Position numbers and translations under genes: made by a program. A stretch of 63,183 nt of DNA, taken from IMG/VR virus record IMGVR_UViG_3300035181_001095, positions 1 through 63,183 of that record; one strand, given 5' to 3'. Under the pieces are notes generated by a model. That model was given only the letters and a program-made list of their open reading frames with translations, ran no database searches and was not told the origin of the DNA. Positions 1 to 63,183 of the stretch are shown here, in pieces (the first letter of the stretch is position 1; each line of letters begins with the position of its first letter). Source of the DNA: a virus. Taxonomy: Duplodnaviria > Caudoviricetes.

Positions 1-127
1 ATTTTGCTGAAGATTTGCAGCAGATGGAAGTTTATAGTTATCGAACAAATCAAATGAGGGGAACAATGACCCAGTCGGCTGTTGAGGATTTGCCAATGTA
101 ACTTGTTGACCAATTCCATTGGGAGGG
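1..127. repeat. Terminal direct repeat (copy 1), assembly overlap indicating a circular or circularly permuted genome
   Basis: Identical to 63057-63183; 127 nt equals a common assembler k-mer size, and an ORF reads through the join. Confidence 0.95.
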
Positions 128-507
128 TTTTGGCCATGTGTCTTATTCCACAGGTCGGCAATATCACTAATTTGTTTATAATATGGCTGTAAAGCTGCAT
201 TATTTTTAGCGTTTGCTTCATTTGCTTGTGCTTGCCATACATTTGCACGAGCATACGACTCACTACCTTGTGCTGGTATAGCATATTGTGCTTGGGCTCG
301 GTAGGCGTCAGCACGAGCCAGATTTTCAACTGACTGGCTTGGTCTTAAAGCAGCAGCACTTTGTGCATTTAGTAAACCAGCTTGTGCTTGCGCTTCTTGC
401 GCCGCTCTAATGGCACTTAATTCTGACATTTTGTCTTCATGTGCCCGTTGAAATAATGCCATTAATGTTGGGTTTGGTTCAAATTTACCACTATCTGACC
501 AATACAT
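1..507 (-). CDS. 5' part of a ~211-aa Ala/Gln-rich probable internal virion (ejection) protein spanning the circular join
   Basis: GGAGG RBS then ATG at 507 (MYWSDSGKFEPNPTLMALFQRAHEDK...), open to base 1, continuing in frame from 63056 to the stop at 62928; missed by the ORF track. Confidence 0.8.
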   Translation of the reverse strand, partial: MYWSDSGKFEPNPTLMALFQRAHEDKMSELSAIRAAQEAQAQAGLLNAQSAAALRPSQSVENLARADAYRAQAQYAIPAQGSESYARANVWQAQANEANAKNNAALQPYYKQISDIADLWNKTHGQNPPNGIGQQVTLANPQQPTGSLFPSFDLFDNYKLPSAANLQQN

Positions 508-576
508 TTATTTTGCCTCCATTATCTCGGAGCCACATAAATATATTTAATTATGTTTTATGAAGCTCCACTTATT

Positions 577-1329
577 TTATTTTATTTTACTCATCCAAAC
601 TCTTAACTTAAAACGAGATAAACATATTGGAGATAAACTATCTAACACAATTTTAAAATCTGGATTATCCAAATAATTAGTATATATATCGTTTGTATAT
701 TTTGCAATATATTTTTTTAATGGATATTTTTGATGTGCTTGTAAAACAAAGTTTTGCCATATTGCTGTATCTATTTGAAGCTGATAATCTGATGGAATAT
801 ACAAATCAAACAGGTCTGGTTTTACATATGAAACCATATATATTAAATAATAATCTTGTAATTGTCCATTTTGTAATAAATTTTTTATACTATCTTGTAT
901 TTTATCATTATCAATTAAGTCAACTTTAGATAGTTTATATTTCTGTCTAATAAATGTCCATATATCACATAAGTTAACTTGTGCTCCAATACCAACATAT
1001 AATGCAAACCCTGTTAAATTTTCGTTATTATCTTGCACAAAATCACCTGGCATATAGTGTATGGGAGCTATTAAAGTGTATGCAAACGCTTTTTTACAAC
1101 CACTTTTATTTATATACCAGGCAAATTGTTCTTGATGTAAAGAAGCATGATGAATATCTCCTAATCCTGGCACTATTGGAATGGTAGAACTTTGTCTATC
1201 CTCTCTATTATTACCCATTAATGGTTGTAAAACTCGCATGGCCGCAAATGATGTGGCAGATTTAGGGTCTTGTCCACCAATTAAAATTGGGTGTGCCCAT
1301 GTAAACCAATCTCTTTTTATATTACCCAT
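577..1329 (-). CDS. Hypothetical protein, virion/tail region
   Basis: 250-aa ORF overlapping its upstream neighbour in the late operon. Confidence 0.6.
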   Translation of the reverse strand: MGNIKRDWFTWAHPILIGGQDPKSATSFAAMRVLQPLMGNNREDRQSSTIPIVPGLGDIHHASLHQEQFAWYINKSGCKKAFAYTLIAPIHYMPGDFVQDNNENLTGFALYVGIGAQVNLCDIWTFIRQKYKLSKVDLIDNDKIQDSIKNLLQNGQLQDYYLIYMVSYVKPDLFDLYIPSDYQLQIDTAIWQNFVLQAHQKYPLKKYIAKYTNDIYTNYLDNPDFKIVLDSLSPICLSRFKLRVWMSKIK

Positions 1330-2618
1330 TCTATATGACCATTTTGTAAATCAGATTGTTCAAACCTTATTGGAACACAAGTATATCGTAACTGTTGATA
1401 ACGGTAAAGTTGTTGATATTTATAATATAAATCTTGTGCTTCAGGTGATAAAACATTTGATGCCTCTGGATAACAACGTAAACCGTTTGAAAAACCACTC
1501 TCTGTAATTGTATAATCAAATAATGTATGTTTAATAGTTGTTGTATAATTAAAACCTGCTGCAACTATAAACCAATAGTTGCAATAATAAGAAGAATATA
1601 TTTTTGATGTTTCAGAACCTTCACTCATAAATATAACATCATGATGTTTTATTAAATTACTTAAGGTAGGATGAGAAAACGGTATATTTTTAGCATATAT
1701 TGAATAATAATCATCTATATCATGTGTTAATTCAATGTAACAATCATATGGTGCACAAAATGTTGAACCAAAAGGCCCCCCTCCACACACTTTTAATATC
1801 TGATATTGTATTGCACTAACATATAAATTATCATACTGCCTATATGTATCATAGAATGCAAAACATGGAGAGACATCATCTCGGTTAAGTAGTGCTGTTA
1901 CTGGTAATTCAGGACATATACAATCTCCTGATACCATCCCAATTATTACATTAAAAGTCCAACCACCATATGCTGCTTGATATGGTTTACTATTTGAAGC
2001 TTTTGGTGGAGGTGAGGGTGGGTCTGCTCCTTCAAGACCTGAAAAAAATGCTTTATTTTCCCAAATATTATCCCATTTATGTTGAATATCAACCAGTTGA
2101 TTATGATAAAGCAGACGAGCAAATTTTCTATCCCCATTATAACCTACAATAGGAATTTGATTTCCTAATTCACCATGAAAAATAGAAAATTGAAACTCTT
2201 TGGTATCTGTTCGTAGCTTATCAATTTTATATGTATATAAAAATCCATTTGCTGATGCCAAAGCTAAACCTGTTGGAACATAATAACCAGGAAGAGTCTG
2301 ATGTGGACTATATGCATTCATCTGCATGTATCCATAATCTAATATAGAATTATATTCATATAAGAACTCTTTGTTAACATGTTCTTTAATAGGGGTATAA
2401 TAACTTTCGCTGTAATCTGTTGTTATAATCTCAAATAAACCATTTGTTAGATTATATATTTCATATACATACATATTTACACAAATATCTTCAGTAAGTT
2501 CTTCTATATAAAAAAAGATTTTCCAAAATTCAGGGCTGTCATGCTCAACCCGATATTGAAAAAAATCTAATGAAGTTAAATCTTTAATATGTTTATCCAT
2601 ATCTAATATGACTTTCAA
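1317..2618 (-). CDS. Hypothetical protein, Tyr/Cys-rich, probable structural
   Basis: 433-aa ORF in the late operon. Confidence 0.6.
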   Translation of the reverse strand: MKVILDMDKHIKDLTSLDFFQYRVEHDSPEFWKIFFYIEELTEDICVNMYVYEIYNLTNGLFEIITTDYSESYYTPIKEHVNKEFLYEYNSILDYGYMQMNAYSPHQTLPGYYVPTGLALASANGFLYTYKIDKLRTDTKEFQFSIFHGELGNQIPIVGYNGDRKFARLLYHNQLVDIQHKWDNIWENKAFFSGLEGADPPSPPPKASNSKPYQAAYGGWTFNVIIGMVSGDCICPELPVTALLNRDDVSPCFAFYDTYRQYDNLYVSAIQYQILKVCGGGPFGSTFCAPYDCYIELTHDIDDYYSIYAKNIPFSHPTLSNLIKHHDVIFMSEGSETSKIYSSYYCNYWFIVAAGFNYTTTIKHTLFDYTITESGFSNGLRCYPEASNVLSPEAQDLYYKYQQLYRYQQLRYTCVPIRFEQSDLQNGHIEWVI

Positions 2619-4707
2619 TTTCAGCGTCTGCTAAAATATCAGTAATGTTACCTGTTGTTATTGCACCATCTTCAGCGGCTGAAACTTTACTAATTTCAAC
2701 CTTATTCTCAATTATTGTAGCACGTTTATGTGCTTCAGCGATAGTTTGTTCTATAATTTCATCCATACTTAAAGTCGTTTCTTCAGTCAAAATGTTTAGA
2801 TATTTTTCATACAAATTCATATAAATAGTCATGCTTTTTGTTGCTTCACGAACAAAGTGTTCTGCTGCTATAGCGTTTAATTCTTTATTAGCTGCTTCAA
2901 CCATACTTGGAAAAAGTGAAATGTGTTGTTGTGTTATTTCATAAAGTTTTTGGGCTGTATCTAATTGTGTTTTATAAAATATATATTCTGCATTATATCG
3001 TTTATGTAATATCGTCTGTTCTTGCATTAAAATCTGATAAATCATTGATAACTGCTGCAATTTAATTTGTAATTCTTCTTTTTCAGCTTCAGCAATTTGA
3101 TTATTAACTTGTGCCGCTTCATATCGGGCTAATTCTTTAGCATACATAGCTTCAGCTCTTAATCTATATGCTGATAAAGTTTCCCAAGTAATGAGTTTTT
3201 CATATAAATTAAAATATGTTTGTGCTAAATTAAATAACCCACTATTTAATTCATTGATTTGATTTACATATTGTGCTGCTAATTTATTATCTAATTCAGC
3301 TAATTTAGCTAAACTCATTTGAAGTTGATTTTGAAGGTCTGCTGCCATGTGTTCACTTAATTTCGTATTAACCAATTTTTGAATTTGCAGCTCATATGCT
3401 GTTACATCAGATTTAATTCTATCATATAAAATTTGATACTCTTGTGATTTACGCTGGCTATAAGCTAACACCATATCTATATTAGATTCAATACGAGCCC
3501 GCCATTCTTGGACTTGTAAAGGCACTTCTTTAGCCATTGTCACAAAACCTTCCATTTGCCCTTTTAAGGTAAATAAATGTAGGATATTTTGTAAAGTAGT
3601 ATTATCTTGTTGTAATTTAGTATCTAAAATCTGTTGTAATATCTGGCTGACTAACCCAGATACATTGTTTAATGTTATAGTTCTATTTAAGTTAACTTGT
3701 CGCAACCGTTGTATATTATTTTGAAATTGTGCAATTAACTGTTGGTCATCAACCCATGTATCTAAATAGTTCTGTAATGCTGTAAAAAGTTTATCACTTT
3801 GCATTTGTTGTTTTAATACACGATTTGTGGTTGGAATAAATGTATTGACTAATGAGTAAGTTAAATTTTGAATTGGGGTTTGGCAGTTTGGAATAAAACT
3901 TAAACATTTTTGAATAACATCGTTAGCTAACAGTTCAAAATTATAATCTTGTATTGTAAAGTTTAATTTTGTTAAAAAATCATTAATATATGTAAAAATA
4001 TCATTAACAATTTCAGCAATTTTAGATTTAGCAACATCACCAATACTTGTTGTAATTTGAGTCGGTTGTATCTGTAATAATAAATCAGCAATATTTAATA
4101 ATGTTATAGTAATGGGTGTTAATTGACCTGGCTTGGGTAAAGTAAAATTATCTAAAGTATTTGTTGGTATAGTCGCACTGGATAATAAGGATGGTGCTTG
4201 TGGCTGTATGTTTGGTATTGTTAAATTTAATGCAGGGATTTGAATAGTTGGATAAGCCCAGTTTACATCTAAATTAGGTAATTCTCCAAAGTTACCAACA
4301 TCTGTATTTATAGACTGTATGTTACCTAATTCTGGTATTGATATTTGAGATTGTGCTTGATTAACAATATCACTAAAACTAAAATCAGGGTTATATGGGG
4401 TTAACTTAAGAGTTGTGCAACCACTTTGTAACCATTGCATTTCAATCATTGGTGCATGAATTTGATTTAATGCAGGTGGTGGTAATAGACCATCGGTAGA
4501 TTGATTTGATGGAGCATTACCATTACCAAATGCTATATTCGGGAAAAAACCTACTATACCACTATTTTGTTGTTGTTGCTGCTGTGATAAAAACCCTAAT
4601 CTATTTGCTAATGTTAATGATACAGGTGGTGTAGCCTGACCTGATTGAGGGTAGGCTGGGTCAGATAAGGTAATCCATAAATCTCCGTAATTACAATCAG
4701 CACCCAT
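2593..4707 (-). CDS. Probable virion protein with Pro-rich N-terminus and long coiled coil
   Basis: 704 aa, Q/L/A-rich heptad pattern, AAGGAG RBS. Confidence 0.6.
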   Translation of the reverse strand: MGADCNYGDLWITLSDPAYPQSGQATPPVSLTLANRLGFLSQQQQQQNSGIVGFFPNIAFGNGNAPSNQSTDGLLPPPALNQIHAPMIEMQWLQSGCTTLKLTPYNPDFSFSDIVNQAQSQISIPELGNIQSINTDVGNFGELPNLDVNWAYPTIQIPALNLTIPNIQPQAPSLLSSATIPTNTLDNFTLPKPGQLTPITITLLNIADLLLQIQPTQITTSIGDVAKSKIAEIVNDIFTYINDFLTKLNFTIQDYNFELLANDVIQKCLSFIPNCQTPIQNLTYSLVNTFIPTTNRVLKQQMQSDKLFTALQNYLDTWVDDQQLIAQFQNNIQRLRQVNLNRTITLNNVSGLVSQILQQILDTKLQQDNTTLQNILHLFTLKGQMEGFVTMAKEVPLQVQEWRARIESNIDMVLAYSQRKSQEYQILYDRIKSDVTAYELQIQKLVNTKLSEHMAADLQNQLQMSLAKLAELDNKLAAQYVNQINELNSGLFNLAQTYFNLYEKLITWETLSAYRLRAEAMYAKELARYEAAQVNNQIAEAEKEELQIKLQQLSMIYQILMQEQTILHKRYNAEYIFYKTQLDTAQKLYEITQQHISLFPSMVEAANKELNAIAAEHFVREATKSMTIYMNLYEKYLNILTEETTLSMDEIIEQTIAEAHKRATIIENKVEISKVSAAEDGAITTGNITDILADAEIESHIRYG

Positions 4708-4722
4708 ATCAAATCTCCTTAA

Positions 4723-6498
4723 TTATGGTTTAGCCGCTTCATAAATTGTTGCGGTTACCTTTGCATGTGCCATAGCACAAGCTCTAATCAATTCTTCAAT
4801 GTGTTGATACCTCGCAACACCAAATATTGCTGCCGCAGTAGCATTTGTTTTATTTGTTGTTGTATTCATTATTTTATCATTTTCAATGTGGGCTTTATCA
4901 AGAGCATAATCTGTTCTGTCACTATTATAACGATGACTTAATTGGTTTCTTTGTTCTCTATCATAATCAAATAATTGTTGGAAATTAGTTATTCTATTAT
5001 TTGCCAATTCGTCCTCTAATGTCGCTTTAGCGTTTCGTTCTTTAATTTGTAATTCTTGTTCAAAAGCTTGTATTCGTCTCTGGAAAATTCTATCAGCAGA
5101 ATCAAATAATTGAACATCACTTTGACCCAATTTAATAAGAGCAGATAATAATTTCTCGTTAACATTTAATTGCTGTGATTGTAAATCATATTGTAATTTA
5201 ACATTGTTAATTTGTGTTTCTGCCAATGATGCTTTGGCTTTGAATTTTTTATACTCTAAACTATATTTATCAATGTCAGCAGACATGCGTTCAACATTTG
5301 CTTGGTAAATATCAATTGTATTTTTGTAATGAGTGATTTCAGCAAGTAATTGTAAATATCTTAATGCAAGTAACCGTTTACGTTCAATTTCAAATTTTTG
5401 TCTTGTAGTTAATAAGTCTATTAAAGTAGCTTGCTTACTATGCTCAAGTTGTTCCATTTCTACTCTGGCTATGCTATTTTTTAATGTTTCTATGTTTATT
5501 TTATTAGCATTAAATTCAGCTTCAATCCAAGCTTTAGCTTTAGCTAAATTTAAATTATACAAATTTACTAATGCCGAATTAAATGCAACTTCTAATTCAA
5601 GTTGACTTTGATATTTTTTAACTTGAGCTTGATATGTAGTAGCAGCAATATTCGCTTGAGTTTCAACCCTTATATTATCTAAATTAATCGCAACATCTGA
5701 ATACCACATAATACGTTGAAAAATTGGGTCAAATATACTCTCACTCCAAACTTGTGCTATAGAACCAAATGAATAAAATACTTGTCTAATTGCATCTAAA
5801 TAAACATCTCTTAAATTTCTATATGAATATGAATAATAATCATATTGAGCGTAAATTAACTTATCAAGCATGTTTGATATTAACTGTAATACTTGGTTTA
5901 TAACCTGCGCTTTAGTTTGTAAAACAATAGCATTTCGCTGCGTCCACGAATCATAATCAATTCTATCCAAGACCTCTGTCATAGGTCCCGTTTGTTTTTT
6001 AAAACCTAATGCAGCAAGTTTATCAGTAGTAGTAATTTTATCAATAATGTTCTTATCAACAACTGTATTTATATCTAAAATACATTTAGTAATAGCCTCT
6101 CTCACAGGGTCAACAATAGTAGGTATAGTTACATTTGGTAAGATACCTAAATTTGATAGTTGCACTAAAATATCACTTAATAAACTATCAATAAAAACCT
6201 TATATTTAGACGCATTTAATTGATTTATGACCCTATTATTATAAAAATCTGTTAAATAAGCTGAAATATATTGTGTTACAAATTCTTCAACTTTATCTTT
6301 AGCAGAAGATAATATTGTATCCATAGAAAAATTAGGTGGAGTTATATCAATATCTGGTAAAGTTTCTTGTGTAATGTTTGGAATTTGAATTTGAGGCGCA
6401 AGAATAGTAAGTGCAGATACCTCTGTAAATGATGGTTGAAAATCCTCAATACTATATTGAGGGTCTAATAAGTCTGGAACTGATGGTAATGGTATCAT
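4723..6498 (-). CDS. Probable virion coiled-coil protein, similar in architecture to 2593-4707
   Basis: 591 aa, Pro-rich N-terminus then coiled coil; AGGAGGAG RBS. Confidence 0.6.
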   Translation of the reverse strand: MIPLPSVPDLLDPQYSIEDFQPSFTEVSALTILAPQIQIPNITQETLPDIDITPPNFSMDTILSSAKDKVEEFVTQYISAYLTDFYNNRVINQLNASKYKVFIDSLLSDILVQLSNLGILPNVTIPTIVDPVREAITKCILDINTVVDKNIIDKITTTDKLAALGFKKQTGPMTEVLDRIDYDSWTQRNAIVLQTKAQVINQVLQLISNMLDKLIYAQYDYYSYSYRNLRDVYLDAIRQVFYSFGSIAQVWSESIFDPIFQRIMWYSDVAINLDNIRVETQANIAATTYQAQVKKYQSQLELEVAFNSALVNLYNLNLAKAKAWIEAEFNANKINIETLKNSIARVEMEQLEHSKQATLIDLLTTRQKFEIERKRLLALRYLQLLAEITHYKNTIDIYQANVERMSADIDKYSLEYKKFKAKASLAETQINNVKLQYDLQSQQLNVNEKLLSALIKLGQSDVQLFDSADRIFQRRIQAFEQELQIKERNAKATLEDELANNRITNFQQLFDYDREQRNQLSHRYNSDRTDYALDKAHIENDKIMNTTTNKTNATAAAIFGVARYQHIEELIRACAMAHAKVTATIYEAAKP

Positions 6499-8321
6499 TT
6501 ACTCCTCCTACTTTCAATTGGAGTAAATACAAGTTCATTGATAGCATCAATATCTTGTAAAATAAATTTTAATTTTGTGCCAGTTAAACCTTTCCCAATT
6601 TTTAATCTTTTATATTGACCAGTATATGTTGTTTGCTGCATATCTGTTTGAATTTTGACTTGATATGGTTTAGTAATTTCTCCATCAACATACAAATCAT
6701 ATAAAAATTTCTTTGTTGGCGAAGATAAATATGCCATATCTAATACTAACCCAGCCGTATCATTAGTCTTTTCTTTGGTTAGTTGATATACTCCACCTAA
6801 CCCAGCTGAAAATAACATTTTATGTGTATTGTTAAATGTGTAAGATACATATGGATAACTGGCCGACCCCATACCTAATGTTGGATGATATAATAAAACA
6901 GTCGTAGTTGTATCAGGAACATTAACTGAAACCCCAGCACCAAAATATGGCACAATAAAGGTATCAGCTCTATCATCAACAATAAGTGTTTCAAGTAAAT
7001 TATAAATCTGTTGAAGGTCTAATTTGAGCTCTGGTACAATTTGTATTAACTCTTGTAGAGTAACTAATAAAGCTTGTTGTGCAAGAGTTACTTCACCAGC
7101 TAAAATAAATTGTTCTGCTTGTTCCAGCTTAAAACTTAACTGTTGAAATACATTATCATTAGCATTGAACTCATCAGTAATACTTACCTGTTGAACCCAA
7201 TAAAATTGTTCTAATAGATTGCAAAGTTCATTTAATGCACATTGGAAAGCTAATAATTTAACCCATGTATCAGCTACATCTATAACGGATTTTAATTCTT
7301 CAATTGCATTTCCAAAATGTTCTATTTGGCTTTGAATTTGAAGAATATCATCAATATTATGCCCAAACCATCTGTTTCCTGTTATATCTAAATTATTCTG
7401 CAAAAAAATGAAAACGTTTTCATAAAACTGATAGATTGTATTAAATGTATCAGTTAGTTGTAATTTATCTGCTAAACCCCAAATAATTTTTCCAGTAAAA
7501 CTTGAATCAGTAAAGTTTAATACTGATGTAATAGCCCAAGAAATTTTATCTTGTATAGATTGTTGGATATTACATGTATCTGCAAGAGTATCCAGAATAT
7601 GTTGAAGGGTTGTTACAAAATCTCCAACATCAGTTGTATCAACTAATGTTTCAAGAATTGTATAAATAAAATCTTGAACAAAATTGGGATTATCAGTTAA
7701 ATCATGATTAAATAATTGTGCAATACGTGAATCATCAATCCATGTAACATTACTGCCAAGATTATAAATAATAATTGGAGTAATATCATCAGATACATGT
7801 GATACAGTAAAAGCGTGGTCACCTTGAACAATCCAATCGAAAAAATATAATTCACCATCCAATAAAAATGGAAAAAATATTACACCATCAACATCTGCTT
7901 GTATACTCAAAATATCTGATAGTGTAAAAAAATACTTAAATAAAGGAGTTAAAATTTTATCAATATCAATAACATGAGTAAGTTCATTCAAAAATTTTAC
8001 CAAAGTTGCACAATCGTCTTGTGTGTCAAAAGTATCTGGTAAAGTATCTATATTAACCTTTGATAATATTGTGGTATCATTAAGACCAGGAGAGTCATAA
8101 AAAGTATCACTTATATATCGAGCAAAGGTAATATCATCCCCAAAAACAATATAACCTAAAGCGTCAAAAATTCCAGAATAATTACCATTAAATGGTTTAG
8201 CTAAATGGGCATAATCTAAAGTATTAAGGCTTAACCCAGCTCCTACAGTGGTATCACAAAAAGGTTTACCTAAATACGCATAATCTAATGTAATTATGTC
8301 TTTTGCATTAATTAAGCCCAT
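6495..8321 (-). CDS. Probable tail protein with acidic repeats
   Basis: 608 aa; N-terminal duplicated TLDYAxLxKPF; periodic L.D...D repeats; tail cluster context. Confidence 0.55.
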   Translation of the reverse strand: MGLINAKDIITLDYAYLGKPFCDTTVGAGLSLNTLDYAHLAKPFNGNYSGIFDALGYIVFGDDITFARYISDTFYDSPGLNDTTILSKVNIDTLPDTFDTQDDCATLVKFLNELTHVIDIDKILTPLFKYFFTLSDILSIQADVDGVIFFPFLLDGELYFFDWIVQGDHAFTVSHVSDDITPIIIYNLGSNVTWIDDSRIAQLFNHDLTDNPNFVQDFIYTILETLVDTTDVGDFVTTLQHILDTLADTCNIQQSIQDKISWAITSVLNFTDSSFTGKIIWGLADKLQLTDTFNTIYQFYENVFIFLQNNLDITGNRWFGHNIDDILQIQSQIEHFGNAIEELKSVIDVADTWVKLLAFQCALNELCNLLEQFYWVQQVSITDEFNANDNVFQQLSFKLEQAEQFILAGEVTLAQQALLVTLQELIQIVPELKLDLQQIYNLLETLIVDDRADTFIVPYFGAGVSVNVPDTTTTVLLYHPTLGMGSASYPYVSYTFNNTHKMLFSAGLGGVYQLTKEKTNDTAGLVLDMAYLSSPTKKFLYDLYVDGEITKPYQVKIQTDMQQTTYTGQYKRLKIGKGLTGTKLKFILQDIDAINELVFTPIESRRSK

Positions 8322-8325
8322 AAGT

Positions 8326-10506
8326 TTAACTCGTCATCACATCATCAACAAACACAGAATATGTGGTGCCACCAAACGCTTGAGCCACAACTTCTATAAC
8401 TCCTGTTTCCGTTGGTGTAACCGTAATACTTAACTGTTCCCATGTATTTGAGACAGCTGCTGTAGTTGCTATTACATCATCTGTAATACCAGCTAATTGT
8501 CTTGCTTTACATACTAATTTACCTGTAATGGCTGTATTTGTGCGTCTGAACCAAGCTGATATTGTAGTGGGTTGGTTAGCTTCAATAGCAAATCTTCCAA
8601 TAACTAATTCAACAGGTCTATATTCATTTCGATTAACACCAGTTGGTTTTAATTCCCATGCAATCCCTGTTGGTGAATGTCTGGTAACTATCGTTGAGTT
8701 TATTTGTCCATCCAACATTAAAATTAAATGGTTATTAGCGGTCTGTTGATAATTATGAATATAAATATATGCTTCATAATTAGTTGGCCAATTATTATAT
8801 GTCCAATACGTAATACCACTAAATTTCGCATTAGCAAAGTAATTTGTTCCAGTATTAGAATTTAGATAAAAAGCATAACTCGAATTATTAAATATTAAAT
8901 TCCAAAATTTATTCTCTTTACCTATTAAATTTATATAAGAATCAGATATCTCATCAATTTTATAAAATATATTATGATGACCATATAAAGATATTGTAGC
9001 TTGTCCATTTGGTGCTTTAATATTATGAATTGACTTAAATAAATTAAAAGAACTATCATCAGATATCGATAAATTAGTATTATTATAATTTATTTCTTTT
9101 ATAAAATTAAATATATTATATTTAGATGCTGATAAAAAAATACCATTATTACTATTGTTACAAGCTTGGGTATTTTCATTTATTTGGGCATAATTACAAT
9201 TATTTATATATAAACCTGTACCTGTATTATTATTATTACAATGTTTAATTGTTGTTATAGTTGCATAATTACACGTATCTAATTGCAATCCATGAGAATA
9301 ATTATTACAGACATTACCAATATAATCTATTATTATATTATTTCCAGAGATATATATTCCATAATCTGTATTATTATTACTATTGCAAAGATTTTGAATG
9401 TAATTGTAATTACCTTTACACATTAATCCATGGTAATATCGTGAAAAATTTAATCTGTTTATTTTGATGTAATTTTGAGTATCAATGTTTAATCCTATTC
9501 CATTACCACACTGGCCACTAAAGATTGTCTCACCATCTTGTATGTCGGTTGAAGGGTTATAGCCACCTTGTAATTCAATATACCCACTTGATGACCCACT
9601 ATATGATAATGCCTGAATAATAGTTGTATTAGTAGATGTTACATCTGTGGGTATTGGGTCTCGAATATATGTTGGAACTGTCTCGGTAACTCCATAATAA
9701 CCTCTACCCTCATATGAATAAGAATTTACCTGTTGGTCAAGATAAATAGTTTCAATACCACTTGAAGTATCAATTGATTGAATAGCAAGCCATGGTTCAT
9801 CACCACCTTGCTCTAAATTATTTTTTGAAATCAATGCACACAAATGTGGTCCTATATCAGTGCAAGCAACAATATTATCTAAATAAATTGTAGGAGTATT
9901 AGGGTCAACTAAAGCATATAGAGCAATAGAATTTATACCAGAACCGATATTACCACCCTCATTAGATGATAAAGTAATTGGAATCCAACTACCTATTGCT
10001 GGTAATGGTGGAAAATTGAATGTTTTAACTGGTGTATTCCCAGAACTATCTGAACATAATTTAATTTGAAATACCTGGTCTATTGTAATAGTTCCTGATA
10101 AGTATAACCAGAATGAAATTCTCGAATAACTACTCAAATCTAAATTTGCTAATGATTTATAAGCAATTTTGCCAGTTGTAAAAGCATATTGAAGAGAAAT
10201 TGTGCTGGAATATGAACCAGATTTACGGGTGGTTGTAGTGCTGCATGTTACATAACTATTTGCAGCTGTCCATGCAGTTTCACAAGGCTCGATTATAGCA
10301 TTTTGCAATGTCGATAATTGAACTGCTTTTGATAAATTTGTCCACGTAGCATTACCAATAGCAACTGGTGCTGGACTTTTAGCAAATTTAATAATATCAC
10401 CTGGATTAAATCCACTAAATGCTGATAATGTCTTTTTAGCTGTTGACCAACTTAATCCATCATTATTATCATTACCTTTTTTATAATCTAAACAATATGT
10501 AGTCAT
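8326..10506 (-). CDS. Tail spike/receptor-binding protein with right-handed beta-helix repeats
   Basis: 726 aa; Asn-rich ~25-aa repeats (NNNTDYGIYISGN, NNYSHGLQLDTC, NNNTGTGLYINNC); beta-sandwich-like C-terminus. Confidence 0.65.
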   Translation of the reverse strand: MTTYCLDYKKGNDNNDGLSWSTAKKTLSAFSGFNPGDIIKFAKSPAPVAIGNATWTNLSKAVQLSTLQNAIIEPCETAWTAANSYVTCSTTTTRKSGSYSSTISLQYAFTTGKIAYKSLANLDLSSYSRISFWLYLSGTITIDQVFQIKLCSDSSGNTPVKTFNFPPLPAIGSWIPITLSSNEGGNIGSGINSIALYALVDPNTPTIYLDNIVACTDIGPHLCALISKNNLEQGGDEPWLAIQSIDTSSGIETIYLDQQVNSYSYEGRGYYGVTETVPTYIRDPIPTDVTSTNTTIIQALSYSGSSSGYIELQGGYNPSTDIQDGETIFSGQCGNGIGLNIDTQNYIKINRLNFSRYYHGLMCKGNYNYIQNLCNSNNNTDYGIYISGNNIIIDYIGNVCNNYSHGLQLDTCNYATITTIKHCNNNNTGTGLYINNCNYAQINENTQACNNSNNGIFLSASKYNIFNFIKEINYNNTNLSISDDSSFNLFKSIHNIKAPNGQATISLYGHHNIFYKIDEISDSYINLIGKENKFWNLIFNNSSYAFYLNSNTGTNYFANAKFSGITYWTYNNWPTNYEAYIYIHNYQQTANNHLILMLDGQINSTIVTRHSPTGIAWELKPTGVNRNEYRPVELVIGRFAIEANQPTTISAWFRRTNTAITGKLVCKARQLAGITDDVIATTAAVSNTWEQLSITVTPTETGVIEVVAQAFGGTTYSVFVDDVMTS

Positions 10507-10516
10507 ACTAAACCTT

Positions 10517-10539
10517 CAAAAGGTGGCCTTGCGGCCACC
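10517..10539 (-). terminator. Rho-independent terminator
   Basis: GGTGGCC-GCAA-GGCCACC hairpin followed by TTTTG on the minus strand. Confidence 0.7.
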
Positions 10540-10545
10540 CCGATT

Positions 10546-11055
10546 TTAACTGGATGTCATAGTGTAAGTTACTGTTACCTGAATAATATCATTTGCCAAT
10601 ACAGCACGAGCTGAAGCAAATCGTTTAGCAGATAACAAAACACCTGTTTTATCATTTTTTGGTTGAGTATCAGTAACAAAACCACCATATACAGTCAAAT
10701 TCTGTATCGCTGTAAACTGCATAGTATTGGTAGAAGTCATACTCCCATTAGATGCGGAACCAAATGTAATTTGCGTGCGGTTAGTAGCTGGTGAAAAATC
10801 AGTATCCTGGCATTCACCATAACTACCAGTCGCACTTAATGCCGAAGCAGCAGTATCTGTTAAAGCAGGTGTAACATTACCTTTAAACAACGATACATAC
10901 CAAGTAGTCGACAAAGTAACACCACCACGCAAAGCATCTAAAATACGGTTCATACCTTCATAAGGAACTATGTTTTCGCCACATTCTTTATGCAGCACTC
11001 TTCCATCACGAATGTGCTGTATTTCCCATAAACCATGTAATTTCATATTACTCAT
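10546..11055 (-). CDS. Probable tail structural protein
   Basis: 169 aa; N.V..EG.N.IL and C-terminal (A/S)R.V...D.I.VTY pattern seen in phage tail proteins. Confidence 0.55.
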   Translation of the reverse strand: MSNMKLHGLWEIQHIRDGRVLHKECGENIVPYEGMNRILDALRGGVTLSTTWYVSLFKGNVTPALTDTAASALSATGSYGECQDTDFSPATNRTQITFGSASNGSMTSTNTMQFTAIQNLTVYGGFVTDTQPKNDKTGVLLSAKRFASARAVLANDIIQVTVTYTMTSS

Positions 11056-11065
11056 ATGAAACCTC

Positions 11066-11950
11066 CTAAATCAATTTACCATTTCGAATAATTACAGCAT
11101 CCATTTGGTCACCAAAACCAACTTGCTGTAAGCCTACACCAGTCAAATCAAGCTCTGGTACTGAAAATATAGCACCTCTACCAGATGCTTGAAAATCTAT
11201 TTTATTATCACTAACAGGCATTACTTGCTGTCCATTATATAGTCTCAAACCAGTTGGACTTGCCCAAACTAAAAATTCAGTATCTTTATAATAAAATGAA
11301 CTAATAGTATTAGGCAAAACACCTTCTTGTGCTAAAATTGTGCGTTTTGGTAACGGAAATTCATCACTCAATAAAGAAATATCTTGCGTTGTGGTGACTA
11401 ATAAACCTGTGGCCAAAACATATAAATTTGTAATAGTAGCATCAAATGGTATGCTATTTGTTGTGCCATCAAAGTCGAAATTAAACGGAAACGTAAAAAG
11501 TAATATATTACCACGATTACCCATTAACCGTGCCTGATAAATAACTAAATTATCACACGGTGGTAATCCACTATCAATATCCTTAAATGTATCCTCAATA
11601 AACATAGATAAGAAATCTGTGTTTCCTATCAAAAATGTATCCTCATCTAACATAGTATAAAAAACAGGTTTATCTTTAGAGGATAAAGAACGTAACATTT
11701 GTTGTTGGTTAGTTCCTAAATTATATAAAAATAAAGAATCATTATCTGTTGAATTGGCTCTGGCAACAAAAAATAAATAATCACCAAAAGTAAAAAGCGA
11801 ATGTGCTTTATAAAATGCTTGAAAAACGTCAAATTTAGGAACTTTGTGTAAACGCCTATCACGAGTCACTAAATAATTATATAAAAATCTAATAGAATTA
11901 TCTTGTAATTTTTGTGACCCTTCAAATTTATTAAAAACTATAGGTTTCAC
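11066..11950 (-). CDS. Probable tail tubular/nozzle (stabilisation) protein, beta-rich
   Basis: 294 aa directly after the adaptor gene, podovirus gene order. Confidence 0.5.
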   Translation of the reverse strand: MKPIVFNKFEGSQKLQDNSIRFLYNYLVTRDRRLHKVPKFDVFQAFYKAHSLFTFGDYLFFVARANSTDNDSLFLYNLGTNQQQMLRSLSSKDKPVFYTMLDEDTFLIGNTDFLSMFIEDTFKDIDSGLPPCDNLVIYQARLMGNRGNILLFTFPFNFDFDGTTNSIPFDATITNLYVLATGLLVTTTQDISLLSDEFPLPKRTILAQEGVLPNTISSFYYKDTEFLVWASPTGLRLYNGQQVMPVSDNKIDFQASGRGAIFSVPELDLTGVGLQQVGFGDQMDAVIIRNGKLI

Positions 11951-12591
11951 AATAACCCTCGTGGTATCCCAGTTGTATGGATATAACTTTGTGTTTGTAA
12001 TAACACTTTTTGTTTCAAGAATTCAACCCATTGATTGAACCGCTGTAAATAACTATCAGCTACTTGACGGTCATAAACTTCAGTATCAGCCTTACGGTAA
12101 GCAAAAGCACAAACACCATCTACTAATGAAGGTTGCCAACTTTCTTCAAATGCAATTGAAGTATTAAGATTACTTACAGTAATAAAGATGGTATCCTGCG
12201 TTCTTAAAAATAATGTACCATCTATTTTGGGGATTGGGTAGAAAAATATCTGTTTTGAAACATTATCAAAATGATATAATTGAGGAATATCAGTCGTAGG
12301 AATCTCAATTATTGAATATAGATTAACTAAATAACTATAATCAACTTTTTGCAATACAGATGTATTAAATTTACAACTTAAAATACCAAAAATACTATTA
12401 TCAACAGTAATTACAGACGAACCAGCCGTAACAGGCATAGTTCTATCACTATGCAATAAACTGGCATTAGTAACTAAATAAGATAATGCTTGATTTAACG
12501 CATCTATTAAGTCATCATCTGACCATAAGAATGGGTCAACCAAGTCATCTAATCTACGTCTGGTTGCATCAATAATATCTTGGTAAGTCAT
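11947..12591 (-). CDS. Head-tail adaptor (tail tubular A-like) protein
   Basis: MT..DII...RRRLDD....LWSD.DL...LN.A and YP.P motifs typical of podophage adaptors. Confidence 0.7.
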   Translation of the reverse strand: MTYQDIIDATRRRLDDLVDPFLWSDDDLIDALNQALSYLVTNASLLHSDRTMPVTAGSSVITVDNSIFGILSCKFNTSVLQKVDYSYLVNLYSIIEIPTTDIPQLYHFDNVSKQIFFYPIPKIDGTLFLRTQDTIFITVSNLNTSIAFEESWQPSLVDGVCAFAYRKADTEVYDRQVADSYLQRFNQWVEFLKQKVLLQTQSYIHTTGIPRGLL

Positions 12592-12783
12592 TTATGCTTT
12601 CCTACCACGCTTTTTATTTGTAGTAACATCCTCTGAATCTGTTTCAGTAGTATCATCGGCAGAATCTATCTCATCGTCATCAATTAGAATTAAATTGGTA
12701 AATCTACGACGTTCTACCTCTTTCTCCAAAATAGGTGTTGCTTCAAATAAAACATCTGTATCTGTATTTTTAATATATCGCAT
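12592..12783 (-). CDS. Small protein downstream of the capsid gene (acidic stretch, basic KKRGRK tail)
   Basis: GGAGG RBS before ATG at 12783. Confidence 0.6.
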   Translation of the reverse strand: MRYIKNTDTDVLFEATPILEKEVERRRFTNLILIDDDEIDSADDTTETDSEDVTTNKKRGRKA

Positions 12784-12792
12784 AAATCCTCC

Positions 12793-12817
12793 AAAAGGGG
12801 GCACCGAAGTGCCCCCC
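12793..12817 (-). terminator. Terminator after the major capsid gene
   Basis: GGGGGCAC-TTCG-GTGCCCCC-TTTT (cUUCGg tetraloop). Confidence 0.85.
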
Positions 12818-12825
12818 TAATTCAT

Positions 12826-13746
12826 TTAGATAGCATACAAATGACCAAACAATTTTGGATATAAAACAGCAAAATCATAAACCGCCAAACCCTTCATAGC
12901 ATTAGCAAAGGTCTGCTGTGGCCTATAAAGCTCATTCTTTGTTAGCTGCATAATATACACTAATGATTTCTTTGAACCAAACACACAATGGTAACCATTA
13001 GCGTCTTTAGCTAACAAATTCGAGGTATAAAAGCTAAAATTGGCTACTGACCCAACATCCATAGTGCGAACAATAGATTTATTATCACCCATTTCATGCG
13101 CCATGCGAAGGTCAGAAGTCATAAATTTAGCCATAATAGCAGGCGGAACTACCATAAACCTATCAGTTTCTGGAACATCCTGCTCATCGAGAGCCTGCCA
13201 ACAACGAACAATAACATCAATCGCAGCATTATTAGTAGAACCAATAACTACAGGTGCTCCAGTGGCACCTAAATTTAGGTTATGACTTATTTTACCAGCC
13301 GTTACACCCTGGTTATTAGCATCAGCCTGTGTATAAATAGTCTGGAAAAATTCAGTATCATACACAATCTTTAACTGATGGGCTGCATCATCACTGAATT
13401 TAGACATCCAATTCATATCCATCTGTTTAATATCAATATCATCAATTGCAAAATTATAATACTTTGCACGATTGATTGATAATTCAACAGCAGGAGACTC
13501 TGGATATTCTAACTGAATCTGTGCTCCTTTCTGGTAATCACGAATGGTAATATTGGGAACAGTACGAATTATAACACGGTCACCAACATTCTTAAGGTCA
13601 CCAAAATAATCCGTTACAGAAATCTGCGTAGCAATAGTTTTAGCATAGAACTTTTCAAGAGTCTTGCCCGCAAATATCAAAGGAATATATTTCGACGCAT
13701 CATCAAATGTATAATCAGGATAGCCTGCTGCTCTTGCAATAGACAT
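12826..13746 (-). CDS. Major capsid protein (HK97 fold, P22-coat-like podovirus type)
   Basis: IPLIFAGKTLEKFY...TDY.G.LKNVGDRVIIRTVP signature; follows the scaffold gene; terminator downstream. Confidence 0.88.
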   Translation of the reverse strand: MSIARAAGYPDYTFDDASKYIPLIFAGKTLEKFYAKTIATQISVTDYFGDLKNVGDRVIIRTVPNITIRDYQKGAQIQLEYPESPAVELSINRAKYYNFAIDDIDIKQMDMNWMSKFSDDAAHQLKIVYDTEFFQTIYTQADANNQGVTAGKISHNLNLGATGAPVVIGSTNNAAIDVIVRCWQALDEQDVPETDRFMVVPPAIMAKFMTSDLRMAHEMGDNKSIVRTMDVGSVANFSFYTSNLLAKDANGYHCVFGSKKSLVYIMQLTKNELYRPQQTFANAMKGLAVYDFAVLYPKLFGHLYAI

Positions 13747-13757
13747 AATAAAACCTC

Positions 13758-14702
13758 CTAAAATTTAATTCGTTTATCCTTCGCAGCAGCCAGAATAGCC
13801 TCTTCCATTTGATTAGCTTTTTCCTTTGAAAGGCGACCTAAACTCTTATCACGGTAAAATTGTTCAACCTGCTGTGCCGTAAATATCGGTTTAGAAGCTG
13901 AATTACTTGTAACCGCTGTAGGTGACCTACCTTTAGGAGGAGCTACCATATTAGAAAATTTAGACTCATCTGCTGCTGACGTAGAATTTTGATTTTTGTA
14001 TGTTAAAAAGAATTTAGCCACTAAATCAACATTCCCAGCATATGCAGCGTCCTGCAACAACTGCTGCTTCGTTTTATTAGTAAAATCAGCTGGCTCCTGT
14101 AGCCAAGTTAGAAAGTCCTTATCAGTATTCAATGTTTCCCAATCAGGAACTTTTTGTGCTAACCTACTATAAAACGATGACATCTGTGCATTCTGCACTT
14201 GCTGGTTTACATTCTGTAAGTCTTGTTTAGAGACTCCATGTTTCTCAACTACTTTCATTACAGCTTTGTATATTTCTGGAAAATCCTCTTGAAGCTGTTT
14301 AATTTCTGGCTCAAGCTCTTCAGTGTCCTGTTTCTGAACTGGCTGTTGAGCAACCTGTTGAGCCACTAACTGTTCAAACAGTTCAACTTTTGCCTTTAAT
14401 TTTGCAGACTCATCTCTTAAACCTTTAACTTCCTGATTAAGCCGAGGAACTTCTGCATTATACTTTCCCTGTAATGTTTTATATTTGGTTTCCCAATTTT
14501 CCGTAGTATCTTGAGATGGCTCAATAGTCTGTTGAGTCTCATCGTCGGATACAGAAGATACCGCTGGTGTTACTCCAGTCTGGTCATCAACTGTTGTAAG
14601 TTGATTATCATTTGACTGAACAGGCGGTGTGGTTCCATCACCAAAAAATTCTTTTGCCAACGCATCCGTCTCTGTTCTAATTTTATCTATTACTTCTGTC
14701 AT
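13758..14702 (-). CDS. Capsid scaffolding protein
   Basis: WETKYKTLQGKYNAEVPRL, VPDWETLN.D..FL.WL, C-terminal AAKDKRIK; position before the capsid gene. Confidence 0.78.
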   Translation of the reverse strand: MTEVIDKIRTETDALAKEFFGDGTTPPVQSNDNQLTTVDDQTGVTPAVSSVSDDETQQTIEPSQDTTENWETKYKTLQGKYNAEVPRLNQEVKGLRDESAKLKAKVELFEQLVAQQVAQQPVQKQDTEELEPEIKQLQEDFPEIYKAVMKVVEKHGVSKQDLQNVNQQVQNAQMSSFYSRLAQKVPDWETLNTDKDFLTWLQEPADFTNKTKQQLLQDAAYAGNVDLVAKFFLTYKNQNSTSAADESKFSNMVAPPKGRSPTAVTSNSASKPIFTAQQVEQFYRDKSLGRLSKEKANQMEEAILAAAKDKRIKF

Positions 14703-14714
14703 AAAAGCTCCTTA

Positions 14715-15134
14715 TTAACCCATATAAGCACAAATAGCTCTAACTTTTACTGCACCCTTAATAGTAACTGCACCAGTATATGTTGGAACAATGTTTATAG
14801 TATCGTTTGCAGTATATCTACGAGCATAACCATAAGAACCAGGAGTAGTAGTTACACTACCAACTGCGCCCTTTAAATCAACAGTGTTTATAAATCCCGT
14901 AGCATTCTCTGTATCACCAAGTGTTGCGGCAGCACTCGTAGCAGCATCAGATGCTTTCACAATTTCAACCTCGGTGCCTAATACACGAGTACCTGTCCCA
15001 ACATTCAATGCCTCAACTGTATCACCAGAAGCAACATTAAGCGCATCAAAATCAACCAGTGCATCAATAACAAATACTTTCTGTGCACCACGATACGGAA
15101 GACCAGAACCTTTAGTTGCATTAACGATAGCCAT
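14715..15134 (-). CDS. Capsid cement/decoration-like protein
   Basis: 139 aa, beta-rich A/T/G/V composition, in the head operon. Confidence 0.55.
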   Translation of the reverse strand: MAIVNATKGSGLPYRGAQKVFVIDALVDFDALNVASGDTVEALNVGTGTRVLGTEVEIVKASDAATSAAATLGDTENATGFINTVDLKGAVGSVTTTPGSYGYARRYTANDTINIVPTYTGAVTIKGAVKVRAICAYMG

Positions 15135-15166
15135 TTTAATGACCTCCTATAAGAAAATTTATAAAA

Positions 15167-15195
15167 AATATAAAGTAAAATAAAATTTATGTCAA
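15167..15195 (-). promoter_or_regulatory. Sigma70-type promoter for the cement-scaffold-capsid operon
   Basis: TTGACA-17 bp-TATATT. Confidence 0.7.
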
Positions 15196-15200
15196 GTATA

Positions 15201-15473
15201 TTAATGTTCACCATTTAATGATTGCTGTTGGGCCTGCATTTTAATAATTGAAACTGCAATCTCAATTACTAAATTAAGTGCCCAATTAGCCCATTTCCAA
15301 CCAGCTTCTTTCAAATTAGTAAAAATAATAGCTCGTTTCTCATCACCAGATAAATTTGGATTTTCATTTATTGCTGCAACAGCTTGTTTAACATTGTCCC
15401 AAGCTTCTGGTGCTGTAATCCATTTAGCTAACCCAATCAAAGCATTCTGCTGAATTATAGTTGAAATATTCAT
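15201..15473 (-). CDS. Lysis-cassette small protein (holin-like)
   Basis: 90 aa; SG.EKR motif and hydrophobic C-terminal helix; adjacent to the endolysin. Confidence 0.45.
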   Translation of the reverse strand: MNISTIIQQNALIGLAKWITAPEAWDNVKQAVAAINENPNLSGDEKRAIIFTNLKEAGWKWANWALNLVIEIAVSIIKMQAQQQSLNGEH

Positions 15474-15721
15474 GTATCACCTCCTGTTGGTAATCCAATT
15501 CTTTTACTTGTGGCAATCGTTAAAATAATGTTAACAACAGCCACAATTCCACCAGCTAATAAATTAACCATATCCTTATCAATAGGTAATTGGTAATTCT
15601 GAACAACAAAAAACAAAATCCCTGCCACAACGTTAATAGCATTCTGAATATGTTTCCAAGCAGTGGCATTAGATAATTCATAACCTTTATAAATAACTTG
15701 CCACCAATCTAAAAAATTCAT
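15470..15721 (-). CDS. Holin, two transmembrane helices
   Basis: Two hydrophobic segments and C-terminal TSKRIG; GGAGG RBS; next to the endolysin. Confidence 0.65.
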   Translation of the reverse strand: MNFLDWWQVIYKGYELSNATAWKHIQNAINVVAGILFFVVQNYQLPIDKDMVNLLAGGIVAVVNIILTIATSKRIGLPTGGDT

Positions 15722-15738
15722 AAAATTACCTCCAACCA

Positions 15739-16224
15739 TTAATACCAAGGCATAATTGCACTAACTTTATTTACATAATCAGCATTAACAAAAGTACCAT
15801 CATTGTTTAGTAATGGCTTACCAGCATTATAAGCTGAAATTACACCTTTAACGCCATACTTATTAGAATAATTCTTCCACAACATTGCTAAATATCTACA
15901 TCCAACATCAATATTAACTTCAGGATTAAATAAAGCTGAAAGCCGTTGGTTAAAACCTATACTCCTTGCAGTTGACCCTAACATTTGCATCAATCCCATC
16001 GATGATGATAATAAAACTAAAGTAGTATCAATAGTTTCGGGTGGAACAACTTTGAATGAGTCAGATTTCTGTATGTATTTGTCATATAGACTCTTTTCAA
16101 AGCGAAAGGATGTTTCATCCCAACCACTTTCAACTTCTATTATAGCTTTAACTAATGCTGAATCTAAATTGTATTTAGCCGCTATTTCATCAACAATTTT
16201 AAGTAAATAGTCTTTGTTTTGCAT
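15739..16224 (-). CDS. Endolysin, SLT-type lytic transglycosylase
   Basis: AII.VESG, GLMQ, NI..G..YL and AYNAG motifs. Confidence 0.92.
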   Translation of the reverse strand: MQNKDYLLKIVDEIAAKYNLDSALVKAIIEVESGWDETSFRFEKSLYDKYIQKSDSFKVVPPETIDTTLVLLSSSMGLMQMLGSTARSIGFNQRLSALFNPEVNIDVGCRYLAMLWKNYSNKYGVKGVISAYNAGKPLLNNDGTFVNADYVNKVSAIMPWY

Positions 16225-16629
16225 TCAACGCACCATAAATAACACCATAGGAGTAGTTTTTGGATATGAATAGGTCTGACCATTTGCTGTAAAATTCATC
16301 ATATCATTATCATTAGCCAAAACACAAGTTAAATTATAAGTATTAGCATTAAAAAAACACCTAACAGTATCAATAAGAAAAGATGAACCAGAACAATTAA
16401 AAGTCAAGTTAGAAATCTGGTAAGATAAATTATCAGTAGTCCACATCAACATTGTCTTACATACACCATAATCATCACAATCAATAGATGATGTCTGATA
16501 AGTCATACCATTAAATGACCCAGTTAATGTCTTACCATCAACAGGGCACGAGCCAATAAGAAATGCATCAGCCTTCTGGTAAATCAACAATCCTAATAAT
16601 AGCAAAAATACACAAAATTTTTTCATCAT
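16225..16629 (-). CDS. Exported Cys-rich protein with signal peptide
   Basis: MKKFCVFLLLLGLLIYQKADA signal-like N-terminus; six Cys in the mature part. Confidence 0.6.
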   Translation of the reverse strand: MMKKFCVFLLLLGLLIYQKADAFLIGSCPVDGKTLTGSFNGMTYQTSSIDCDDYGVCKTMLMWTTDNLSYQISNLTFNCSGSSFLIDTVRCFFNANTYNLTCVLANDNDMMNFTANGQTYSYPKTTPMVLFMVR

Positions 16630-16664
16630 AATACCTCCGTTTTTAGTTATTTTAATTTCACCAC

Positions 16665-16970
16665 CTATTCGGTATTACTTGCAGCAAGTCGTTTCGCAGT
16701 CATGCGTTCAACAGCTGCATTGTATGCTTCGGTATCATCTATTTGTGCCTTCAAGGCCTTTATTATTAACTCAACCTTCTGCATCTGTTCAATAGTAATA
16801 GATAGTCGTGACTTTATATCATCTTTATCTGACCCATCTGGTAAACTTTCAAGCATATTCTCAAAGTTAATACGGTCAAAATCATAGTGGAAGTATTCAA
16901 TCTCACGGGCATAAATAGCATCTGCGATAACATCATACTTGTAATTAGCGGGTAATTGTGTGTAAAGCAT
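16665..16970 (-). CDS. Hypothetical helical protein, possible tail-fibre chaperone
   Basis: 101 aa downstream of the propeller gene; AAGGAG RBS. Confidence 0.5.
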   Translation of the reverse strand: MLYTQLPANYKYDVIADAIYAREIEYFHYDFDRINFENMLESLPDGSDKDDIKSRLSITIEQMQKVELIIKALKAQIDDTEAYNAAVERMTAKRLAASNTE

Positions 16971-16985
16971 AATTTATATCTCCTT

Positions 16986-18023
16986 TTAATTTGAAGTAAA
17001 TGCTACACCATTGCCATTACCAGCAGGTAATGTAGCAGGGTCGGCAAACTTGGTACCAAATCCAGACGATGACCATTGATATGCCGAAACATAAGGGCTA
17101 TTAGTATGTGCAATGGCAATCTCCGTACCAGCAGGCGAAAATGCTACTCCATATCCATCCCCAGCAGGTAATGTGGTAGGGTCGTTAAATAGGGTGCCGA
17201 AACCAGACGATGACCAATGATATACTGAAACATAAGGGCTGTTAACATGCGCAATGGAAATAGCAGTACCATCAGGGAAAAATGCTACACCATCACCAGT
17301 ACCAGAAGGTAATGTGTTAGGATTGGAAAACTTGGTACCGAAACCAGATGACGACCAAGAATATGCTGCAACATAAGGACTTCCAGAATGCGCAACAACA
17401 ACCGCAGTACCATCAGGCGAAAACACTATACCATTGCCAGTACTTGTAGGTACTGTGGAAGGATTTGCAAACTTGGTACCAAATCCAGACGATGACCAAG
17501 AGTATGCCGAAACAAAAGGCGTAGTAGCATGTGCAACAGCAATAGTAGTGCCATCAGGAGAAAATGCTACACCATCTCCAGTACCAGCAGGTACTGTGGA
17601 AGGATTGGTAAACTTAGTACCAAATCCAGATGATGCAGACCACGGATATGCCGAAACATAAGGGCTATTAGCATGTGCAACGGCAACCACAGTTCCATCA
17701 TGGGAGAATGCTACTCCATATCCAGTACCAGCAGGTAAGGTAGCAGGACTTGTAAACTTAGTACCAAATCCAGATGATGACCACGGATATGCTGAAATAT
17801 AAGGGCTGGTAGAATGTGCAAGAGCGACAGCATTACCATTAGGTGAGAATACTACACCACGGCCAGTATTAGGTGGTAATTTAGCAGGATTGGCAAACTT
17901 AGTGCCAAATCCAGCCGAAGACCAAGAGTATGCCGAAATATAAGGGCTCGTAGCATGCACAATGGCAATTTGGTAATGTGCACTTACTGAAATACTATAT
18001 TGTATAATACCTGGTGTAAACAC
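16986..18023 (-). CDS. Seven-bladed beta-propeller (WD40-like) receptor-binding/lectin-like protein
   Basis: Seven ~45-aa repeats (GVAFSPDGT.IAVAH..SPYVSAY.WSSSGFGTKF.NP.T.P.GTG); likely GTG start at 18023 overlapping the upstream TAG. Confidence 0.8.
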   Translation of the reverse strand: MFTPGIIQYSISVSAHYQIAIVHATSPYISAYSWSSAGFGTKFANPAKLPPNTGRGVVFSPNGNAVALAHSTSPYISAYPWSSSGFGTKFTSPATLPAGTGYGVAFSHDGTVVAVAHANSPYVSAYPWSASSGFGTKFTNPSTVPAGTGDGVAFSPDGTTIAVAHATTPFVSAYSWSSSGFGTKFANPSTVPTSTGNGIVFSPDGTAVVVAHSGSPYVAAYSWSSSGFGTKFSNPNTLPSGTGDGVAFFPDGTAISIAHVNSPYVSVYHWSSSGFGTLFNDPTTLPAGDGYGVAFSPAGTEIAIAHTNSPYVSAYQWSSSGFGTKFADPATLPAGNGNGVAFTSN

Positions 18024-18592
18024 TAACTCGTCAAGTCTCCTAATAATACCCACACATCAGTATCAGTTTTGATAAGTGAAACCCCAACCCATTGTGCCGA
18101 GATGCTCTTATTCCCTGCTTTGGAGTTGATAGTTACACCTGATGCTGGGCTAAATGTAACCTTCCCAGCGCCTGTTTGGATACAGTTGATTTGTGTCCCG
18201 ATAGAAAATGCAACGGAGGAATTTGCTGGCACTGTAACCGTAATGGCGGAAGCATTGTTAAGAGTTATCAGCTTCGAGGTATCTGTAAGCGCCAGGGTAT
18301 AGGTAGTTCCTGTCTGGGCATTTATCGAAAAGATATTAACACCTGCTATCGCTGCATCAAGCTGTTGTTTTGGCACCGCTTGCAATGCTGTTGTTGCGTT
18401 ATCTGAAAGCACCAGCGGGCCTGTCATGGTATCACCAGCTTTCGATACAGTATTAGTGGTGTAAGCAATGGAACCCGTAGTATCTGTAACATATAAATCA
18501 AACCCAGACCCATTCCGCACCAAATAAACGGTATCAGCCACTATAGGATTTGGAAGATTTGATACTACCTTTGCAAAGCTAATAACTCCCAT
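18023..18592 (-). CDS. Tail fibre-related protein
   Basis: KAGDTMTGPL..A..KQ motif and INAQTGTTYTL...WVLLGDL C-terminal module common in phage fibre proteins. Confidence 0.7.
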   Translation of the reverse strand: MGVISFAKVVSNLPNPIVADTVYLVRNGSGFDLYVTDTTGSIAYTTNTVSKAGDTMTGPLVLSDNATTALQAVPKQQLDAAIAGVNIFSINAQTGTTYTLALTDTSKLITLNNASAITVTVPANSSVAFSIGTQINCIQTGAGKVTFSPASGVTINSKAGNKSISAQWVGVSLIKTDTDVWVLLGDLTS

Positions 18593-19159
18593 TTACCACC
18601 CCGCTGTCTCCAGTCTTGCCCTGGGTGGATTACCACCATAAATTAAATTCCCATTTGCGTCCTCATCAATCTTACTCAATTGTGTCATATTACTGTGAGT
18701 ATGACTATTAGTAACCGCAGTATCAAGCTGGGCAGGGGTTGACGATGGCTTACCAGTTATCTTGTCCCATGTTAACTGTAAGTCTAATGACTCATATTCA
18801 GTCAGTTTAATCCAGCTCGAATTAGCATCACGCCATACATAAGAAGCTGAACCAGATGAAACAGTATTATCTCCTGTGGCATCAAGCACAAGAACATACA
18901 TCCCATTATGCTTCGTCAAGGCATCTCTATCGGAAATAGTGTTAACAATTATAACACCACCCCCAGCCGCAGATATAGAAGCATCAATCATTGCCTGAAC
19001 GTCATCACTGGTAATAACACGTTTGGTAACTGTTGCATCAGCATTCGTAACATACATCTCAACATAATTGGGCTTGGCCGCAGGCGCTACTAAATAAACT
19101 GCATGACCGTCTAATGTGGCTGGTAACGCTGTAACTTTGTGAATTTTAATAACTGCCAT
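18593..19159 (-). CDS. Virion structural/fibre-associated protein
   Basis: 188 aa; N-terminus resembles that of 18023-18592; W..I.GKPSS and HTH.N...L.K motifs. Confidence 0.6.
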   Translation of the reverse strand: MAVIKIHKVTALPATLDGHAVYLVAPAAKPNYVEMYVTNADATVTKRVITSDDVQAMIDASISAAGGGVIIVNTISDRDALTKHNGMYVLVLDATGDNTVSSGSASYVWRDANSSWIKLTEYESLDLQLTWDKITGKPSSTPAQLDTAVTNSHTHSNMTQLSKIDEDANGNLIYGGNPPRARLETAGW

Positions 19160-19168
19160 AATAATCTC

Positions 19169-19387
19169 CTACCAATGAATTGTGCCATTTAACACGGCTG
19201 AACAATAAATACCATTATCAGAACCTAGTGTAATTGTATTATCAGTATCTTTACTTATACTACCAATACCAGGAGGTCCCGAAGGTCCTGGAGGACCTGG
19301 TAATACATTATCGGATAGAACAACAGGTTGCTCTACGATACAAACATTTGTGTTATCACTTGTATAAATAATTATTTCATCACTCAT
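19169..19387 (-). CDS. Small protein with short collagen-like GPP repeat
   Basis: GPPGPSGPPG; ISKDTDN.ITLGSDNG. Confidence 0.6.
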   Translation of the reverse strand: MSDEIIIYTSDNTNVCIVEQPVVLSDNVLPGPPGPSGPPGIGSISKDTDNTITLGSDNGIYCSAVLNGTIHW

Positions 19388-19389
19388 AG

Positions 19390-19728
19390 TTAATCATGTG
19401 TTACATCTTCAAGAATTTGTAGCATATTTTGCTCATATGTTTTACGCACACCATTAGCATGAGTAACTTCTAAATCATATTTATATTTTCCAACAGGTAA
19501 ATTCATCTGACTATAAGGCACCTGTAAATCAATACGACCTTCAAGTGGTGTTATAGTCAATAAATTATTTGCACTCGTTGCCTGTAACACAAGTGTTTGT
19601 TGACTATCTCGTAAATACAACCGAGCTGACGCCCCTGTTAAATTTATTGGTGCTTCGGTTGCATCTTTCAAGACCCATGTGCGCAACCAGGTATCACCAC
19701 GAAATAATTTAACATCCATATCATTCAC
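19390..19728 (-). CDS. BppU-N-like/Ig-like fibre-attachment protein
   Basis: RGDT...PINLTG.SAR...G.I.L....G.Y.YDLEV...G pattern. Confidence 0.6.
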   Translation of the reverse strand: MNDMDVKLFRGDTWLRTWVLKDATEAPINLTGASARLYLRDSQQTLVLQATSANNLLTITPLEGRIDLQVPYSQMNLPVGKYKYDLEVTHANGVRKTYEQNMLQILEDVTHD

Positions 19729-19932
19729 CTAACCCTTAAACGTTGGGTCAATTTCTTTCTGCATAGCAAAAGCCTCTAATGGTAAAAAATAATAACAAAA
19801 CCCTTGCTGAGGACTCGCCATAAAATTAGAAATAACATTATCTTTATGCTCAAGATGATGTGATATATTCCTAATACAACGCTGTTTTAATTCACAACCT
19901 TCATTATGACAAATAGAAAATTCAATCTGCAT
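19729..19932 (-). CDS. Small Cys-containing hypothetical protein
   Basis: C....C.....C.R...C pattern, 67 aa. Confidence 0.55.
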   Translation of the reverse strand: MQIEFSICHNEGCELKQRCIRNISHHLEHKDNVISNFMASPQQGFCYYFLPLEAFAMQKEIDPTFKG

Positions 19933-19934
19933 AG

Positions 19935-20168
19935 TTACACCTTCTGAAATATTAGCAGTGCTAAATTTATAACTACTGATGTTAATGTCATAATTAAAAT
20001 AGTATAAAACTGGTTAATTTTACTTTCTAATTTTTCAAGAAGTTGAGAAAGTTTAGCAACTTCTTTATGTCGTTCATCACAATATTGCTTAAAAACAGCA
20101 TTTTGGGATAATATTTCATTAATTAAATTCCTAACTTCTGACTCATCTAAACATGGAGGTGCCGCCAT
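19935..20168 (-). CDS. Small membrane protein (coiled coil plus C-terminal TM)
   Basis: 77 aa with hydrophobic C-terminus; GGAGGTGG RBS. Confidence 0.6.
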   Translation of the reverse strand: MAAPPCLDESEVRNLINEILSQNAVFKQYCDERHKEVAKLSQLLEKLESKINQFYTILIMTLTSVVINLALLIFQKV

Positions 20169-20179
20169 TTACCCACCTC

Positions 20180-20365
20180 CTATTTCTTTTTAGCCATTTT
20201 TCTAAACGTTTTAGCTAATGCAGCTCTCTTTTTGGTAGTAGGATTAGGACTATTTAACCCTTGCTGAATACATTCATCAGTAACTTTACCACCACACTGC
20301 TGTGTAAAAGCTCCTTTTTTCAATGTAGGTGCCAACTTTGAAAGCCATTTTTTATCTTTAGCCAT
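20180..20365 (-). CDS. Small basic protein, probably DNA-binding virion core
   Basis: 61 aa, Lys-rich, GAFT..CGGKVT.ECI..G..S.NP...KRA.LA. Confidence 0.65.
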   Translation of the reverse strand: MAKDKKWLSKLAPTLKKGAFTQQCGGKVTDECIQQGLNSPNPTTKKRAALAKTFRKMAKKK

Positions 20366-20370
20366 GGTTA

Positions 20371-20598
20371 TTACCCTCCAAAAGTAAGTTTATTACGCAA
20401 AATACCAACGATTTCAACGATTGCCGCTGTATAGCCCTGTAAAAACCTTACAGTGCCTATTTCAGAGGCACCTAATAATAAGTTAACTTGTGATGATATT
20501 AACTCTTGTAATGTATTAACTAACCTTTCTTTATGCTCAATTGGCAAACTATGTAGCACCCTTTGTAAATCTTCATTAGTTGTTATCTTTGATGACAT
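20371..20598 (-). CDS. Small protein downstream of the portal gene
   Basis: 75 aa; R.LQG motif typical of post-portal genes. Confidence 0.55.
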   Translation of the reverse strand: MSSKITTNEDLQRVLHSLPIEHKERLVNTLQELISSQVNLLLGASEIGTVRFLQGYTAAIVEIVGILRNKLTFGG

Positions 20599-20600
20599 CG

Positions 20601-22658
20601 TTATCTCCCATTTTCGGAACTAAATTGATTAACATTCTGCCCTAAATCCTGCGCTTTGTCAATAACTGGATTACCATTGCCTTGATTTGTAAATGGAACT
20701 TGTCCTTGCGGTTGCTGACCTTGGTTTGGAACTGGCGCTTGACCTTGCTGCTGTTGTAATTGCTGTAAGAATTGCTGTAGTTCTGGGCTTGATGCAAATA
20801 TCTTATCAGTATCTAAACCTAAATTATCTGAAATCTGCTCCAATAAGTAACGTCTGCCCTCAACACCAAGTAATTGTGTATCCATAGGATTAGATGTAAT
20901 CTGTAAGAATTCCAATGCACGCTGTACTTGCGAGGCCTTCTCATCCAAAATAGATACGCCTTGAGCATTAATCTCGTAATCAGGCACATCAGCTATATCA
21001 GTTAAATATTGTAAATTAAAGTAATATTGTTTCTTTACTATTGGTTCAATTAAATTTGTATCAATATTATTCACCACATCTTTAATACCACGTGATGCAT
21101 TAGTATGTAACATTGATAAACCAGATGCGGTTCTACCTAATGAAGCCTGTGTTAAAGTGCCAGACTCATAAGATGGAATACCTGATAAATCTTCTGCAAA
21201 CTTATAAATCGTTTGCATCATTTCTATTAACTGTTGCACGGTAGGTGGAACATTATACATACGCACAGCAGGAGCACTATTCATAGCTGACTCATGTGCG
21301 TCTATCATCATAAATGGAAAAACTTGTTTCTGTTCTGATACATTGATACGGTCAACATTCCGTTCAATAATAGGCCCTGATGATATAATCGAATTGTTAA
21401 TAGCACTACGAGCAAGGGCGTTTAACGCCTCTTGTAGTGGTTTTAGAATATCAGCTATTGATAACCCCCAAAAACTATCTGGTATTTCAACAAATGATGT
21501 TTTAGTATATGGTTTATGTCCCAGAGGGTCAGGATTTAACATCGCTTTAATGACGGTGCTATCAGCTACCCAAATACACATATTATAATAACCAACATCA
21601 TCAATAGGCACACCTAATGTATCGGCAATACCTTCTTCTTGTAAAACTGAACCTCTTATTGTGCCCCAATACTCAATAACATCAATAACATCACCTTGGA
21701 AATAATTTTTACCTTCAAATTGCTGTCGCAATTCTTGAACAGCACTATCCACCCCACCAACTGTTACTGCTAAATACCCACCTGTATAACGAGATAAAAC
21801 ACTCCTAATAGCATCTTCATTGAATCCCTCAACACCAATTAAATTGTATAAATCAGCAGGTGCTAAATGTAAAATCTCAACAATATAATCACTATCAATA
21901 TCAGTGGATGTTGGTGATGGGTAAAGGTCAATAGGATTAACTCGATTGTATGTAGGTATAATCGTGGAGGTAGGTTCCTTGGAATTTTTCATAAAGACCT
22001 GCTCACGGCGTAACACAGGCCCTTTCAAAATACCAGCAGGAAATAATACTAAATCATATAACACAGATGAAAACGCTTTGTAAAACCCACCCTGTATAAA
22101 CTGGTCATAAATTTGCTGCTGCATTTTTTGTGCTAATTTATCAGCTCGGTCTTTTACCATATTCATTAAATCATCTTTGGTTTGTTCTTGAATAACTTGC
22201 TGTGTTTGTGGGTCTATTGTAGCACCACTCTGAAGTAATGGCTGCAAAGTTTGCATCAACTGTTGCTGTAACTGCTGCTCAATTTGGTCAGGCACATCAG
22301 GTATCGGAGTTGGTTTTAATTCAAATAACGTATCCTCATCAGCATATATGTCTGATAACCACGCCTTACCTGCACGAACCTTCATGTTAATCAACGGAAT
22401 AAATAACTCTGAACCACCAGCATCAGTTCTAATCTCTCTTAATTTTTCAGGTGTATATTCATTCTGCATTGAATATAACGCAGCAATAATCCTATTCATA
22501 ATCGGGTATTTCGCAGTCACTGCCCGATTCAAATCAGACATAACTTTCTCAACTAATGGTGTTAAATTATTTAATTCATTATTTTTTAATGCTGCATCAT
22601 CAGGATTATTGTTATTTAGTGATTCATAATTATTTAAAACTGAATTAAAATCATCCAT
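20601..22658 (-). CDS. Portal protein
   Basis: Follows TerL (TAATG overlap); VIEYWG, FWG..I, RTASGLSML motifs; Q/P-rich tail. Confidence 0.9.
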   Translation of the reverse strand: MDDFNSVLNNYESLNNNNPDDAALKNNELNNLTPLVEKVMSDLNRAVTAKYPIMNRIIAALYSMQNEYTPEKLREIRTDAGGSELFIPLINMKVRAGKAWLSDIYADEDTLFELKPTPIPDVPDQIEQQLQQQLMQTLQPLLQSGATIDPQTQQVIQEQTKDDLMNMVKDRADKLAQKMQQQIYDQFIQGGFYKAFSSVLYDLVLFPAGILKGPVLRREQVFMKNSKEPTSTIIPTYNRVNPIDLYPSPTSTDIDSDYIVEILHLAPADLYNLIGVEGFNEDAIRSVLSRYTGGYLAVTVGGVDSAVQELRQQFEGKNYFQGDVIDVIEYWGTIRGSVLQEEGIADTLGVPIDDVGYYNMCIWVADSTVIKAMLNPDPLGHKPYTKTSFVEIPDSFWGLSIADILKPLQEALNALARSAINNSIISSGPIIERNVDRINVSEQKQVFPFMMIDAHESAMNSAPAVRMYNVPPTVQQLIEMMQTIYKFAEDLSGIPSYESGTLTQASLGRTASGLSMLHTNASRGIKDVVNNIDTNLIEPIVKKQYYFNLQYLTDIADVPDYEINAQGVSILDEKASQVQRALEFLQITSNPMDTQLLGVEGRRYLLEQISDNLGLDTDKIFASSPELQQFLQQLQQQQGQAPVPNQGQQPQGQVPFTNQGNGNPVIDKAQDLGQNVNQFSSENGR

Positions 22659-24112
22659 TAAAACCACCCCTGTGCTCTTAAGCCATACTGGTTAATACCT
22701 GTATGGGTAAATGTATTATCTTCATTGTTAATTTGCCTTGCTGTATAGCCTAAACACGCATATGTCAATGCATCAGCTATATGGCTATACATATTCTTAT
22801 CAGGAACATCTGAATAACGGTCGCCTACTAAACGTAATCTACGAAAACAATACTTACTTGTCAAGCCACGAATTAAGTATTTACACTCATTATCAATTAA
22901 AAATGCAGGCTCACCTTTAATAAACCTGGTCAAATAATTATTAACAGCCTGCAATCTTGCACCAATGGCATTGGTATAAGCGGCAAATGCCTTAATACCT
23001 CTTGAACGCAGTGTAGTAAAACATGTTCTGGTAACATTTAACTGTGACCTTGCATTACCAGCAGGGTCACCAATAACTGTATAAGGCCAATTCATATACT
23101 TCGTTTGTAATAATGGCAATAACCGCTCAACAACAAACGTATCAACATCCGTTGCATCCTCTGAAACAAGCTCATCATATACCCTAAATGTTCCATTAGG
23201 CAACACCTGTGTAATAACAGCAGCAACATATAACCCAAAATCCATTCCAATAGTTAATGGTATGCCACGAATTGGAATAAGAGGCTCTTTTGATATATGT
23301 ATAGATGGTGTAAATAAACTAAATACTGGCTTACCATCCCGTGTGTAACCATACTCACCATGCACATAAATCTTCACCCAGTCGGGGTCATTACCTAATA
23401 CCAAATTCTGGTAATACCCTGTGGGTAAATTTGATATATTCTCCGCTTCAGGACTTAAACCAGATGGCTGCTTAAAAATAATAGATTTATTCTGTAATTC
23501 AGGTGTGGTGTTGATAAGCTCCTCAAAATACTTATAAAACCAACCATCAACATCAGGAGGGTTAGTATCAATTATAATATATGGGTAACTACATTCAAAG
23601 TTATACTCTTTCAATTTACGAGGATACCTATTGATACGAGAATCTAATAATACAAATACCTCTTTCGGTATCTCACGACCTTCATTCAACCAAGCGCCAC
23701 TAACTTCCAATGACAAAAGGTCTTTCAACTGCTCTGGCCTATCCAAAGCACGTAATAACCACTCCGTATCAACTATTGTCCCATCCTCTAAACCAAATTT
23801 CAACATATACCTCTGCTCATTCTCACGCCATATAGGCTTAAGAGGTGTAATCCACTCATCAATAGTCTTCTTTGTAGTATCCTTCAACTCCTTCACTGTA
23901 TTACGCACAATAACATACCTCGTGCGCCTAACATTAGTCCCAGGGATGACAGCCTGCTGCTGTGCAGTTCGTAATAAATGCATTACACACGCCGAGCTCT
24001 TACCCGAGCCCACAGGCCCCATAACAGCTTTAATACGATGCTTATCTAACATGAATGCTTTTAGAGTTGGAGCATCATCAAAACTAAAACTAATAACCTG
24101 CGGCTTACTCAT
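22658..24112 (-). CDS. terL: Terminase large subunit
   Basis: Walker A GPVGSGKS, IVRNT, WLNE, DTNPP, GMDFG, GDPAG and SHIADALTY nuclease motifs. Confidence 0.95.
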   Translation of the reverse strand: MSKPQVISFSFDDAPTLKAFMLDKHRIKAVMGPVGSGKSSACVMHLLRTAQQQAVIPGTNVRRTRYVIVRNTVKELKDTTKKTIDEWITPLKPIWRENEQRYMLKFGLEDGTIVDTEWLLRALDRPEQLKDLLSLEVSGAWLNEGREIPKEVFVLLDSRINRYPRKLKEYNFECSYPYIIIDTNPPDVDGWFYKYFEELINTTPELQNKSIIFKQPSGLSPEAENISNLPTGYYQNLVLGNDPDWVKIYVHGEYGYTRDGKPVFSLFTPSIHISKEPLIPIRGIPLTIGMDFGLYVAAVITQVLPNGTFRVYDELVSEDATDVDTFVVERLLPLLQTKYMNWPYTVIGDPAGNARSQLNVTRTCFTTLRSRGIKAFAAYTNAIGARLQAVNNYLTRFIKGEPAFLIDNECKYLIRGLTSKYCFRRLRLVGDRYSDVPDKNMYSHIADALTYACLGYTARQINNEDNTFTHTGINQYGLRAQGWF

Positions 24113-24293
24113 TAAACACCTCTAACAATTCAATAGCTACAGGATGACCACCAGTAGCTAAACGCTGCACTCTCTTCAATAAATCATTAAAATCATAACC
24201 ATGATGTAATGCTACATCATTCAATGCAATACTACTATCAATATGCTCAATTAAAATACGCCTAAATAAACATAATAACTCATCAATACTCAT
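24105..24293 (-). CDS. Hypothetical protein, first gene of the late block
   Basis: 62 aa; GAGGT RBS; overlaps the terL start. Confidence 0.55.
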   Translation of the reverse strand: MSIDELLCLFRRILIEHIDSSIALNDVALHHGYDFNDLLKRVQRLATGGHPVAIELLEVFNE

Positions 24294-24632
24294 AAAACAA
24301 CCTCAACATAAAATTAAAACGTTTTCATTTTTTTTGAGCCCCATGAAAACGTTACTACTATATATCATTTTTTATTTTTTGAAAGATATTCTATATAAAT
24401 TTTTTTCAATTTTCCTTTTCTATTTTTCTAAAGAGGTATAAAAGCCTCACACAGTTCGGCCACTATGTGTCCAATATACCATAGGCCTTGTGTCCGATAG
24501 GCCGTAGGGTGGCCAAAGATTATAAGTAAGGTACGATACGAAAAATTTAATAATAATAATAATAACTATAATTGATAAAGTACCTTATAAGAAAAAAAAT
24601 TGATAATGATAACTATTACTGATAAGAAATAA

Positions 24633-24674
24633 AATAAAAAAAGACCTCGACTCCAGGGAATGAAATCGAGGTCT
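24633..24674 (-). terminator. Terminator ending the early/accessory block
   Basis: AGACCTCGA...TCGAGGTCT stem followed by a T7 run on the minus strand. Confidence 0.7.
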
Positions 24675-24682
24675 GTTAAGAA

Positions 24683-24748
24683 TTACTTATGTGAAACGTA
24701 ATACATCACAAAAACGCACCAGGCCCATAAAATGATAATGTATTCCAT
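24683..24748 (-). CDS. 21-aa hydrophobic peptide (MEYIIILWAWCVFVMYYVSHK)
   Basis: AAGGA RBS, between the upstream ORF and the terminator; below the ORF-track cutoff. Confidence 0.4.
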   Translation of the reverse strand: MEYIIILWAWCVFVMYYVSHK

Positions 24749-24752
24749 GGCG

Positions 24753-25217
24753 TTAATCCTTAATAAGATTCATGAGAATATCTTGAATTGTGCCTGATAT
24801 TTGATTCGGCCCTTCTACGATATCACGTTCCGCCACTCCAGGAATTAAGGCGTTATATAATAGCCACTCTTTTGCGATGCTGTAATAATTACCATCTTTA
24901 AAAATCCAATATGAGCCCTCGGCGTTTCTATATATCCGAATGAGCGCAAGGTCATCCAGGGCGATTAAAGATATGGGGCTATCACCACTGCAAGATGGCG
25001 ACCTCTCCTCCACCACTTTACAGCCGCAAATCGGTTCGACGTAATCATGAATAATGTCAATCCAATATCCCTTGTCTGTGTGTGGTGTAAGTTTATAAAA
25101 CTTTTTTCCATAAGAATATTGACATACTTCAAGCTTTCCGTGCGGTACAATTGTCCGGCCCGAATTGTCATTAAACCCTAACACGATAAGCCCTTTTGAA
25201 TTAAAAAATGTTTTCAT
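24753..25217 (-). CDS. Early hypothetical protein
   Basis: AAGGAAA RBS before ATG 25217. Confidence 0.6.
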   Translation of the reverse strand: MKTFFNSKGLIVLGFNDNSGRTIVPHGKLEVCQYSYGKKFYKLTPHTDKGYWIDIIHDYVEPICGCKVVEERSPSCSGDSPISLIALDDLALIRIYRNAEGSYWIFKDGNYYSIAKEWLLYNALIPGVAERDIVEGPNQISGTIQDILMNLIKD

Positions 25218-25257
25218 TTTTTTATTTCCTTTCATTAAAAGTTTTGAAAAACAATAT

Positions 25258-25500
25258 CTAATTTCTTTCCATGACAACTGCAGTTCCTTTAGCTGTTATG
25301 CCTATAACTTGTTCATTCGTGACTGCATTCAATGGGATTTCACGATAAGTATTTATTATGGCCCAAGGGTCATAAAATATCGGTTCCCTTTGAATCATTT
25401 CCTGTTGGTCGAAATAATCCCATAAAATTAACGCCGCATTAGGCGAAAAAACTGAGCGCAAGTCATGCGCAAACTTGTGAAATGTTAAATGAGTTAACAT
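25258..25500 (-). CDS. Early protein, paralog family A (short)
   Basis: FS.NA..ILWDYF...E....I.YDP and IG.T.KGT.V shared with 25528, 28720 and 29691. Confidence 0.65.
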   Translation of the reverse strand: MLTHLTFHKFAHDLRSVFSPNAALILWDYFDQQEMIQREPIFYDPWAIINTYREIPLNAVTNEQVIGITAKGTAVVMERN

Positions 25501-25527
25501 AGGTCAATATCCTTTCTTTTTTATTTA

Positions 25528-25857
25528 TTAGAAGTTTTGAAATACAATCGTACCCTCTTGTGTAACGCCCAGGATAGTTGTTTTTTGATGTAAATAATCT
25601 AATACAAAATCTTGTTGTTCAACGTCTGTTAACTTATTGTCAACAACAAGTTTATAATCATAAATAATTTCTTTAACTGTTTGCTCACAAAAATCGCACC
25701 TAAAGGATACAGGGTCAAATTCAATTTCTTCGGAGGCGTCTTGTTCATACTCATTCAAAAAATCCCAAATGATTTCCAATCCATTATAGGAAAATGGATT
25801 GTTAGGTTCACTCTGCATTCCGTCTATAAAATCAAATTTTGATAATGTGTATTTCAT
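25528..25857 (-). CDS. Early acidic protein, paralog family A
   Basis: FSYNGLEIIWDFL.EYE....EEIEFDPV...CDF.E. Confidence 0.7.
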   Translation of the reverse strand: MKYTLSKFDFIDGMQSEPNNPFSYNGLEIIWDFLNEYEQDASEEIEFDPVSFRCDFCEQTVKEIIYDYKLVVDNKLTDVEQQDFVLDYLHQKTTILGVTQEGTIVFQNF

Positions 25858-26276
25858 TTCTTTAATTCCTCCCTTTCATTTTTAATATATTGATTGAATA
25901 ATTTTACAGCCTCTTTTTTTGAATACCCGAAAAACTGTTTAGACATTAAATGACCGTCCACTATTGTAGAAATAATCCATTGTCCTTCCGGGCCCGTTTC
26001 TATAATCATTTTTTTATCCTGTAAATTAAATTCTACATAAAACGACACAATCCATGGGAAATTGATATCCATAGGTGAAAAATTCCAGTGCGTAAAATTA
26101 CTGTTATATTTTAAAAATTCTCTCCACTCTGAAAAATCAGTGAGCTTTCCGAAAAAAGAACAGGAACAAAATTTTTTATTTACTTGACATGTCACTGAAC
26201 TTATTAAATAAGGCAATCCACTTTCAAATAATAAGTCATTTAATTTTAGCGCTCCATCCAATTCTTTATTAGTCAT
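25854..26276 (-). CDS. Early protein: family B domain fused to a small C-terminal module
   Basis: N-terminal L..SGLPY...D..EW..FL; internal AGGA RBS and ATG at ~26009 (MIIETGPEG...). Confidence 0.6.
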   Translation of the reverse strand: MTNKELDGALKLNDLLFESGLPYLISSVTCQVNKKFCSCSFFGKLTDFSEWREFLKYNSNFTHWNFSPMDINFPWIVSFYVEFNLQDKKMIIETGPEGQWIISTIVDGHLMSKQFFGYSKKEAVKLFNQYIKNEREELKK

Positions 26277-26289
26277 TTTTTTATTCCTT

Positions 26290-26667
26290 TCATTTTTTTA
26301 TTATTCTGTTATTTTTAATCGTAAAAAATTTACCATCTTGCGCAAAAACGCCATCGGCTTTCATAGCAAACACGGTAACATTTTGTTGTTGTTTGCCATA
26401 AAAGTAATGTGCATATGAAATGATTTCGCATTGAGAAACGGGTTGAATAAAACCCTTTCTAATGCAGACGTATTGATTTTCGGGAGGGTCCGGGAGGAAT
26501 TGTGTAAGATGCTCAATTCCTCTTGTTAAAAAAGTGAATGGCCTATCCTCGGAATAGAATTGATAAAGATGTTTAGCGCCTTTTTGGCCGAAATGCAGAA
26601 CATAGCCCTTGGCCGGCAAGTCTTTTTTAGCCAGCCCGTAAATTATTAAATTGCTATATTTAATCAT
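26290..26667 (-). CDS. Early hypothetical protein
   Basis: AAGAAAGGGA RBS, 125 aa. Confidence 0.65.
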   Translation of the reverse strand: MIKYSNLIIYGLAKKDLPAKGYVLHFGQKGAKHLYQFYSEDRPFTFLTRGIEHLTQFLPDPPENQYVCIRKGFIQPVSQCEIISYAHYFYGKQQQNVTVFAMKADGVFAQDGKFFTIKNNRIIKK

Positions 26668-26704
26668 AATTTTATCCCTTTCTTGGATTTTTGAAATTTT
26701 TTAC

Positions 26705-26753
26705 AACAAAAAACCCTAAAGGGTATGAATTTTAATCATACCCTTTAGGGTTT
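26705..26753 (-). terminator. Long perfect hairpin, terminator or processing site
   Basis: AAACCCTAAAGGGTATGA-7 nt-TCATACCCTTTAGGGTTT, with a T-tract following on the minus strand. Confidence 0.75.
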
Positions 26754-27120
26754 AGATTTTACGCCAGCCTGTATCTCCCTCACGGGAGGCTATTCTAAAA
26801 CTCCATCCTTCCTTTTCAGGCCAGTTTATGGGCCGGAGTATAAAGGGTTGAGAGGACTGCAGTACTGCCATTCCCTCAACGTGATAAATGGTGACATCTC
26901 CCTCTACGATTTCCCACCATTTTGTGGTGAGAAACAGTAAATCACTGCCATTACATATAAGGACCGCTTTACTGCAGTCCTCGTCAAATGCAATGGTGGG
27001 AATTACACGGCTGCCTCTAAAAATGCCCCCGACATTACTTACCACATTTTCAAATGGGAAAAATACTTTGACCACTTTCCCGTCCACATTCCTGTAATAA
27101 GTCCAGTTGAATTCATCCAT
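26752..27120 (-). CDS. Early hypothetical protein
   Basis: 122 aa; AGGGGG RBS. Confidence 0.6.
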   Translation of the reverse strand: MDEFNWTYYRNVDGKVVKVFFPFENVVSNVGGIFRGSRVIPTIAFDEDCSKAVLICNGSDLLFLTTKWWEIVEGDVTIYHVEGMAVLQSSQPFILRPINWPEKEGWSFRIASREGDTGWRKI

Positions 27121-27147
27121 TTTTTTAGCCCCCTATCTTGTTTAAAG

Positions 27148-27492
27148 TTAAATATCCCACTCATAACTATATGTATGCCATTTGACACCATGGCATGACA
27201 TATACCCTCTGTAAAATACTTCCGGGTTGTCCCGGTCCTGCTCAAAAAATAAACAGGATTTTTGAAACGGAAGCCTTAAGAGGTCAATTTCACCATAACG
27301 ACGTATGATGCCATCGCTTGTTGAAATTATACAATCTTCAGTAAAATAAAATAAAAATTTAGGCGCCCCACTTACAACAAAATGGTGAAACCAAGGGTCT
27401 TTTTGCAGACCCTTGTAAATTAACGTTGACCCTATACAAAAATTCCCGTTCCGGGCGCCAAGCCCTTCGACCTCAAACTCTGTGATAATCAT
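27148..27492 (-). CDS. Early hypothetical protein
   Basis: 114 aa; AAGAAAGGGAG RBS; first gene after promoter cassette A. Confidence 0.65.
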   Translation of the reverse strand: MIITEFEVEGLGARNGNFCIGSTLIYKGLQKDPWFHHFVVSGAPKFLFYFTEDCIISTSDGIIRRYGEIDLLRLPFQKSCLFFEQDRDNPEVFYRGYMSCHGVKWHTYSYEWDI

Positions 27493-27516
27493 TGTCTTAT
27501 CTCCCTTTCTTATTTA

Positions 27517-27680
27517 ATTTCGCCTTGTGGCAATATCAGAATATCATATCTCATTGCAACTGCAACCCTGTGATATTCGTTTATGCCGGGCCCTTATCCT
27601 CGAGGTCAAAAAGCCCGAAAGCGCCGGGAACAGCGCAGGCGGGAGGATAGGATATATACAATGTGTGCTACAATGTGCGC
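27517..27680 (-). promoter_or_regulatory. Early promoter cassette A
   Basis: TTGCAG-16-TATTCT with TGn extension; leader ATTGCCACAAGGCGAAAT identical to cassette B; tandem TACAATGTG boxes at 27657 and 27669. Confidence 0.7.
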
Positions 27681-27869
27681 CCGATTAAGTTTTTTGAAAA
27701 CAATAAAATTTTTATGGGGACTGTTATAAAGGATATGCCTATAACAACCCCAGGCATGATAATGTTTTAAATGAGTTATTTTTTGAGATAAAACAGACTA
27801 TGTAAAGACTCGGCAATGATAGCCTGTTTTATCTCATGACATGAATTTACCAGGAACAAAAATGCCATA

Positions 27870-28148
27870 TTATAACAGTTTAACTTTAGTAATTTTTAAA
27901 AACTGTATATCAGGCTCAGTACTATCAAGCCATGTAAAATCCAGCTTGTATGTTTCCAAAAAGCGCACCCAAACGATTTTATCATTAGGATTAGTAATCA
28001 AAGTAATATCATAATGTTTTTTGCATTTCTTATGCCTTTCAATGTTCTGAACGAGAAAAGCCATAGCGCTATTTCTCAAAAACCAATAACCATTAGATAA
28101 AATACGCCAAAATTTTTTTGGTGGAAAAATTTCTTTAATATCTTTCAT
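27870..28148 (-). CDS. Early hypothetical protein
   Basis: 92 aa; GAAAGGGG RBS. Confidence 0.6.
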   Translation of the reverse strand: MKDIKEIFPPKKFWRILSNGYWFLRNSAMAFLVQNIERHKKCKKHYDITLITNPNDKIVWVRFLETYKLDFTWLDSTEPDIQFLKITKVKLL

Positions 28149-28153
28149 TTTTT

Positions 28154-28435
28154 TTAACCCCTTTCATTTTTGAAAAAGTCTTTTAAGGTTAAGGTCATGG
28201 TACAATCATGACCATCCAATACTTCAATATCAACATAGACATTTAAATTGTCAGTAATATAAAATTTTTTGAAATGGCTAAACCAGGCGTCTATATCGTT
28301 ATACCAGATATAATAATCAAGATAATAATCGTTATCAGAACGCCCATCCCATGCAAACTCGTAAACAAGGTCAGATAACTCTAAAATTGAGTATAACCTT
28401 GATAGCCGATAGTTTGTTGAACTATTTACCAGCAT
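28154..28435 (-). CDS. Early protein, paralog family B
   Basis: AAGAAAGGGGAT RBS before ATG 28435; IL..SDL.YEF....Y.IW..D...W. Confidence 0.65.
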   Translation of the reverse strand: MLVNSSTNYRLSRLYSILELSDLVYEFAWDGRSDNDYYLDYYIWYNDIDAWFSHFKKFYITDNLNVYVDIEVLDGHDCTMTLTLKDFFKNERG

Positions 28436-28464
28436 TTTTGTTATCCCCTTTCTTATGATATTGT

Positions 28465-28626
28465 ATTTCGCCTTGTGGCAATTCCAGGATAACATATTTC
28501 ATTCTCTTTACAAGCCCCGCCATGTGTGCTTAAACCTCGAGGTTAAAAAGCCCAAAAATACCACCCACCAACACACAAAAAGATATAATAAGATAGGATG
28601 CCTACAATGTGTCATACAATGTGTGC
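28465..28626 (-). promoter_or_regulatory. Early promoter cassette B
   Basis: TTGTAA-16-TATCCT with TGn; CCTCGAGGTTAAAAAGCCC box nearly identical to cassette A; TACAATGTG at 28603 and 28615. Confidence 0.7.
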
Positions 28627-28719
28627 AAAGTTATTTTTTGTGAAATAAGAATTGTTTAGGGGGCGCCATAAAGATTATAGCACCCCCAAAAATGAGATAT
28701 GATAATGTATTTGATTTGA

Positions 28720-29067
28720 CTATTTCAGATAGACCAGGCCTTTGGAAGTCTCACCTACAAATGACCGCCAGTCGGAAAGAATTAACTCATCGGTGGCCAA
28801 AACTACCAATATAGCGGATGACATACATTCTATATTGTCCAGGCGCTCGAGTAACCAGTCAAGGCGCTCCATCAAATCCCAAATCGAGGTCTCACGGTAG
28901 GTGTCCACAATGTAATCCTTAACAGATTCAGTCAATTCAATGCCAGGCCCCAAAAATTCATTGACATGCTCAAAGATAACCTCGAGGGCCTCATCTGATA
29001 AAACCTCGGGGTCAACATACCACCGCATTTCCTGAATAAAATCATCACAGCTAATTGTTTTTAACAT
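28720..29067 (-). CDS. Early acidic protein, paralog family A
   Basis: TIS.DDFI.EM, LS.EALE.IFE, Y.E.SI, VGET.KG.VY. Confidence 0.65.
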   Translation of the reverse strand: MLKTISCDDFIQEMRWYVDPEVLSDEALEVIFEHVNEFLGPGIELTESVKDYIVDTYRETSIWDLMERLDWLLERLDNIECMSSAILVVLATDELILSDWRSFVGETSKGLVYLK

Positions 29068-29094
29068 AATTTTTTATCCTTTCTTATTTAGATT

Positions 29095-29370
29095 TTAATT
29101 TAACGGCTCCCAGTCACGGTAAAACTTGAAACCCGTGACTTTGAGTACGATATAATTCCCGCCTAACTTATCTGGCAATACTTGCAAAAATGCTTCATAT
29201 CCATCACGTAAACGCTCATACAAATAATAATGCCAGTAGATATAATGTTTTGCATGGATAAGAAACAAAAAAGAATAAGTCTCATCACGTTTCCAAGCCT
29301 TGATAAGACTATATGGCAGATTTAATCCATTGAGATAACACTCGACCTTTTCGAAGTTTGTCATTTTCAT
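29095..29370 (-). CDS. Early protein, paralog family B
   Basis: KV..YL..LNLPY; GAAAGGGGATT RBS. Confidence 0.6.
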   Translation of the reverse strand: MKMTNFEKVECYLNGLNLPYSLIKAWKRDETYSFLFLIHAKHYIYWHYYLYERLRDGYEAFLQVLPDKLGGNYIVLKVTGFKFYRDWEPLN

Positions 29371-29391
29371 GTTCGTAATCCCCTTTCATTT

Positions 29392-29673
29392 TTATTTCGG
29401 CTTAAATGTAAGTAAGCCTTCAACAGCCAACAAACACCCACCAGACGATAACACATCCACATCCGTCGTTATATGTTTTAAGTAATGTTTTCTTAAATAC
29501 TTACACCACTTTTCTACGTCCTCACAATGGACGTATATGTCGAACAAATAAACACTATAATAAAAACAGTCATGTACCCAATCACCCACAAACTCATAAT
29601 GTAGATTGGAAGCCCGTAAAATTGTGTCTATTTTAGCCCGCTCTTCTAACTTTGTGGTTAACTTGTATGTCAT
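29392..29673 (-). CDS. Early protein, paralog family B
   Basis: KI..IL.ASNL.YEF...IYVH..D...W..YL; AAGAAAGGGGATT RBS. Confidence 0.65.
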   Translation of the reverse strand: MTYKLTTKLEERAKIDTILRASNLHYEFVGDWVHDCFYYSVYLFDIYVHCEDVEKWCKYLRKHYLKHITTDVDVLSSGGCLLAVEGLLTFKPK

Positions 29674-29690
29674 GTTCTTAATCCCCTTTC

Positions 29691-30029
29691 TTAATAATCC
29701 TTATAAACTATCGTGCCTTTATCAGTCACACCCAAAATAATAGTGAATTTTGCCAGTTGATTCAATGCTATCTCGAGCGTTTCTTCATCCGTAGAATCCA
29801 CATCAAGGGTAATATCATTTAACTCAATGATATCATACACTGTGCGCTCGATAAAATCACAACTCAAAACCACAGGGTGAAACTCTATCGCTTGACCCAA
29901 ATCCTTTTGAATAGCTGTGAGATAATTGTATAAAATCTCCAACCCGTTGTAAGAAAGCGAACAGTGTGAAGACTTACTCATCACCTCGATAAAATCAGAT
30001 TTTGATAACGTGGCTAACTTGTGTTTCAT
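29691..30029 (-). CDS. Early acidic protein, paralog family A
   Basis: TLSK.DFI..M, SYNGLEIL, IEF.PV...CDF.E.TV, ILGVT..GTIV, closely matching 25528-25857. Confidence 0.7.
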   Translation of the reverse strand: MKHKLATLSKSDFIEVMSKSSHCSLSYNGLEILYNYLTAIQKDLGQAIEFHPVVLSCDFIERTVYDIIELNDITLDVDSTDEETLEIALNQLAKFTIILGVTDKGTIVYKDY

Positions 30030-30059
30030 GTTCTTAATCCCCTTTCTTGTTTATTTTTG

Positions 30060-30210
30060 TTAATTCCAATATAGCAAAAAAAGCACACAATGCAACCTCT
30101 ATCAAATACAAGATATGATAGATAAAATTCTACATATAAACTTAAACCCTGAAAAGATAGCCCAAAAAAATAATAAGCCTACAATGTGTGCTATTACTAC
30201 AATGTGTGCC
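30060..30210 (-). promoter_or_regulatory. Early promoter cassette C
   Basis: TTGCAT-16-TATATT with TGn; TACAATGTGTG at 30180 and 30198. Confidence 0.68.
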
Positions 30211-30310
30211 AATTGCCTCAAAAAATGAAAACGTTTTCATTTTTAGTTTAGCCAAAGATTATTAGGTGAGCCAAACATAAGCATAAAAAAATATATGGTG
30301 AAAAGCTTAT

Positions 30311-30394
30311 TGCCCAAAGACGGACTCGAACCGTCAAGGCGTTGCCGCCGAGAGATTTTAAGTCTCTTGTGTCTGCCAATTCCACCATTTGGGC
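30311..30394 (-). tRNA. tRNA-Leu(UAA)
   Basis: GCCCAAA/TTTGGGC acceptor stem, D-loop TGGCAGAC, anticodon arm AGAGA-CTTAAAA-TCTCT, long variable arm, GTTCGAGT T-loop; CCA not encoded. Confidence 0.95.
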
Positions 30395-30459
30395 GTAATC
30401 AAAAACATATAAGCGGCGGCCGATATTACCATCAGCACGCCGCTATAAGTCATGTAAGG

Positions 30460-30867
30460 TTAATAATAAGCTCTAAACCTTACATGTCTAAAGATAGACT
30501 TTTTCTGGATAGTGCCATCCGGTAGCTCTTCCTCTACCGATGCACGACAACTTGTCGCCGCTACACAGCGCACGTCCTGCATGGCAAACGTCTGCCTAAC
30601 AGCATTAACAAACTGGTAAGTAGCCACCATTTCACCCTGAACCAAGATGATACTATGGGGCTGAATAACCGACTCAAGCCATTCATAGACCGGCACCAAA
30701 TGGGCCTGAATATTCCACATATTTGCATCTGCTGGAATATTAGCCCAGATGTCTAAAAACTCTTTCGGTGGATAAAGAAAATCAGTGACACCAAGAGTTT
30801 CATGAGCATCATCCTGTTGCTCCGCCGTGAGCTTGTGGTTCATCAGAACAATCATTGTTTTAGCCAT
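30460..30867 (-). CDS. csx20: Csx20-family protein (putative cyclic oligoadenylate ring nuclease; anti-type III CRISPR candidate)
   Basis: NH.LT.EQ..DA...LGV..F..P.....W.NIP, VQGE..ATY..V, ATS.R.SVE....G...K.S.F.HVRFR.Y, as in Csx20. Confidence 0.8.
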   Translation of the reverse strand: MAKTMIVLMNHKLTAEQQDDAHETLGVTDFLYPPKEFLDIWANIPADANMWNIQAHLVPVYEWLESVIQPHSIILVQGEMVATYQFVNAVRQTFAMQDVRCVAATSCRASVEEELPDGTIQKKSIFRHVRFRAYY

Positions 30868-30914
30868 TGTTGTTTCCTCCGTATGGATTTGGATTTGATA
30901 TTAACACATGAGTT

Positions 30915-31322
30915 TTAGCATGCAAAAAACTTCCTAAACCTAACGTATTGTGGCATCTCTTTTTTGATAATACTCCCATCTGGTTGCATCTCTGCAATCG
31001 TACTCCAACGTATTACTGGAGTAATACATGTAGTCTTTTTATGTTTATACATCCAATTAACAATATAACACGTTGCTACAATATCACCATCTATAAGTAA
31101 TAAATCGTAGGGCTTGGGTGATACACTCTCTAACCAATCAAAGATTGTGTTAATGTAATCTAATAAATCCCAACTACAAATCTCTGGTGGAATTGAAACC
31201 CATCTCTTTAATATCTCATCTGGTGCATAGATTATTTCATCATCCACGTTGAGATATTCTCGAACATCCTTAATCTGCACATCCGTTATCTTGTTTTGTG
31301 TTAATACAAACAACCTTACCAT
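30915..31322 (-). CDS. Csx20-like paralog with altered conserved residues
   Basis: Aligns end to end with 30460-30867 (W.SIPP, DGD.VAT, PDGSIIKK, YVRFR); CAGGAGGA RBS before ATG 31322. Confidence 0.72.
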   Translation of the reverse strand: MVRLFVLTQNKITDVQIKDVREYLNVDDEIIYAPDEILKRWVSIPPEICSWDLLDYINTIFDWLESVSPKPYDLLLIDGDIVATCYIVNWMYKHKKTTCITPVIRWSTIAEMQPDGSIIKKEMPQYVRFRKFFAC

Positions 31323-31326
31323 AATT

Positions 31327-31539
31327 CTATCCTCCTGATTCAATACAAGGGCCATTTATCCAACAGGCGTCTATTACATCTATAAAATCTTCCAAGAAAT
31401 CTAACGAATAGAGTTGAGTATCATCACCCCATTTATAAAACAAAAACAATTCATCTAACTGAATAAAAAAGCAATCTACGATTGTAAATTTCTTCTTTAG
31501 GTCTAATAAGGTTTCATCAAATGACTTCTCCATAATCAT
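31327..31539 (-). CDS. Small acidic hypothetical protein
   Basis: 70 aa; L..KKF...D.FF resembles 31536-31769. Confidence 0.55.
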   Translation of the reverse strand: MIMEKSFDETLLDLKKKFTIVDCFFIQLDELFLFYKWGDDTQLYSLDFLEDFIDVIDACWINGPCIESGG

Positions 31540-31769
31540 CCCCCCTTTATCTTCTTTAACTCTTGATTATACCAATTATTCACATCAAAGAGGTCAATTT
31601 TACAATCCCATACCAATAAGTAGATTTCAGATAGAATGTCGTTGGGGTCATCAGTTGACTTTACACGCCCCAAACACGCACGTAAATTTTCAAAAAATTC
31701 ATCAAGAACATTAAATTTTTTTTGAAAAAAATCTACCAACAAAAGCTTTTCCTGTTCTGATATAGCCAT
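31536..31769 (-). CDS. Small hypothetical protein
   Basis: 77 aa; CAGGAGGAG RBS. Confidence 0.6.
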   Translation of the reverse strand: MAISEQEKLLLVDFFQKKFNVLDEFFENLRACLGRVKSTDDPNDILSEIYLLVWDCKIDLFDVNNWYNQELKKIKGG

Positions 31770-31789
31770 AATTTTCTCCTCCTGTTAAT

Positions 31790-32659
31790 TTATTTCTGTG
31801 CTTTATAATCTTCCCATGGAACAGTATTATATATTGCTTTATGGTTACACCATCGGGCAAAATGTTTTTGCTCTTGTGTCGGCTCATTGCCTTCCATATC
31901 TCTATATGGTTGGCAAAATGGATTAACATATATGCCTTTCAAAAACCGCACCCTTTCCAAAGCATCATCAATATCCTTAACAAGAACATAGCAAAAATAC
32001 TTGGATGGTGTAACATTATGCCATCGTAATAATTCAACAGCTTTCCGAACTGACTCCATCATTGAAAGAGAATCACAAGCTAAACGTATATATGGTGACC
32101 ATTTAACCTTACCAAGCAAACGTGCGATACCATCATCAATCAACCGTGCATCAAGCCCTTGGTTAAAATCTACTTTTAATCCCAATTTGGCTATCTTCTC
32201 AATCTGGGCTATCCCATGAGGATGAGCCAATACATTATTATCCATCAAAACAACTTCTTTATGCCTCGCAAAATCCTCTATATCGTGATGAGCTCTTATC
32301 TTGCCTTCTTTCCTTGGAACAAAACACCAAGGACACGACCTAATACAACCTCGTGTCAAAAAACCATAAGATTTATCACAATTATAAAGGCTATAATCAG
32401 GCACCATGTTTTCAACTTCATCATCTAATGTTTTGGTAATATCAAATCCTGTGCCACCATATACTGTTATTTCTGGTGGCAAATATAGATTTGATGGTGT
32501 CCATGTAAAAATTTTTGACGTATAAATTCTATCATAACCCCCCATAATCGGATTAAACCATTCCACTGTATCACCATGGGCTTTATGCCATGCAGACAGT
32601 TTCATTAAAGCTAAATTCGGATAACCGTTATTCTCATGGTCATAAAGCCCAATCTTCAT
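31790..32659 (-). CDS. Radical SAM protein (phage-type, PNLALMKLS N-domain)
   Basis: TRGCIRSCPWC CxxxCxxC, MDNNVLA, VDFNQGLDAR; GGAGG RBS before ATG 32659. Confidence 0.9.
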   Translation of the reverse strand: MKIGLYDHENNGYPNLALMKLSAWHKAHGDTVEWFNPIMGGYDRIYTSKIFTWTPSNLYLPPEITVYGGTGFDITKTLDDEVENMVPDYSLYNCDKSYGFLTRGCIRSCPWCFVPRKEGKIRAHHDIEDFARHKEVVLMDNNVLAHPHGIAQIEKIAKLGLKVDFNQGLDARLIDDGIARLLGKVKWSPYIRLACDSLSMMESVRKAVELLRWHNVTPSKYFCYVLVKDIDDALERVRFLKGIYVNPFCQPYRDMEGNEPTQEQKHFARWCNHKAIYNTVPWEDYKAQK

Positions 32660-32681
32660 TGACTTGAATACAATCCTCCGT

Positions 32682-33818
32682 TTATTTTTGTGTATCAAAA
32701 CCTCTAATAATATAATTAAAATTCTTATCTGGGGAAGTAATTCGATATATATTAGTAAGCCCAGATAATTGATAAATATATACTTGACTCCCACATACAT
32801 TCAACAAGGAAGTTAATTGAGACGCATATACAGTTAAGTCTAATTCTTTATCAGAGTCAATTGCGCAATTCATTCTTCTCTTGCGTAAGTTATCATCACT
32901 TACAATTTCAGCTTGTTGTTGTTTAGCTTTAATAGTTACTGGTCTATCACCATTACCCATCGTTGCATACTGAATATCTTGCAATAAAGCTTTAGTAGCA
33001 AACCCTGAAAAATAATCAACACCCAATTTAATAAAATCATGAACCGCAGACGGAAACTCTTTGGTAATACCACAAATCATACGATATGTATCATATTCAA
33101 AAGATATATAATCACCATGCTGCTTAACTATGATTTGGTCACTTCTTTTCTTTTTTAGTTTTGTTAACCAAGCTATTGCATCTCGTGGCACCACAATACG
33201 ACCAAAAGGCCACGCAGTCTCCATCTCAAAATCATAATACATTAAACGCATACTATCAGTGCGTAAAATCACTAAACTATTGGATTGTAAAGGATGACTA
33301 TTCAAGACTACACTATTAAAATGTGTATCTTTCCACCCTTTATTCGGTGGAATAACTTTCAATAAATTTTTGATAACATCAAAGAAATCGAATGATAAAT
33401 AAACAACATCATCAAATTCAAATGTATTTAATATATTTATATAACTATCATCTGGCTCGGATGACCAATCATTATAAAGTATATCATCCTTGCACATAAT
33501 CTTAAGAGTATCTTTATCATACTTAAACGTAACAACATCATTCTTATCAAGTGTCCTAAATGCAGGCAATAAATCAAAGGCGTGTGGAATCCCAAACATT
33601 CCTTGACCTGCACAGTTTTCAACATCAATATAAGCATAATAATCACTATACTTATAATGATTATTATTATGAGCTTTAACATTTACACATAGCTCACATT
33701 GTGTCTTTAGGATACGACAATTCACATCATAATAACATTTAGGTGTCAATAACTTGGCTTTTGACAAGGATTCTAATTTTTCCAGTAAGTCACTTACTTT
33801 GCATGTAAATTCTATCAT
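32682..33818 (-). CDS. Divergent DNA polymerase III beta-clamp-like protein
   Basis: ~378 aa; M.F......L...L start, central TD..RL, VVPR.A...L, FP and three-domain beta pattern resembling DnaN. Confidence 0.55.
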   Translation of the reverse strand: MIEFTCKVSDLLEKLESLSKAKLLTPKCYYDVNCRILKTQCELCVNVKAHNNNHYKYSDYYAYIDVENCAGQGMFGIPHAFDLLPAFRTLDKNDVVTFKYDKDTLKIMCKDDILYNDWSSEPDDSYINILNTFEFDDVVYLSFDFFDVIKNLLKVIPPNKGWKDTHFNSVVLNSHPLQSNSLVILRTDSMRLMYYDFEMETAWPFGRIVVPRDAIAWLTKLKKKRSDQIIVKQHGDYISFEYDTYRMICGITKEFPSAVHDFIKLGVDYFSGFATKALLQDIQYATMGNGDRPVTIKAKQQQAEIVSDDNLRKRRMNCAIDSDKELDLTVYASQLTSLLNVCGSQVYIYQLSGLTNIYRITSPDKNFNYIIRGFDTQK

Positions 33819-33822
33819 GGTT

Positions 33823-33939
33823 TTATCTCCTAAATAATTTATAAATAAATGGTGTAATAAATTCATCAAATAAACATATCAATGTAAAACATACTATAAA
33901 ACATAAAAACGAAATAATAAGCAAAAAGATAAATTCCAT
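33823..33939 (-). CDS. 38-aa membrane peptide
   Basis: GAAAGGGGATT RBS; MEFIFLLIISFLCFIVCFTLICLFDEF...; below the ORF-track cutoff. Confidence 0.55.
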   Translation of the reverse strand: MEFIFLLIISFLCFIVCFTLICLFDEFITPFIYKLFRR

Positions 33940-33942
33940 AAT

Positions 33943-34173
33943 TCAATCCCCTTTCATATTTTGTATCTTATTTTTTGATTTAAATGCCTTTATGCAATCT
34001 TTTTCAGTAATACCAAGTTCTGTAAAAAAATCGATTAAAAACATAGACTTACCCTCGATACCAACAAAAGAATCAAACCATCCGCTTATGTTTAATCTTT
34101 GCCTCGAGGGTACCCAAGTAATGTTAATACCATTATCTGCACTATCGGTTGTTAAATAGATTGTTTTTGGCAT
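33943..34173 (-). CDS. Hypothetical protein
   Basis: 76 aa; GAGGG RBS. Confidence 0.6.
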   Translation of the reverse strand: MPKTIYLTTDSADNGINITWVPSRQRLNISGWFDSFVGIEGKSMFLIDFFTELGITEKDCIKAFKSKNKIQNMKGD

Positions 34174-34181
34174 TTTTCCCT

Positions 34182-34412
34182 CTATGAAGTGAGATAATCT
34201 TTGGTGACATTAAAGAATTCTTTAGGTGGGAGCTGAAATGACGACACAAATTCCCGCCACGGCTCATACGGTTTATCAGCTTCCTCGAATAGTAACTCGA
34301 GGTCTTCATCCATGAGATTTACAAAATCTTCACAGGATGAACCCGTCTGATACAACCAAACCAAATCAGACCAATACGCCCTAAACGCCATTGTAAGATT
34401 AGACTTTTTCAT
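34182..34412 (-). CDS. Small acidic hypothetical protein
   Basis: 76 aa; AAGAAAGGGGG RBS. Confidence 0.6.
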   Translation of the reverse strand: MKKSNLTMAFRAYWSDLVWLYQTGSSCEDFVNLMDEDLELLFEEADKPYEPWREFVSSFQLPPKEFFNVTKDYLTS

Positions 34413-34450
34413 GCTTTCCCCCTTTCTTGGTGTTTTTTGTATATCTAACC

Positions 34451-34942
34451 CTAAACTTTATCCATGTCAATAGGCTGTGGTTTTATTTCAATCGTTTCAT
34501 CCAAGCCTTGGTGCTTCAGAATAACTAATTGCTGCACCGATGAGGACGTATCACTTAAATGACCTGATAATTTAGCCAGTAAATTCAAGGCGCTAACCTT
34601 ATCGGAAGGCTTGGTTTCAGGGTCGTCAATAATTTGACGCAAGGTGATTATAAAAAATTCTTTGCGCAAGTTGTATTCGAACTCCAGTTCTTTTTGAAAG
34701 AACTTGATTGCCTTGCGCACGTTCTCGTTCTGCAAAACTTTATAGCCCCAGGCATGGGCAATTTTGGGGCTGATGCCAACCTTACACGCCGCTTTAAACG
34801 GCGACTGTGTGAGTACAAATTCATGCACAAAAGCCCGTTCTTTAGCAGACTTCAATGTTCGAAAGGCCTTCATGCCTTCTTCAAAGGCTTCAGCCAATGA
34901 AGAGACATCATCCAACGATGCCAACATATCTTTAGTAGCCAT
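34451..34942 (-). CDS. terS: Terminase small subunit
   Basis: K..AFV.EF......KAA.K.G.S...A...G.K.L....V...I HTH and C-terminal K..AL.LL.K..G. Confidence 0.8.
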   Translation of the reverse strand: MATKDMLASLDDVSSLAEAFEEGMKAFRTLKSAKERAFVHEFVLTQSPFKAACKVGISPKIAHAWGYKVLQNENVRKAIKFFQKELEFEYNLRKEFFIITLRQIIDDPETKPSDKVSALNLLAKLSGHLSDTSSSVQQLVILKHQGLDETIEIKPQPIDMDKV

Positions 34943-34954
34943 AATTCTTTCCTC

Positions 34955-34982
34955 CAAAAAATGAAAACGTTTTCATTTTTTG
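34955..34982. promoter_or_regulatory. Palindrome ATGAAAACGTTTTCAT, representative copy between the terS promoter and RBS
   Basis: Copies at 7408, 24313, 30225, 34961, 38821, 44663, 50769 and 62171. Confidence 0.75.
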
Positions 34983-34987
34983 GTCTT

Positions 34988-35058
34988 ATTATAATACAAA
35001 TTTGAATTTTGGCAAGATATAAAATAATCTTGACTTTTTTCCAAAAAAGGCTTATAAT
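34988..35058. promoter_or_regulatory. Divergent sigma70 promoters
   Basis: Minus: TTGCCA-16-TATAAT (35015-34988) toward terS; plus: TTGACT-17-TATAAT (35030-35058). Confidence 0.75.
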
Positions 35059-35091
35059 CGTATCAAATAATAAATGAAAGGGGGATTTACC

Positions 35092-35454
35092 ATGAAAACA
35101 CAACAAAAAACCAAAGAAATGGCACAAACGGTCACAGCACTGGTTGACAGACTTGGTGACCTTGTCCAACAGCAAAAAGCCCTTGAAGCCGAGATTGACC
35201 AAATCAAGGGAGAACTACGAGAAAAAGGGCTTGGTATTTATGAAGGTAATAAGTATATTGCCTCGGTCATTAAAGAAAACCAGGCTATACTGGATGCGGA
35301 AGCGGTTTACAAAAAGGTCGGGAAAGAACATTTCTTGGCATGCTGTAAAGTTCAAATAACAGCGGTCAAGAAGTATCTGTCTGAAATTGACCTGCAAGCA
35401 CTCACCAAAGAATTTAAGGAAATTATTAAAGTTAACTTAAAAGTAAAGAAATAA
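35092..35454 (+). CDS. Coiled-coil, Lys/Glu-rich hypothetical protein
   Basis: GAAAGGGGGA RBS; own promoter and terminator. Confidence 0.65.
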   Translation: MKTQQKTKEMAQTVTALVDRLGDLVQQQKALEAEIDQIKGELREKGLGIYEGNKYIASVIKENQAILDAEAVYKKVGKEHFLACCKVQITAVKKYLSEIDLQALTKEFKEIIKVNLKVKK

Positions 35455-35460
35455 ATCAAA

Positions 35461-35494
35461 CCCTGGGCAACATTGTTGCCCAGGGAATTTTTTT
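35461..35494 (+). terminator. Rho-independent terminator
   Basis: CCCTGGGCAAC-ATT-GTTGCCCAGGG then AATTTTTTT. Confidence 0.8.
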
Positions 35495-35508
35495 GATAAG
35501 GGGGATAT

Positions 35509-35607
35509 ATGGTAGAACTATTCATGTTTAGTGTTGTATTGGTTGGTTTCATGGCTGTTTTTGCATGTAGCGAACAAATTCTCAAGGCATTTCGGAGACA
35601 ACTATGA
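35509..35607 (+). CDS. 32-aa membrane peptide
   Basis: AAGGGGGA RBS; MVELFMFSVVLVGFMAVFACSEQ...; ATGA overlap with the next gene. Confidence 0.55.
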   Translation: MVELFMFSVVLVGFMAVFACSEQILKAFRRQL

Positions 35608-35963
35608 CGTGCTATTTCCTATCTAACCAACAAGTCCCTTTAGAATTATTATTCGACCCATCAGATAATATCATTTATCCATCAGACAGAATTCGTGAAA
35701 TCATGATGCTGCAGGATAATCTGGCAAATGATGAGGTATTATACTTCAGGGATGAAATCGTTAAAGAAATTTTATCCCATAATACTCACCAAATCTTTAT
35801 ATTTATAAATAATTTTCGTTTAAGTTTTTCCGTGGCAGCCTTTTTAATAATCCAACATAATAGCACCATTTGGGCACCACGTTTTGAATGGGAACAAAAA
35901 CAACAAGGAACAGCAAAAGTATTTTATCCAAAAATCACAGGAAAGGAGCGTCTCGTATGGTAA
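35604..35963 (+). CDS. Hypothetical protein, possibly a distant Csx20-like paralog
   Basis: YFLSNQ, IIYPSD.I and C-terminal P.F.W....G pattern loosely parallel to 30915-31322. Confidence 0.4.
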   Translation: MTCYFLSNQQVPLELLFDPSDNIIYPSDRIREIMMLQDNLANDEVLYFRDEIVKEILSHNTHQIFIFINNFRLSFSVAAFLIIQHNSTIWAPRFEWEQKQQGTAKVFYPKITGKERLVW

Positions 35964-36220
35964 ACAATTCTATTACTATTAACTGGTGTTCTGGCAAACG
36001 AACATGCCAATATTATGACAAACAAAAAAACTTAACCAATTGTAAGTTTCTAAATTTTATCAATATGCGACCAAAATGTTTTTTACTTAATACATATTTG
36101 GAAATGCAAGGTAATCTTGTAATGAGATTGCCCGATTGTCTCAAACATACCAGCAAACCAAAAAATAACACAAGGAGGCATTATGGCCAAAGCCAACCAA
36201 CAACAAATGGTAATTACTAA
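35957..36220 (+). CDS. Cys-rich hypothetical protein
   Basis: AAAGGAG RBS; C....C, CKF, KC.L, R...C. Confidence 0.55.
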   Translation: MVNNSITINWCSGKRTCQYYDKQKNLTNCKFLNFINMRPKCFLLNTYLEMQGNLVMRLPDCLKHTSKPKNNTRRHYGQSQPTTNGNY

Positions 36221-36821
36221 ATTAGTGCAGCAATTCCTCCAAGCCATGCACAAAGAAAGTGATGGCTGGGTTAACACAGCAATTACATCATGGGAAATCT
36301 ACAAAGGCAAAGAATGGCAATCTTTGAATTACAAGAGCTTCAAAGAATTTGTTAAAACAGAATTTGCCAACACGATAAGTTATGAAATGTTCCTATATAA
36401 AGTTAAAATCGGGAAAGTGATTGAAAAATACAATCTGGAACCTGAACTTTTAATTGATATGGGATGGACAAAATTCAATGAGATAGCCAAACTCGCTTTG
36501 AATGTATCTTTAGAGGCGGCCGAAGTCTTGGATATGATTGAGGAGGCTAAAGAGCTACCTTTCAGAGCTGTGCAAACAAAAATCCATGAAAAATACCGAG
36601 AAGCAAATAAAAGCCCTGAACATGTCAAATTCAGCTTGAACCCTGAACAATATGAAATCTACAAGGAGGCATTGCAAATTGCCCGTGATTTGGCAGTAAC
36701 AGGCAACCCTAATGTAGCATTGACTTATATCTGTTCAGAGTTCATCATGCACCATGCAGGGCAGGATAGCCCTACAGCCCAAGCTATCAGAAAATCCGTC
36801 GAGCAATTCGATGTGGAATGA
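36183..36821 (+). CDS. Putative DNA-binding protein
   Basis: W.....Y.SF.EF...E and G..K..E pattern (DUF3102-like, by eye); AAGGAGG RBS. Confidence 0.5.
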   Translation: MAKANQQQMVITKLVQQFLQAMHKESDGWVNTAITSWEIYKGKEWQSLNYKSFKEFVKTEFANTISYEMFLYKVKIGKVIEKYNLEPELLIDMGWTKFNEIAKLALNVSLEAAEVLDMIEEAKELPFRAVQTKIHEKYREANKSPEHVKFSLNPEQYEIYKEALQIARDLAVTGNPNVALTYICSEFIMHHAGQDSPTAQAIRKSVEQFDVE

Positions 36822-38175
36822 GCTTCACGAATGTATAGTAAAAGGCACACCTCTTATTTATATCCAAACAGAAGAGGTGAACAGGGTGGAGACTTATGTC
36901 AAAAGCATAGTTTCCACCCTGCGTAATTGTAAATATACCCCCGCTTCCGCATTGCCAACTGTCGAAGCCTGGACACAGCCACGACAATACTCACCACCCC
37001 AACAGGTGGTATTTATTAAAGGCTGGAATCATACAATTGTGAATGTCAGTTTAGAACGCATTCAAAATTTGTATCAAAAAACAGGCTTAACCGTTATTAT
37101 AGCGGGAACAAAACCCATCCCAACGGAATATAAGCAATACATATTACAGCTTATACTCCCACCATTGACTGAACAAGAACGCAAGGACATCATAAGCCAG
37201 TTTATCAATACGACAAATGTAACAAAACTTATTGATGCCACTCGAAATCTAACCACCTCTCAAATTATTGGCGCTTTAACTCACGCTATCAATCCTGAAA
37301 CCAAAAGCGTGAATATACAAAAAATTTATACTTATAAAAATCAAATTTTTAATAATCAACAATTACTAACTTATATTCCTGCCACGATTGATATGGAACA
37401 AGTCGGTGGTTTGAATACTCTTAAACAATGGTTATGCCAAACAGCCAAGATTTACCAAAATCTGGATGCTGCCATGAAATATGGACTTAAACCTGTCAAA
37501 GGGATGTTCTTATTAGGTATCCCAGGAACAGGCAAAACCCTCGTGGCAAAAATGGCAGCAACGTTGTTAAAATTGCCACTATACCAGTTTAATATTCAGA
37601 GCGTATTACATAGCTTGGTTGGGGAATCTGAACAGTATTTTTACCAGGCATTACAAACAATGGACAACCTTGCACCAGCCGTTATTCTATGTGATGAAAT
37701 CGAGAAAGCTTTTGCAGGGCATAACTCAAATAATGATAGTGGTGTAACAAATCGTTTGTTAGGAATGTTTTTAGGATATTTACAGGATGCAAATAACAAT
37801 AACTTCTTTGCATGCACAGCAAATAATATATCTCAATTACCACCTGAACTACTGCGGAAGGGTCGCTTCGATGAGATATGGTTTGTAAATACACCAACAC
37901 CATCAGATAGATTACAAATTATAAAGATACATTTACCGGAACAATACCATCATTTTAACTTGGACAAAATCAATGAATATATGACCGATTTTACAGGTGC
38001 TGAAATTGAAAATTGTATCCAACAAGCATTAAGGCAAACGTTTTATGAAAATACTCCATTAACCGAGGATATAATAATCAATCAAGCACAACAAATAAAA
38101 CCATTATGCAGTATCAAAAAAGATGAATTACAGGAATTAGTGGATAAATTTGGGAAACAAATTAGGCAGGCATAA
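36811..38175 (+). CDS. AAA+ ATPase, Ycf46-like
   Basis: VGGL..LK.W, GIPGTGKT, SLVGESE, CDEIEK, TANNI..LPPELLRKGRFDEIWFV. Confidence 0.88.
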   Translation: MWNELHECIVKGTPLIYIQTEEVNRVETYVKSIVSTLRNCKYTPASALPTVEAWTQPRQYSPPQQVVFIKGWNHTIVNVSLERIQNLYQKTGLTVIIAGTKPIPTEYKQYILQLILPPLTEQERKDIISQFINTTNVTKLIDATRNLTTSQIIGALTHAINPETKSVNIQKIYTYKNQIFNNQQLLTYIPATIDMEQVGGLNTLKQWLCQTAKIYQNLDAAMKYGLKPVKGMFLLGIPGTGKTLVAKMAATLLKLPLYQFNIQSVLHSLVGESEQYFYQALQTMDNLAPAVILCDEIEKAFAGHNSNNDSGVTNRLLGMFLGYLQDANNNNFFACTANNISQLPPELLRKGRFDEIWFVNTPTPSDRLQIIKIHLPEQYHHFNLDKINEYMTDFTGAEIENCIQQALRQTFYENTPLTEDIIINQAQQIKPLCSIKKDELQELVDKFGKQIRQA

Positions 38176-38274
38176 AATATAAGCAGCGTAAGCTATTAGA
38201 GAACCAAGAAAGGGGATTTTCAAGGGGGTGGCCATGTAAAAATGGCTATCAGGAGGAGACTTACGCTGCTTATG
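38172..38274 (-). ncRNA. Candidate sRNA with closing stem and anti-Shine-Dalgarno loops
   Basis: Downstream of a consensus promoter, no ORF; 14-bp perfect 5'/3' stem (38179-38192 with 38260-38273); CU-rich interior. Confidence 0.6.
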
Positions 38275-38280
38275 TTTATT

Positions 38281-38309
38281 ATTATAACTTACTTATTGAA
38301 ATAAGTCAA
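38281..38309 (-). promoter_or_regulatory. Consensus sigma70 promoter with no downstream ORF
   Basis: TTGACT-17 bp-TATAAT. Confidence 0.75.
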
Positions 38310-38319
38310 GCAAAAACCA

Positions 38320-38805
38320 TCAATCACAAGATACTGATACAATATAATTTGCATTCTGGGCACAATCTTTAAATGTTATTGCAACACCAGCTTCCTTTAA
38401 CATATCCTGCGTCAAATTATCTGCATATCCCTGACTGTAAAAGATAGCTTTAACACCTGCATTGATAAGCATTTTGGCGCAGATTACGCAAGGGAATGTG
38501 GTGCAGTAAAGGATGGAATCAGCTACGACTATGCCATGCCTGGCAGCCTGAACTAATGTATTCTGTTCGGCATGAAGACCTCGGCATAATTCATGGCGCT
38601 CACCTGATGGTATTTTTAATTTATCACGCAGACAACCTATCTCCATACAATGACGCAGCCCTGAAGGTGCTCCATTGTAACCTGTACATAGAATACGATT
38701 GTCTTTAACCAACACCGCCCCAACCGCTCTTCGCATACAGGTTGAACGAGTAGATACCAAATAAGCAATTGCCATGAAATACTCATCCCATTCTGGTCGA
38801 TTCAT
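38320..38805 (-). CDS. dCMP deaminase (ComEB/CMP-dCMP deaminase family)
   Basis: RP.WD.YFM, RSTC.RR.VGA, GYNG, HAEQN, PC..CAK. Confidence 0.95.
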
Positions 38806-38816
38806 AACAGCTCCCT

Positions 38817-39641
38817 TCAAATGAAAACGTTTTCACTATTACGCTTAATATGACCATGTGACCATAAATAACATATACACATCTTACCCAACAAATCTTC
38901 TTGTATATACCCACACCCTTCTTCATATGATAACTGTTCCTGTGGGCTTATACTGTGTTTAGGATACTCGAAATCACAATTCAAAAATACATGCTGGGTA
39001 ATCTCATCCTTATAAGAAACTGCGACTATATCGTTATTCAAATCAACCCATGCCTGATATTGTAATTCAGGCTTATATAAAGCAACCGGTTTAACCTTGT
39101 TAATGGCAATCTTTTTCATATTCAAAAATTTTAATTCACATAATTTTTTCAAACGATTATTTATCTGCTTAAATGTCATTTGGAATTGTTCTGTAAATTT
39201 ATCATGTGAAATTCTTACGAAATCATCCCATTTCATAGCATGATATTCAGATTTATTAGCTTGAAAATACCAATATGTAATAAAATCTAATAACATTAAA
39301 TCTTTTACATCTAAAAATGTTGTTAACAAATAATTGGTTCGATTACAAATTGTTTGCTCTTTCAATGTAAGTAAATCCATATTAAATGAGATATAATCCC
39401 CATCTTGAATAATGTAATCCTTATGTATCAAAGCATCTATTGCTTTACGCATTGTATCAAAATTAACATTCTCTTGAGGATGCAAAAGACGATGTATAAT
39501 AATAACATGTTCATGAATAAATGCCCTCTTTAAACATTCCTCCCCACAAAGATATAACGCATGCAATATGACCAAATCAGACCATTTAAGTGATGGTGCC
39601 AAATGATAATAATCAATCAAATGTATAAGATTTTTTTTCAT
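38817..39641 (-). CDS. Hypothetical protein with two possible winged-helix units (regulator or initiator candidate)
   Basis: [13 protein letters not shown] and [13 protein letters not shown] wHTH-like helices; next to the putative origin. Confidence 0.45.
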
Positions 39642-39668
39642 GGCAATCCCCTTATTGAATTTGACACT

Positions 39669-39697
39669 ATTTTACCACAAAAAATACAGTCTGCCAA
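39669..39697 (-). promoter_or_regulatory. Sigma70 promoter for the 274-aa gene and dCMP deaminase
   Basis: TTGGCA-17-TAAAAT. Confidence 0.55.
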
Positions 39698-39799
39698 GAC
39701 TCATTTAATAAAAATTTATATTACAATTAGAATAAAAATGTATAATTTTATACGACAATCATGTCCAAACTTTACCATGACATTTATGGCCTTTAAGTA

Positions 39800-40090
39800 T
39801 AAAGTTGGTAAACGAATTTCCAGTAGGTAGGAAACGAATTTCCAGGCACAATTTTTGCAATATATGTATATATTTATATAAATATAAATATAAATAAATA
39901 AGAAAAATAAAAAAAGACTATCGAAATGCCAGATTTCAAATTCCAATAGGTCATGAAATGACATAATTTGAAAAATACCTGATGGCATGTAATATAGGAT
40001 TTTCTGCATATTCTACATTTCATCCTGAATTTGACCAAAAGCCAGACCCAGCACTCTGTGTCATAGCCTCTGCCTTCGGCAGAGTCTATA
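39800..40090. other. Putative replication origin region
   Basis: AAACGAATTTCCAG twice at 22-bp spacing, AT-rich tract, hairpin; at the strand switch upstream of the replication genes. Confidence 0.4.
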
Positions 40091-40150
40091 ACATTCGTGC
40101 AGTCAAATCTACATCTCATTTCCCAAACCGTTTGGATTTTTAAAATCCTA

Positions 40151-40179
40151 TTGCATAGAACTCAAAATTTTGTTAAAAT
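40151..40179 (+). promoter_or_regulatory. Sigma70 promoter
   Basis: TTGCAT-17-TAAAAT with TGn. Confidence 0.6.
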
Positions 40180-40213
40180 TAAATCTGATATTTTCAGGAA
40201 AAGAGAATCCAAG

Positions 40214-40819
40214 ATGAATGATAATGATTTTCAAAAGCATATATTTTACAGAATGGGGAAATTTTCTATGGATATGGAGCAAATATTAACAGGATTAAAA
40301 GAGAAACACCAAAAAGGGATTTTTACAGCTGACCGTTGGTTTTTCGTAAATCATGGTTACCGTTGTTCCTATGCGGAAAAAGGTATCCTTAAAAATGCCG
40401 CTACATATTTAAAACCAGCACAGTCTGATTTTTTGAAAGTTGTAAATTATGTAGATAGAAATTTTGAATTATTAGTTGATTACTTACATGATGATTTGGC
40501 ATCTTTCTCAAAACTTAATCGAGAACATATAACCCCATTTTTTTTCTACCCGCATCCTGTATTGACCCAATTAGAGTCTGTTTTCAATAATCATATTCAA
40601 TATTCTTTGCAAGAATATATTTTAGATTCAATATATGCACGTGTCGTCTATCGTCCTACTACCGAGAAAAATTACATTGAATTATCCACTCGCCAAATTA
40701 GGTTAGCTCCGTTAAAGGTGCAGACTTTTTTAGCCAAACAAATGCAAACTTATGGTTATATACATCGGGAGTTCGTGGATGAGCTGGTTTGGCCAGAAAT
40801 GGCCTTAAATGCCTCGTAG
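40214..40819 (+). CDS. Hypothetical protein upstream of the helicase
   Basis: ~201 aa after a promoter. Confidence 0.55.
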   Translation: MNDNDFQKHIFYRMGKFSMDMEQILTGLKEKHQKGIFTADRWFFVNHGYRCSYAEKGILKNAATYLKPAQSDFLKVVNYVDRNFELLVDYLHDDLASFSKLNREHITPFFFYPHPVLTQLESVFNNHIQYSLQEYILDSIYARVVYRPTTEKNYIELSTRQIRLAPLKVQTFLAKQMQTYGYIHREFVDELVWPEMALNAS

Positions 40820-40949
40820 CTACGAGCAGCAGAAAAAAGGGTATGATAGTATTCTTTTTTATTCAGGACTTAACCTGGTGGCGATTAGAGGCCTTAAATT
40901 TGATTTTGTGACTATGTCTTCAACCAATTTCTGCATGTAAAAAATAATC

Positions 40950-40978
40950 TTGAATTTGAATTGAGAAGATGGTAAAAT
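40950..40978 (+). promoter_or_regulatory. Sigma70 promoter of the replication operon
   Basis: TTGAAT-17-TAAAAT with TGn; preceded by AAAATAATC like the 35030 promoter. Confidence 0.6.
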
Positions 40979-41007
40979 AATGTAGAACTTTGAAGAAAGG
41001 AATTTTT

Positions 41008-42222
41008 ATGTTAGCAGGCTTGGAATATCTCAAGCGTATTTTATTCGACCAAGATATTGAAGAGTTTAATCGAATTCGGATGGTCTATTTATTAGACCCA
41101 GCTGAATTAGATGCTTATACTCACATTGGGGATTATCTTGTAAAATATCAACAGCTCCCACCTGTTTCTTTCCTTAATGATTTAATCCCATTATACCAGG
41201 AACATCCTCTCGAGTATTGGGTTGACCAGGTCAATCTTCGTTATCAAAAGCATTTATTAAATACAATACAACGTATTACGAGTATGTCTTCAGATAAACC
41301 TGGTGAACTCCTTGACTCGATTACTAATTTATTAAGTGCACAATTACAAGATACGTCTACGGATATAGCTACTCAAGACCAATTAGTTGAAGTATTTAGA
41401 AAACATCTTGAAAGACTAAAAGAACAGCATTTGAAATTAGGGCAATTAGGATTACCAACAGGTTGGCCAACATTTGATAAGACATTTGGTGGCTATGCAC
41501 CTGGTGAAGTATATGTATTCTGTGGTAGGCCTAAACTTGGTAAGACTATCTTAATGATATATAGTGCTATTTCCAGTCTTCTAATAAATAAGAAAGTCTT
41601 AATAGTATCAATGGAAATGATGATACCACATATTTTACAACGCATATCAGCATGCTTATTACCAATGGCCTACTCATTGTATAATACTATTTTAACAAAT
41701 GATATGGAAAAGAAATTACTATTAGAAATTGATAAAATTAAACAAAATCTTATTGTAATAGAAGGCAGATTAGACCAGAATTTACTAACATTAAATCAAT
41801 TTATTAAAGTAAAACAACCAGATATTATATTCATTGATGGTGCATATCTATTAAAAAGTAAAACAGGCTTTAAGAGTATGTGGGAACAAGTCTTAAATGT
41901 GATACAAGAAATTAAACAGCTTGCTATGCATAATCATATTCCAATTGTATGCTCATATCAGATGAATAGAAGTACAACAAAAAATCTAAAGATAGACCAA
42001 ATTGCATTATCAGATGCAATTGGGCAGATAGCATCTGTTGTATTTGGTATTAGAGAACTTGATATATTAGACCGTAGAGAAATTTTAATGTTAGCATCCA
42101 GAGATTCAAAGCTTGAGAATATCTTCATACATTGGGATTGGCAAACAATGAATTTTCAAGAAGTGGAACCAAATGAACTAAACAATACCTCTTTCGATAT
42201 GCAGGATACGATTACATTATGA
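41008..42222 (+). CDS. dnaB: DnaB-like replicative helicase
   Basis: GLPTGW..FD, GRPKLGKT, SMEM, IFIDG.YL, Q.NR, SDAI.Q.A. Confidence 0.9.
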   Translation: MLAGLEYLKRILFDQDIEEFNRIRMVYLLDPAELDAYTHIGDYLVKYQQLPPVSFLNDLIPLYQEHPLEYWVDQVNLRYQKHLLNTIQRITSMSSDKPGELLDSITNLLSAQLQDTSTDIATQDQLVEVFRKHLERLKEQHLKLGQLGLPTGWPTFDKTFGGYAPGEVYVFCGRPKLGKTILMIYSAISSLLINKKVLIVSMEMMIPHILQRISACLLPMAYSLYNTILTNDMEKKLLLEIDKIKQNLIVIEGRLDQNLLTLNQFIKVKQPDIIFIDGAYLLKSKTGFKSMWEQVLNVIQEIKQLAMHNHIPIVCSYQMNRSTTKNLKIDQIALSDAIGQIASVVFGIRELDILDRREILMLASRDSKLENIFIHWDWQTMNFQEVEPNELNNTSFDMQDTITL

Positions 42223-42539
42223 AAAGAGAACTAACATTTGATACTCGTTTCAAGAATAAATTAAAAAGATTTGTTGCTAATATGTTAAAATTTTATTGGG
42301 TTATGCAATCTTTAGAACCTTTAGAAAAACAGAGTCTTCATACAATTTTGGATACGGTTTGTAGAGCCATGGCAGATAAAACACATCCATTAGATGATAA
42401 AGTTCAAAAATTTTTAGATAGAAAACCATTACCTGATTTTAGATACATTCAAGGTAAAGCTCATTGGAAAGATGCACCTGAATTAACAGCAGTTTTACGA
42501 TTTAAACTTAATGATACAGATTCAAATTTATCAATCTAA
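42219..42539 (+). CDS. Hypothetical protein
   Basis: 106 aa, ATGA overlap. Confidence 0.6.
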   Translation: MKRELTFDTRFKNKLKRFVANMLKFYWVMQSLEPLEKQSLHTILDTVCRAMADKTHPLDDKVQKFLDRKPLPDFRYIQGKAHWKDAPELTAVLRFKLNDTDSNLSI

Positions 42540-42552
42540 AGGAGATTACAAC

Positions 42553-42894
42553 ATGAACGAAAGAACATTCCAAGTTTATTTGAACGAAATTATTGATGAA
42601 ATACTTGCCAAGAACACGTTAAAGGGTGGAGAGTATGCTCGAAATAATGATAGGTTTCATAATTTCATTGAAGGCAGTAACATGTTAGGTATGTCGTTAC
42701 CTATGTATTTAATGTCGTTGCGTAGTAAACATGAAGTATCAATACTTGATATGTGTCGAGATTTAGAACACAAACCACCACATCATCATTCTTTAGAAAC
42801 GTGGAAAGAAAAGATTACTGATTCAATTATGTATTCAATTATTCTATATGCATATGTTTGTGGAAAAGCCCAAGAGGAACTTTCATATGACTAA
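42553..42894 (+). CDS. Nucleotide-modification-associated (DUF1599/Nmad1-like) alpha-helical protein
   Basis: K..EYA...DRFHNF...K......EKI.D.I.Y..IL. Confidence 0.55.
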   Translation: MNERTFQVYLNEIIDEILAKNTLKGGEYARNNDRFHNFIEGSNMLGMSLPMYLMSLRSKHEVSILDMCRDLEHKPPHHHSLETWKEKITDSIMYSIILYAYVCGKAQEELSYD

Positions 42895-43787
42895 TGGATA
42901 CTCAACATATTATACAATTATTTCATCTATTAGGCACAAGAAAAATTCGAGTCTCAAATGGTTGGGTTGCAGGTAATTGTCCATTTGCACCATGGTTGCA
43001 TCCCAAAGGAGAAGATAGACGTCCTTCATTTGGTATAGCTACAAATAAAGAGAGTTATTTTCATTGTTTTGCTTGTGGGGTAAAAGGTTATTTACATCAT
43101 TTACCTTTTATGTTGTCTCAATATACATTACAGGTTGATGGTATAATTGAGAATTATATCCAACAATATAAAGATACATATGATATAGATAACATGTTGC
43201 CACAAGGTGAAAATACTTATAAACTCCGAGAGTTATTTAACACATTTGAAGAAGCACATGAAGTATTAAATTTAACAAAAGATGATATAACTAAATGGCA
43301 ATTGAAGTATGATAAAGATAAAAATACATTAGTTTTTCCTATAACATATAGGCATGAATTAAAAGCACTAAAGGGTCGTAATTTAAGACAAAAAGGTTTT
43401 ATGTATTATGAAGGTTCGGCTAACATTAAAAGGGAGGGCTTATGGTATGGTATGGATATGACAGGTGATAAGCATCCCTCGAAGATAATCCTTTGTGAAG
43501 GTGAACGAGATGTTATCTTGTTGTCCAGACGAGGGTTTACTGCTTGGGGTGCATTGGGCTCATTAACTAAAAAACAAATTCAGATAGTAAGACAATCAAA
43601 TATACCATTTGTTTTATTTTTTGATAATGATAATGCAGGGCAGAATATGCAACGTCAAATAATTGACGCATGTAATTTGTTTAATGAATTATATGTTGTT
43701 AATGAATATGGTGGTTGCAAAGACCCTGCGGAACTTATTGAGAATAAAAAGTTAAAACAAGCAATCTTATCAATTACAAAACTATAA
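42894..43787 (+). CDS. DNA primase (Zn finger plus TOPRIM)
   Basis: CPF..H...D.RPSF...HCFACG; CEGE.D; FDND.AG; KDP.E. Confidence 0.92.
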   Translation: MDTQHIIQLFHLLGTRKIRVSNGWVAGNCPFAPWLHPKGEDRRPSFGIATNKESYFHCFACGVKGYLHHLPFMLSQYTLQVDGIIENYIQQYKDTYDIDNMLPQGENTYKLRELFNTFEEAHEVLNLTKDDITKWQLKYDKDKNTLVFPITYRHELKALKGRNLRQKGFMYYEGSANIKREGLWYGMDMTGDKHPSKIILCEGERDVILLSRRGFTAWGALGSLTKKQIQIVRQSNIPFVLFFDNDNAGQNMQRQIIDACNLFNELYVVNEYGGCKDPAELIENKKLKQAILSITKL

Positions 43788-43800
43788 GGAGATTAAAAAA

Positions 43801-44457
43801 ATGACAGCAAAAAATTGGTTCAAACTTGGGCAAGATGGATTACAAGAAAAACTTTCAATGGATTCAGCTAATCAAATCAGAGCATCAAAAAATGCACCTC
43901 GTTTTTGGTTAAGGGTGGGAGAAGAAGCGGTAATTGTATTTGTGGATGATACTGGTTTCTATGCGAAAACACATCAACTAAACATTGCAGGTTCTTGGAA
44001 TAACTTTGTTACTTGCACAGCAGATTTTCAACCGTGTCCTGTTTGTAATAGTGGTGATAGGCCCTCTTTAATTGGTTATTATACAGTGATTGATACCAGG
44101 GAAATTCAATTTAAGGATGGCACGAGAGCTAAAAATCGTCGGGTATTATTTCCTGCCAAAAATGTAGCTATCAATATGATAGCTGACTTAAAGAAGAAAT
44201 ATAACTCATTGATTGGCTTGGCTGTTAAGGTTAAGCGATATGGACAGAAATCTCCGAATTGTGGGGATTATTTTGAAGTTATTTCTGATAAACGTATTGC
44301 TTTGAAATCTCTGGGCGCTGATTCGGAGGTAGTTTATAATTATGAAAAGATATTGGCACCCCCGACGCCCGAAGAATTAGATACATTAGGTTTTGGAAAT
44401 AGAGCTTTAGGTGAAGTCACTGCTGATGTTGATAATACCGATGATATTCCCTTTTAA
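43801..44457 (+). CDS. Single-stranded DNA-binding protein, Zn-binding gp32-like
   Basis: RFWL..GE, H...C......CP.C, acidic DDIPF tail. Confidence 0.75.
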   Translation: MTAKNWFKLGQDGLQEKLSMDSANQIRASKNAPRFWLRVGEEAVIVFVDDTGFYAKTHQLNIAGSWNNFVTCTADFQPCPVCNSGDRPSLIGYYTVIDTREIQFKDGTRAKNRRVLFPAKNVAINMIADLKKKYNSLIGLAVKVKRYGQKSPNCGDYFEVISDKRIALKSLGADSEVVYNYEKILAPPTPEELDTLGFGNRALGEVTADVDNTDDIPF

Positions 44458-44459
44458 AT

Positions 44460-45740
44460 ATGAATAATTTTCCCTTTGATAAAGTGATACGAGTCGAGGG
44501 TATGGCGCTGGTTCATACACCAGCGCCTGATGCTTTGAAAGAGGCATTAACTCTACAAAATACGCAGAAATCTTTAATTTTGCCTGTGTATAAAACCACA
44601 GATGACCCATCGTTGTTATGGATACCTCGGGCTATTGCGCAGCAACCAGTAGATACCATCGAATGGAAACGTTTTCATTTTAAGCATAATATTAAGCTGC
44701 GGCCTCTTCAGCAAACGTTGTTAAACGCATTCTTACAACGCATGGATGTTTGTGGTGGTATTTTATCTGCTGGCACTGGTGTAGGCAAAACTGTAATGGG
44801 ATTGTGGTTAACAGCTCTTTATGGGTTGAAGACATTGATTATTGTGCCTACGGATATGATATTCAAACAATGGATAGACCGAATACAAACATTCTTGGAC
44901 GTGCCAAATATAGGCATAATTCGAGGTGCTGTTTGTAAGACCGATGCTCCGATTACAGTTGCTATGTTGCATACAATTGTAAAACCAAAGTTTAAGCATT
45001 TACATAAAGAATTTGGTTTGGTTATTTATGATGAAGTGCATACAGTAGCTACCCAGCTTTTTCATAATGCTTGTGGTAAATTTCATAGTAAATTTAATAT
45101 AGGCTTATCTGCTTCGCCATATCGTAAAGATGGAATGGCTAATGTCTTTTTGTGGCATATAGGACCTATATATGCTTCAATGAAAAAAGTTGATAGTGTT
45201 CCACGAGTTAATGCTGTTTTTCTGAAAAATGATGTTACGACATATACCTGCCGTAGATGGAATGGTAAATTAAATTTAGGCAAATTTTATAATCAATTAG
45301 TAAATGTTCCTTCTCGTAATCAAATGATTATGAAATATGCCATAAAGGCGTATCAAAATGATTATAAAACTTTAATTCTAACAGAACGATTAGAACATAT
45401 TGATATACTTAAACAATTACTCATATCTAAAATACCTGCTGACCATATTGGTATTTTAACTGCGAATATAAAAGAGCTTGATAAACCAATTATTATTGGG
45501 ACATATGGTTCGGCTGGTATGGGATTAGATATTCCATCTTTAAGCTGTTTAATTTTAGCAACACCTCGAACGGATGTTTTACAACCAGTTGGTCGTGTAA
45601 CCAGGGCTAAAGATATTCAACCCGTTATTATTGATTTAATTGATGTGAATGATAAAATGATGGTAGCTTGGTGGCAGAAAAGAAAGAAGGTTTATGCATC
45701 TTTAGGTTGTAATTTAAGGGAATTGGCTTTTTGGAAATGA
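44460..45740 (+). CDS. Superfamily 2 helicase (DEAD/DEAH-like)
   Basis: LRPLQ, TGVGKT, DEVH, LSASP.R.DG, GLDIP, Q.VGR. Confidence 0.92.
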   Translation: MNNFPFDKVIRVEGMALVHTPAPDALKEALTLQNTQKSLILPVYKTTDDPSLLWIPRAIAQQPVDTIEWKRFHFKHNIKLRPLQQTLLNAFLQRMDVCGGILSAGTGVGKTVMGLWLTALYGLKTLIIVPTDMIFKQWIDRIQTFLDVPNIGIIRGAVCKTDAPITVAMLHTIVKPKFKHLHKEFGLVIYDEVHTVATQLFHNACGKFHSKFNIGLSASPYRKDGMANVFLWHIGPIYASMKKVDSVPRVNAVFLKNDVTTYTCRRWNGKLNLGKFYNQLVNVPSRNQMIMKYAIKAYQNDYKTLILTERLEHIDILKQLLISKIPADHIGILTANIKELDKPIIIGTYGSAGMGLDIPSLSCLILATPRTDVLQPVGRVTRAKDIQPVIIDLIDVNDKMMVAWWQKRKKVYASLGCNLRELAFWK

Positions 45741-45964
45741 GTAAAAAATTACCTCTATATTTTAAGTTATATTATGACCATGAGTGTTTCCGAAGACATA
45801 AAAAGCGAAAGTTGAGAAAAACTTTAGAAGTTCATAAATCTAATCGAGAGCATAATCCTATTATTCAACAAAGAAAAAGAGGTAAAGATAAACTTCAAAA
45901 AATGTTTAATACTATTCCACAAATTTTAGAATTTCTTGAAGCATTTCCAGAAATTGAATTTTAG
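45737..45964 (+). CDS. Basic hypothetical protein
   Basis: ATGA overlap with the helicase. Confidence 0.5.
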   Translation: MSKKLPLYFKLYYDHECFRRHKKRKLRKTLEVHKSNREHNPIIQQRKRGKDKLQKMFNTIPQILEFLEAFPEIEF

Positions 45965-45980
45965 AAAGGAGAAATTAGTT

Positions 45981-46244
45981 ATGGCACGGCCAAAAAAAGA
46001 AAAAGATGATGTAGTCTTTACAGGAGTTCCAGCAAATGTATCTTATAGTTTAACAGCCACAATCAATATGGGTAACTTTGAGTCTTTGAAAATTCAAGTT
46101 GGATTAAGTATGCCTTGTAAACCTACCAAATTACAGATTGATAATAAATTTAAAGCTATTACAGCACATGTTGAAGAATTATTAGATAGTAAGGTAAAAG
46201 AATTAACAGGGGGTTCCCATGGAACTAACCAAAATGCTCTCTAA
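45981..46244 (+). CDS. Hypothetical protein
   Basis: T.N.GNFES.KI.VG motif; AAGGAG RBS. Confidence 0.6.
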   Translation: MARPKKEKDDVVFTGVPANVSYSLTATINMGNFESLKIQVGLSMPCKPTKLQIDNKFKAITAHVEELLDSKVKELTGGSHGTNQNAL

Positions 46245-47238
46245 ATATCAATATTATGTTGGTGATAAGGTGCCACCCATTCAACGATTACCAAGTGGTA
46301 TTTTAGCATTTGATATTGTAACAGGTGGTGGTATTCCTATTGGGCGCTTTACTGAATTTTATGGTGATAAATCCACTGGTAAAAGCACCACATCCTTACG
46401 ATTTATTAACCAATTTCTTCAGCGAGATGATAGAAAAGCAGTTTATTTAGATTTTGAAAATACATATGATGCCGCATGGGCAAAATGTTTTATTCAAGAT
46501 TTAGATAGAGTTATTGTTGTTCAACCAGACTATGGAGAATTGGGCGTTGATTTATTTATTGAATTACATAAACATGCAGATGAAATAGGCTTTATTATTT
46601 TAGATAGTTTAGCCATGATTATTCCAACTAAAGAGGTTGATGATGATGCTTTAGCACAGCATGTTGCCACACAAGCTCGATTAGTTAGTAGTATGCTTCG
46701 CAGAGCATTACCTTGTATTTCAAAAAATAATCAAAATAAAACGCCTATTACAGTTATTTTATTAAACCAAATTCGAATGAAGATTGGTGGTTATGGTCAA
46801 CCTAATCAAGTTACCAAACCATGTGGTAAAATGCAGGATGCTGTTGTTTCTATGGATATTCGTTTTTACTCTAAAGAGTATAAAGTTGTTTCAAATGTTC
46901 CTGTATCTGTTACACATCAAATCAATGTTGAAAAGAATAAAGTCGGTGGACACCCAAAACGCACTGCACAATTTAAGATTTGTTTAGTGCCATCTAATGG
47001 ATTAAAAATTGGTGATTGTGAAGATAATGATTTATATCTTGCAATGATGAAAAAATTACATTTAATACAACGAGATGGTAATAAATGGGTTTATAATGGT
47101 AATATATTCAAAAATTTGATTGAAGTTGAAGAACAGTTGTTACACAACCCAGAAATTAAACAGCAGTTATATCATCTAATTTTGGATAAAGTAACAACAG
47201 ACTTGAGTTTATTGGTAGGGGATGATGAAGACGCCTAA
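46219..47238 (+). CDS. recA: RecA/UvsX-like recombinase
   Basis: SG...D...GGGIP.GR..E.YG..STGKST, D.E, QPD.GE, IILDS.A, NQIR.KIG, KNKV. Confidence 0.92.
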   Translation: MELTKMLSKYQYYVGDKVPPIQRLPSGILAFDIVTGGGIPIGRFTEFYGDKSTGKSTTSLRFINQFLQRDDRKAVYLDFENTYDAAWAKCFIQDLDRVIVVQPDYGELGVDLFIELHKHADEIGFIILDSLAMIIPTKEVDDDALAQHVATQARLVSSMLRRALPCISKNNQNKTPITVILLNQIRMKIGGYGQPNQVTKPCGKMQDAVVSMDIRFYSKEYKVVSNVPVSVTHQINVEKNKVGGHPKRTAQFKICLVPSNGLKIGDCEDNDLYLAMMKKLHLIQRDGNKWVYNGNIFKNLIEVEEQLLHNPEIKQQLYHLILDKVTTDLSLLVGDDEDA

Positions 47239-47680
47239 TATGATATTACGATGTATTTGTTGTAATCAACCATTTACAGGGAAAGCTACACCATTTTTAA
47301 CTATGGAACCACCTGTGTGTTCCACCGAATGTTTTATTTGGTGGATAGCACAATTTTCTAATAAGCCATTAACTGATGTTACTCCAGTAATTCACTGCAA
47401 TGAAAATGACTTTCGCAATGATTGGGAACGTCGTGTTGCCAATTTTTTAACTTATTATCAAATTCCATATTTATATGAAGCTATAGCTATCCCTGTGGGA
47501 AAGAAAAAATATATTCCTGATTTTTATTTACATGATAGTGGAATTTATCTTGAAGTAAAAGGAAAGTGGTATCCTGGGTATAAGACTCTTTTTGTAAATG
47601 CTTGTAAACAAAATCCTGATTATTATTGGCTTTTAGATGGACATTTTTTGAAACGGATAGGGATACTAAATGGACATTGA
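47222..47680 (+). CDS. PD-(D/E)XK endonuclease (T7 endonuclease I-like) with N-terminal Zn finger
   Basis: FR..WE, YE, Y.PDF......YLEVKG; CxxC and CS..C. Confidence 0.8.
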   Translation: MMKTPNMILRCICCNQPFTGKATPFLTMEPPVCSTECFIWWIAQFSNKPLTDVTPVIHCNENDFRNDWERRVANFLTYYQIPYLYEAIAIPVGKKKYIPDFYLHDSGIYLEVKGKWYPGYKTLFVNACKQNPDYYWLLDGHFLKRIGILNGH

Positions 47681-47957
47681 TGAATATCTAAAATTATCAG
47701 ATATTTTCATGTATTTTGTGCCCAGGAAAAAAGATGTTGAAGTTAAACAAGAGCATGTGGATATGCTTTTTATCTTGCTTAATAAGTTATTAGATGATAT
47801 AAAAATAAAAATGGCTGAATTACCACCAGATGTTGACCAAGTTCGAGAATTGTTTTTTATTGTAGAGTCATTGATGCGAATTAAAAAACAGTATTTTTTA
47901 AATGCGGCTAAATTGAAAGACAGTTTACAAAGGATACAAGAATATGACCCATACTGA
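47670..47957 (+). CDS. Hypothetical helical protein
   Basis: 95 aa in the operon. Confidence 0.55.
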   Translation: MDIDEYLKLSDIFMYFVPRKKDVEVKQEHVDMLFILLNKLLDDIKIKMAELPPDVDQVRELFFIVESLMRIKKQYFLNAAKLKDSLQRIQEYDPY

Positions 47958-48636
47958 TAATAATATTCTTACGGCTGATGAGTTATATCGGTTGATTGTA
48001 GATAATATCAAAATATCTTCTACCAGAGGCAACGATTTTTCAGTCTTAAATGCTTCTTTACTTTATAATATATGCCCACGAGGATGTCATTTAATTTATA
48101 ATAATAAATTACTGGTTCATCAACAAGAAAAATCCATAGATGATAGTTTGAAATTAGTATTCAAATTAGGTTGGAAAATAGAAGAAATTATAAATGAAGC
48201 ACTACTACAATATCATATCAATGTGCCTTTACTGTCATATAAAATAGGCGCTTTTACTATTAAAGGACATCCAGATATTATTATAGAAAACAATGGAAAA
48301 TTATATATATTAGAAATTAAATCTATGAGTTTAGAACAATTTAAACAATTAAAACAACCTATTTATAAACATGAACATCAATTATTAACATATTTATTAT
48401 TAGCAAAAAAGAATAAATTAAAGGTAACACAAGGATTTTTAGTTTACGTTTCTAAAGGACATTGGAAACCACCTATTAAAATATATCCAATGTCATTAAA
48501 TAAAACCTTTGAACAACAATTCAAACAATTTGCGAAAGGGTTATGTAGTAATACGATGCCTGACCGTGCTTGTGCTACACAAGTTCATGCAAGTTTAACA
48601 AATTGTCCTGTGAAGGATTTGTGTTTTGCTGTATGA
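47944..48636 (+). CDS. Cas4-like PD-(D/E)XK exonuclease
   Basis: AS....CPR, G.PD, LEIKS, Q...Y, C-terminal C...CP....C (Fe-S). Confidence 0.8.
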   Translation: MTHTDNNILTADELYRLIVDNIKISSTRGNDFSVLNASLLYNICPRGCHLIYNNKLLVHQQEKSIDDSLKLVFKLGWKIEEIINEALLQYHINVPLLSYKIGAFTIKGHPDIIIENNGKLYILEIKSMSLEQFKQLKQPIYKHEHQLLTYLLLAKKNKLKVTQGFLVYVSKGHWKPPIKIYPMSLNKTFEQQFKQFAKGLCSNTMPDRACATQVHASLTNCPVKDLCFAV

Positions 48637-49037
48637 GTATAAAACAAATACTAAAAATCGAGTCTAATAAAAGATTACAATATCATCTTAATTTATATAA
48701 ATCATTATTAAATGGTGATATATATAAATATGGAATATTATTAAAAAATTTTTTTGTTAAACGAATTGAATTAAAATGGGATAATATTCTTATACAAAAA
48801 TTTCAGAAATTAAAAGAAAGTATTAACCCTCGGAAACCTATTATTATCATTCATTTACCACGCCATAAACATTCCGAGGATATTGTTTTAATTGAATTGA
48901 AAGATTTTATTGAAATGTTCAAATTTTATACAGAAAGGGGAAAATCAAATGGAGTGTCTGGAGATAACAGCACAACAAATTCCACAACTATTCAAGAACA
49001 GTCATTTAATTACGATGGACGTGGAATGGACGCCTGA
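48633..49037 (+). CDS. Hypothetical protein, possible degenerate resolvase-like
   Basis: IELK...KPIIII......D.V.I.L.DF. Confidence 0.4.
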   Translation: MSIKQILKIESNKRLQYHLNLYKSLLNGDIYKYGILLKNFFVKRIELKWDNILIQKFQKLKESINPRKPIIIIHLPRHKHSEDIVLIELKDFIEMFKFYTERGKSNGVSGDNSTTNSTTIQEQSFNYDGRGMDA

Positions 49038-50772
49038 TAATCTACTATGTATATCCTTAACTGATAACCATGATAAAGGGTATGTCTATTTTTTTCAAAA
49101 CAATATTATTCCGGATGAGTTAAAGGCGCTTTTAGAAAATCCCAAAGTTAAAAAGGTTGTTGCTAATCGTCCTGCAGACGAACAAAAGCTGTTACAATAC
49201 GGCTGTAAAGTTATAGGTATTATTAACGATGTCTTTTTAATGGGGCATATTGTTGATGAGAACATTCCAAAATTCTCATTGAATGCACTTGTTGAAGAGC
49301 ATTTAGGCATTGTAAACATGAAAGCCGCAGCTCAAGGTAAGCGCCATAAATTAGATGAATTATCACCTGACCAATTAGTAGTTTATTCAGGTCAAGATGC
49401 GGCCTTAACCCATCAGTTATTTGAAAAATTAAAATCTTATATTCTTAAAGATAAAAAATTATTAAATTATTATCAACATTTTTTACAACCTATTTCTAAT
49501 TTATTGCCTGTATTACAACAATATGGGTGTCATATTGAGATTTCAAAACTTAAAGAAAATGAACATAAGTTACAAAACATGGCACAAGAAAAAATTGATA
49601 ATGCCTTAAATTTAATTCCAGATACTATTAAATATAAGTATAGAGATAATTGTAGTTTAACTCGTAATGCTTTATTGGTAGATTATTTATTTACACATTC
49701 AGATGGATTACGATTAAAACCACAAATATTTACTGAAAAAACAAATACGCCTGCTGTATCCGAAGCACATTTGAAACAGTTTAAGAATAAACCTTTTGTT
49801 AAACATTTATTAGATTTCAAGAAAATACACAAAATATTGAATACTTATATTACTCCAATGTATGAATATATTGCTAATGATGGTAGAGTATATCCTGATT
49901 TATTTTTATATCGCACAGTAACAGGACGCACCGCTATGTCTAATCCTCCTATTCAACAGATACCACAACGAGGGTCAGCATATGTTGATTTAGTACGAGA
50001 GTTGTTTGTAGCAGATGACAATTGGTCAATGGTATCAGTTGATTTAAGCCAAAGTGAATTGCGTATTATGGCATGGCTTGCTAATGAACCGAATATGTTA
50101 AATGCGTATAATAATGGTATTGACCTCCATAAATTAACTGCCAGTTTAGTTATGAATAAGCCCTTAACTGAAATTGGTAAACCAGAACGCCAGGCTGCTA
50201 AAAGTATTAACTTTGGATTTATTTATGGTATGGCGGCCAAAACCTTTGTGACTTATGCTAAAGAAACCTATGGATTATCCATTACCCAAAAAGAGGCTGA
50301 AACATTTAGGGAAAGATATTTCGATGCGTATCCTAATGTTTTACGATACCATCATGATGTTATAAATTTTGTGCGGCGAAATGGATATATTAGTTCACCA
50401 TTATGCAGAATAAGACATCTCCCAGAAGTAAATTCTAATAATCCAGCATTGCAATCCAGTGCTTTTCGACAAGCTATTAACTTTAGGATTCAAAGTTTTT
50501 CATCAGATTTAGGTTTATTAGGAATGTATCTATTCTATCAACAGTATAAAGATAATCCAAAGTTAAAAGATAAAGTTAAATTATTATGGTTTATACATGA
50601 TGCAATTTGTTTCCAGGCACATGATGATGTTTTACAAGAAGCCGTTGAGTTAGCTCAAGTTTGTTTAGCTGAAGAAACCAAAAAATATATTAAAAAATAT
50701 TTTAATGTTGATGTTGCATACCCTATTGAAAGTGAAGCTAAAATTGGTAAATCCTGGGCTTTGTTAAAATGA
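48949..50772 (+). CDS. polA: DNA polymerase family A with 3'-5' exonuclease
   Basis: D.E exo I, Y...D exo III, TGR...NP..QQIP, DLSQ.ELR, R..AK.INFG.IYG (Phe762 type), HD. Confidence 0.95.
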   Translation: MECLEITAQQIPQLFKNSHLITMDVEWTPDNLLCISLTDNHDKGYVYFFQNNIIPDELKALLENPKVKKVVANRPADEQKLLQYGCKVIGIINDVFLMGHIVDENIPKFSLNALVEEHLGIVNMKAAAQGKRHKLDELSPDQLVVYSGQDAALTHQLFEKLKSYILKDKKLLNYYQHFLQPISNLLPVLQQYGCHIEISKLKENEHKLQNMAQEKIDNALNLIPDTIKYKYRDNCSLTRNALLVDYLFTHSDGLRLKPQIFTEKTNTPAVSEAHLKQFKNKPFVKHLLDFKKIHKILNTYITPMYEYIANDGRVYPDLFLYRTVTGRTAMSNPPIQQIPQRGSAYVDLVRELFVADDNWSMVSVDLSQSELRIMAWLANEPNMLNAYNNGIDLHKLTASLVMNKPLTEIGKPERQAAKSINFGFIYGMAAKTFVTYAKETYGLSITQKEAETFRERYFDAYPNVLRYHHDVINFVRRNGYISSPLCRIRHLPEVNSNNPALQSSAFRQAINFRIQSFSSDLGLLGMYLFYQQYKDNPKLKDKVKLLWFIHDAICFQAHDDVLQEAVELAQVCLAEETKKYIKKYFNVDVAYPIESEAKIGKSWALLK

Positions 50773-50803
50773 AAACGTTTTCATTTTTGGGAAAGGAGAT
50801 ATT

Positions 50804-51322
50804 ATGTCTAAATTATTGGCATTAGATTTAGGTTTATCTTTTACTGGATGGTCTTTATTTCTTGATGATAATTTGGTAAATTGTGGTTGTATCCATAATC
50901 CTGAACAAACAAACGTTAAAACTAAACAATTAGCTACGTTTTATAAATCACAATATTTATATAGCAAGTTATCGGATTTAATAACAACAACAGCGGTTAA
51001 AAGTATTATTTGTGAAATGCCTACTGGAGGCAGTAAGAGTGCTATTGCTTTATCTTCCATGAGTATGTCAAATGCTGTGCTCGCAAGTTTAGTAATGCAA
51101 TATCAATTAACGTTATATAAAGTTACACCGAGGCGTATAAAAACTATTACTTGTAATAATTCAAAAGCAACAAAAGATGATATGATGAATCAAATTAAGT
51201 ATTTATACCCATCATTACCTAAAATCCCTAAAAAATACTTTGAACATATTGCAGATAGTATCGGCGCTTTTTTAACTTATAAAAGCAATTGTTTTACGGA
51301 GGTTCCAAATGTTTTTGCATAA
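50804..51322 (+). CDS. ruvC: RuvC-like Holliday junction resolvase
   Basis: LALD.G...TGW, ICE, P..IK......A.K..M, AD. Confidence 0.85.
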   Translation: MSKLLALDLGLSFTGWSLFLDDNLVNCGCIHNPEQTNVKTKQLATFYKSQYLYSKLSDLITTTAVKSIICEMPTGGSKSAIALSSMSMSNAVLASLVMQYQLTLYKVTPRRIKTITCNNSKATKDDMMNQIKYLYPSLPKIPKKYFEHIADSIGAFLTYKSNCFTEVPNVFA

Positions 51323-51974
51323 TATTAAAGCCAGAGATATTCCTGATGCTTGGTTTCAGGTTTTGTATTATCTATTGGCTAAAGGACGTCGATATACTAT
51401 TGAACGAGGTAGTTATGAAGGACAACAACGAATTGAATATGATTATATAACACTACATATAACTTATCCAAACACACGACCATTGTTACCAGATATTCCA
51501 CCTGGCTTACCTATACCAGTTCCAGCATCAGAAGAGTATTTACAAAAATATGTGGCTTACTTAATGACCTCCGAAAAGCAAGAAAATGAACAATATACAT
51601 ATGGTGAATTTATTGAGCCACAGTTATCGGAAGTTATAACCATGCTAAAGAAAACACCAAATACTAATCAAGCCTGTATAAATATCGGAGATGTTAATTC
51701 TGTAACCTTGGAACACCCACCATGTTTACGATTATTAGATTTTAGAATTCAAGATGATAAATTACATTTAATTTGTTATTTCAGGTCATGGGATGCTTGG
51801 GGTGGATTGCCAGTAAATTTAGCTGGTTTACAAATGCTCAAAGAATTTATAGCCGAAGAGGTTGGTGTAAATGATGGTGAAATCATCGCTTCAAGCAAAG
51901 GCCTTCATGTATATGGATTTGTTGAAGAATTTGTAAAGCAACGAGTTGGAAGAAATATATTAAAAGATTTTTAA
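51309..51974 (+). CDS. thyA: Thymidylate synthase family protein (short type)
   Basis: YTYG, PPCL, FRSWD...G.P.N, LHVY. Confidence 0.85.
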   Translation: MFLHNIKARDIPDAWFQVLYYLLAKGRRYTIERGSYEGQQRIEYDYITLHITYPNTRPLLPDIPPGLPIPVPASEEYLQKYVAYLMTSEKQENEQYTYGEFIEPQLSEVITMLKKTPNTNQACINIGDVNSVTLEHPPCLRLLDFRIQDDKLHLICYFRSWDAWGGLPVNLAGLQMLKEFIAEEVGVNDGEIIASSKGLHVYGFVEEFVKQRVGRNILKDF

Positions 51975-51999
51975 GTTAAATGAAAGGATTAAAAAGAAC

Positions 52000-52899
52000 A
52001 TGAAACGAGATATATTACGAGCGCCTATCCAATGGTTTGGAGGTAAAGGTAGAATGATAACTAAACTTATGCGCCATGTTCCATTAGGGGGTAAACCATA
52101 TTGTGAACCTTTTATGGGTGCTGCCAGTTTATTCTTTGCAAGACCACCTGCACCAGTAGAAGTTTTGAATGATACAGATGGAGACCTTGTTAATTTATTT
52201 AGATGTCTTCAAGATAAAAATACATTCGATGAATTAGCGCATAAGTTACGCTATACACTTTATGCACGAGCGGAATATATTAAATCAATTGAGATATTAC
52301 AAGATAAATCAATCACAGATAAGGTAATACGTGCTTGGGCGTTTTTTGTTAAACTTAACATGGGCATAAGCAATATAGCAAATTCTGCTGGTAGCTGGAG
52401 TAGAGCTTTTGTAAGTAAAAGAGATTGTGCGTGTAATACAAATTCTTGGATTATGCGGCTAACAATGTTAGAAGATTGGCACAAACGTTTGCTTATGGCA
52501 CAGATTGATAACAGAGATGCTTTAGAAGTTATTAAGTATTGGGATACAGATGAAGCTATATTTTACATAGACCCACCTTATATTCATGACACAAGGAAAT
52601 CTAAAAATGTTTACAATCAAGAATTAACTAATAAGTATCATCAAAATTTAGTTCAAATTATTGTAGATTGTAAAGGTGCTGTAATAGTATCTGGATATGA
52701 ACATGAAATTTACAAGCCATTACTTGATGCTGGTTGGAGTTGCACTAAATACAATACTGCTTGTCATGCTGTTTGTAAAACCCGAAATTCTAAATTACAA
52801 GGTAACAATTCTGTTATGCAGCATGTTCCAAGAACTGAATGTGTTTATTCTAATCCTAAAGCTGTTCATTTAATAAAACATATGAAAGGAGATTTATAA
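52000..52899 (+). CDS. Dam-family (D12 class) N6-adenine methyltransferase
   Basis: W.GGK, EPF.G, EVLND, FYIDPPY. Confidence 0.92.
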   Translation: MKRDILRAPIQWFGGKGRMITKLMRHVPLGGKPYCEPFMGAASLFFARPPAPVEVLNDTDGDLVNLFRCLQDKNTFDELAHKLRYTLYARAEYIKSIEILQDKSITDKVIRAWAFFVKLNMGISNIANSAGSWSRAFVSKRDCACNTNSWIMRLTMLEDWHKRLLMAQIDNRDALEVIKYWDTDEAIFYIDPPYIHDTRKSKNVYNQELTNKYHQNLVQIIVDCKGAVIVSGYEHEIYKPLLDAGWSCTKYNTACHAVCKTRNSKLQGNNSVMQHVPRTECVYSNPKAVHLIKHMKGDL

Positions 52900-52901
52900 A
52901 A

Positions 52902-55037
52902 ATGAAATTGTCTGACACGGCAGAGAAAGTGTTAATGGAAAGATATTATCGTAGGGATAAGCAAGGTAGAATTATGGAAGATTGGGAACAGCTTTGCTAT
53001 CGGGTTGCTCACATTGTCAATCATAAAATTGATAACCAATGGTTGACACAACAAGTATTTAACGAGATTTATAATTTAAGATTTTTGCCTAATTCACCTA
53101 CCTTAATGAATGCTGGCACAAATGTTGGGCAGCTATCAGCATGTTTTGTTTTACCCATTGAAGATAACATGGATAGTATTTTTACGACTTTGAAAAATAC
53201 AGCTTTGATTCATAAGACAGGTGGTGGTACGGGATTTGATTTTAGTAAATTGCGGCCTAAAGGTTCAATGGTGAGTTCAACCCATGGTGTGGCAAGTGGT
53301 GTTATTTCTTTCATGTCTATTTTTGATGCAGCCACTGGTGAGATAAAACAAGGTGGTAGGCGTAGAGGCGCTAACATGGGGGTCTTGTCTATTAGACATC
53401 CTGAAATAAAGGAATTTATAACCGTAAAATCTGATTTAAACAAGCTCAATAACTTCAATATCTCTGTAATGATACCTGATGCTTTCATCAAAGCGGTTAA
53501 AGAAAAAAAGTCATGGTCTTTAGTAGACCCTAATACAGGTAAAATAGTTGAAGAAGTTGATGCCAATGAATTATTCAATATGATAGCTGAACAGGCTTGG
53601 AAAACAGGTGAACCAGGTGTGTTGTTTTATGATACAATCAATAATTATGCTCCAGCTTCAATTAGACCTATAACCGCTACAAATCCGTGTGGTGAGTTGC
53701 CGTTGCCACCATATGGGTCGTGCAATCTGGGTTCTATAAATGTATCAAAATTTATCAATAAAGACAAAACAGATTTTGATTATGAAAACTTAAGACATAC
53801 TGTTGAAATAGCTGTTGATTTCCTTGATTGTGTTATTGACGCAAACAAATATCCATTACCTCAAATAGAAGAGGTAACCAAGAAACACAGGATGATTGGG
53901 CTTGGCATAATGGGATTTGCTGATGCTTTGATACAGTTAGGCATACCATATGATTCTACGGAAGCGTTAGAAAAAGCTCATGAGCTTATGTATGCTATTA
54001 CATCATATGCTAACAATGAAAGTAGCATATTAGGGCATTCTCATGGTTGTATATATAAAAATAAACGTAATACAACACTTACTTGTATAGCACCAACAGG
54101 TACTCTATCAATGATTGCGAATTGTTCTTCTGGAATTGAACCTCTGTTCGCTTTGAGCTATACAAAGAATGTAATGGACGGTAAAAGTTTTACATATATC
54201 AATGAGTATTTGCTTGCGAAATTAAAAGAATTAAATTTGGATAAAGCAAAAATAATAAATGAGATAAAGCGGACAGGTAGTATTCAGCACATCAAAGAAA
54301 TCCCTGGTGATATTAAAAGGATTTTTGTAACTGCTTTAGATATATACTATACAGAACATATAAAAATGCAAGCAACATTTCAAACACTTGTTGATAGTTC
54401 TATATCTAAAACAATTAACTTTAGAAATAATATGACTATTAAAGATGTTAAAAATGCTATTCTTATGGCACATGAATGGGGCTGTAAGGGCATCACAGTT
54501 TATAGGGATGGGTCACGATTAAATCAAGTGTTGACTGTAACTGGAACTAAAAAAGAAGATACTGTAAAGATTGAACCACCTCAAGCGGAATCAATTTTGC
54601 AAGAGAGGCCAACTAAATTGGAAGGTATAACAAAAAGAGTAAAGACTGGTTGTGGTAATTTTTACATTACAATTAACAAGATTGATGATAAACCTGTTGA
54701 AGTATTGAGTCATATAGGTAAAGCAGGAGGATGTGCCATATGTCAAGGTGAAGCAGTTTGTAGGTTAGTTTCGCTTGGCTTAAGAGCAGGTATAGGACCT
54801 GATAGAATTATTAAACAGTTACATGGTATTAGGTGTCCTTCACCTATATGGTATGAAGGTGGCCAAATTTTATCATGTCCTGATGCGATTGCTACTGCAT
54901 TGAAAGAAGAATTTAATATAGATGTTAAATCACCACAGCCTGTGGGTCAGATTCCTTGCCCTGAATGTGGGGCTGATATGAAACCTGACAGCGGCTGTTT
55001 TGTTTGTTCAGTATGTGGATATTCAAAATGTAATTAG
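52902..55037 (+). CDS. nrdJ: Class II (B12-dependent) ribonucleotide reductase with C-terminal TSCPD/Zn-ribbon domain
   Basis: PNSPTLMNAG, SACF, TNPCGE, CNLGS, IAPTG, ISKTIN, SCPD, CPECG...C..CGYSKC; no NrdB gene. Confidence 0.93.
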   Translation: MKLSDTAEKVLMERYYRRDKQGRIMEDWEQLCYRVAHIVNHKIDNQWLTQQVFNEIYNLRFLPNSPTLMNAGTNVGQLSACFVLPIEDNMDSIFTTLKNTALIHKTGGGTGFDFSKLRPKGSMVSSTHGVASGVISFMSIFDAATGEIKQGGRRRGANMGVLSIRHPEIKEFITVKSDLNKLNNFNISVMIPDAFIKAVKEKKSWSLVDPNTGKIVEEVDANELFNMIAEQAWKTGEPGVLFYDTINNYAPASIRPITATNPCGELPLPPYGSCNLGSINVSKFINKDKTDFDYENLRHTVEIAVDFLDCVIDANKYPLPQIEEVTKKHRMIGLGIMGFADALIQLGIPYDSTEALEKAHELMYAITSYANNESSILGHSHGCIYKNKRNTTLTCIAPTGTLSMIANCSSGIEPLFALSYTKNVMDGKSFTYINEYLLAKLKELNLDKAKIINEIKRTGSIQHIKEIPGDIKRIFVTALDIYYTEHIKMQATFQTLVDSSISKTINFRNNMTIKDVKNAILMAHEWGCKGITVYRDGSRLNQVLTVTGTKKEDTVKIEPPQAESILQERPTKLEGITKRVKTGCGNFYITINKIDDKPVEVLSHIGKAGGCAICQGEAVCRLVSLGLRAGIGPDRIIKQLHGIRCPSPIWYEGGQILSCPDAIATALKEEFNIDVKSPQPVGQIPCPECGADMKPDSGCFVCSVCGYSKCN

Positions 55038-55051
55038 AGGAAATTGATACA

Positions 55052-55327
55052 ATGGATGATTTAAGCCAACAAATACAACAGGATTTTTTGAATGGTGAAA
55101 AAGCATCTCAAATTCGTAAAACTTATCAAATAGGTAAACAACGATTAGAGAAGATTTTGTGCCAAATACCTAATGAACAAATAACTACATGGAGATATTA
55201 CCCTGTTGCCAAAGACCAGATAATTAGTTTTTGGCAACAGGGATATAGATTAAGTCAAATTACCTGTATGACAGGATACCCAATAATTCTTTGTGAAAAA
55301 GTATTAAAGTATAATAAAGTTTTTTAA
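55052..55327 (+). CDS. Small double-HTH-like protein
   Basis: G....QI...Y.I and G....QI...TG repeats. Confidence 0.45.
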   Translation: MDDLSQQIQQDFLNGEKASQIRKTYQIGKQRLEKILCQIPNEQITTWRYYPVAKDQIISFWQQGYRLSQITCMTGYPIILCEKVLKYNKVF

Positions 55328-58300
55328 TCTGTTTCGTCAGCATTCGCCAGAAGGATGCCAAGTTTGGATGGTTTGCCAGATGCTCGTTTCAGAGTTTGTT
55401 TGATTGTATTCATTGTAATAAGAGGAATAACACCACCATATTTGGCAGCCTTCTGGTTGTATCTTGTAACATCATTTGTAATAATTTGGCGAATAGCATT
55501 CTCATCAGGAGCCCAACGTAACTTATCATAAATTGTATTTCTTTGTTCATCATATAATTTCTTTGTAGTATCAGCGGCTAATTTTGCTTCTGTTTCTTTT
55601 ACAGGTCGAATTGGTCTTAACCCTAATCCTGCAAGTACAGCTTCAGAGCCTGTGTATTTAATTGGTTGCCCATAAACATCTGTAACAACATTTCCATATT
55701 TTGTGAGTAAAGGTTTATTTTCAGCATAATTTGAATATGCGGATACAGCTTTTGAAAGTGATGGTGGGGCTATTCCCAAGAACATGTTTTTGAAATCACC
55801 TCGTTGTACTGCTCTATAAAGAGCCTCTGTATCCGATGATGTTCCACGCCATACACCAAATAATGTATTCATTAAACTGGGTATAGATAAATCATCAGGT
55901 ATTAAGCCAACAGACAACGATGTTGATATATCAGAGCCTAATAATGATGGTGCTCCATAGGTCAAGACATCTGCTCCTGTTTGCCCAACATGTTTTTGTA
56001 ATGTTTTATAGAACGCTTGTTTAGTATCTTTATCATCATCTGTAATCCATTGAAATGCTTTTAATATTTGGGTTACAAAAGGCACAGCTAAAGCACCACC
56101 AAACAGAGTTGTATATAAACCATTTGCCAATAATTTATCAAAATAAACTTTATTTTGTTCATTCCTGATAGTTTTATATAACCAACCTAAATAATTTACT
56201 TCATATCCTCGTAAAGTTAACATTGATGATACTATAGGATTTTTGAGAGCGATTAGTGGTTTATTAACTTTTGAAAAGATAAAAAACGCATTATCATTAT
56301 ATTTAGTACCAAAGTTTATAGCGTCCTCATTTGATAACCCTTTTTGTTTAGCCAACCGATATGCCATTAAAGCACCCATTTTACGACTTGCTAATTCCAT
56401 AGATTGCATAGGAGCCATTAAAGAAGTAAAGAGACTATGTAAATATGATGGCAAAATCATGGATGCTTCATTTCGTATTTGTGAAACAAAAGTATTTGCT
56501 GCTACACTGGTGCCTAAAATTTTATCTAATGCGTTTTGTTCTTCTGGATTTATTGTATCTAATCGCATTAAATTTTTAAGAAGTGACCAAGAACTTTGTG
56601 ATAGTCCACTTAATGCTTTTATATTGGCATTAACAAAATCCATACCTGATGTGCGTTCTGGTTTATATTGCCGCAAAGCATCCGCTTCAGCATTCATAAA
56701 ACCAAGAATTTCAGGCAGACCTACTGTAAATGGTTGTGTTAACTGTGATAAAGCACTTTTAAGACTCATACCTAACATACGCACAGTTAAAAATGTCTTT
56801 ATTGTTGCAGTTGCTTTATCAAGTACGCTGGCTGGTTTTAACATTGCTCCAGTATATTCGTTATAATATTTGAAAAGTTGTGTATCATTTTGTAACTGAT
56901 GTCTAACATCAGGACTATTTAGATATGCTTGTAATTGACTTGTGGCCGTGAGTCTTGCAATGCTATTTGACATTGCTGGTAAATAAGTAGAAATAACCTT
57001 TGGAAGATTTTTTTCAAATCCTTCTACAAGATTTTCTTGGCGCTGAATGAAACGAGATGTTGCAAAACCTCTACTCATAAAATCATTTTGTATATCACTC
57101 TGAATCATTGATATTAGTTTATCAATAGCCTTTTCATCAACAGGATGTTCTTGCTTTAGTCTTTCAGTCATATACTCAAGATACTGTTGCACAGCTGTAT
57201 TAGTAGTTCCTTCATATAATGAAGATACATTATTTGGATTTTTTGCTTTTACAATAACAATATCATTGTCTTTAACATTTCGTGGTAATTCATCAACAAT
57301 ACGCCCATTATATTGGGTTTGTAACCTCTTCATTATTTTAGCGGCTTGATAATGACCACCTGTTTGTGTGATTGTAGTAGGAGTATGCTCTCTATGTAAT
57401 TCAGCCCAGTATGATTTTGTAGTACCATCAGGGTATTGTTCATTAACCCCTTGGTAAACTTTAATAGCCCATTCGCCACGTTGCCGTAAACGAGGGGTAT
57501 AAAATTTATCAGCTGCTGTATAAGCATTAATTTGGTCATCAAAAGGTTTAATTTTGCTTAACGCATGCCCAATAAATTGATTAACAGTCTCATCTTCTTT
57601 TATATTAAATTCTTTTGGGATGACAATAGGGTTGTCTCTTAAAGAATCACTATTTTGAGCTATCCATTCAACCAAATGTTTCCGAGCATTATCAGATAAA
57701 TTAGCATATTCAGGCGTATTACTCAAAGCATAAATCACAGAATTTTTTAATGCAGTGAAATATTCGGTAGCCATTTTATCAAAAAATTGTTTGGTTTGGT
57801 GATAAATGTTAATTTCATCATTAGTTAATTTATATTTATTTTTTAATGTATTGTTATCTAATAATTTACCTTGAGCATCACTATCCCAGACGGCCTTTGC
57901 AAACATTGGGTTTTTAACATTTTCAATATCCCTATAAAATTGTTTGAATGCTGCTATGAGTAAATTACTTCTTTCCTCTGATGTTTTAAAAATGTTAAAC
58001 AATGATTTAATAACAGGATGATTGAACCATTGAGAACTAAGAAACATCCTGGCGAATGAGCTTAAACGTTTATCTCCTTTAAGAGAATCAACAACATGTT
58101 TAATAATACTAAATTGTGTAGGAACTATATCATCTTTATCAACAGAAAAACCAAGTGCTTTAAGTTGTTTAGTTTCAAATTCGTTTTGAGCTTTTCTAAA
58201 ATCTGCAAAAATAGACCTATCTTTATTTTTTTGTATAGCCTCAAAAATATCATCAGCATTATTAAAACCTAATCCGTTTATAGCGTTATTTACTCTTTCA

Positions 58301-61300
58301 AAGAAGTTTGCAATTTTCTTAAATATACCTGTTTGATTAGGTTCCATTATTTTATCAGCAAAGGCATCAGCAGCTTGTTCCATCCAATGTTCTTTACCAT
58401 TACTAAAAGCCTTTTTTAGAGTTGTAATTTCTTTTGGTGTAAAATAACCACTGTTTACTAATGTTTCAAAAACTTCATGCAAAGCTGTGCGTTTAGCTTC
58501 GGCGTCTTTTAAACCCGCACGCAACCAAATTAATGGAGCATTTGAATTTGATAGAATTATATTAACACCTCGAACTTTTTGTAAATAGGCTTTTAAGGCT
58601 AAATCAGCAGGTATGGTTTGGTCATGTCTGCCAATGGCTTCTAAAATATCTTTATCTGTAAATCCAAGAGATTTTAATTTGTCAGATATGTTATCAAAAT
58701 TAACAAATTCAATTTTAGCTGGAGTTAGGTCACCTAATGTTTGACGCAACCAATTAGTTAATTTTTGTGATATTGAATTTTGATAATAAACAACATTACC
58801 ATTTTGAATATCTCGTTTAGCTTGTTCCTGTAAAACTGGTTTAATATCTTCAGGTACTTTTTGCACCATATCTAATACTTGTGGCACTGTCATTTTACCT
58901 GTTGCTAAATCATCTTGTAACTGACTAATAGTTTGTTCGGTTGGATGTGTTAATTCTTTTTTTGATATGGTTGGTTTAATTTGTGGTTGAATAGTTTGGT
59001 TTTTTGTGACAGCATCAAAAAATCTTTGCTTCAATTGTTCTTTATATGTCTGTAACTCATCACGTTTAGCGGGGTAATCTTGTGGTGATTCATATCTGGC
59101 CTCTTTGACAGCATCTTCTTTAGCTTTAAGATTATCAGTTTCCCCTAAAACTTTAGCTATTGTATGTATATCATTATCTGTAGTTTGATTTTTAAATGTT
59201 TCAAATAAGTTGTGATTTACAATATTTGCTTTTAATTTATTATATGTAATTAATTCATCTGGAGTTAATTGTGGATTTTTTACAAATGTATTTGGTATTG
59301 GTTCAGCTGTATTTTCAGATTTGGTAACCGTACCTTGTTTTTCTTGTAATTTAGGTTCACTTGATGCTACCTCTGGATTTTTTCCTACTTCTGGATTTTG
59401 TTGAACATCTATAGGTGTGGATTCCTTATCTACTGTAGTAATATTATCAATGGCCTGTTTTTGTTCTGGTGTTATTTTTAAAGTTTTCCTATTTGTAGTA
59501 TTTGAATTTGCTTCATTATTTGGTTCTTCTACTGATTGTTTTTCCACATTATGTATATTTATTTCTGGTGACGTTTCAGGTAATTTTTGGTTTACTACAT
59601 TAGTTTCTTCAATTGGACTTTTTTTTTCTGAAGCTGTTGGATTTTGAACTCTATTACTCTGAAGATTTTGTTCTGTTGGATTTTGTAATTTTTGATATGA
59701 CTCTTTAGCGTCAAGCCGTCTATCAGCATAATACTTAAATTTTTTTAGTAATTCCGTAGCACTTTTATCTTGACCAATTATTTCTTGTGACTTCCCTGGT
59801 TGATTAAAAATAGCATAATATTGGTTAGTTTTTGTATCTTTGCGTATATCAACAAAATAATCTTTATTTGTTTCACTATATGCTCTTGCAACATATTGTG
59901 TTCCAGGAATTGATTCTTTATATGGTGTTGCATTAATCCTATCTTCTATTGTTTCAAAATTTGTTGGTTGCGTCTTTATTGATGGAGTTTCCGTTGGTTG
60001 TGTAGTTTCAGGTTCAGTTGATGTTGTAGCTTCAGGTTGAGTGGGAGCTGCCATAGAACTTAGTTTAGCATTTTCTTCTAATCTATCTAATATAGGTTGT
60101 GTATTCCTTAAAACTTCTTCGGCAGTTTTACCATACCCAATTACTTCATAAGGCTTACCTGGCACATTTTGAACTGCAAAAAATGTTGGTTCAGGACTAT
60201 TAGGGTCTTTATATATATCAATAGAAATACCACTGTTACTCTCATGATTCAAATTTCGTCCAACAAGTTGTAATCCTGGTATTTTTTCACCAGACATAGT
60301 GGAAGTAATTTGATTTATAATATCTGTATCGTGTAGAGGTTCTGAAAATTCTTGGGAGGATAAGGTTGGCGATTCATCTGTAATACCTACAATAGCTCGA
60401 CGTTGTCCTGGTTCAACTTCTGTTTGAAAATATTTTTGAGTTTGAGGGTCATAAAAAACTTCTGTGCCACTTTCATTTCTATCTAATACTTTAACTGGTA
60501 TAAACCCCTCTGGAATAGACCCATCATGTATTGTATCTTCCAATTGACCAGCTCTAACCTTTTCAATTGGCATATGATAAGATTTTGGAATATTCGGATA
60601 ATCAGATACTTGTTCAGGATGCGCTTCCTGTGATGTTTCAGGTTCAGACTGTGCTTCTTGAACAGGAGGGGCTTCTGGAACAGGCTGCGCTTCCTGTGAT
60701 GTTTCAGTAGGTTCAGGCTGTGCTGCTTGATTTACTGCTTCCTGTTGACGAGCATTAACGGTATCTGTATATACCTTGTTTATATCTGCCACATCAGATG
60801 TTTCATGTAAAATTGGATATGTGCCTGTCTTTGGGTCTATTTCAGTCAAATCCTGTAAAACATATGTCTTAACCTTACCATCATTATCTTTGACTAAAGT
60901 CATGACAAGCTTATTAGGTCTATCAAGTAATTGTGTAAAATTATCTTTATGGTAAACTTCAAAGTTACCATTCATTATTGGTTCTTGTGATTGATTATTG
61001 CCAGGTTTTGTTAAATCTATTTTTGGTAAATCACCTGAGTGCATTGTATAAGGCATTGCTTCTTTAATTACATCAGGTATTTGCTGATTATCTTTATTAT
61101 AAACTTTATTTAAGTCCATAACTAATGGTATAATATCTTTATATTTAGCAAAATTTTGAGCTATTTCATCTGGATTATCTGTCCAATTAGTATAGGCTTG
61201 TTGAACTAATTGTTGGTTTTCAGGAGATAAGTTATCGTAATTCTCATTATGTAAAAGACTAAATTGTGCATGTAATTTAGCTGCGTCTTCAGGTGATAAT

Positions 61301-62154
61301 TGTGCTCCAGACGTTGCATTTTGTTGATTCTTTGCCAACCTTTCCTTTAGAGTTTTAGCACCTACTGTTCCTGCGCCAAGAACAGCACCAACAAGAGCAT
61401 TTTCAAGGCCTTCTTTGCCTATATCTGATGCAGTAACATTTGGATTAATACCTGATGCCCCTTCAAGAGTTTTATTCAAAGCGCCTTGCGCTCCCATCGT
61501 AACAGCATCAGCTAATGCAGCCTTACCAGCTTCCAGCAATTTTGCTTTTAATGTATCAGGCACAACATTAGATGCTAATACCCCACGAGTAACTTTGCCA
61601 AGAATACCAGGGGCTACTGTATTGACTAACCCAAATGCTTCAGGATATAGACCATTCGATTGGTTAGGAGGCATTTCTTGATGTGCCTGTTCAGCAGATG
61701 ATGCAAAAAGTGCTGGGAGTGTTACTTCTGGAGCGGCAGCAGAAGCAGCCATAATTGGTAAAGCACTTACAACTCCATGCTCTATTTTAGCAATTGGATT
61801 TGTGTATATTTGTTCAGGGTTTCCTCCATAATTTTGATTAACCCGTTGCTGCCAATCTTGTGCTACATGTTGCATTCCTTGTTGTAGAACTCTGAATATA
61901 CTATCAGGTTGTGCCCCAAATATTCTATCAGGAACATAATCAAGGGCTTGGCCAACTAAATTTAATGTTTGAGGAGCCATACTCTCGGCAGCATGAAAAG
62001 GTGCTTGTAGTAACTGTTGGCCTACAGGCAATGCAGTCTGTTGAACTTGTGGTATTCCAAACTGTTGTTTATATGAATTTATTTGGTCATCATTATAACC
62101 TTGTTGTCTTAATGTATTTTCAAATAATTGAATACGTTGCTGTAAATCGTCCAT
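55324..62154 (-). CDS. Giant internal virion/DNA-ejection protein (2276 aa)
   Basis: Ala/Gly-rich N-terminal membrane-like segment, P/E/Q/T linkers, helical C-terminus; last gene of the late block; GAGGTG RBS. Confidence 0.75.
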   Translation of the reverse strand: MDDLQQRIQLFENTLRQQGYNDDQINSYKQQFGIPQVQQTALPVGQQLLQAPFHAAESMAPQTLNLVGQALDYVPDRIFGAQPDSIFRVLQQGMQHVAQDWQQRVNQNYGGNPEQIYTNPIAKIEHGVVSALPIMAASAAAPEVTLPALFASSAEQAHQEMPPNQSNGLYPEAFGLVNTVAPGILGKVTRGVLASNVVPDTLKAKLLEAGKAALADAVTMGAQGALNKTLEGASGINPNVTASDIGKEGLENALVGAVLGAGTVGAKTLKERLAKNQQNATSGAQLSPEDAAKLHAQFSLLHNENYDNLSPENQQLVQQAYTNWTDNPDEIAQNFAKYKDIIPLVMDLNKVYNKDNQQIPDVIKEAMPYTMHSGDLPKIDLTKPGNNQSQEPIMNGNFEVYHKDNFTQLLDRPNKLVMTLVKDNDGKVKTYVLQDLTEIDPKTGTYPILHETSDVADINKVYTDTVNARQQEAVNQAAQPEPTETSQEAQPVPEAPPVQEAQSEPETSQEAHPEQVSDYPNIPKSYHMPIEKVRAGQLEDTIHDGSIPEGFIPVKVLDRNESGTEVFYDPQTQKYFQTEVEPGQRRAIVGITDESPTLSSQEFSEPLHDTDIINQITSTMSGEKIPGLQLVGRNLNHESNSGISIDIYKDPNSPEPTFFAVQNVPGKPYEVIGYGKTAEEVLRNTQPILDRLEENAKLSSMAAPTQPEATTSTEPETTQPTETPSIKTQPTNFETIEDRINATPYKESIPGTQYVARAYSETNKDYFVDIRKDTKTNQYYAIFNQPGKSQEIIGQDKSATELLKKFKYYADRRLDAKESYQKLQNPTEQNLQSNRVQNPTASEKKSPIEETNVVNQKLPETSPEINIHNVEKQSVEEPNNEANSNTTNRKTLKITPEQKQAIDNITTVDKESTPIDVQQNPEVGKNPEVASSEPKLQEKQGTVTKSENTAEPIPNTFVKNPQLTPDELITYNKLKANIVNHNLFETFKNQTTDNDIHTIAKVLGETDNLKAKEDAVKEARYESPQDYPAKRDELQTYKEQLKQRFFDAVTKNQTIQPQIKPTISKKELTHPTEQTISQLQDDLATGKMTVPQVLDMVQKVPEDIKPVLQEQAKRDIQNGNVVYYQNSISQKLTNWLRQTLGDLTPAKIEFVNFDNISDKLKSLGFTDKDILEAIGRHDQTIPADLALKAYLQKVRGVNIILSNSNAPLIWLRAGLKDAEAKRTALHEVFETLVNSGYFTPKEITTLKKAFSNGKEHWMEQAADAFADKIMEPNQTGIFKKIANFFERVNNAINGLGFNNADDIFEAIQKNKDRSIFADFRKAQNEFETKQLKALGFSVDKDDIVPTQFSIIKHVVDSLKGDKRLSSFARMFLSSQWFNHPVIKSLFNIFKTSEERSNLLIAAFKQFYRDIENVKNPMFAKAVWDSDAQGKLLDNNTLKNKYKLTNDEINIYHQTKQFFDKMATEYFTALKNSVIYALSNTPEYANLSDNARKHLVEWIAQNSDSLRDNPIVIPKEFNIKEDETVNQFIGHALSKIKPFDDQINAYTAADKFYTPRLRQRGEWAIKVYQGVNEQYPDGTTKSYWAELHREHTPTTITQTGGHYQAAKIMKRLQTQYNGRIVDELPRNVKDNDIVIVKAKNPNNVSSLYEGTTNTAVQQYLEYMTERLKQEHPVDEKAIDKLISMIQSDIQNDFMSRGFATSRFIQRQENLVEGFEKNLPKVISTYLPAMSNSIARLTATSQLQAYLNSPDVRHQLQNDTQLFKYYNEYTGAMLKPASVLDKATATIKTFLTVRMLGMSLKSALSQLTQPFTVGLPEILGFMNAEADALRQYKPERTSGMDFVNANIKALSGLSQSSWSLLKNLMRLDTINPEEQNALDKILGTSVAANTFVSQIRNEASMILPSYLHSLFTSLMAPMQSMELASRKMGALMAYRLAKQKGLSNEDAINFGTKYNDNAFFIFSKVNKPLIALKNPIVSSMLTLRGYEVNYLGWLYKTIRNEQNKVYFDKLLANGLYTTLFGGALAVPFVTQILKAFQWITDDDKDTKQAFYKTLQKHVGQTGADVLTYGAPSLLGSDISTSLSVGLIPDDLSIPSLMNTLFGVWRGTSSDTEALYRAVQRGDFKNMFLGIAPPSLSKAVSAYSNYAENKPLLTKYGNVVTDVYGQPIKYTGSEAVLAGLGLRPIRPVKETEAKLAADTTKKLYDEQRNTIYDKLRWAPDENAIRQIITNDVTRYNQKAAKYGGVIPLITMNTIKQTLKRASGKPSKLGILLANADETD

Positions 62155-62229
62155 TATAGCACCTCAAAAAATGAAAACGTTTTCATTTTATGTTCCTTCG
62201 GAAGCATTTTATATTACTTCAGAGTCAGT

Positions 62230-62883
62230 TTATGGTAATAAATTACCCTTGTAAATGTCCCAATCATTATTCAAATAATCTGTATCATTATTATTTGATT
62301 GTGTTGTGGCACCTGGTAATGCTTGCTGGGTATTATTAGTTCCTGATGATGGATTATTTTGTTGTGTTAATCCTAAACGTTGCGCTAAAGTAAGTGCATT
62401 AGCATCCATATCTTTATTTCCATAAACAATGTTGTATGCTTGATTTAATCTCGTAGCGCTATTTGTGGCATTAGCCGCTCCTGGGGTTTGATTATCCCCA
62501 CCATATAGAGTATCGAACATATGTATTCTTTCAGCTGCCCGTGATTGAGCTGTTTTTACAGCACTATCAGCTAAATATTTTGATTGTTCTATTAACGGAG
62601 ATATAGCGTTCATAACTGCATTGAATTCATATAAATTAGGTTTTTCTTGATTAACCCAATTAGATAAATAATTAGTAACTTTACCCATAAAATTTTGATG
62701 ATTTTTTATATAAGGATGTATTTCCTGTTGAGCTTCATAGAAACTATTATTTTGTTGTGGTAGTAATGCAGTAGATTGTGGTAGTGCTTGAGTAGTATTA
62801 TTACCACCCATATATGAACGTGCTAAAGAACCTCCAATTCCAATAGGAATTAGCCATTTAAGTAAGTCAGTTGTGCCTGCCAT
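62230..62883 (-). CDS. Probable internal virion protein
   Basis: 217 aa, N/Q-rich, between the join-spanning gene and the giant gene. Confidence 0.6.
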   Translation of the reverse strand: MAGTTDLLKWLIPIGIGGSLARSYMGGNNTTQALPQSTALLPQQNNSFYEAQQEIHPYIKNHQNFMGKVTNYLSNWVNQEKPNLYEFNAVMNAISPLIEQSKYLADSAVKTAQSRAAERIHMFDTLYGGDNQTPGAANATNSATRLNQAYNIVYGNKDMDANALTLAQRLGLTQQNNPSSGTNNTQQALPGATTQSNNNDTDYLNNDWDIYKGNLLP

Positions 62884-62927
62884 TTTTAACCTCCTGTAGC
62901 TTCATCATATTCTGGTAAAGCTATTTG

Positions 62928-63183
62928 TTAGGTATTATTAGTATATAAAGGAACACCATTATTTTGGTTTATTCTCTGAATTCCTGGTATTCCTATATTT
63001 GAAGGTAATGCCTGTTTATCATTATTAACAGTAGATGTGTTATCTTCATTAAATAGATTTTGCTGAAGATTTGCAGCAGATGGAAGTTTATAGTTATCGA
63101 ACAAATCAAATGAGGGGAACAATGACCCAGTCGGCTGTTGAGGATTTGCCAATGTAACTTGTTGACCAATTCCATTGGGAGGG
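62928..63183 (-). CDS. 3' part of the join-spanning ejection-type protein (starts at 507)
   Basis: In frame with 1-507 across the 127-bp overlap. Confidence 0.75.
   Translation of the reverse strand, partial: PPNGIGQQVTLANPQQPTGSLFPSFDLFDNYKLPSAANLQQNLFNEDNTSTVNNDKQALPSNIGIPGIQRINQNNGVPLYTNNT
63057..63183. repeat. Terminal direct repeat (copy 2)
   Basis: Identical to 1-127. Confidence 0.95.

Follow-up and report, generated by a model that had tools for sequence, protein, structure and literature searches.

A canonical and a degenerate Csx20-family gene form a conserved pair in a complete phage genome. The genes lie next to each other in a virus record of 63,183 nucleotides (IMG/VR record IMGVR_UViG_3300035181_001095; this whole stretch is called the window below). 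We favor, with moderate confidence, a reading in which the first gene, copy 1, encodes a cA4 ring nuclease acting against type III CRISPR, and the second, copy 2, encodes a retained non-canonical and probably non-catalytic partner. Phage Csx20 as a counter-defense is already published, and only the conserved pairing of a canonical with a degenerate copy is new.

Family membership and genome context

The positions of both genes and of their ribosome-binding sites are given in Table 1. The genes are co-oriented and 47 nt apart. For copy 2, the start at 31322 is preferred over an upstream ATG at 31355 and is common to the orthologues in two related contigs (L003 and L009).

Table 1 Coordinates of the Csx20-family gene pair and associated signals in the window
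Feature	Coordinates	Strand	Remarks
Copy 1, canonical Csx20-family gene	30460..30867	-	135 aa plus stop; predicted cA4 ring nuclease
Copy 2, degenerate Csx20-family paralog	30915..31322	-	135 aa plus stop
Shine-Dalgarno GGAGGA, copy 1	30875..30880	-	7 nt upstream of ATG; read from sequence
Shine-Dalgarno GGAGGA, copy 2	31330..31335	-	7 nt upstream of ATG at 31322; read from sequence

Both genes belong to the Csx20 lineage (MJ1673, CARF-like). The two proteins share 32% identity (E 2e-25), and each matches the NCBIfam profile NF040559 (CAS_Csx20) over positions 1-124 of 124. Copy 1 scores 103.8 bits, above the cut-off of 70, whereas copy 2 scores 62.8 bits (E 4e-17) and falls below it; orthologues of copy 2 score 51.9-60.9 bits. 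Judged by these scores, the homology of copy 2 to Csx20 is clear, while the protein stays below the "equivalog" standard. The PADLOC models for Csx20 gave best E values of 1.5e-31 for copy 1 and 8.6e-22 for copy 2. The Pfam set searched, which was without PF27247, returned no family at E up to 1 for either protein, and PF27247 ("MJ1673") is listed for relatives of the pair by other tools. Neither protein had a match in PHROGs, and a sequence search of solved structures gave a chance-level match only (E 1).

The 63-kb record represents the complete genome of a tailed phage, bounded by direct terminal repeats, and it encodes the phage hallmark genes for portal, large terminase, DNA polymerase, helicases, and ribonucleotide reductase. 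Across this complete genome there was no match to Cas10, no CRISPR-like array in the form of a repeat family with at least three regularly spaced copies, and no integrase or resolvase. The initial annotation had described two adjacent Csx20-like paralogs of about 135 aa in a phage with no CRISPR locus; the profile and PADLOC matches confirm the first part for both genes, and the terminal repeats together with the searches for Cas10 and regularly spaced repeats agree with the second. Csx20 as a family is associated with type III CRISPR-Cas loci; the phage pair lies outside any cas locus, as expected of viral copies. The nearest cultured phages infect various Proteobacteria and are distant, with identities of at most 41% for the large terminase and 33% for the DNA polymerase. 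Homologues of csx20 are described in Aca14-regulated anti-defense operons in the available part of one report (10.64898/2026.07.27.740549). Beside the present pair no ribbon-helix-helix gene was recognized, and a Pfam search of the two small ORFs upstream was negative.

Conserved positions in the two copies

Copy 1 keeps nearly all of the best-conserved positions of the family and copy 2 keeps few. We surveyed 13 positions in 158 aligned domains from the best 150 of 880 hits, using a profile that took in both clades. The near-invariant set comprises the His after strand 1, Gln17, Trp41, Gln-Gly, Thr-Ser/Thr-x-Arg, Glu, and Phe-x-His-x-x-x-Arg. Among these domains from the best 150 of 880 hits, 144 of the 158 keep at least 11 of the 13 positions and 143 keep both histidines. 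Copy 1 keeps 12, with Asp72 replaced by Ser as the sole change, and its motifs read N10-H11, Q77-G78-E79, T105-S106-C107-R108, and F126-R-H128-V-R-F-R132.

Copy 2 keeps five of the 13, as do its two nearest relatives, and this is the minimum among the 158 domains from the best 150 of 880 hits. Both near-invariant histidines are gone (His11 to Asn and His128 to Tyr), along with Gln77 (to Asp), Thr105 (to Val), Ser106 (to Ile), Glu112 (to Ala), and Phe126 (to Pro); Arg108 is replaced by Trp, but an Arg stands one position earlier. The corresponding motifs are Q9-N10, D78-G79-D80, V103-I104-R105, and P124-Q-Y126-V-R-F-R130. Conservation of the replaced positions across the same 158 domains (best 150 of 880 hits) ranges from 79 to 96%, with 89% and 94% for the Thr and Ser/Thr positions. 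Every motif quoted in the initial annotation is present exactly as written in both copies, and the contrast that it drew between a canonical copy and one without both histidines holds against this survey.

Copy 2 also retains Lys11, Arg105, Arg128, and Arg130, all four of which are invariant in its clade, and it might still bind a nucleotide, or even cleave one, by a different route. The loss of catalysis that we propose for copy 2 is read from conservation, since the catalytic residues of Csx20 are unmapped in the literature as far as its available text goes.

Relatives of the pair and maintenance of copy 2

The pairing recurs in related contigs. Relatives are few in public contigs and were found in viral (L003, L008, and L009), metagenome (L006 and L007), and genome (L004 and L005) sequences. 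A degenerate-type gene adjoins a canonical-type gene in four of five loci examined; in the window, L003, and L008 the two are adjacent and co-oriented, and L006 holds a comparable pair with the gene order reversed. At the syntenic place in L009 the copy-2-type gene stands alone, and no second Csx20 was found in the whole 14.9-kb contig, which amounts to about 24% of a genome. The canonical Csx20 gene of L007, a cellular relative, sits in a type III locus, two genes downstream of a csm1-csm5 operon (Cas10/Csm1 to Csm5). Searches of 50,697 cultured phage records gave no match by megablast with the 6-kb region, nor by tblastn with copy 1, copy 2, or the relative P0020; a tblastn query of the same records with the relative P0014 matched a single gene, present in one copy in Fusobacterium phage JD-Fnp4.

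Purifying selection acts on copy 2, which is not decaying. It belongs to a clade with full support (SH-aLRT 100) and a long stem of 0.85 changes per site, which is found in related phage contigs, and its orthologues share 90%, 76%, and 78% identity with it. Intact 135-aa versions are present in all four related loci (the window, L003, L008, and L009), and dN/dS is 0.18-0.39 in six of six pairs; for copy 1 against its orthologues the range is 0.05-0.19. A pseudogene was considered as an identity for copy 2 and was rejected on dN/dS and on conservation in related phages. When the window is compared with L003, copy 1 has a dS of 1.46 and copy 2 one of 0.17, which indicates that copy 1 alleles were exchanged without their neighbor and that the two copies have had separate histories.

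Structure models

The fold is predicted to be CARF-like, with a predicted dimer. AlphaFold2 models of the single chains had a mean pLDDT of 96.4 for copy 1 and 95.7 for copy 2, and Foldseek against the PDB returned no match at E <= 0.001. Structural neighbors include one bound to cA3, which carries no special weight because rows with a Z difference below 1 are tied.

The initial annotation had suggested modeling the proteins as dimers. The modeling covered the copy 1 + copy 2 pair, and this predicted heterodimer passed its controls, with a score of 0.80 against 0.00 for the best control. Of 80 solved complexes, 58 attained that mark, as did 2 of 110 mismatched pairs; custom alignments were used for the model, so the counts apply only roughly. 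The complex runs agree in at least 98% of contacts, with a partner pLDDT of at least 87, and the conserved copy 1 positions 77, 78, 105, 106, and 132 fall within the predicted interface. Such a pass is to be expected whenever two paralogs come from a homodimeric family, and it does not show binding in cells. Between the copy 1 alleles of the window and L003, 9 of 30 predicted interface positions differ (counted by eye) and identity over the whole protein is 64%; the interface thus diverges about as much as the rest of the protein, which makes its conservation uninformative either way.

Proposed function and alternatives

Csx20 is described as an experimentally confirmed cA4 ring nuclease (PMC12409355), and in the available accounts 1 uM of a cellular Csx20 was enough to degrade cA4 fully, and at 10 uM the enzyme degraded cA3 as well (10.1101/2024.09.24.614671, PMC12409355). 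Viral ring nucleases are reported to act as anti-CRISPRs (PMC12409355, 10.64898/2026.01.21.700848), and the background given in the initial annotation on Csx20 and phage ring nucleases is correct by the available text of these sources. From family and context we infer an anti-CRISPR role for the pair. Most likely, copy 1, in which the conserved pocket of the family is retained, forms a dimer that, like its characterized cellular relative, binds cA4 and cuts it to linear products. The cA4-activated effectors of a host type III CRISPR system would then be switched off during infection, and the job of copy 1 would be that of AcrIII-1, performed with a different fold. Copy 2 arose within the same Csx20 sub-branch and passed through a burst of change before being held constant by selection; both histidines and the Thr-Ser/Thr-x-Arg motif were among the eight of 13 best-conserved positions replaced in that burst. 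It would keep the fold and the dimer surface, would no longer cut cA4 by the usual chemistry of the family, and would act alongside copy 1, whether by pairing with it or by forming a dimer of its own in which the pocket is reshaped. We read copy 2 as a functional non-canonical subunit because selection has held it constant and its fold and dimer surface appear to be kept.

Several other readings of copy 2 differ in how well they account for these observations. It is possible, and we hold this tentatively, that copy 2 has an independent second activity, in which its own dimer binds or degrades a different immune signal in the remodeled pocket. Candidates are a cyclic oligoadenylate of another ring size or a CBASS-type oligonucleotide, and either would widen the counter-defense. 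Purifying selection on the remodeled pocket, the four basic residues invariant in the clade, and the solitary copy in L009 with a history independent of copy 1 all point in this direction, as does the substrate latitude of the family, with cellular Csx20 reported to cut cA3 at high enzyme concentration. However, the polar residues of the pocket gave way to Val, Ile, and Pro and not to other polar residues, which looks more like loss than retuning, and the cA3-bound structural neighbor, being tied on Z, adds no special weight.

More doubtful is a single asymmetric dimer of copy 1 with copy 2, a two-gene counterpart of the fused CARF pseudo-dimer in SAVED. Its composite pocket, with one canonical and one remodeled half, would suit a ligand without two-fold symmetry or a single cut of the ring. 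The predicted complex and the five conserved copy 1 positions at its interface are consistent with this, and so are the adjacent, co-oriented genes in three contigs with a comparable pair in a fourth (L006). Two Csx20 domains also occur within one polypeptide in P0015 (299 aa) and P0068 (293 aa), and the second domain of P0015 is likewise without the first histidine. The modeling result, on the other hand, is one that paralogs of any homodimeric family should give. The copy-2-type gene is alone in L009, although that contig covers only about a quarter of a genome; the histories of the two copies are separate by the dS contrast; and the order of the genes is reversed in L006. A stricter version, an obligate asymmetric heterodimer or "split SAVED" made from two genes, with one half-site catalytic and the other remodeled, is unlikely. 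If it were true, the pair might handle signals that are poor substrates for a symmetric Csx20 homodimer, such as the odd rings cA3 and cA5, or alternatively might linearize cA4 by a single cut.

We think it quite unlikely that copy 2 is a sponge that binds cA4 without cutting it and so sequesters the signal. The absence of both histidines from a protein that keeps the fold and several arginines would fit such a role, but the Thr and Ser/Thr positions, which are likely to touch the ligand, are lost as well, and a sponge seems redundant beside an active nuclease for the same ligand. Type III systems are also argued to make so much signal that sponging could be fruitless, and the same authors, in the available part of their report, saw no Csx15 in phage genomes (10.64898/2026.01.21.700848).

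That both copies are ordinary, redundant cA4 ring nucleases is very unlikely, and the residues replaced in copy 2 would in that case be dispensable for catalysis. Metal-independent ring nucleases of other families use varied residues, which, with the unmapped catalytic residues of Csx20, leaves some room for this reading. The replaced positions are nevertheless so well conserved in the 158 domains that the copy 2 clade is an extreme outlier among the best 150 of 880 hits, and a published survey is described as having dropped hits without key conserved residues as false positives (PMC12409355). Decay of a functionless duplicate, to which the sub-cut-off score and the long stem branch might point, is close to refuted by the dN/dS values, the intact orthologues in all four related loci, the perfect ribosome-binding site, and the confident fold model.

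Relation to known systems

Ring nucleases are the best-documented viral route to defeat type III CRISPR signaling, and to our knowledge the viral ring nucleases characterized so far are only AcrIII-1 and a viral SAVED protein. A ring-nuclease role has been proposed for phage Csx20, and no test of that role was found in the accessible literature; nor did that literature, in the parts available, yield a paper on a heterodimeric or inactive-paralog ring nuclease in phages. The pair amounts to a natural experiment: in several related phages, an apparently active enzyme stands beside a close paralog that has lost the conserved pocket and is still kept by selection. Assays of each protein and of the mixture could map the Csx20 residues that do the chemistry. 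They could also reveal whether asymmetric heterodimers are possible among viral ring nucleases, or whether some have become binders, and whether surveys that discard hits without conserved residues miss a functional class.

The pair shares its family and size (about 125-135 aa) with the stand-alone, CRISPR-associated Csx20 proteins (NF040559; PF27247), with which copy 1 agrees at 12 of 13 conserved positions. Unlike these cellular proteins, it is phage-borne without cas genes and consists of two paralogs, one of them below the profile cut-off and without eight of the 13 positions. Phage Csx20 is reported from 4 of 28,114 cultured phage genomes (PMC12409355; five in the preprint). Those genes are likewise located on a phage or mobile element and were proposed to act in counter-defense in analogy to AcrIII-1, but tandem or degenerate copies are not mentioned in the available text, whereas the pair described here is a tandem of a canonical and a degenerate copy.

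AcrIII-1 (Crn2, DUF1874) would have the same proposed job, as a small viral dimeric enzyme that destroys cA4 against type III CRISPR, but it belongs to an unrelated family; DUF1874 was not found in either copy by Pfam at E up to 1, and Csx20 is CARF-like. SAVED, including the viral SAVED ring nuclease (PDB 9r8s; PMC12751052), is described as one fused chain, whereas here two 135-aa genes are modeled as a heterodimer. CRISPR-associated Csx15 is reported to bind cA4 well and cut it very slowly (10.64898/2026.01.21.700848), which provides a precedent for a ring-nuclease-like protein that mainly binds. It is a different family, however, reported in the available text as absent from phage genomes, and copy 2 is a Csx20 derivative.

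Fusions of two Csx20 domains and proteins with a C-terminal Csx20 domain (PADLOC "CARF2--CARF_HEPN_CSX20") indicate that two domains can act as one unit, and they place Csx20 together with cA4-activated effectors. Among the relatives, examples of long proteins that carry the domain at the C-terminus are P0064, P0076, P0080, P0083, and P0129. The fusions keep most of the conserved positions in both halves, whereas the phage copy 2 is a strongly degenerate separate gene.

Two adjacent Csx20-family genes in a complete phage genome

At 63,183 bp and with direct terminal repeats, the window represents a complete viral genome. It belongs to a tailed phage that encodes a portal or head-tail adaptor protein, a large terminase, a family A DNA polymerase, DnaB-like and other helicases, a ribonucleotide reductase, a sliding-clamp-like protein and a radical SAM protein. 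The large terminase shares at most 41% identity with those of the nearest cultured phages, which infect various Proteobacteria. Neither a tyrosine integrase nor a serine recombinase was found across the complete genome. The initial annotation had described a phage with no CRISPR locus, and this is borne out, as the complete genome yielded no Cas10 of either kind and no repeat family with at least three regularly spaced copies.

Copies 1 and 2 are separated by 47 nt, copy 2 being transcribed first, and each has GGAGGA 7 nt upstream of its ATG. The surrounding G+C content (0.36) is similar to that of neighbouring genes. The NCBIfam Csx20 profile NF040559 (CAS_Csx20) matched copy 1 at 103.8 bits (cut-off 70) and copy 2 at 62.8 bits, below the cut-off (E 4e-17), with all 124 profile positions covered in each, so the earlier assignment of both genes to Csx20 holds. 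The best PADLOC Csx20 model gave E 1.5e-31 for copy 1 and E 8.6e-22 for copy 2, and the two copies share 32% identity (E 2e-25). Neither copy had a match in a local copy of Pfam or in PHROGs; relatives in a large protein collection carry PF27247, named 'MJ1673' in the protein atlas. The observation of two adjacent Csx20-family paralogs is thus confirmed, and every motif listed for them is present as quoted in the protein sequences and alignment.

Coordinates of features in the window and in related contigs
Sequence	Feature	Position	Strand	Description
Window	Small acidic ORFs	28720-30029	minus	Flank the pair; no family
Window	tRNA-Leu(UAA)	30311-30394	minus	Sole Rfam or ARAGORN match; 65 nt downstream of copy 1
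Window	Copy 1	30460-30867	minus	135-aa ORF
Window	Copy 2	30915-31322	minus	135-aa ORF
Window	Small acidic ORFs	31327-31769	minus	Flank the pair; no family
Window	Radical SAM protein	31790-32800	minus	~0.5 kb upstream of the pair; phrog_9298 E 1.8e-87; weak Pfam Radical_SAM match
Window	Palindrome	34954-34983		30 nt, AT-rich, perfect; between minus-strand sigma-70-like site and first leftward gene
Window	Sigma-70-like site	35015-34988	minus	11/12 matches
Window	Sigma-70-like site	35030-35058	plus	11/12 matches; divergent from the minus-strand site
Window	ATPase	36754-38172	plus	473 aa; PADLOC IetA models E 1.5e-21; phrog_8638 E 4.6e-85
Window	166-aa protein	38323-38820	minus	PADLOC 'dCTPase' model, E 5.5e-39
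Window	2276-aa ORF	55324-62154	minus	No PHROG match at E <= 1e-5
L003 (viral contig)	Copy 1 counterpart	3646-4050
L006 (metagenome contig)	Flanks of Csx20 pair	1-7189		Many proteins of a ~33-residue repeat (ankyrin-like by eye); 419-aa cysteine-rich repeat protein
L009 (viral contig)	Tandem sliding-clamp-like paralogs	3696-5976		376 and 378 aa; directly upstream of lone copy-2-type gene

Copy 2 has lost most of the residues conserved in the family

A profile searched exhaustively against 1.84 billion representative proteins gave 880 matches at E <= 0.001 (431 at E <= 1e-10), and conservation was surveyed in the best 150 of these 880, the query profile including both the copy 1 and copy 2 clades. 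Csx20 domains were cut from 159 proteins and rows were kept when they spanned over 90 positions of the profile, giving 158 rows from 157 proteins; the short fragments P0019 and P0112 were left out. Among these best matches, conservation reaches 79-100% of rows in thirteen columns: Gln17 (100%), Gly78 (99%), Arg132 (97%), His128 (96%), Phe126 and Thr/Ser106 (94% each), His11 and Arg108 (92% each), Trp41 (91%), Thr105 (89%), Asp72 (87%), Glu112 (85%) and Gln77 (79%), in copy 1 numbering.

At least 11 of the 13 positions are retained in 144 of the 158 rows, and copy 1 retains 12. Only five are retained by copy 2 and by the two relatives nearest to it, and six by P0010, the lowest counts among these rows from the best 150 matches; the sole other row with six is P0072, a 116-aa fragment gapped at three of the 13 columns. 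Within the same sample both histidines are retained in 143 rows and both are absent in only four, three from the copy 2 clade plus P0068, in which the first histidine column is an alignment gap.

The pair recurs, and copy 2 is maintained

A degenerate-type gene adjoins a canonical one in four of the five loci. In the window and two other viral contigs (L003 and L008) a copy-2-type gene is followed by a copy-1-type gene, and in the more distant metagenome contig L006 a canonical gene is followed by an intermediate gene of the P0011 type. The fifth locus, L009, has a copy-2-type gene with no second Csx20 match anywhere on its contig, which at 14.9 kb amounts to some 24% of a genome.

Relatives of copy 1 are 95%, 65%, 64%, 61% and 48% identical to it, and those of copy 2 are 90%, 76% and 78% identical. 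In a maximum-likelihood tree (161 rows, 130 columns; a quick search with many forks unresolved), both clades fall together in one 16-row clade (SH-aLRT 83), with a support of 93 for the copy 1 side. The copy 2 clade (support 100) has a stem 0.85 changes per site long, with short internal and terminal branches. Its sister, with a support of 95, is the intermediate form P0011, in which nine of the 13 positions are retained. Nei-Gojobori dN/dS was 0.05-0.19 for copy 1 (three pairs) and 0.18-0.39 for copy 2 (six pairs). The sequences thus point to a burst of change in copy 2 followed by constraint, as in a gene that is maintained, and decay is unlikely.

Between the window and L003, copy 1 has a dS of 1.46, against 0.17 for copy 2 beside it, and therefore copy 1 alleles have been exchanged between related phages without their neighbour. 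This independent swapping, together with the occurrence of the copy 2 type alone in L009, favours copy 2 acting as an independent dimer with a remodelled pocket, a tentative reading that we rank first of three.

Predicted structures are compatible with a shared dimer

AlphaFold2 models built from 126-row alignments had a mean pLDDT of 96.4 for copy 1 and 95.7 for copy 2 (pTM 0.86 for both), and the order of strands and helices is identical. A Foldseek search of the PDB gave no match at E <= 0.001; Csm6, Can2, Cad1, CalpL and Cap5 are the proteins named under the structure of the two copies.

A modelled complex of copy 1 and copy 2 scored 0.80 (0.80, 0.79 and 0.81 in three runs; best control 0.00), a score that addresses the heterodimer only, does not measure any preference of copy 2 for copy 1 over itself, and is also attained by close cousins of true partners. 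Of 80 solved complexes, 58 attain the 0.80 mark, as do 2 of 110 mismatched pairs; these counts are approximate since our own alignments were used. At least 98% of contacts agree between runs, partner pLDDT is at least 87, and the pseudo-symmetric interface includes conserved positions 77, 78, 105, 106 and 132 of copy 1. The model shows copy 2 retaining a predicted surface compatible with the family dimer.

Two Csx20 domains occur in one chain in P0015, whose second domain lacks the first conserved histidine, and in P0068. The domain is also C-terminal in long proteins of ~560-625 aa (P0064, P0129 and others), two of which, on inspection by eye, have a HEPN-like Arg-x4-His motif, and PADLOC includes a 'CARF2--CARF_HEPN_CSX20' model.

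A heterodimer of copy 2 with copy 1 would be consistent with their adjacency, with the complex score and with the existence of tandem-domain fusions; we consider it doubtful and place it second. A role as a pure cA4 sponge, ranked third, is improbable, and the Csx15 paper argues that the type III signal is too abundant for sponging to pay (10.64898/2026.01.21.700848).

Predicted roles in relation to known Csx20 proteins

In published work, a cellular Csx20 at 1 uM degraded cA4 completely and did not cut cA6, and at 10 uM it degraded cA3 as well (PMC12409355; 10.1101/2024.09.24.614671). The article describes conserved residues that cluster around the presumed ligand site of an AlphaFold3 dimer model, names Csx20 as the commonest stand-alone ring nuclease of type III loci, and reports it from four phages among 28,114 cultured phage genomes, five in the preprint (PMC12409355). 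Matches without key conserved residues were removed there as false positives (PMC12409355), a filter by which proteins like copy 2 would be lost. A 2026 preprint places csx20 homologues in operons under the ribbon-helix-helix regulator Aca14 and proposes that csx20 is a cas gene co-opted for counter-defence in the manner of AcrIII-1 (10.64898/2026.07.27.740549). Given these phage matches and this proposal, the reading of phage Csx20 as an anti-type III device is already on record. The initial interpretation of type III anti-CRISPR candidates is supported in part: it stands for the family and for the loss of both histidines in copy 2, and does not stand for novelty of phage Csx20 as such. The novelty here is that a canonical paralog and a strongly degenerate one are conserved as a pair.

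For copy 1, the most likely role predicted from its sequence is that of an active cA4 ring nuclease, which the phage would deploy against signalling by type III CRISPR systems. The paralog, copy 2, is under selection and has lost most of the conserved pocket, and it is predicted to be folded and dimer-competent. Our committed reading is that it would be functional and no longer a canonical cA4 nuclease; an activity redundant with that of copy 1 is unlikely.

In metagenome contig L007 a cellular relative follows csm1-csm5 at a distance of two genes downstream, confirming the CRISPR association of the family. The relative in genome contig L004 (Laceyella) is instead located near a ParA-like gene.

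Gene neighbourhood and other features of the genome

The pair lies within a long leftward gene string that starts at a divergent control region. From there the string passes a gene of terminase-small-subunit-like or helix-turn-helix type, then the clamp and radical SAM genes, and then two small acidic ORFs, with copy 2 next. The promoter-like site at its head is only a lead, the scan having found no enrichment over shuffled sequence (28 sites, shuffled mean 27). The palindrome looks like an operator. L003, otherwise syntenic, has neither the radical SAM gene nor the two small ORFs, with the pair directly after the clamp gene, and has a DNA-methyltransferase-like ORF (by eye) in place of the tRNA-Leu.

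Weak likeness was seen among the flanking ORFs, between those of 70 and 77 aa (E 0.007) and of 112 and 115 aa (E 0.002); the 112-aa ORF matches phrog_9974, of unknown function. These small-ORF surroundings may be an anti-defence neighbourhood. By its match to IetA, the 473-aa ATPase is a relative of a defence-system ATPase, and the 166-aa protein is probably a phage nucleotide-metabolism enzyme.

Follow-up and report, generated by a model that had tools for sequence, protein, structure and literature searches.

In the uncultured phage genome analysed here (the window, a stretch of 63,183 nucleotides), a non-coding element with its own putative promoter lies exactly between the stop codons of an ATPase gene and a deaminase gene. 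To judge from the sequence, it probably yields an RNA of approximately 100 nt displaying C-rich stretches complementary to ribosome-binding sites (Table 1). The structure of the element is conserved, its motifs are under purifying selection, the promoter hexamers are retained in relatives, and there is an excess of complementarity to leaders of the phage. From these observations we infer transcription, the strand used, termination, pairing in vivo and an effect on translation or its timing. Our preferred interpretation, held tentatively and at somewhat less than even probability, is a promoter-driven minus-strand small RNA (sRNA) of the C-rich anti-Shine–Dalgarno (anti-SD) type, which would also act as a terminator, and which would resemble RsaE/RoxS in mode of action without being homologous to them.

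Table 1. Positions in the window of the element, its predicted parts, the flanking genes and the candidate target leaders
Feature	Position	Strand	Remarks
Non-coding module with promoter	38174-38309		63-kb uncultured phage genome; between two converging genes
Putative sigma-70-type promoter, TTGACT-17-TATAAT	38281..38309	-	11/12 match to consensus
Predicted RNA of ~100 nt (closing stem, multiloop with C-rich motifs, U-run)	38174..38274	-	Fold -31.3 kcal/mol
Closing stem, 5' arm, ATAAGCAGCGTAAG on minus strand	38260..38273	-	U-A pair replaced by C-G in L005
C-rich motif 1, UCUCCUCCUGAU	38248..38259	-	Mean P(unpaired) 0.84
Inner hairpin, GCCAU/AUGGC	38231..38246	-	5 pairs invariant in three sequences
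C-rich motif 2, ACCCCCUU	38222..38229	-	P(unpaired) 0.72
C-rich motif 3, AAUCCCCUUUCUUGGU	38203..38218	-	P(unpaired) 0.65
Closing stem, 3' arm	38179..38192	-	
U-run after stem, AUUUUAU	38174..38177	-	Two bases shared with ATPase stop codon
AAA-ATPase gene, converging on element	36754..38175	+	Pfam AAA, 4.4e-23
dCMP deaminase gene, end of minus-strand operon stopping at element	38320..38820	-	Pfam dCMP_cyt_deam_1, 2.9e-24
Candidate target, leader of 112-aa gene	30036..30049	-	14 nt against motif 3; best candidate; duplex -23.7 kcal/mol
Candidate target, leader of 93-aa gene	29680..29692	-	13 nt
Candidate target, leader of 76-aa gene	34419..34431	-	13 nt
Candidate target, leader of 93-aa gene	28443..28454	-	12 nt

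Structure and conservation of the element

The perfect 14-bp closing stem described in the original prediction is present (arms 38179-38192 and 38260-38273), and is extended by one G-U pair. The minus-strand RNA has a z score of -6.8, and none of 200 shuffles folds as well. As the prediction also held, the plus strand forms the better inner hairpin, gaining G-U pairs where the minus strand has A-C mismatches; its predicted fold is -43.4 against -31.3 kcal/mol (z -7.6, likewise unequalled in 200 shuffles). The minus-strand C-rich motifs (three in the window, four in the relative L005) have mean P(unpaired) values of 0.60-0.87. Several unpaired C-rich motifs are what characterizes the C-rich-region anti-SD sRNAs, a class defined by function and not by homology. 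The plus-strand G-rich counterparts of the motifs have P(unpaired) values of 0.58-0.79.

Only three members were found, namely the window, L003/L004 and L005, two of which are nearly identical. Scans of viral, metagenome and genome collections with the ATPase protein returned L002, L003 and L005, and also a cyanobacterial AAA gene that is unrelated. Among five DNA-pattern scans of viral contigs, four gave L004 only; a 14-mer pattern scan of viral contigs matched at least 115 stretches, L004 among them. A covariance model applied to 96 sources (the window and 95 loci, 79 of these from the 14-mer scan) detected no further member, and its weak matches were to the reverse strand, to a remnant in G001 and to leader antisense at 26700-26771. 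Matches of 17 nt in G003 and G004 were rejected, as they apparently lie inside a continuous coding stretch when read by eye. In Rfam, the whole window gave only a tRNA-Leu at gathering thresholds, while positions 37900-38600 searched at E<=10 gave, on the element, only rli43 (14.4 bits against a gathering score of 100). Membership of RsaE/RoxS or another known RNA family was rejected, there being no significant Rfam covariance-model match.

The closing stem has 15 pairs in all three members, the 5-bp hairpin is kept, and one U-A pair has undergone a compensatory change to C-G; because there are three members, two of them nearly identical, this one pair does not amount to a real covariation statistic. 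Window and L005 match at 80 of 95 aligned positions of the element, with 14 gap columns, compared with only 9 of 26 fourfold sites in the adjacent ATPase gene (protein 104/129 aa). This indicates that the element is under purifying selection. Window and L005 agree at every base of motifs 1-3, and the segment gained in L005 is a fourth C-rich anti-SD-like motif. The core of motif 1, CCUCCUG, is identical in all three members and motif 3 is 16/16 identical in L003 and L005, while motif 2 has one C fewer in L003. In four DNA runs, none of the differences listed lies inside 38179-38273; a variant found alongside departs from the window at 38178 and over the whole of 38274-38325.

A less likely reading is that the element serves the converging operons only as an intrinsic terminator that works in both directions or as an insulator, with a promoter-like site and an interior that have no role in trans. 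Its position between converging stop codons is as this would predict, and in both the window and L003 the stem has a U-rich tail on either strand; all three members have the minus-strand U-run (CUUUUAU in L003, UUUUUUC in L005), and two of three have a plus-strand tail. Moreover, G001, in which rearrangement has left the genes at the junction co-directional, has lost the element. It is also absent beside the deaminase gene in four other relatives (L014-L016 and L018, among the 14 loci of a deaminase scan), in which a tRNA and co-directional genes follow. Like intrinsic terminators, the element comprises a GC-containing stem followed by a U-run at operon ends, usable both ways; unlike them, it has a conserved 70-nt interior instead of a loop of 3-8 nt. 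A terminator consensus scan does not call it, and a helix closing around 70 nt is atypical of a terminator. The other terminators of the phage are compact canonical hairpins, so that the conserved interior exceeds what termination needs. The purifying selection on this interior, the addition in L005 of a further motif of the same kind and the retention of the promoter hexamers in all three members despite diverged spacers also argue against a terminator alone.

The least probable of the readings considered, and a very improbable one, is a DNA-level feature (a recombination site, a MITE-like inverted repeat or an origin hairpin) or the decayed remnant of a gene start, with no RNA function. The rearrangement junction in G001 falls within the left arm of the stem, the plus-strand interior resembles RBS-plus-ATG remnants, and conservation of the stem is the same for both strands and cannot tell them apart. 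The interior is, however, far more conserved than neutral sites, and no flanking direct repeat is evident by eye. The element has one copy in the genome, and a MITE or IS end was rejected on this ground and because the covariance model, run over 805,553 bases of loci, recovered only three copies, all orthologous. Nor are small ORFs conserved. The gap had been described as free of ORFs; there is indeed no conserved ORF, but the window does contain a minus-strand ORF of 32 aa. Its ATG frame ends after four codons in L003, and its counterpart in L005 reads the stem arm in a different frame. Plus-strand ORFs within the element differ in all three members. A small protein gene was rejected, since no frame is kept across the window, L003 and L005.

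Putative promoter and predicted direction of transcription

The predicted minus-strand TTGACT-17-TATAAT is found at 38309-38281, and departs from the consensus at a single position (11/12). It ranks first in 36.5-40.5 kb and among the top three in 24-43.9 kb. Genome-wide, nine sites reach at least 11/12, against 2-9 (mean 4.4) in 20 shuffles, so that in this AT-rich genome such a match alone is not rare. Both hexamers recur unchanged in all three members, whose spacers agree at only about half of their positions, and the window, L003 and L005 each carry an 11/12 site with the 16-18-nt spacing of sigma-70/sigma-A promoters. In L003 the spacer is 16 nt with a TG; in L005 it is 17 nt, also with a TG, and the promoter lies about 110 nt further upstream. 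The deaminase gene is absent from L005, where the promoter comes directly after the palindrome, promoter and element being kept as a module. The same promoter type occurs at the divergent early-promoter region of the phage, at 35015(-)/35030(+). Transcription from the element promoter is predicted to start at ~38274, the first base of the stem. On the plus strand of the window, scans gave nothing better than a 9/12 site at 38150-38178, with no counterpart among the sites listed for L003 or L005. The comparative data favour a putative minus-strand transcription unit at the element.

The 3' end of the ATPase mRNA would carry a plus-strand copy of the element. It is improbable, in our estimation, that this plus-strand RNA is the functional one, with the 3' end of the ATPase-operon mRNA acting as decoy or sponge through three or four G-rich, SD-like motifs. 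These motifs are identical to those of the accessory leaders considered below, and the partners could be C-rich sRNAs (cf. RosA/RsaI), a leader-binding repressor or 30S subunits. The better plus-strand fold and the largely unpaired G-rich motifs suit such a role, and the mRNA enters the element as soon as it has passed the ATPase stop codon at 38175. In L005, a plus-strand hairpin and U-run lie just past the element, so that plus-strand transcripts probably cross it. G-rich sponges that bind C-rich sRNAs are known (PMC8216469); like RosA and RsaI, the plus-strand element would show unpaired G-rich regions able to bind C-rich RNAs. Unlike those stand-alone RNAs, it would be the 3' end of an mRNA, with no conserved plus-strand promoter found in the scans of the three members, and both the conserved promoter and the better conserved U-run sit on the minus strand. 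Three SD-like sites within 80 nt form the densest such cluster in the genome; as ~1.4 such triples are expected by chance, this density is not significant and was rejected as support.

Complementarity to leaders

The anti-RBS complementarities claimed originally were located (at 30036, 29680, 34419, 28443, 31328 and 31775), and the 13/15 pairing at the start of the 274-aa gene (39639-39653) can likewise be read in the sequence. TCCCCTTTCTT has four exact occurrences, against 0.02 expected. A 16-mer of the element has six sites at up to three mismatches (0.63 expected), and TCTCCTCCTGAT has nine at up to two mismatches (2.56 expected), those at 31328 and 31775 included. Several candidate targets have duplicated leaders in common. 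Relatives without the element at this junction still have AAGAAAGGGGATT leaders.

Contiguous complementarity of at least 10 nt to the element is present in 11 of 91 predicted leaders, a set drawn from a home-made gene caller with some doubtful ORFs and with ORFs below 45 aa omitted. Dinucleotide shuffles put through the same test give a mean of 0.59 and a maximum of 7 (n=300). For pseudo-sRNAs composed of the antisense of three random leaders the mean is 2.7, with 0.7% of 300 attaining the 11 observed. When similar leaders are collapsed, eight clusters are matched against a null mean of 1.8, and none of 300 nulls reaches eight. The matches are concentrated in the accessory block, with 8 of 23 leaders against 3 of 68 elsewhere (Fisher 5.6e-4), or 5/15 against 3/68 at cluster level (p 0.004).

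These contiguous-match tests replaced a ranking by whole-interior duplex energy, which showed no discrimination: accessory and other leaders are not separated by it (p 0.40), and it is correlated (rho 0.60) with pairing to a generic 16S-type tail. Much of the leader pairing is therefore generic SD complementarity, and the motifs themselves are close to a generic anti-SD. Duplexes of motif 3 with the AAGAAAGGGGAUU-type accessory leaders have energies of -20 to -24 kcal/mol; the corresponding values of the generic tail are -13 to -16. The proposed distinction from generic SD pairing and from shuffles is borne out in part: contiguous matches exceed both nulls, while duplex energy tracks generic SD strength.

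The difference in RBS class between accessory and structural genes, on which the original prediction drew, is real. GAAAGG is present in 12/23 accessory leaders and in none of 30 structural leaders, and GGAGG/AGGAG in 7/23 and 14/30, respectively. The labels 'Csx20-like' and 'anti-CRISPR/anti-defence' attached to the accessory genes are not supported by any protein family: none of 10 accessory proteins has a Pfam match at E<=0.01.

The element also forms the 3' end of the 274-aa/deaminase operon. The C-rich motifs might thus be a 3'-UTR anti-SD element of that mRNA, pairing with its own RBS; we regard this as quite unlikely. The precedent is icaR of Staphylococcus aureus, where a UCCCCUG motif in the 3'-UTR pairs with the mRNA's own SD (PMC3868564). 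As in icaR, a UCCCC-type motif at an mRNA 3' end is complementary to an SD region, and in the window the complementarity covers both RBS and start of the 274-aa gene. In L003, however, the match to the own-operon RBS is not kept: it is weakened on both sides, the leader having GCAATG for GCCATG and the RNA one C fewer. The covariation of RNA and RBS expected in related phages is accordingly unsupported for this leader. In addition, the pairing segment lies partly in the stem of the inner hairpin, and the conserved promoter directly upstream, which like the three or four motifs sets the element apart from icaR, is left unexplained.

Proposed mode of action and significance

In the preferred interpretation, that of a minus-strand anti-SD sRNA, host RNA polymerase would initiate at the consensus promoter, at ~38274, transcribe ~100 nt and stop at the long closing stem and U-run. 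The same stem would also end the upstream 274-aa/deaminase operon and, in the opposite direction, the ATPase operon. The 14-15-bp helix would hold the ends of the RNA together, and a large, open multiloop would expose the C-rich segments, three in the window and four in L005. These segments, which resemble the anti-SD tail of 16S rRNA, could pair with G-rich ribosome-binding sites and block initiation, as do the C-rich-region sRNAs RsaE/RoxS. Complementarity is longest to the AAGAAAGGGGAUU-type leaders that precede small accessory genes at 26-34.5 kb.

A more elaborate version, which we consider a long shot, is an all-RNA timer in which an RNA mimicking the 16S tail, its motifs tuned to AAGAAAGGGGAUU leaders, is combined with a sponge in the ATPase mRNA. 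The accumulated RNA would outcompete the ribosome at the AAGAAAGGGGAUU accessory leaders, shutting the early set off, and the ATPase-operon mRNA, whose 3' end contains its perfect complement, would delay shut-off as a built-in sponge. The early-to-late switch of the original prediction, with shut-off of the 'whole host-takeover/anti-CRISPR set', is purely conjectural.

RsaE and other Rsa RNAs bind SD regions through unpaired UCCC/C-rich motifs and block initiation (PMC2790875), and RoxS and FsrA do likewise through their C-rich regions (PMC8216469). The element shares with the RsaE/RoxS class several unpaired UCCC/C-rich motifs complementary to G-rich SD sequences. RsaE/RoxS, the RsaA-K class, FsrA and CsfG of the Bacillota are also stand-alone small RNAs having their own sigma-A-type promoter and a Rho-independent terminator; the element has candidates for both, in its conserved hexamers and in its stem with U-run. 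It differs in showing no sequence or structure homology to RsaE/RoxS in Rfam and in being phage-encoded. Further, its motifs would lie in one multiloop closed by a 14-15-bp 5'/3' helix instead of in separate hairpin loops, and its best matches are to the phage's own leaders.

In tblastn comparisons with isolate phages, identities were at most 41% for the terminase and 37% for the ATPase, and the hosts of the matched phages were many and different. A protein atlas comparison was uninformative on host or phage group, and nearest-DNA searches for phage relatives gave no match. A 'Bacillota-like' host is suggested only by strong SD use. In a partial annotation of the phage, no integrase or repressor is named.

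The c4 RNA of P1/P7, sar of P22 and RegA of T4 are phage-encoded factors that occlude the RBSs of sets of phage genes. Of these, RegA is a protein, and c4 and sar, which belong to temperate phages, each target a single neighbouring operon, whereas the element is proposed as a trans-acting RNA with generic anti-SD-like motifs that would act on many leaders. A function is known for few sRNAs of non-temperate phages. In a literature search at the level of abstracts, no sRNA of a non-temperate phage was reported to regulate its own early-leader set by anti-SD pairing.

If the element is only a terminator, its conserved 70-nt interior would still be unusual. The statistical link between the motifs and the leader family provides a precise hypothesis, testable by reporter assay. 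Should the RNA prove real, the principle of the C-rich anti-SD sRNA would reach beyond the chromosomes of Bacillota to phages, and the RNA would constitute a compact, portable translation-control part.

Position, fold and conservation of the element

The element occupies the gap between the converging AAA-ATPase and dCMP-deaminase genes. The promoter, the perfect 14 bp closing stem and the pyrimidine-rich minus-strand segments of the original prediction are all present there, the last being UCUCCUCCUGAU, ACCCCCUU and AAUCCCCUUUCUUGGU. Between the arms of the inverted repeat lie 67 nt, which become 65 nt if an extra G-U pair is counted (the 'interior' of the pairing computations is a 70 nt slice). 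The minus strand folds at -31.3 kcal/mol (z -6.8 against shuffles) and the plus strand at -43.4 kcal/mol (z -7.6). As had been predicted, G-U pairs in the inner hairpin contribute to the better plus-strand fold; the stem ends carry G-U pairs specific to the minus strand. No conserved ORF runs across the element, and it matches no Rfam family.

Features of the element, its flanks and the repeated sequences (window positions)
Feature	Position	Strand	Remark
AAA-ATPase gene	36754-38175	+	stop codon borders element
dCMP-deaminase gene	38320-38820	-	stop codon borders element; last gene of minus-strand operon
Promoter of deaminase operon	39697	-	TTGGCA-17-TAAAAT
Element promoter	38309-38281	-	TTGACT-17-TATAAT
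Inverted repeat	38179-38192 and 38260-38273		perfect, 14 bp
Palindrome ATGAAAACGTTTTCAT	7408, 24313, 30225, 34961, 38821, 44663, 50769, 62171		16 nt each; 5/8 (24313, 30225, 34961, 50769, 62171) between genes or in leaders
Repeated leader pair	29654-29707 and 30010-30063		neighbouring small accessory genes
Further repeated pair	28143-28175 and 29365-29397		neighbouring small accessory genes

Three members were found: the window, the locus L003/L004 and a third locus, L005. In L003/L004, 93 of 94 aligned positions of the element match the window, with 387/407 ATPase residues identical and 107/130 fourfold sites the same. In L005 the element matches at 80/95 aligned positions (14 gap columns), the ATPase at 104/129 residues and the fourfold sites at 9/26 only. 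All members keep a 15-pair stem, with one compensatory change (U-A to C-G), and an invariant 5 bp inner hairpin, and the three motifs of the window recur in L005 without a single change; there the diverged segment beside the 3' arm has become a similar, fourth motif, UUCCCUCCUUC. The window stretch is present in four DNA runs labelled as microbial-mat or sediment metagenomes; these list no difference within 38179-38273, and a variant that occurs alongside departs from the window at 38178 and throughout 38274-38325. It is very probable that the element is a real, conserved and selected non-coding module. The helix could terminate both converging operons, and a role as a terminator only remains as an alternative; elsewhere in the phage, terminators take the form of compact hairpins, and the conserved features of the element exceed what a terminator needs.

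The likely transcribed strand

All three members share identical -35 and -10 hexamers, together with the bases directly flanking them (CTTGACTT, TATAATAATA), while spacer identity is only about one half. In the window and L003, 7-8 nt separate the end of the -10 from the stem. The consensus promoter of L005 is situated ~110 nt farther upstream, with a TG-extended -10-like TATAAC (identified by eye) at the proximal position. L005 lacks the deaminase gene, yet its palindrome is still followed by the promoter and then by the element; promoter and element therefore move together as one module. In 3/3 members the stem is followed by a U-run on the minus strand, and promoters of this type also occur at the phage's divergent early-promoter region. 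At the sequence level, the conserved hexamers, module order, minus-strand U-run and early-promoter type favour the minus-strand reading, and production of a discrete minus-strand sRNA seems moderately likely. Several points speak against the minus strand or are neutral, among them the better plus-strand fold and the minus-strand-specific G-U pairs at the stem ends. Promoter matches of 11/12 number nine in this genome against a shuffle mean of 4.4, and are thus not rare.

A plus-strand copy probably exists as the mRNA 3' end of the ATPase operon, since a transcript that reads past the stop codon runs straight into the element; a minus-strand RNA, if also made, would be perfectly complementary to it. 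In L005 a plus-strand hairpin and U-run lie just past the element. A G-rich plus-strand decoy or sponge, for which RosA/RsaI provide a precedent (PMC8216469), remains a rival to the minus-strand RNA.

The ~110 nt between the distal promoter and the element in L005 (505-615) contain three minus-strand hairpins and a plus-strand hairpin with a U-run, with no counterpart in the window and no Rfam match. The palindrome, with its A/T-run flanks, has eight copies in the window at ≤2 mismatches (0.10 expected). At the minus-strand early promoter 35015-34988, roughly positions +1 to +25 are covered by the copy at 34961; in L005, 7 nt separate a copy (657-676) from the -35 of the element's promoter, which lies downstream of it. 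The palindrome may serve as an operator, as a 5' hairpin or as an AT-rich bidirectional terminator. L005 also encodes a TnpB-type gene (868-2019, minus strand; Cas12f1-like_TNB 8.8e-23, OrfB_IS605 1.5e-09), adjoining a remnant of the 274-aa gene (L005 747-793 against window 38893-38939, 85%).

Genome context and loss in relatives

The window is a complete virus record (63,183 bp, G+C ~33%) with 127 bp direct terminal repeats and recognizable genes for large terminase, portal/adaptor, DnaB-type helicase, primase, DNA polymerase, UvsX-like recombinase, ribonucleotide reductase and a radical-SAM protein. No close isolate was found; DNA searches gave no match, and the best protein matches are 37-41% identical. 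A 2276-aa ORF (55324-62154, minus strand), preceded by the palindrome copy at 62171, has no Pfam or PHROG match. Directly after the first plus-strand early gene is a perfect bidirectional terminator (35461-35485; 11 bp stem, eight G-C pairs), so the plus-strand genes at 35.6-38.2 kb would need another promoter. A tRNA-Leu(UAA) gene lies within the accessory block (30311-30394, minus strand); in G001-type relatives it is placed between the deaminase and ATPase genes.

In the related contig G001, rearrangement has put the deaminase, tRNA and ATPase genes, followed by homologues of window 34053-31778, in a single orientation. Of the stem, just the left arm has survived, joined via GTAAG microhomology to an internal fragment of a small gene (20967-21112 against window 38160-38192 and 34053-33935). 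The element is also absent beside the deaminase gene in four more G001-type relatives. Exact AAGAAAGGGGATT leaders are nevertheless present in G001 and a second related record, G005. All of these are fragmentary records, 19-52% complete, and may have a copy of the element at another place. None of the relatives compared has both the RNA element and the accessory block.

Complementarity to leaders and possible mode of action

Pairing was scored against 91 leaders from a simple gene caller (ORFs of at least 45 aa, some doubtful). The motifs closely resemble an anti-SD: AGAAAGGGG itself pairs with a generic 16S-type tail, whole-interior duplex energies correlate with pairing to that tail (rho 0.60), and they do not separate accessory from other leaders (p 0.40). 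Long contiguous complementarity stands out above controls. The predicted sites occur above shuffle expectation. Complements of at least 10 nt are present in 11/91 leaders against 0.59 in dinucleotide shuffles; pseudo-sRNAs antisense to three random leaders match a mean of 2.7, with 11 reached by 0.7% of them. With similar leaders collapsed into 82 clusters, eight match against 1.8 expected (0/300 nulls get there). Matches are enriched in the accessory block (24.7-35.6 kb; 8/23 against 3/68 leaders, p 5.6e-4; by cluster 5/15 against 3/68, p 0.004). Duplexes of motif 3 (38203-38218) with the best leaders reach -20 to -24 kcal/mol; the generic tail gives -13 to -16. The three SD-like sites within 80 nt are the genome's densest, but chance alone would yield ~1.4 such clusters.

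Two RBS classes set accessory and structural genes apart, as predicted (GAAAGG in 12/23 against 0/30 leaders); the functional labels placed on the target genes found no backing (0/10 with a Pfam match). Accessory leaders and first codons are duplicated (54 nt, 81% identity) ahead of proteins only 10-28% identical, a pattern that points to leader homogenization or recombination linkers. The 274-aa gene, upstream of the deaminase gene, is matched at 13/15 positions in the window and less well in L003. Anti-SD action on the element's own operon, modelled on the icaR 3'-UTR (PMC3868564), also remains as an explanation.

Phage-encoded sRNAs are already known; a narrow literature search found none that uses anti-SD motifs against a whole family of leaders of the phage itself. 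In RsaE, other Rsa RNAs, RoxS and FsrA, unpaired C-rich motifs are described as binding SD regions and blocking initiation (PMC2790875; PMC8216469), and the mode of action proposed here resembles theirs. That the RNA acts by anti-SD pairing is plausible but somewhat doubtful, and a timing switch on the accessory set is quite unlikely. The best-supported reading is that its promoter would drive a minus-strand RNA of ~100 nt, with its ends locked in the long helix and an open multiloop exposing C-rich anti-SD motifs.
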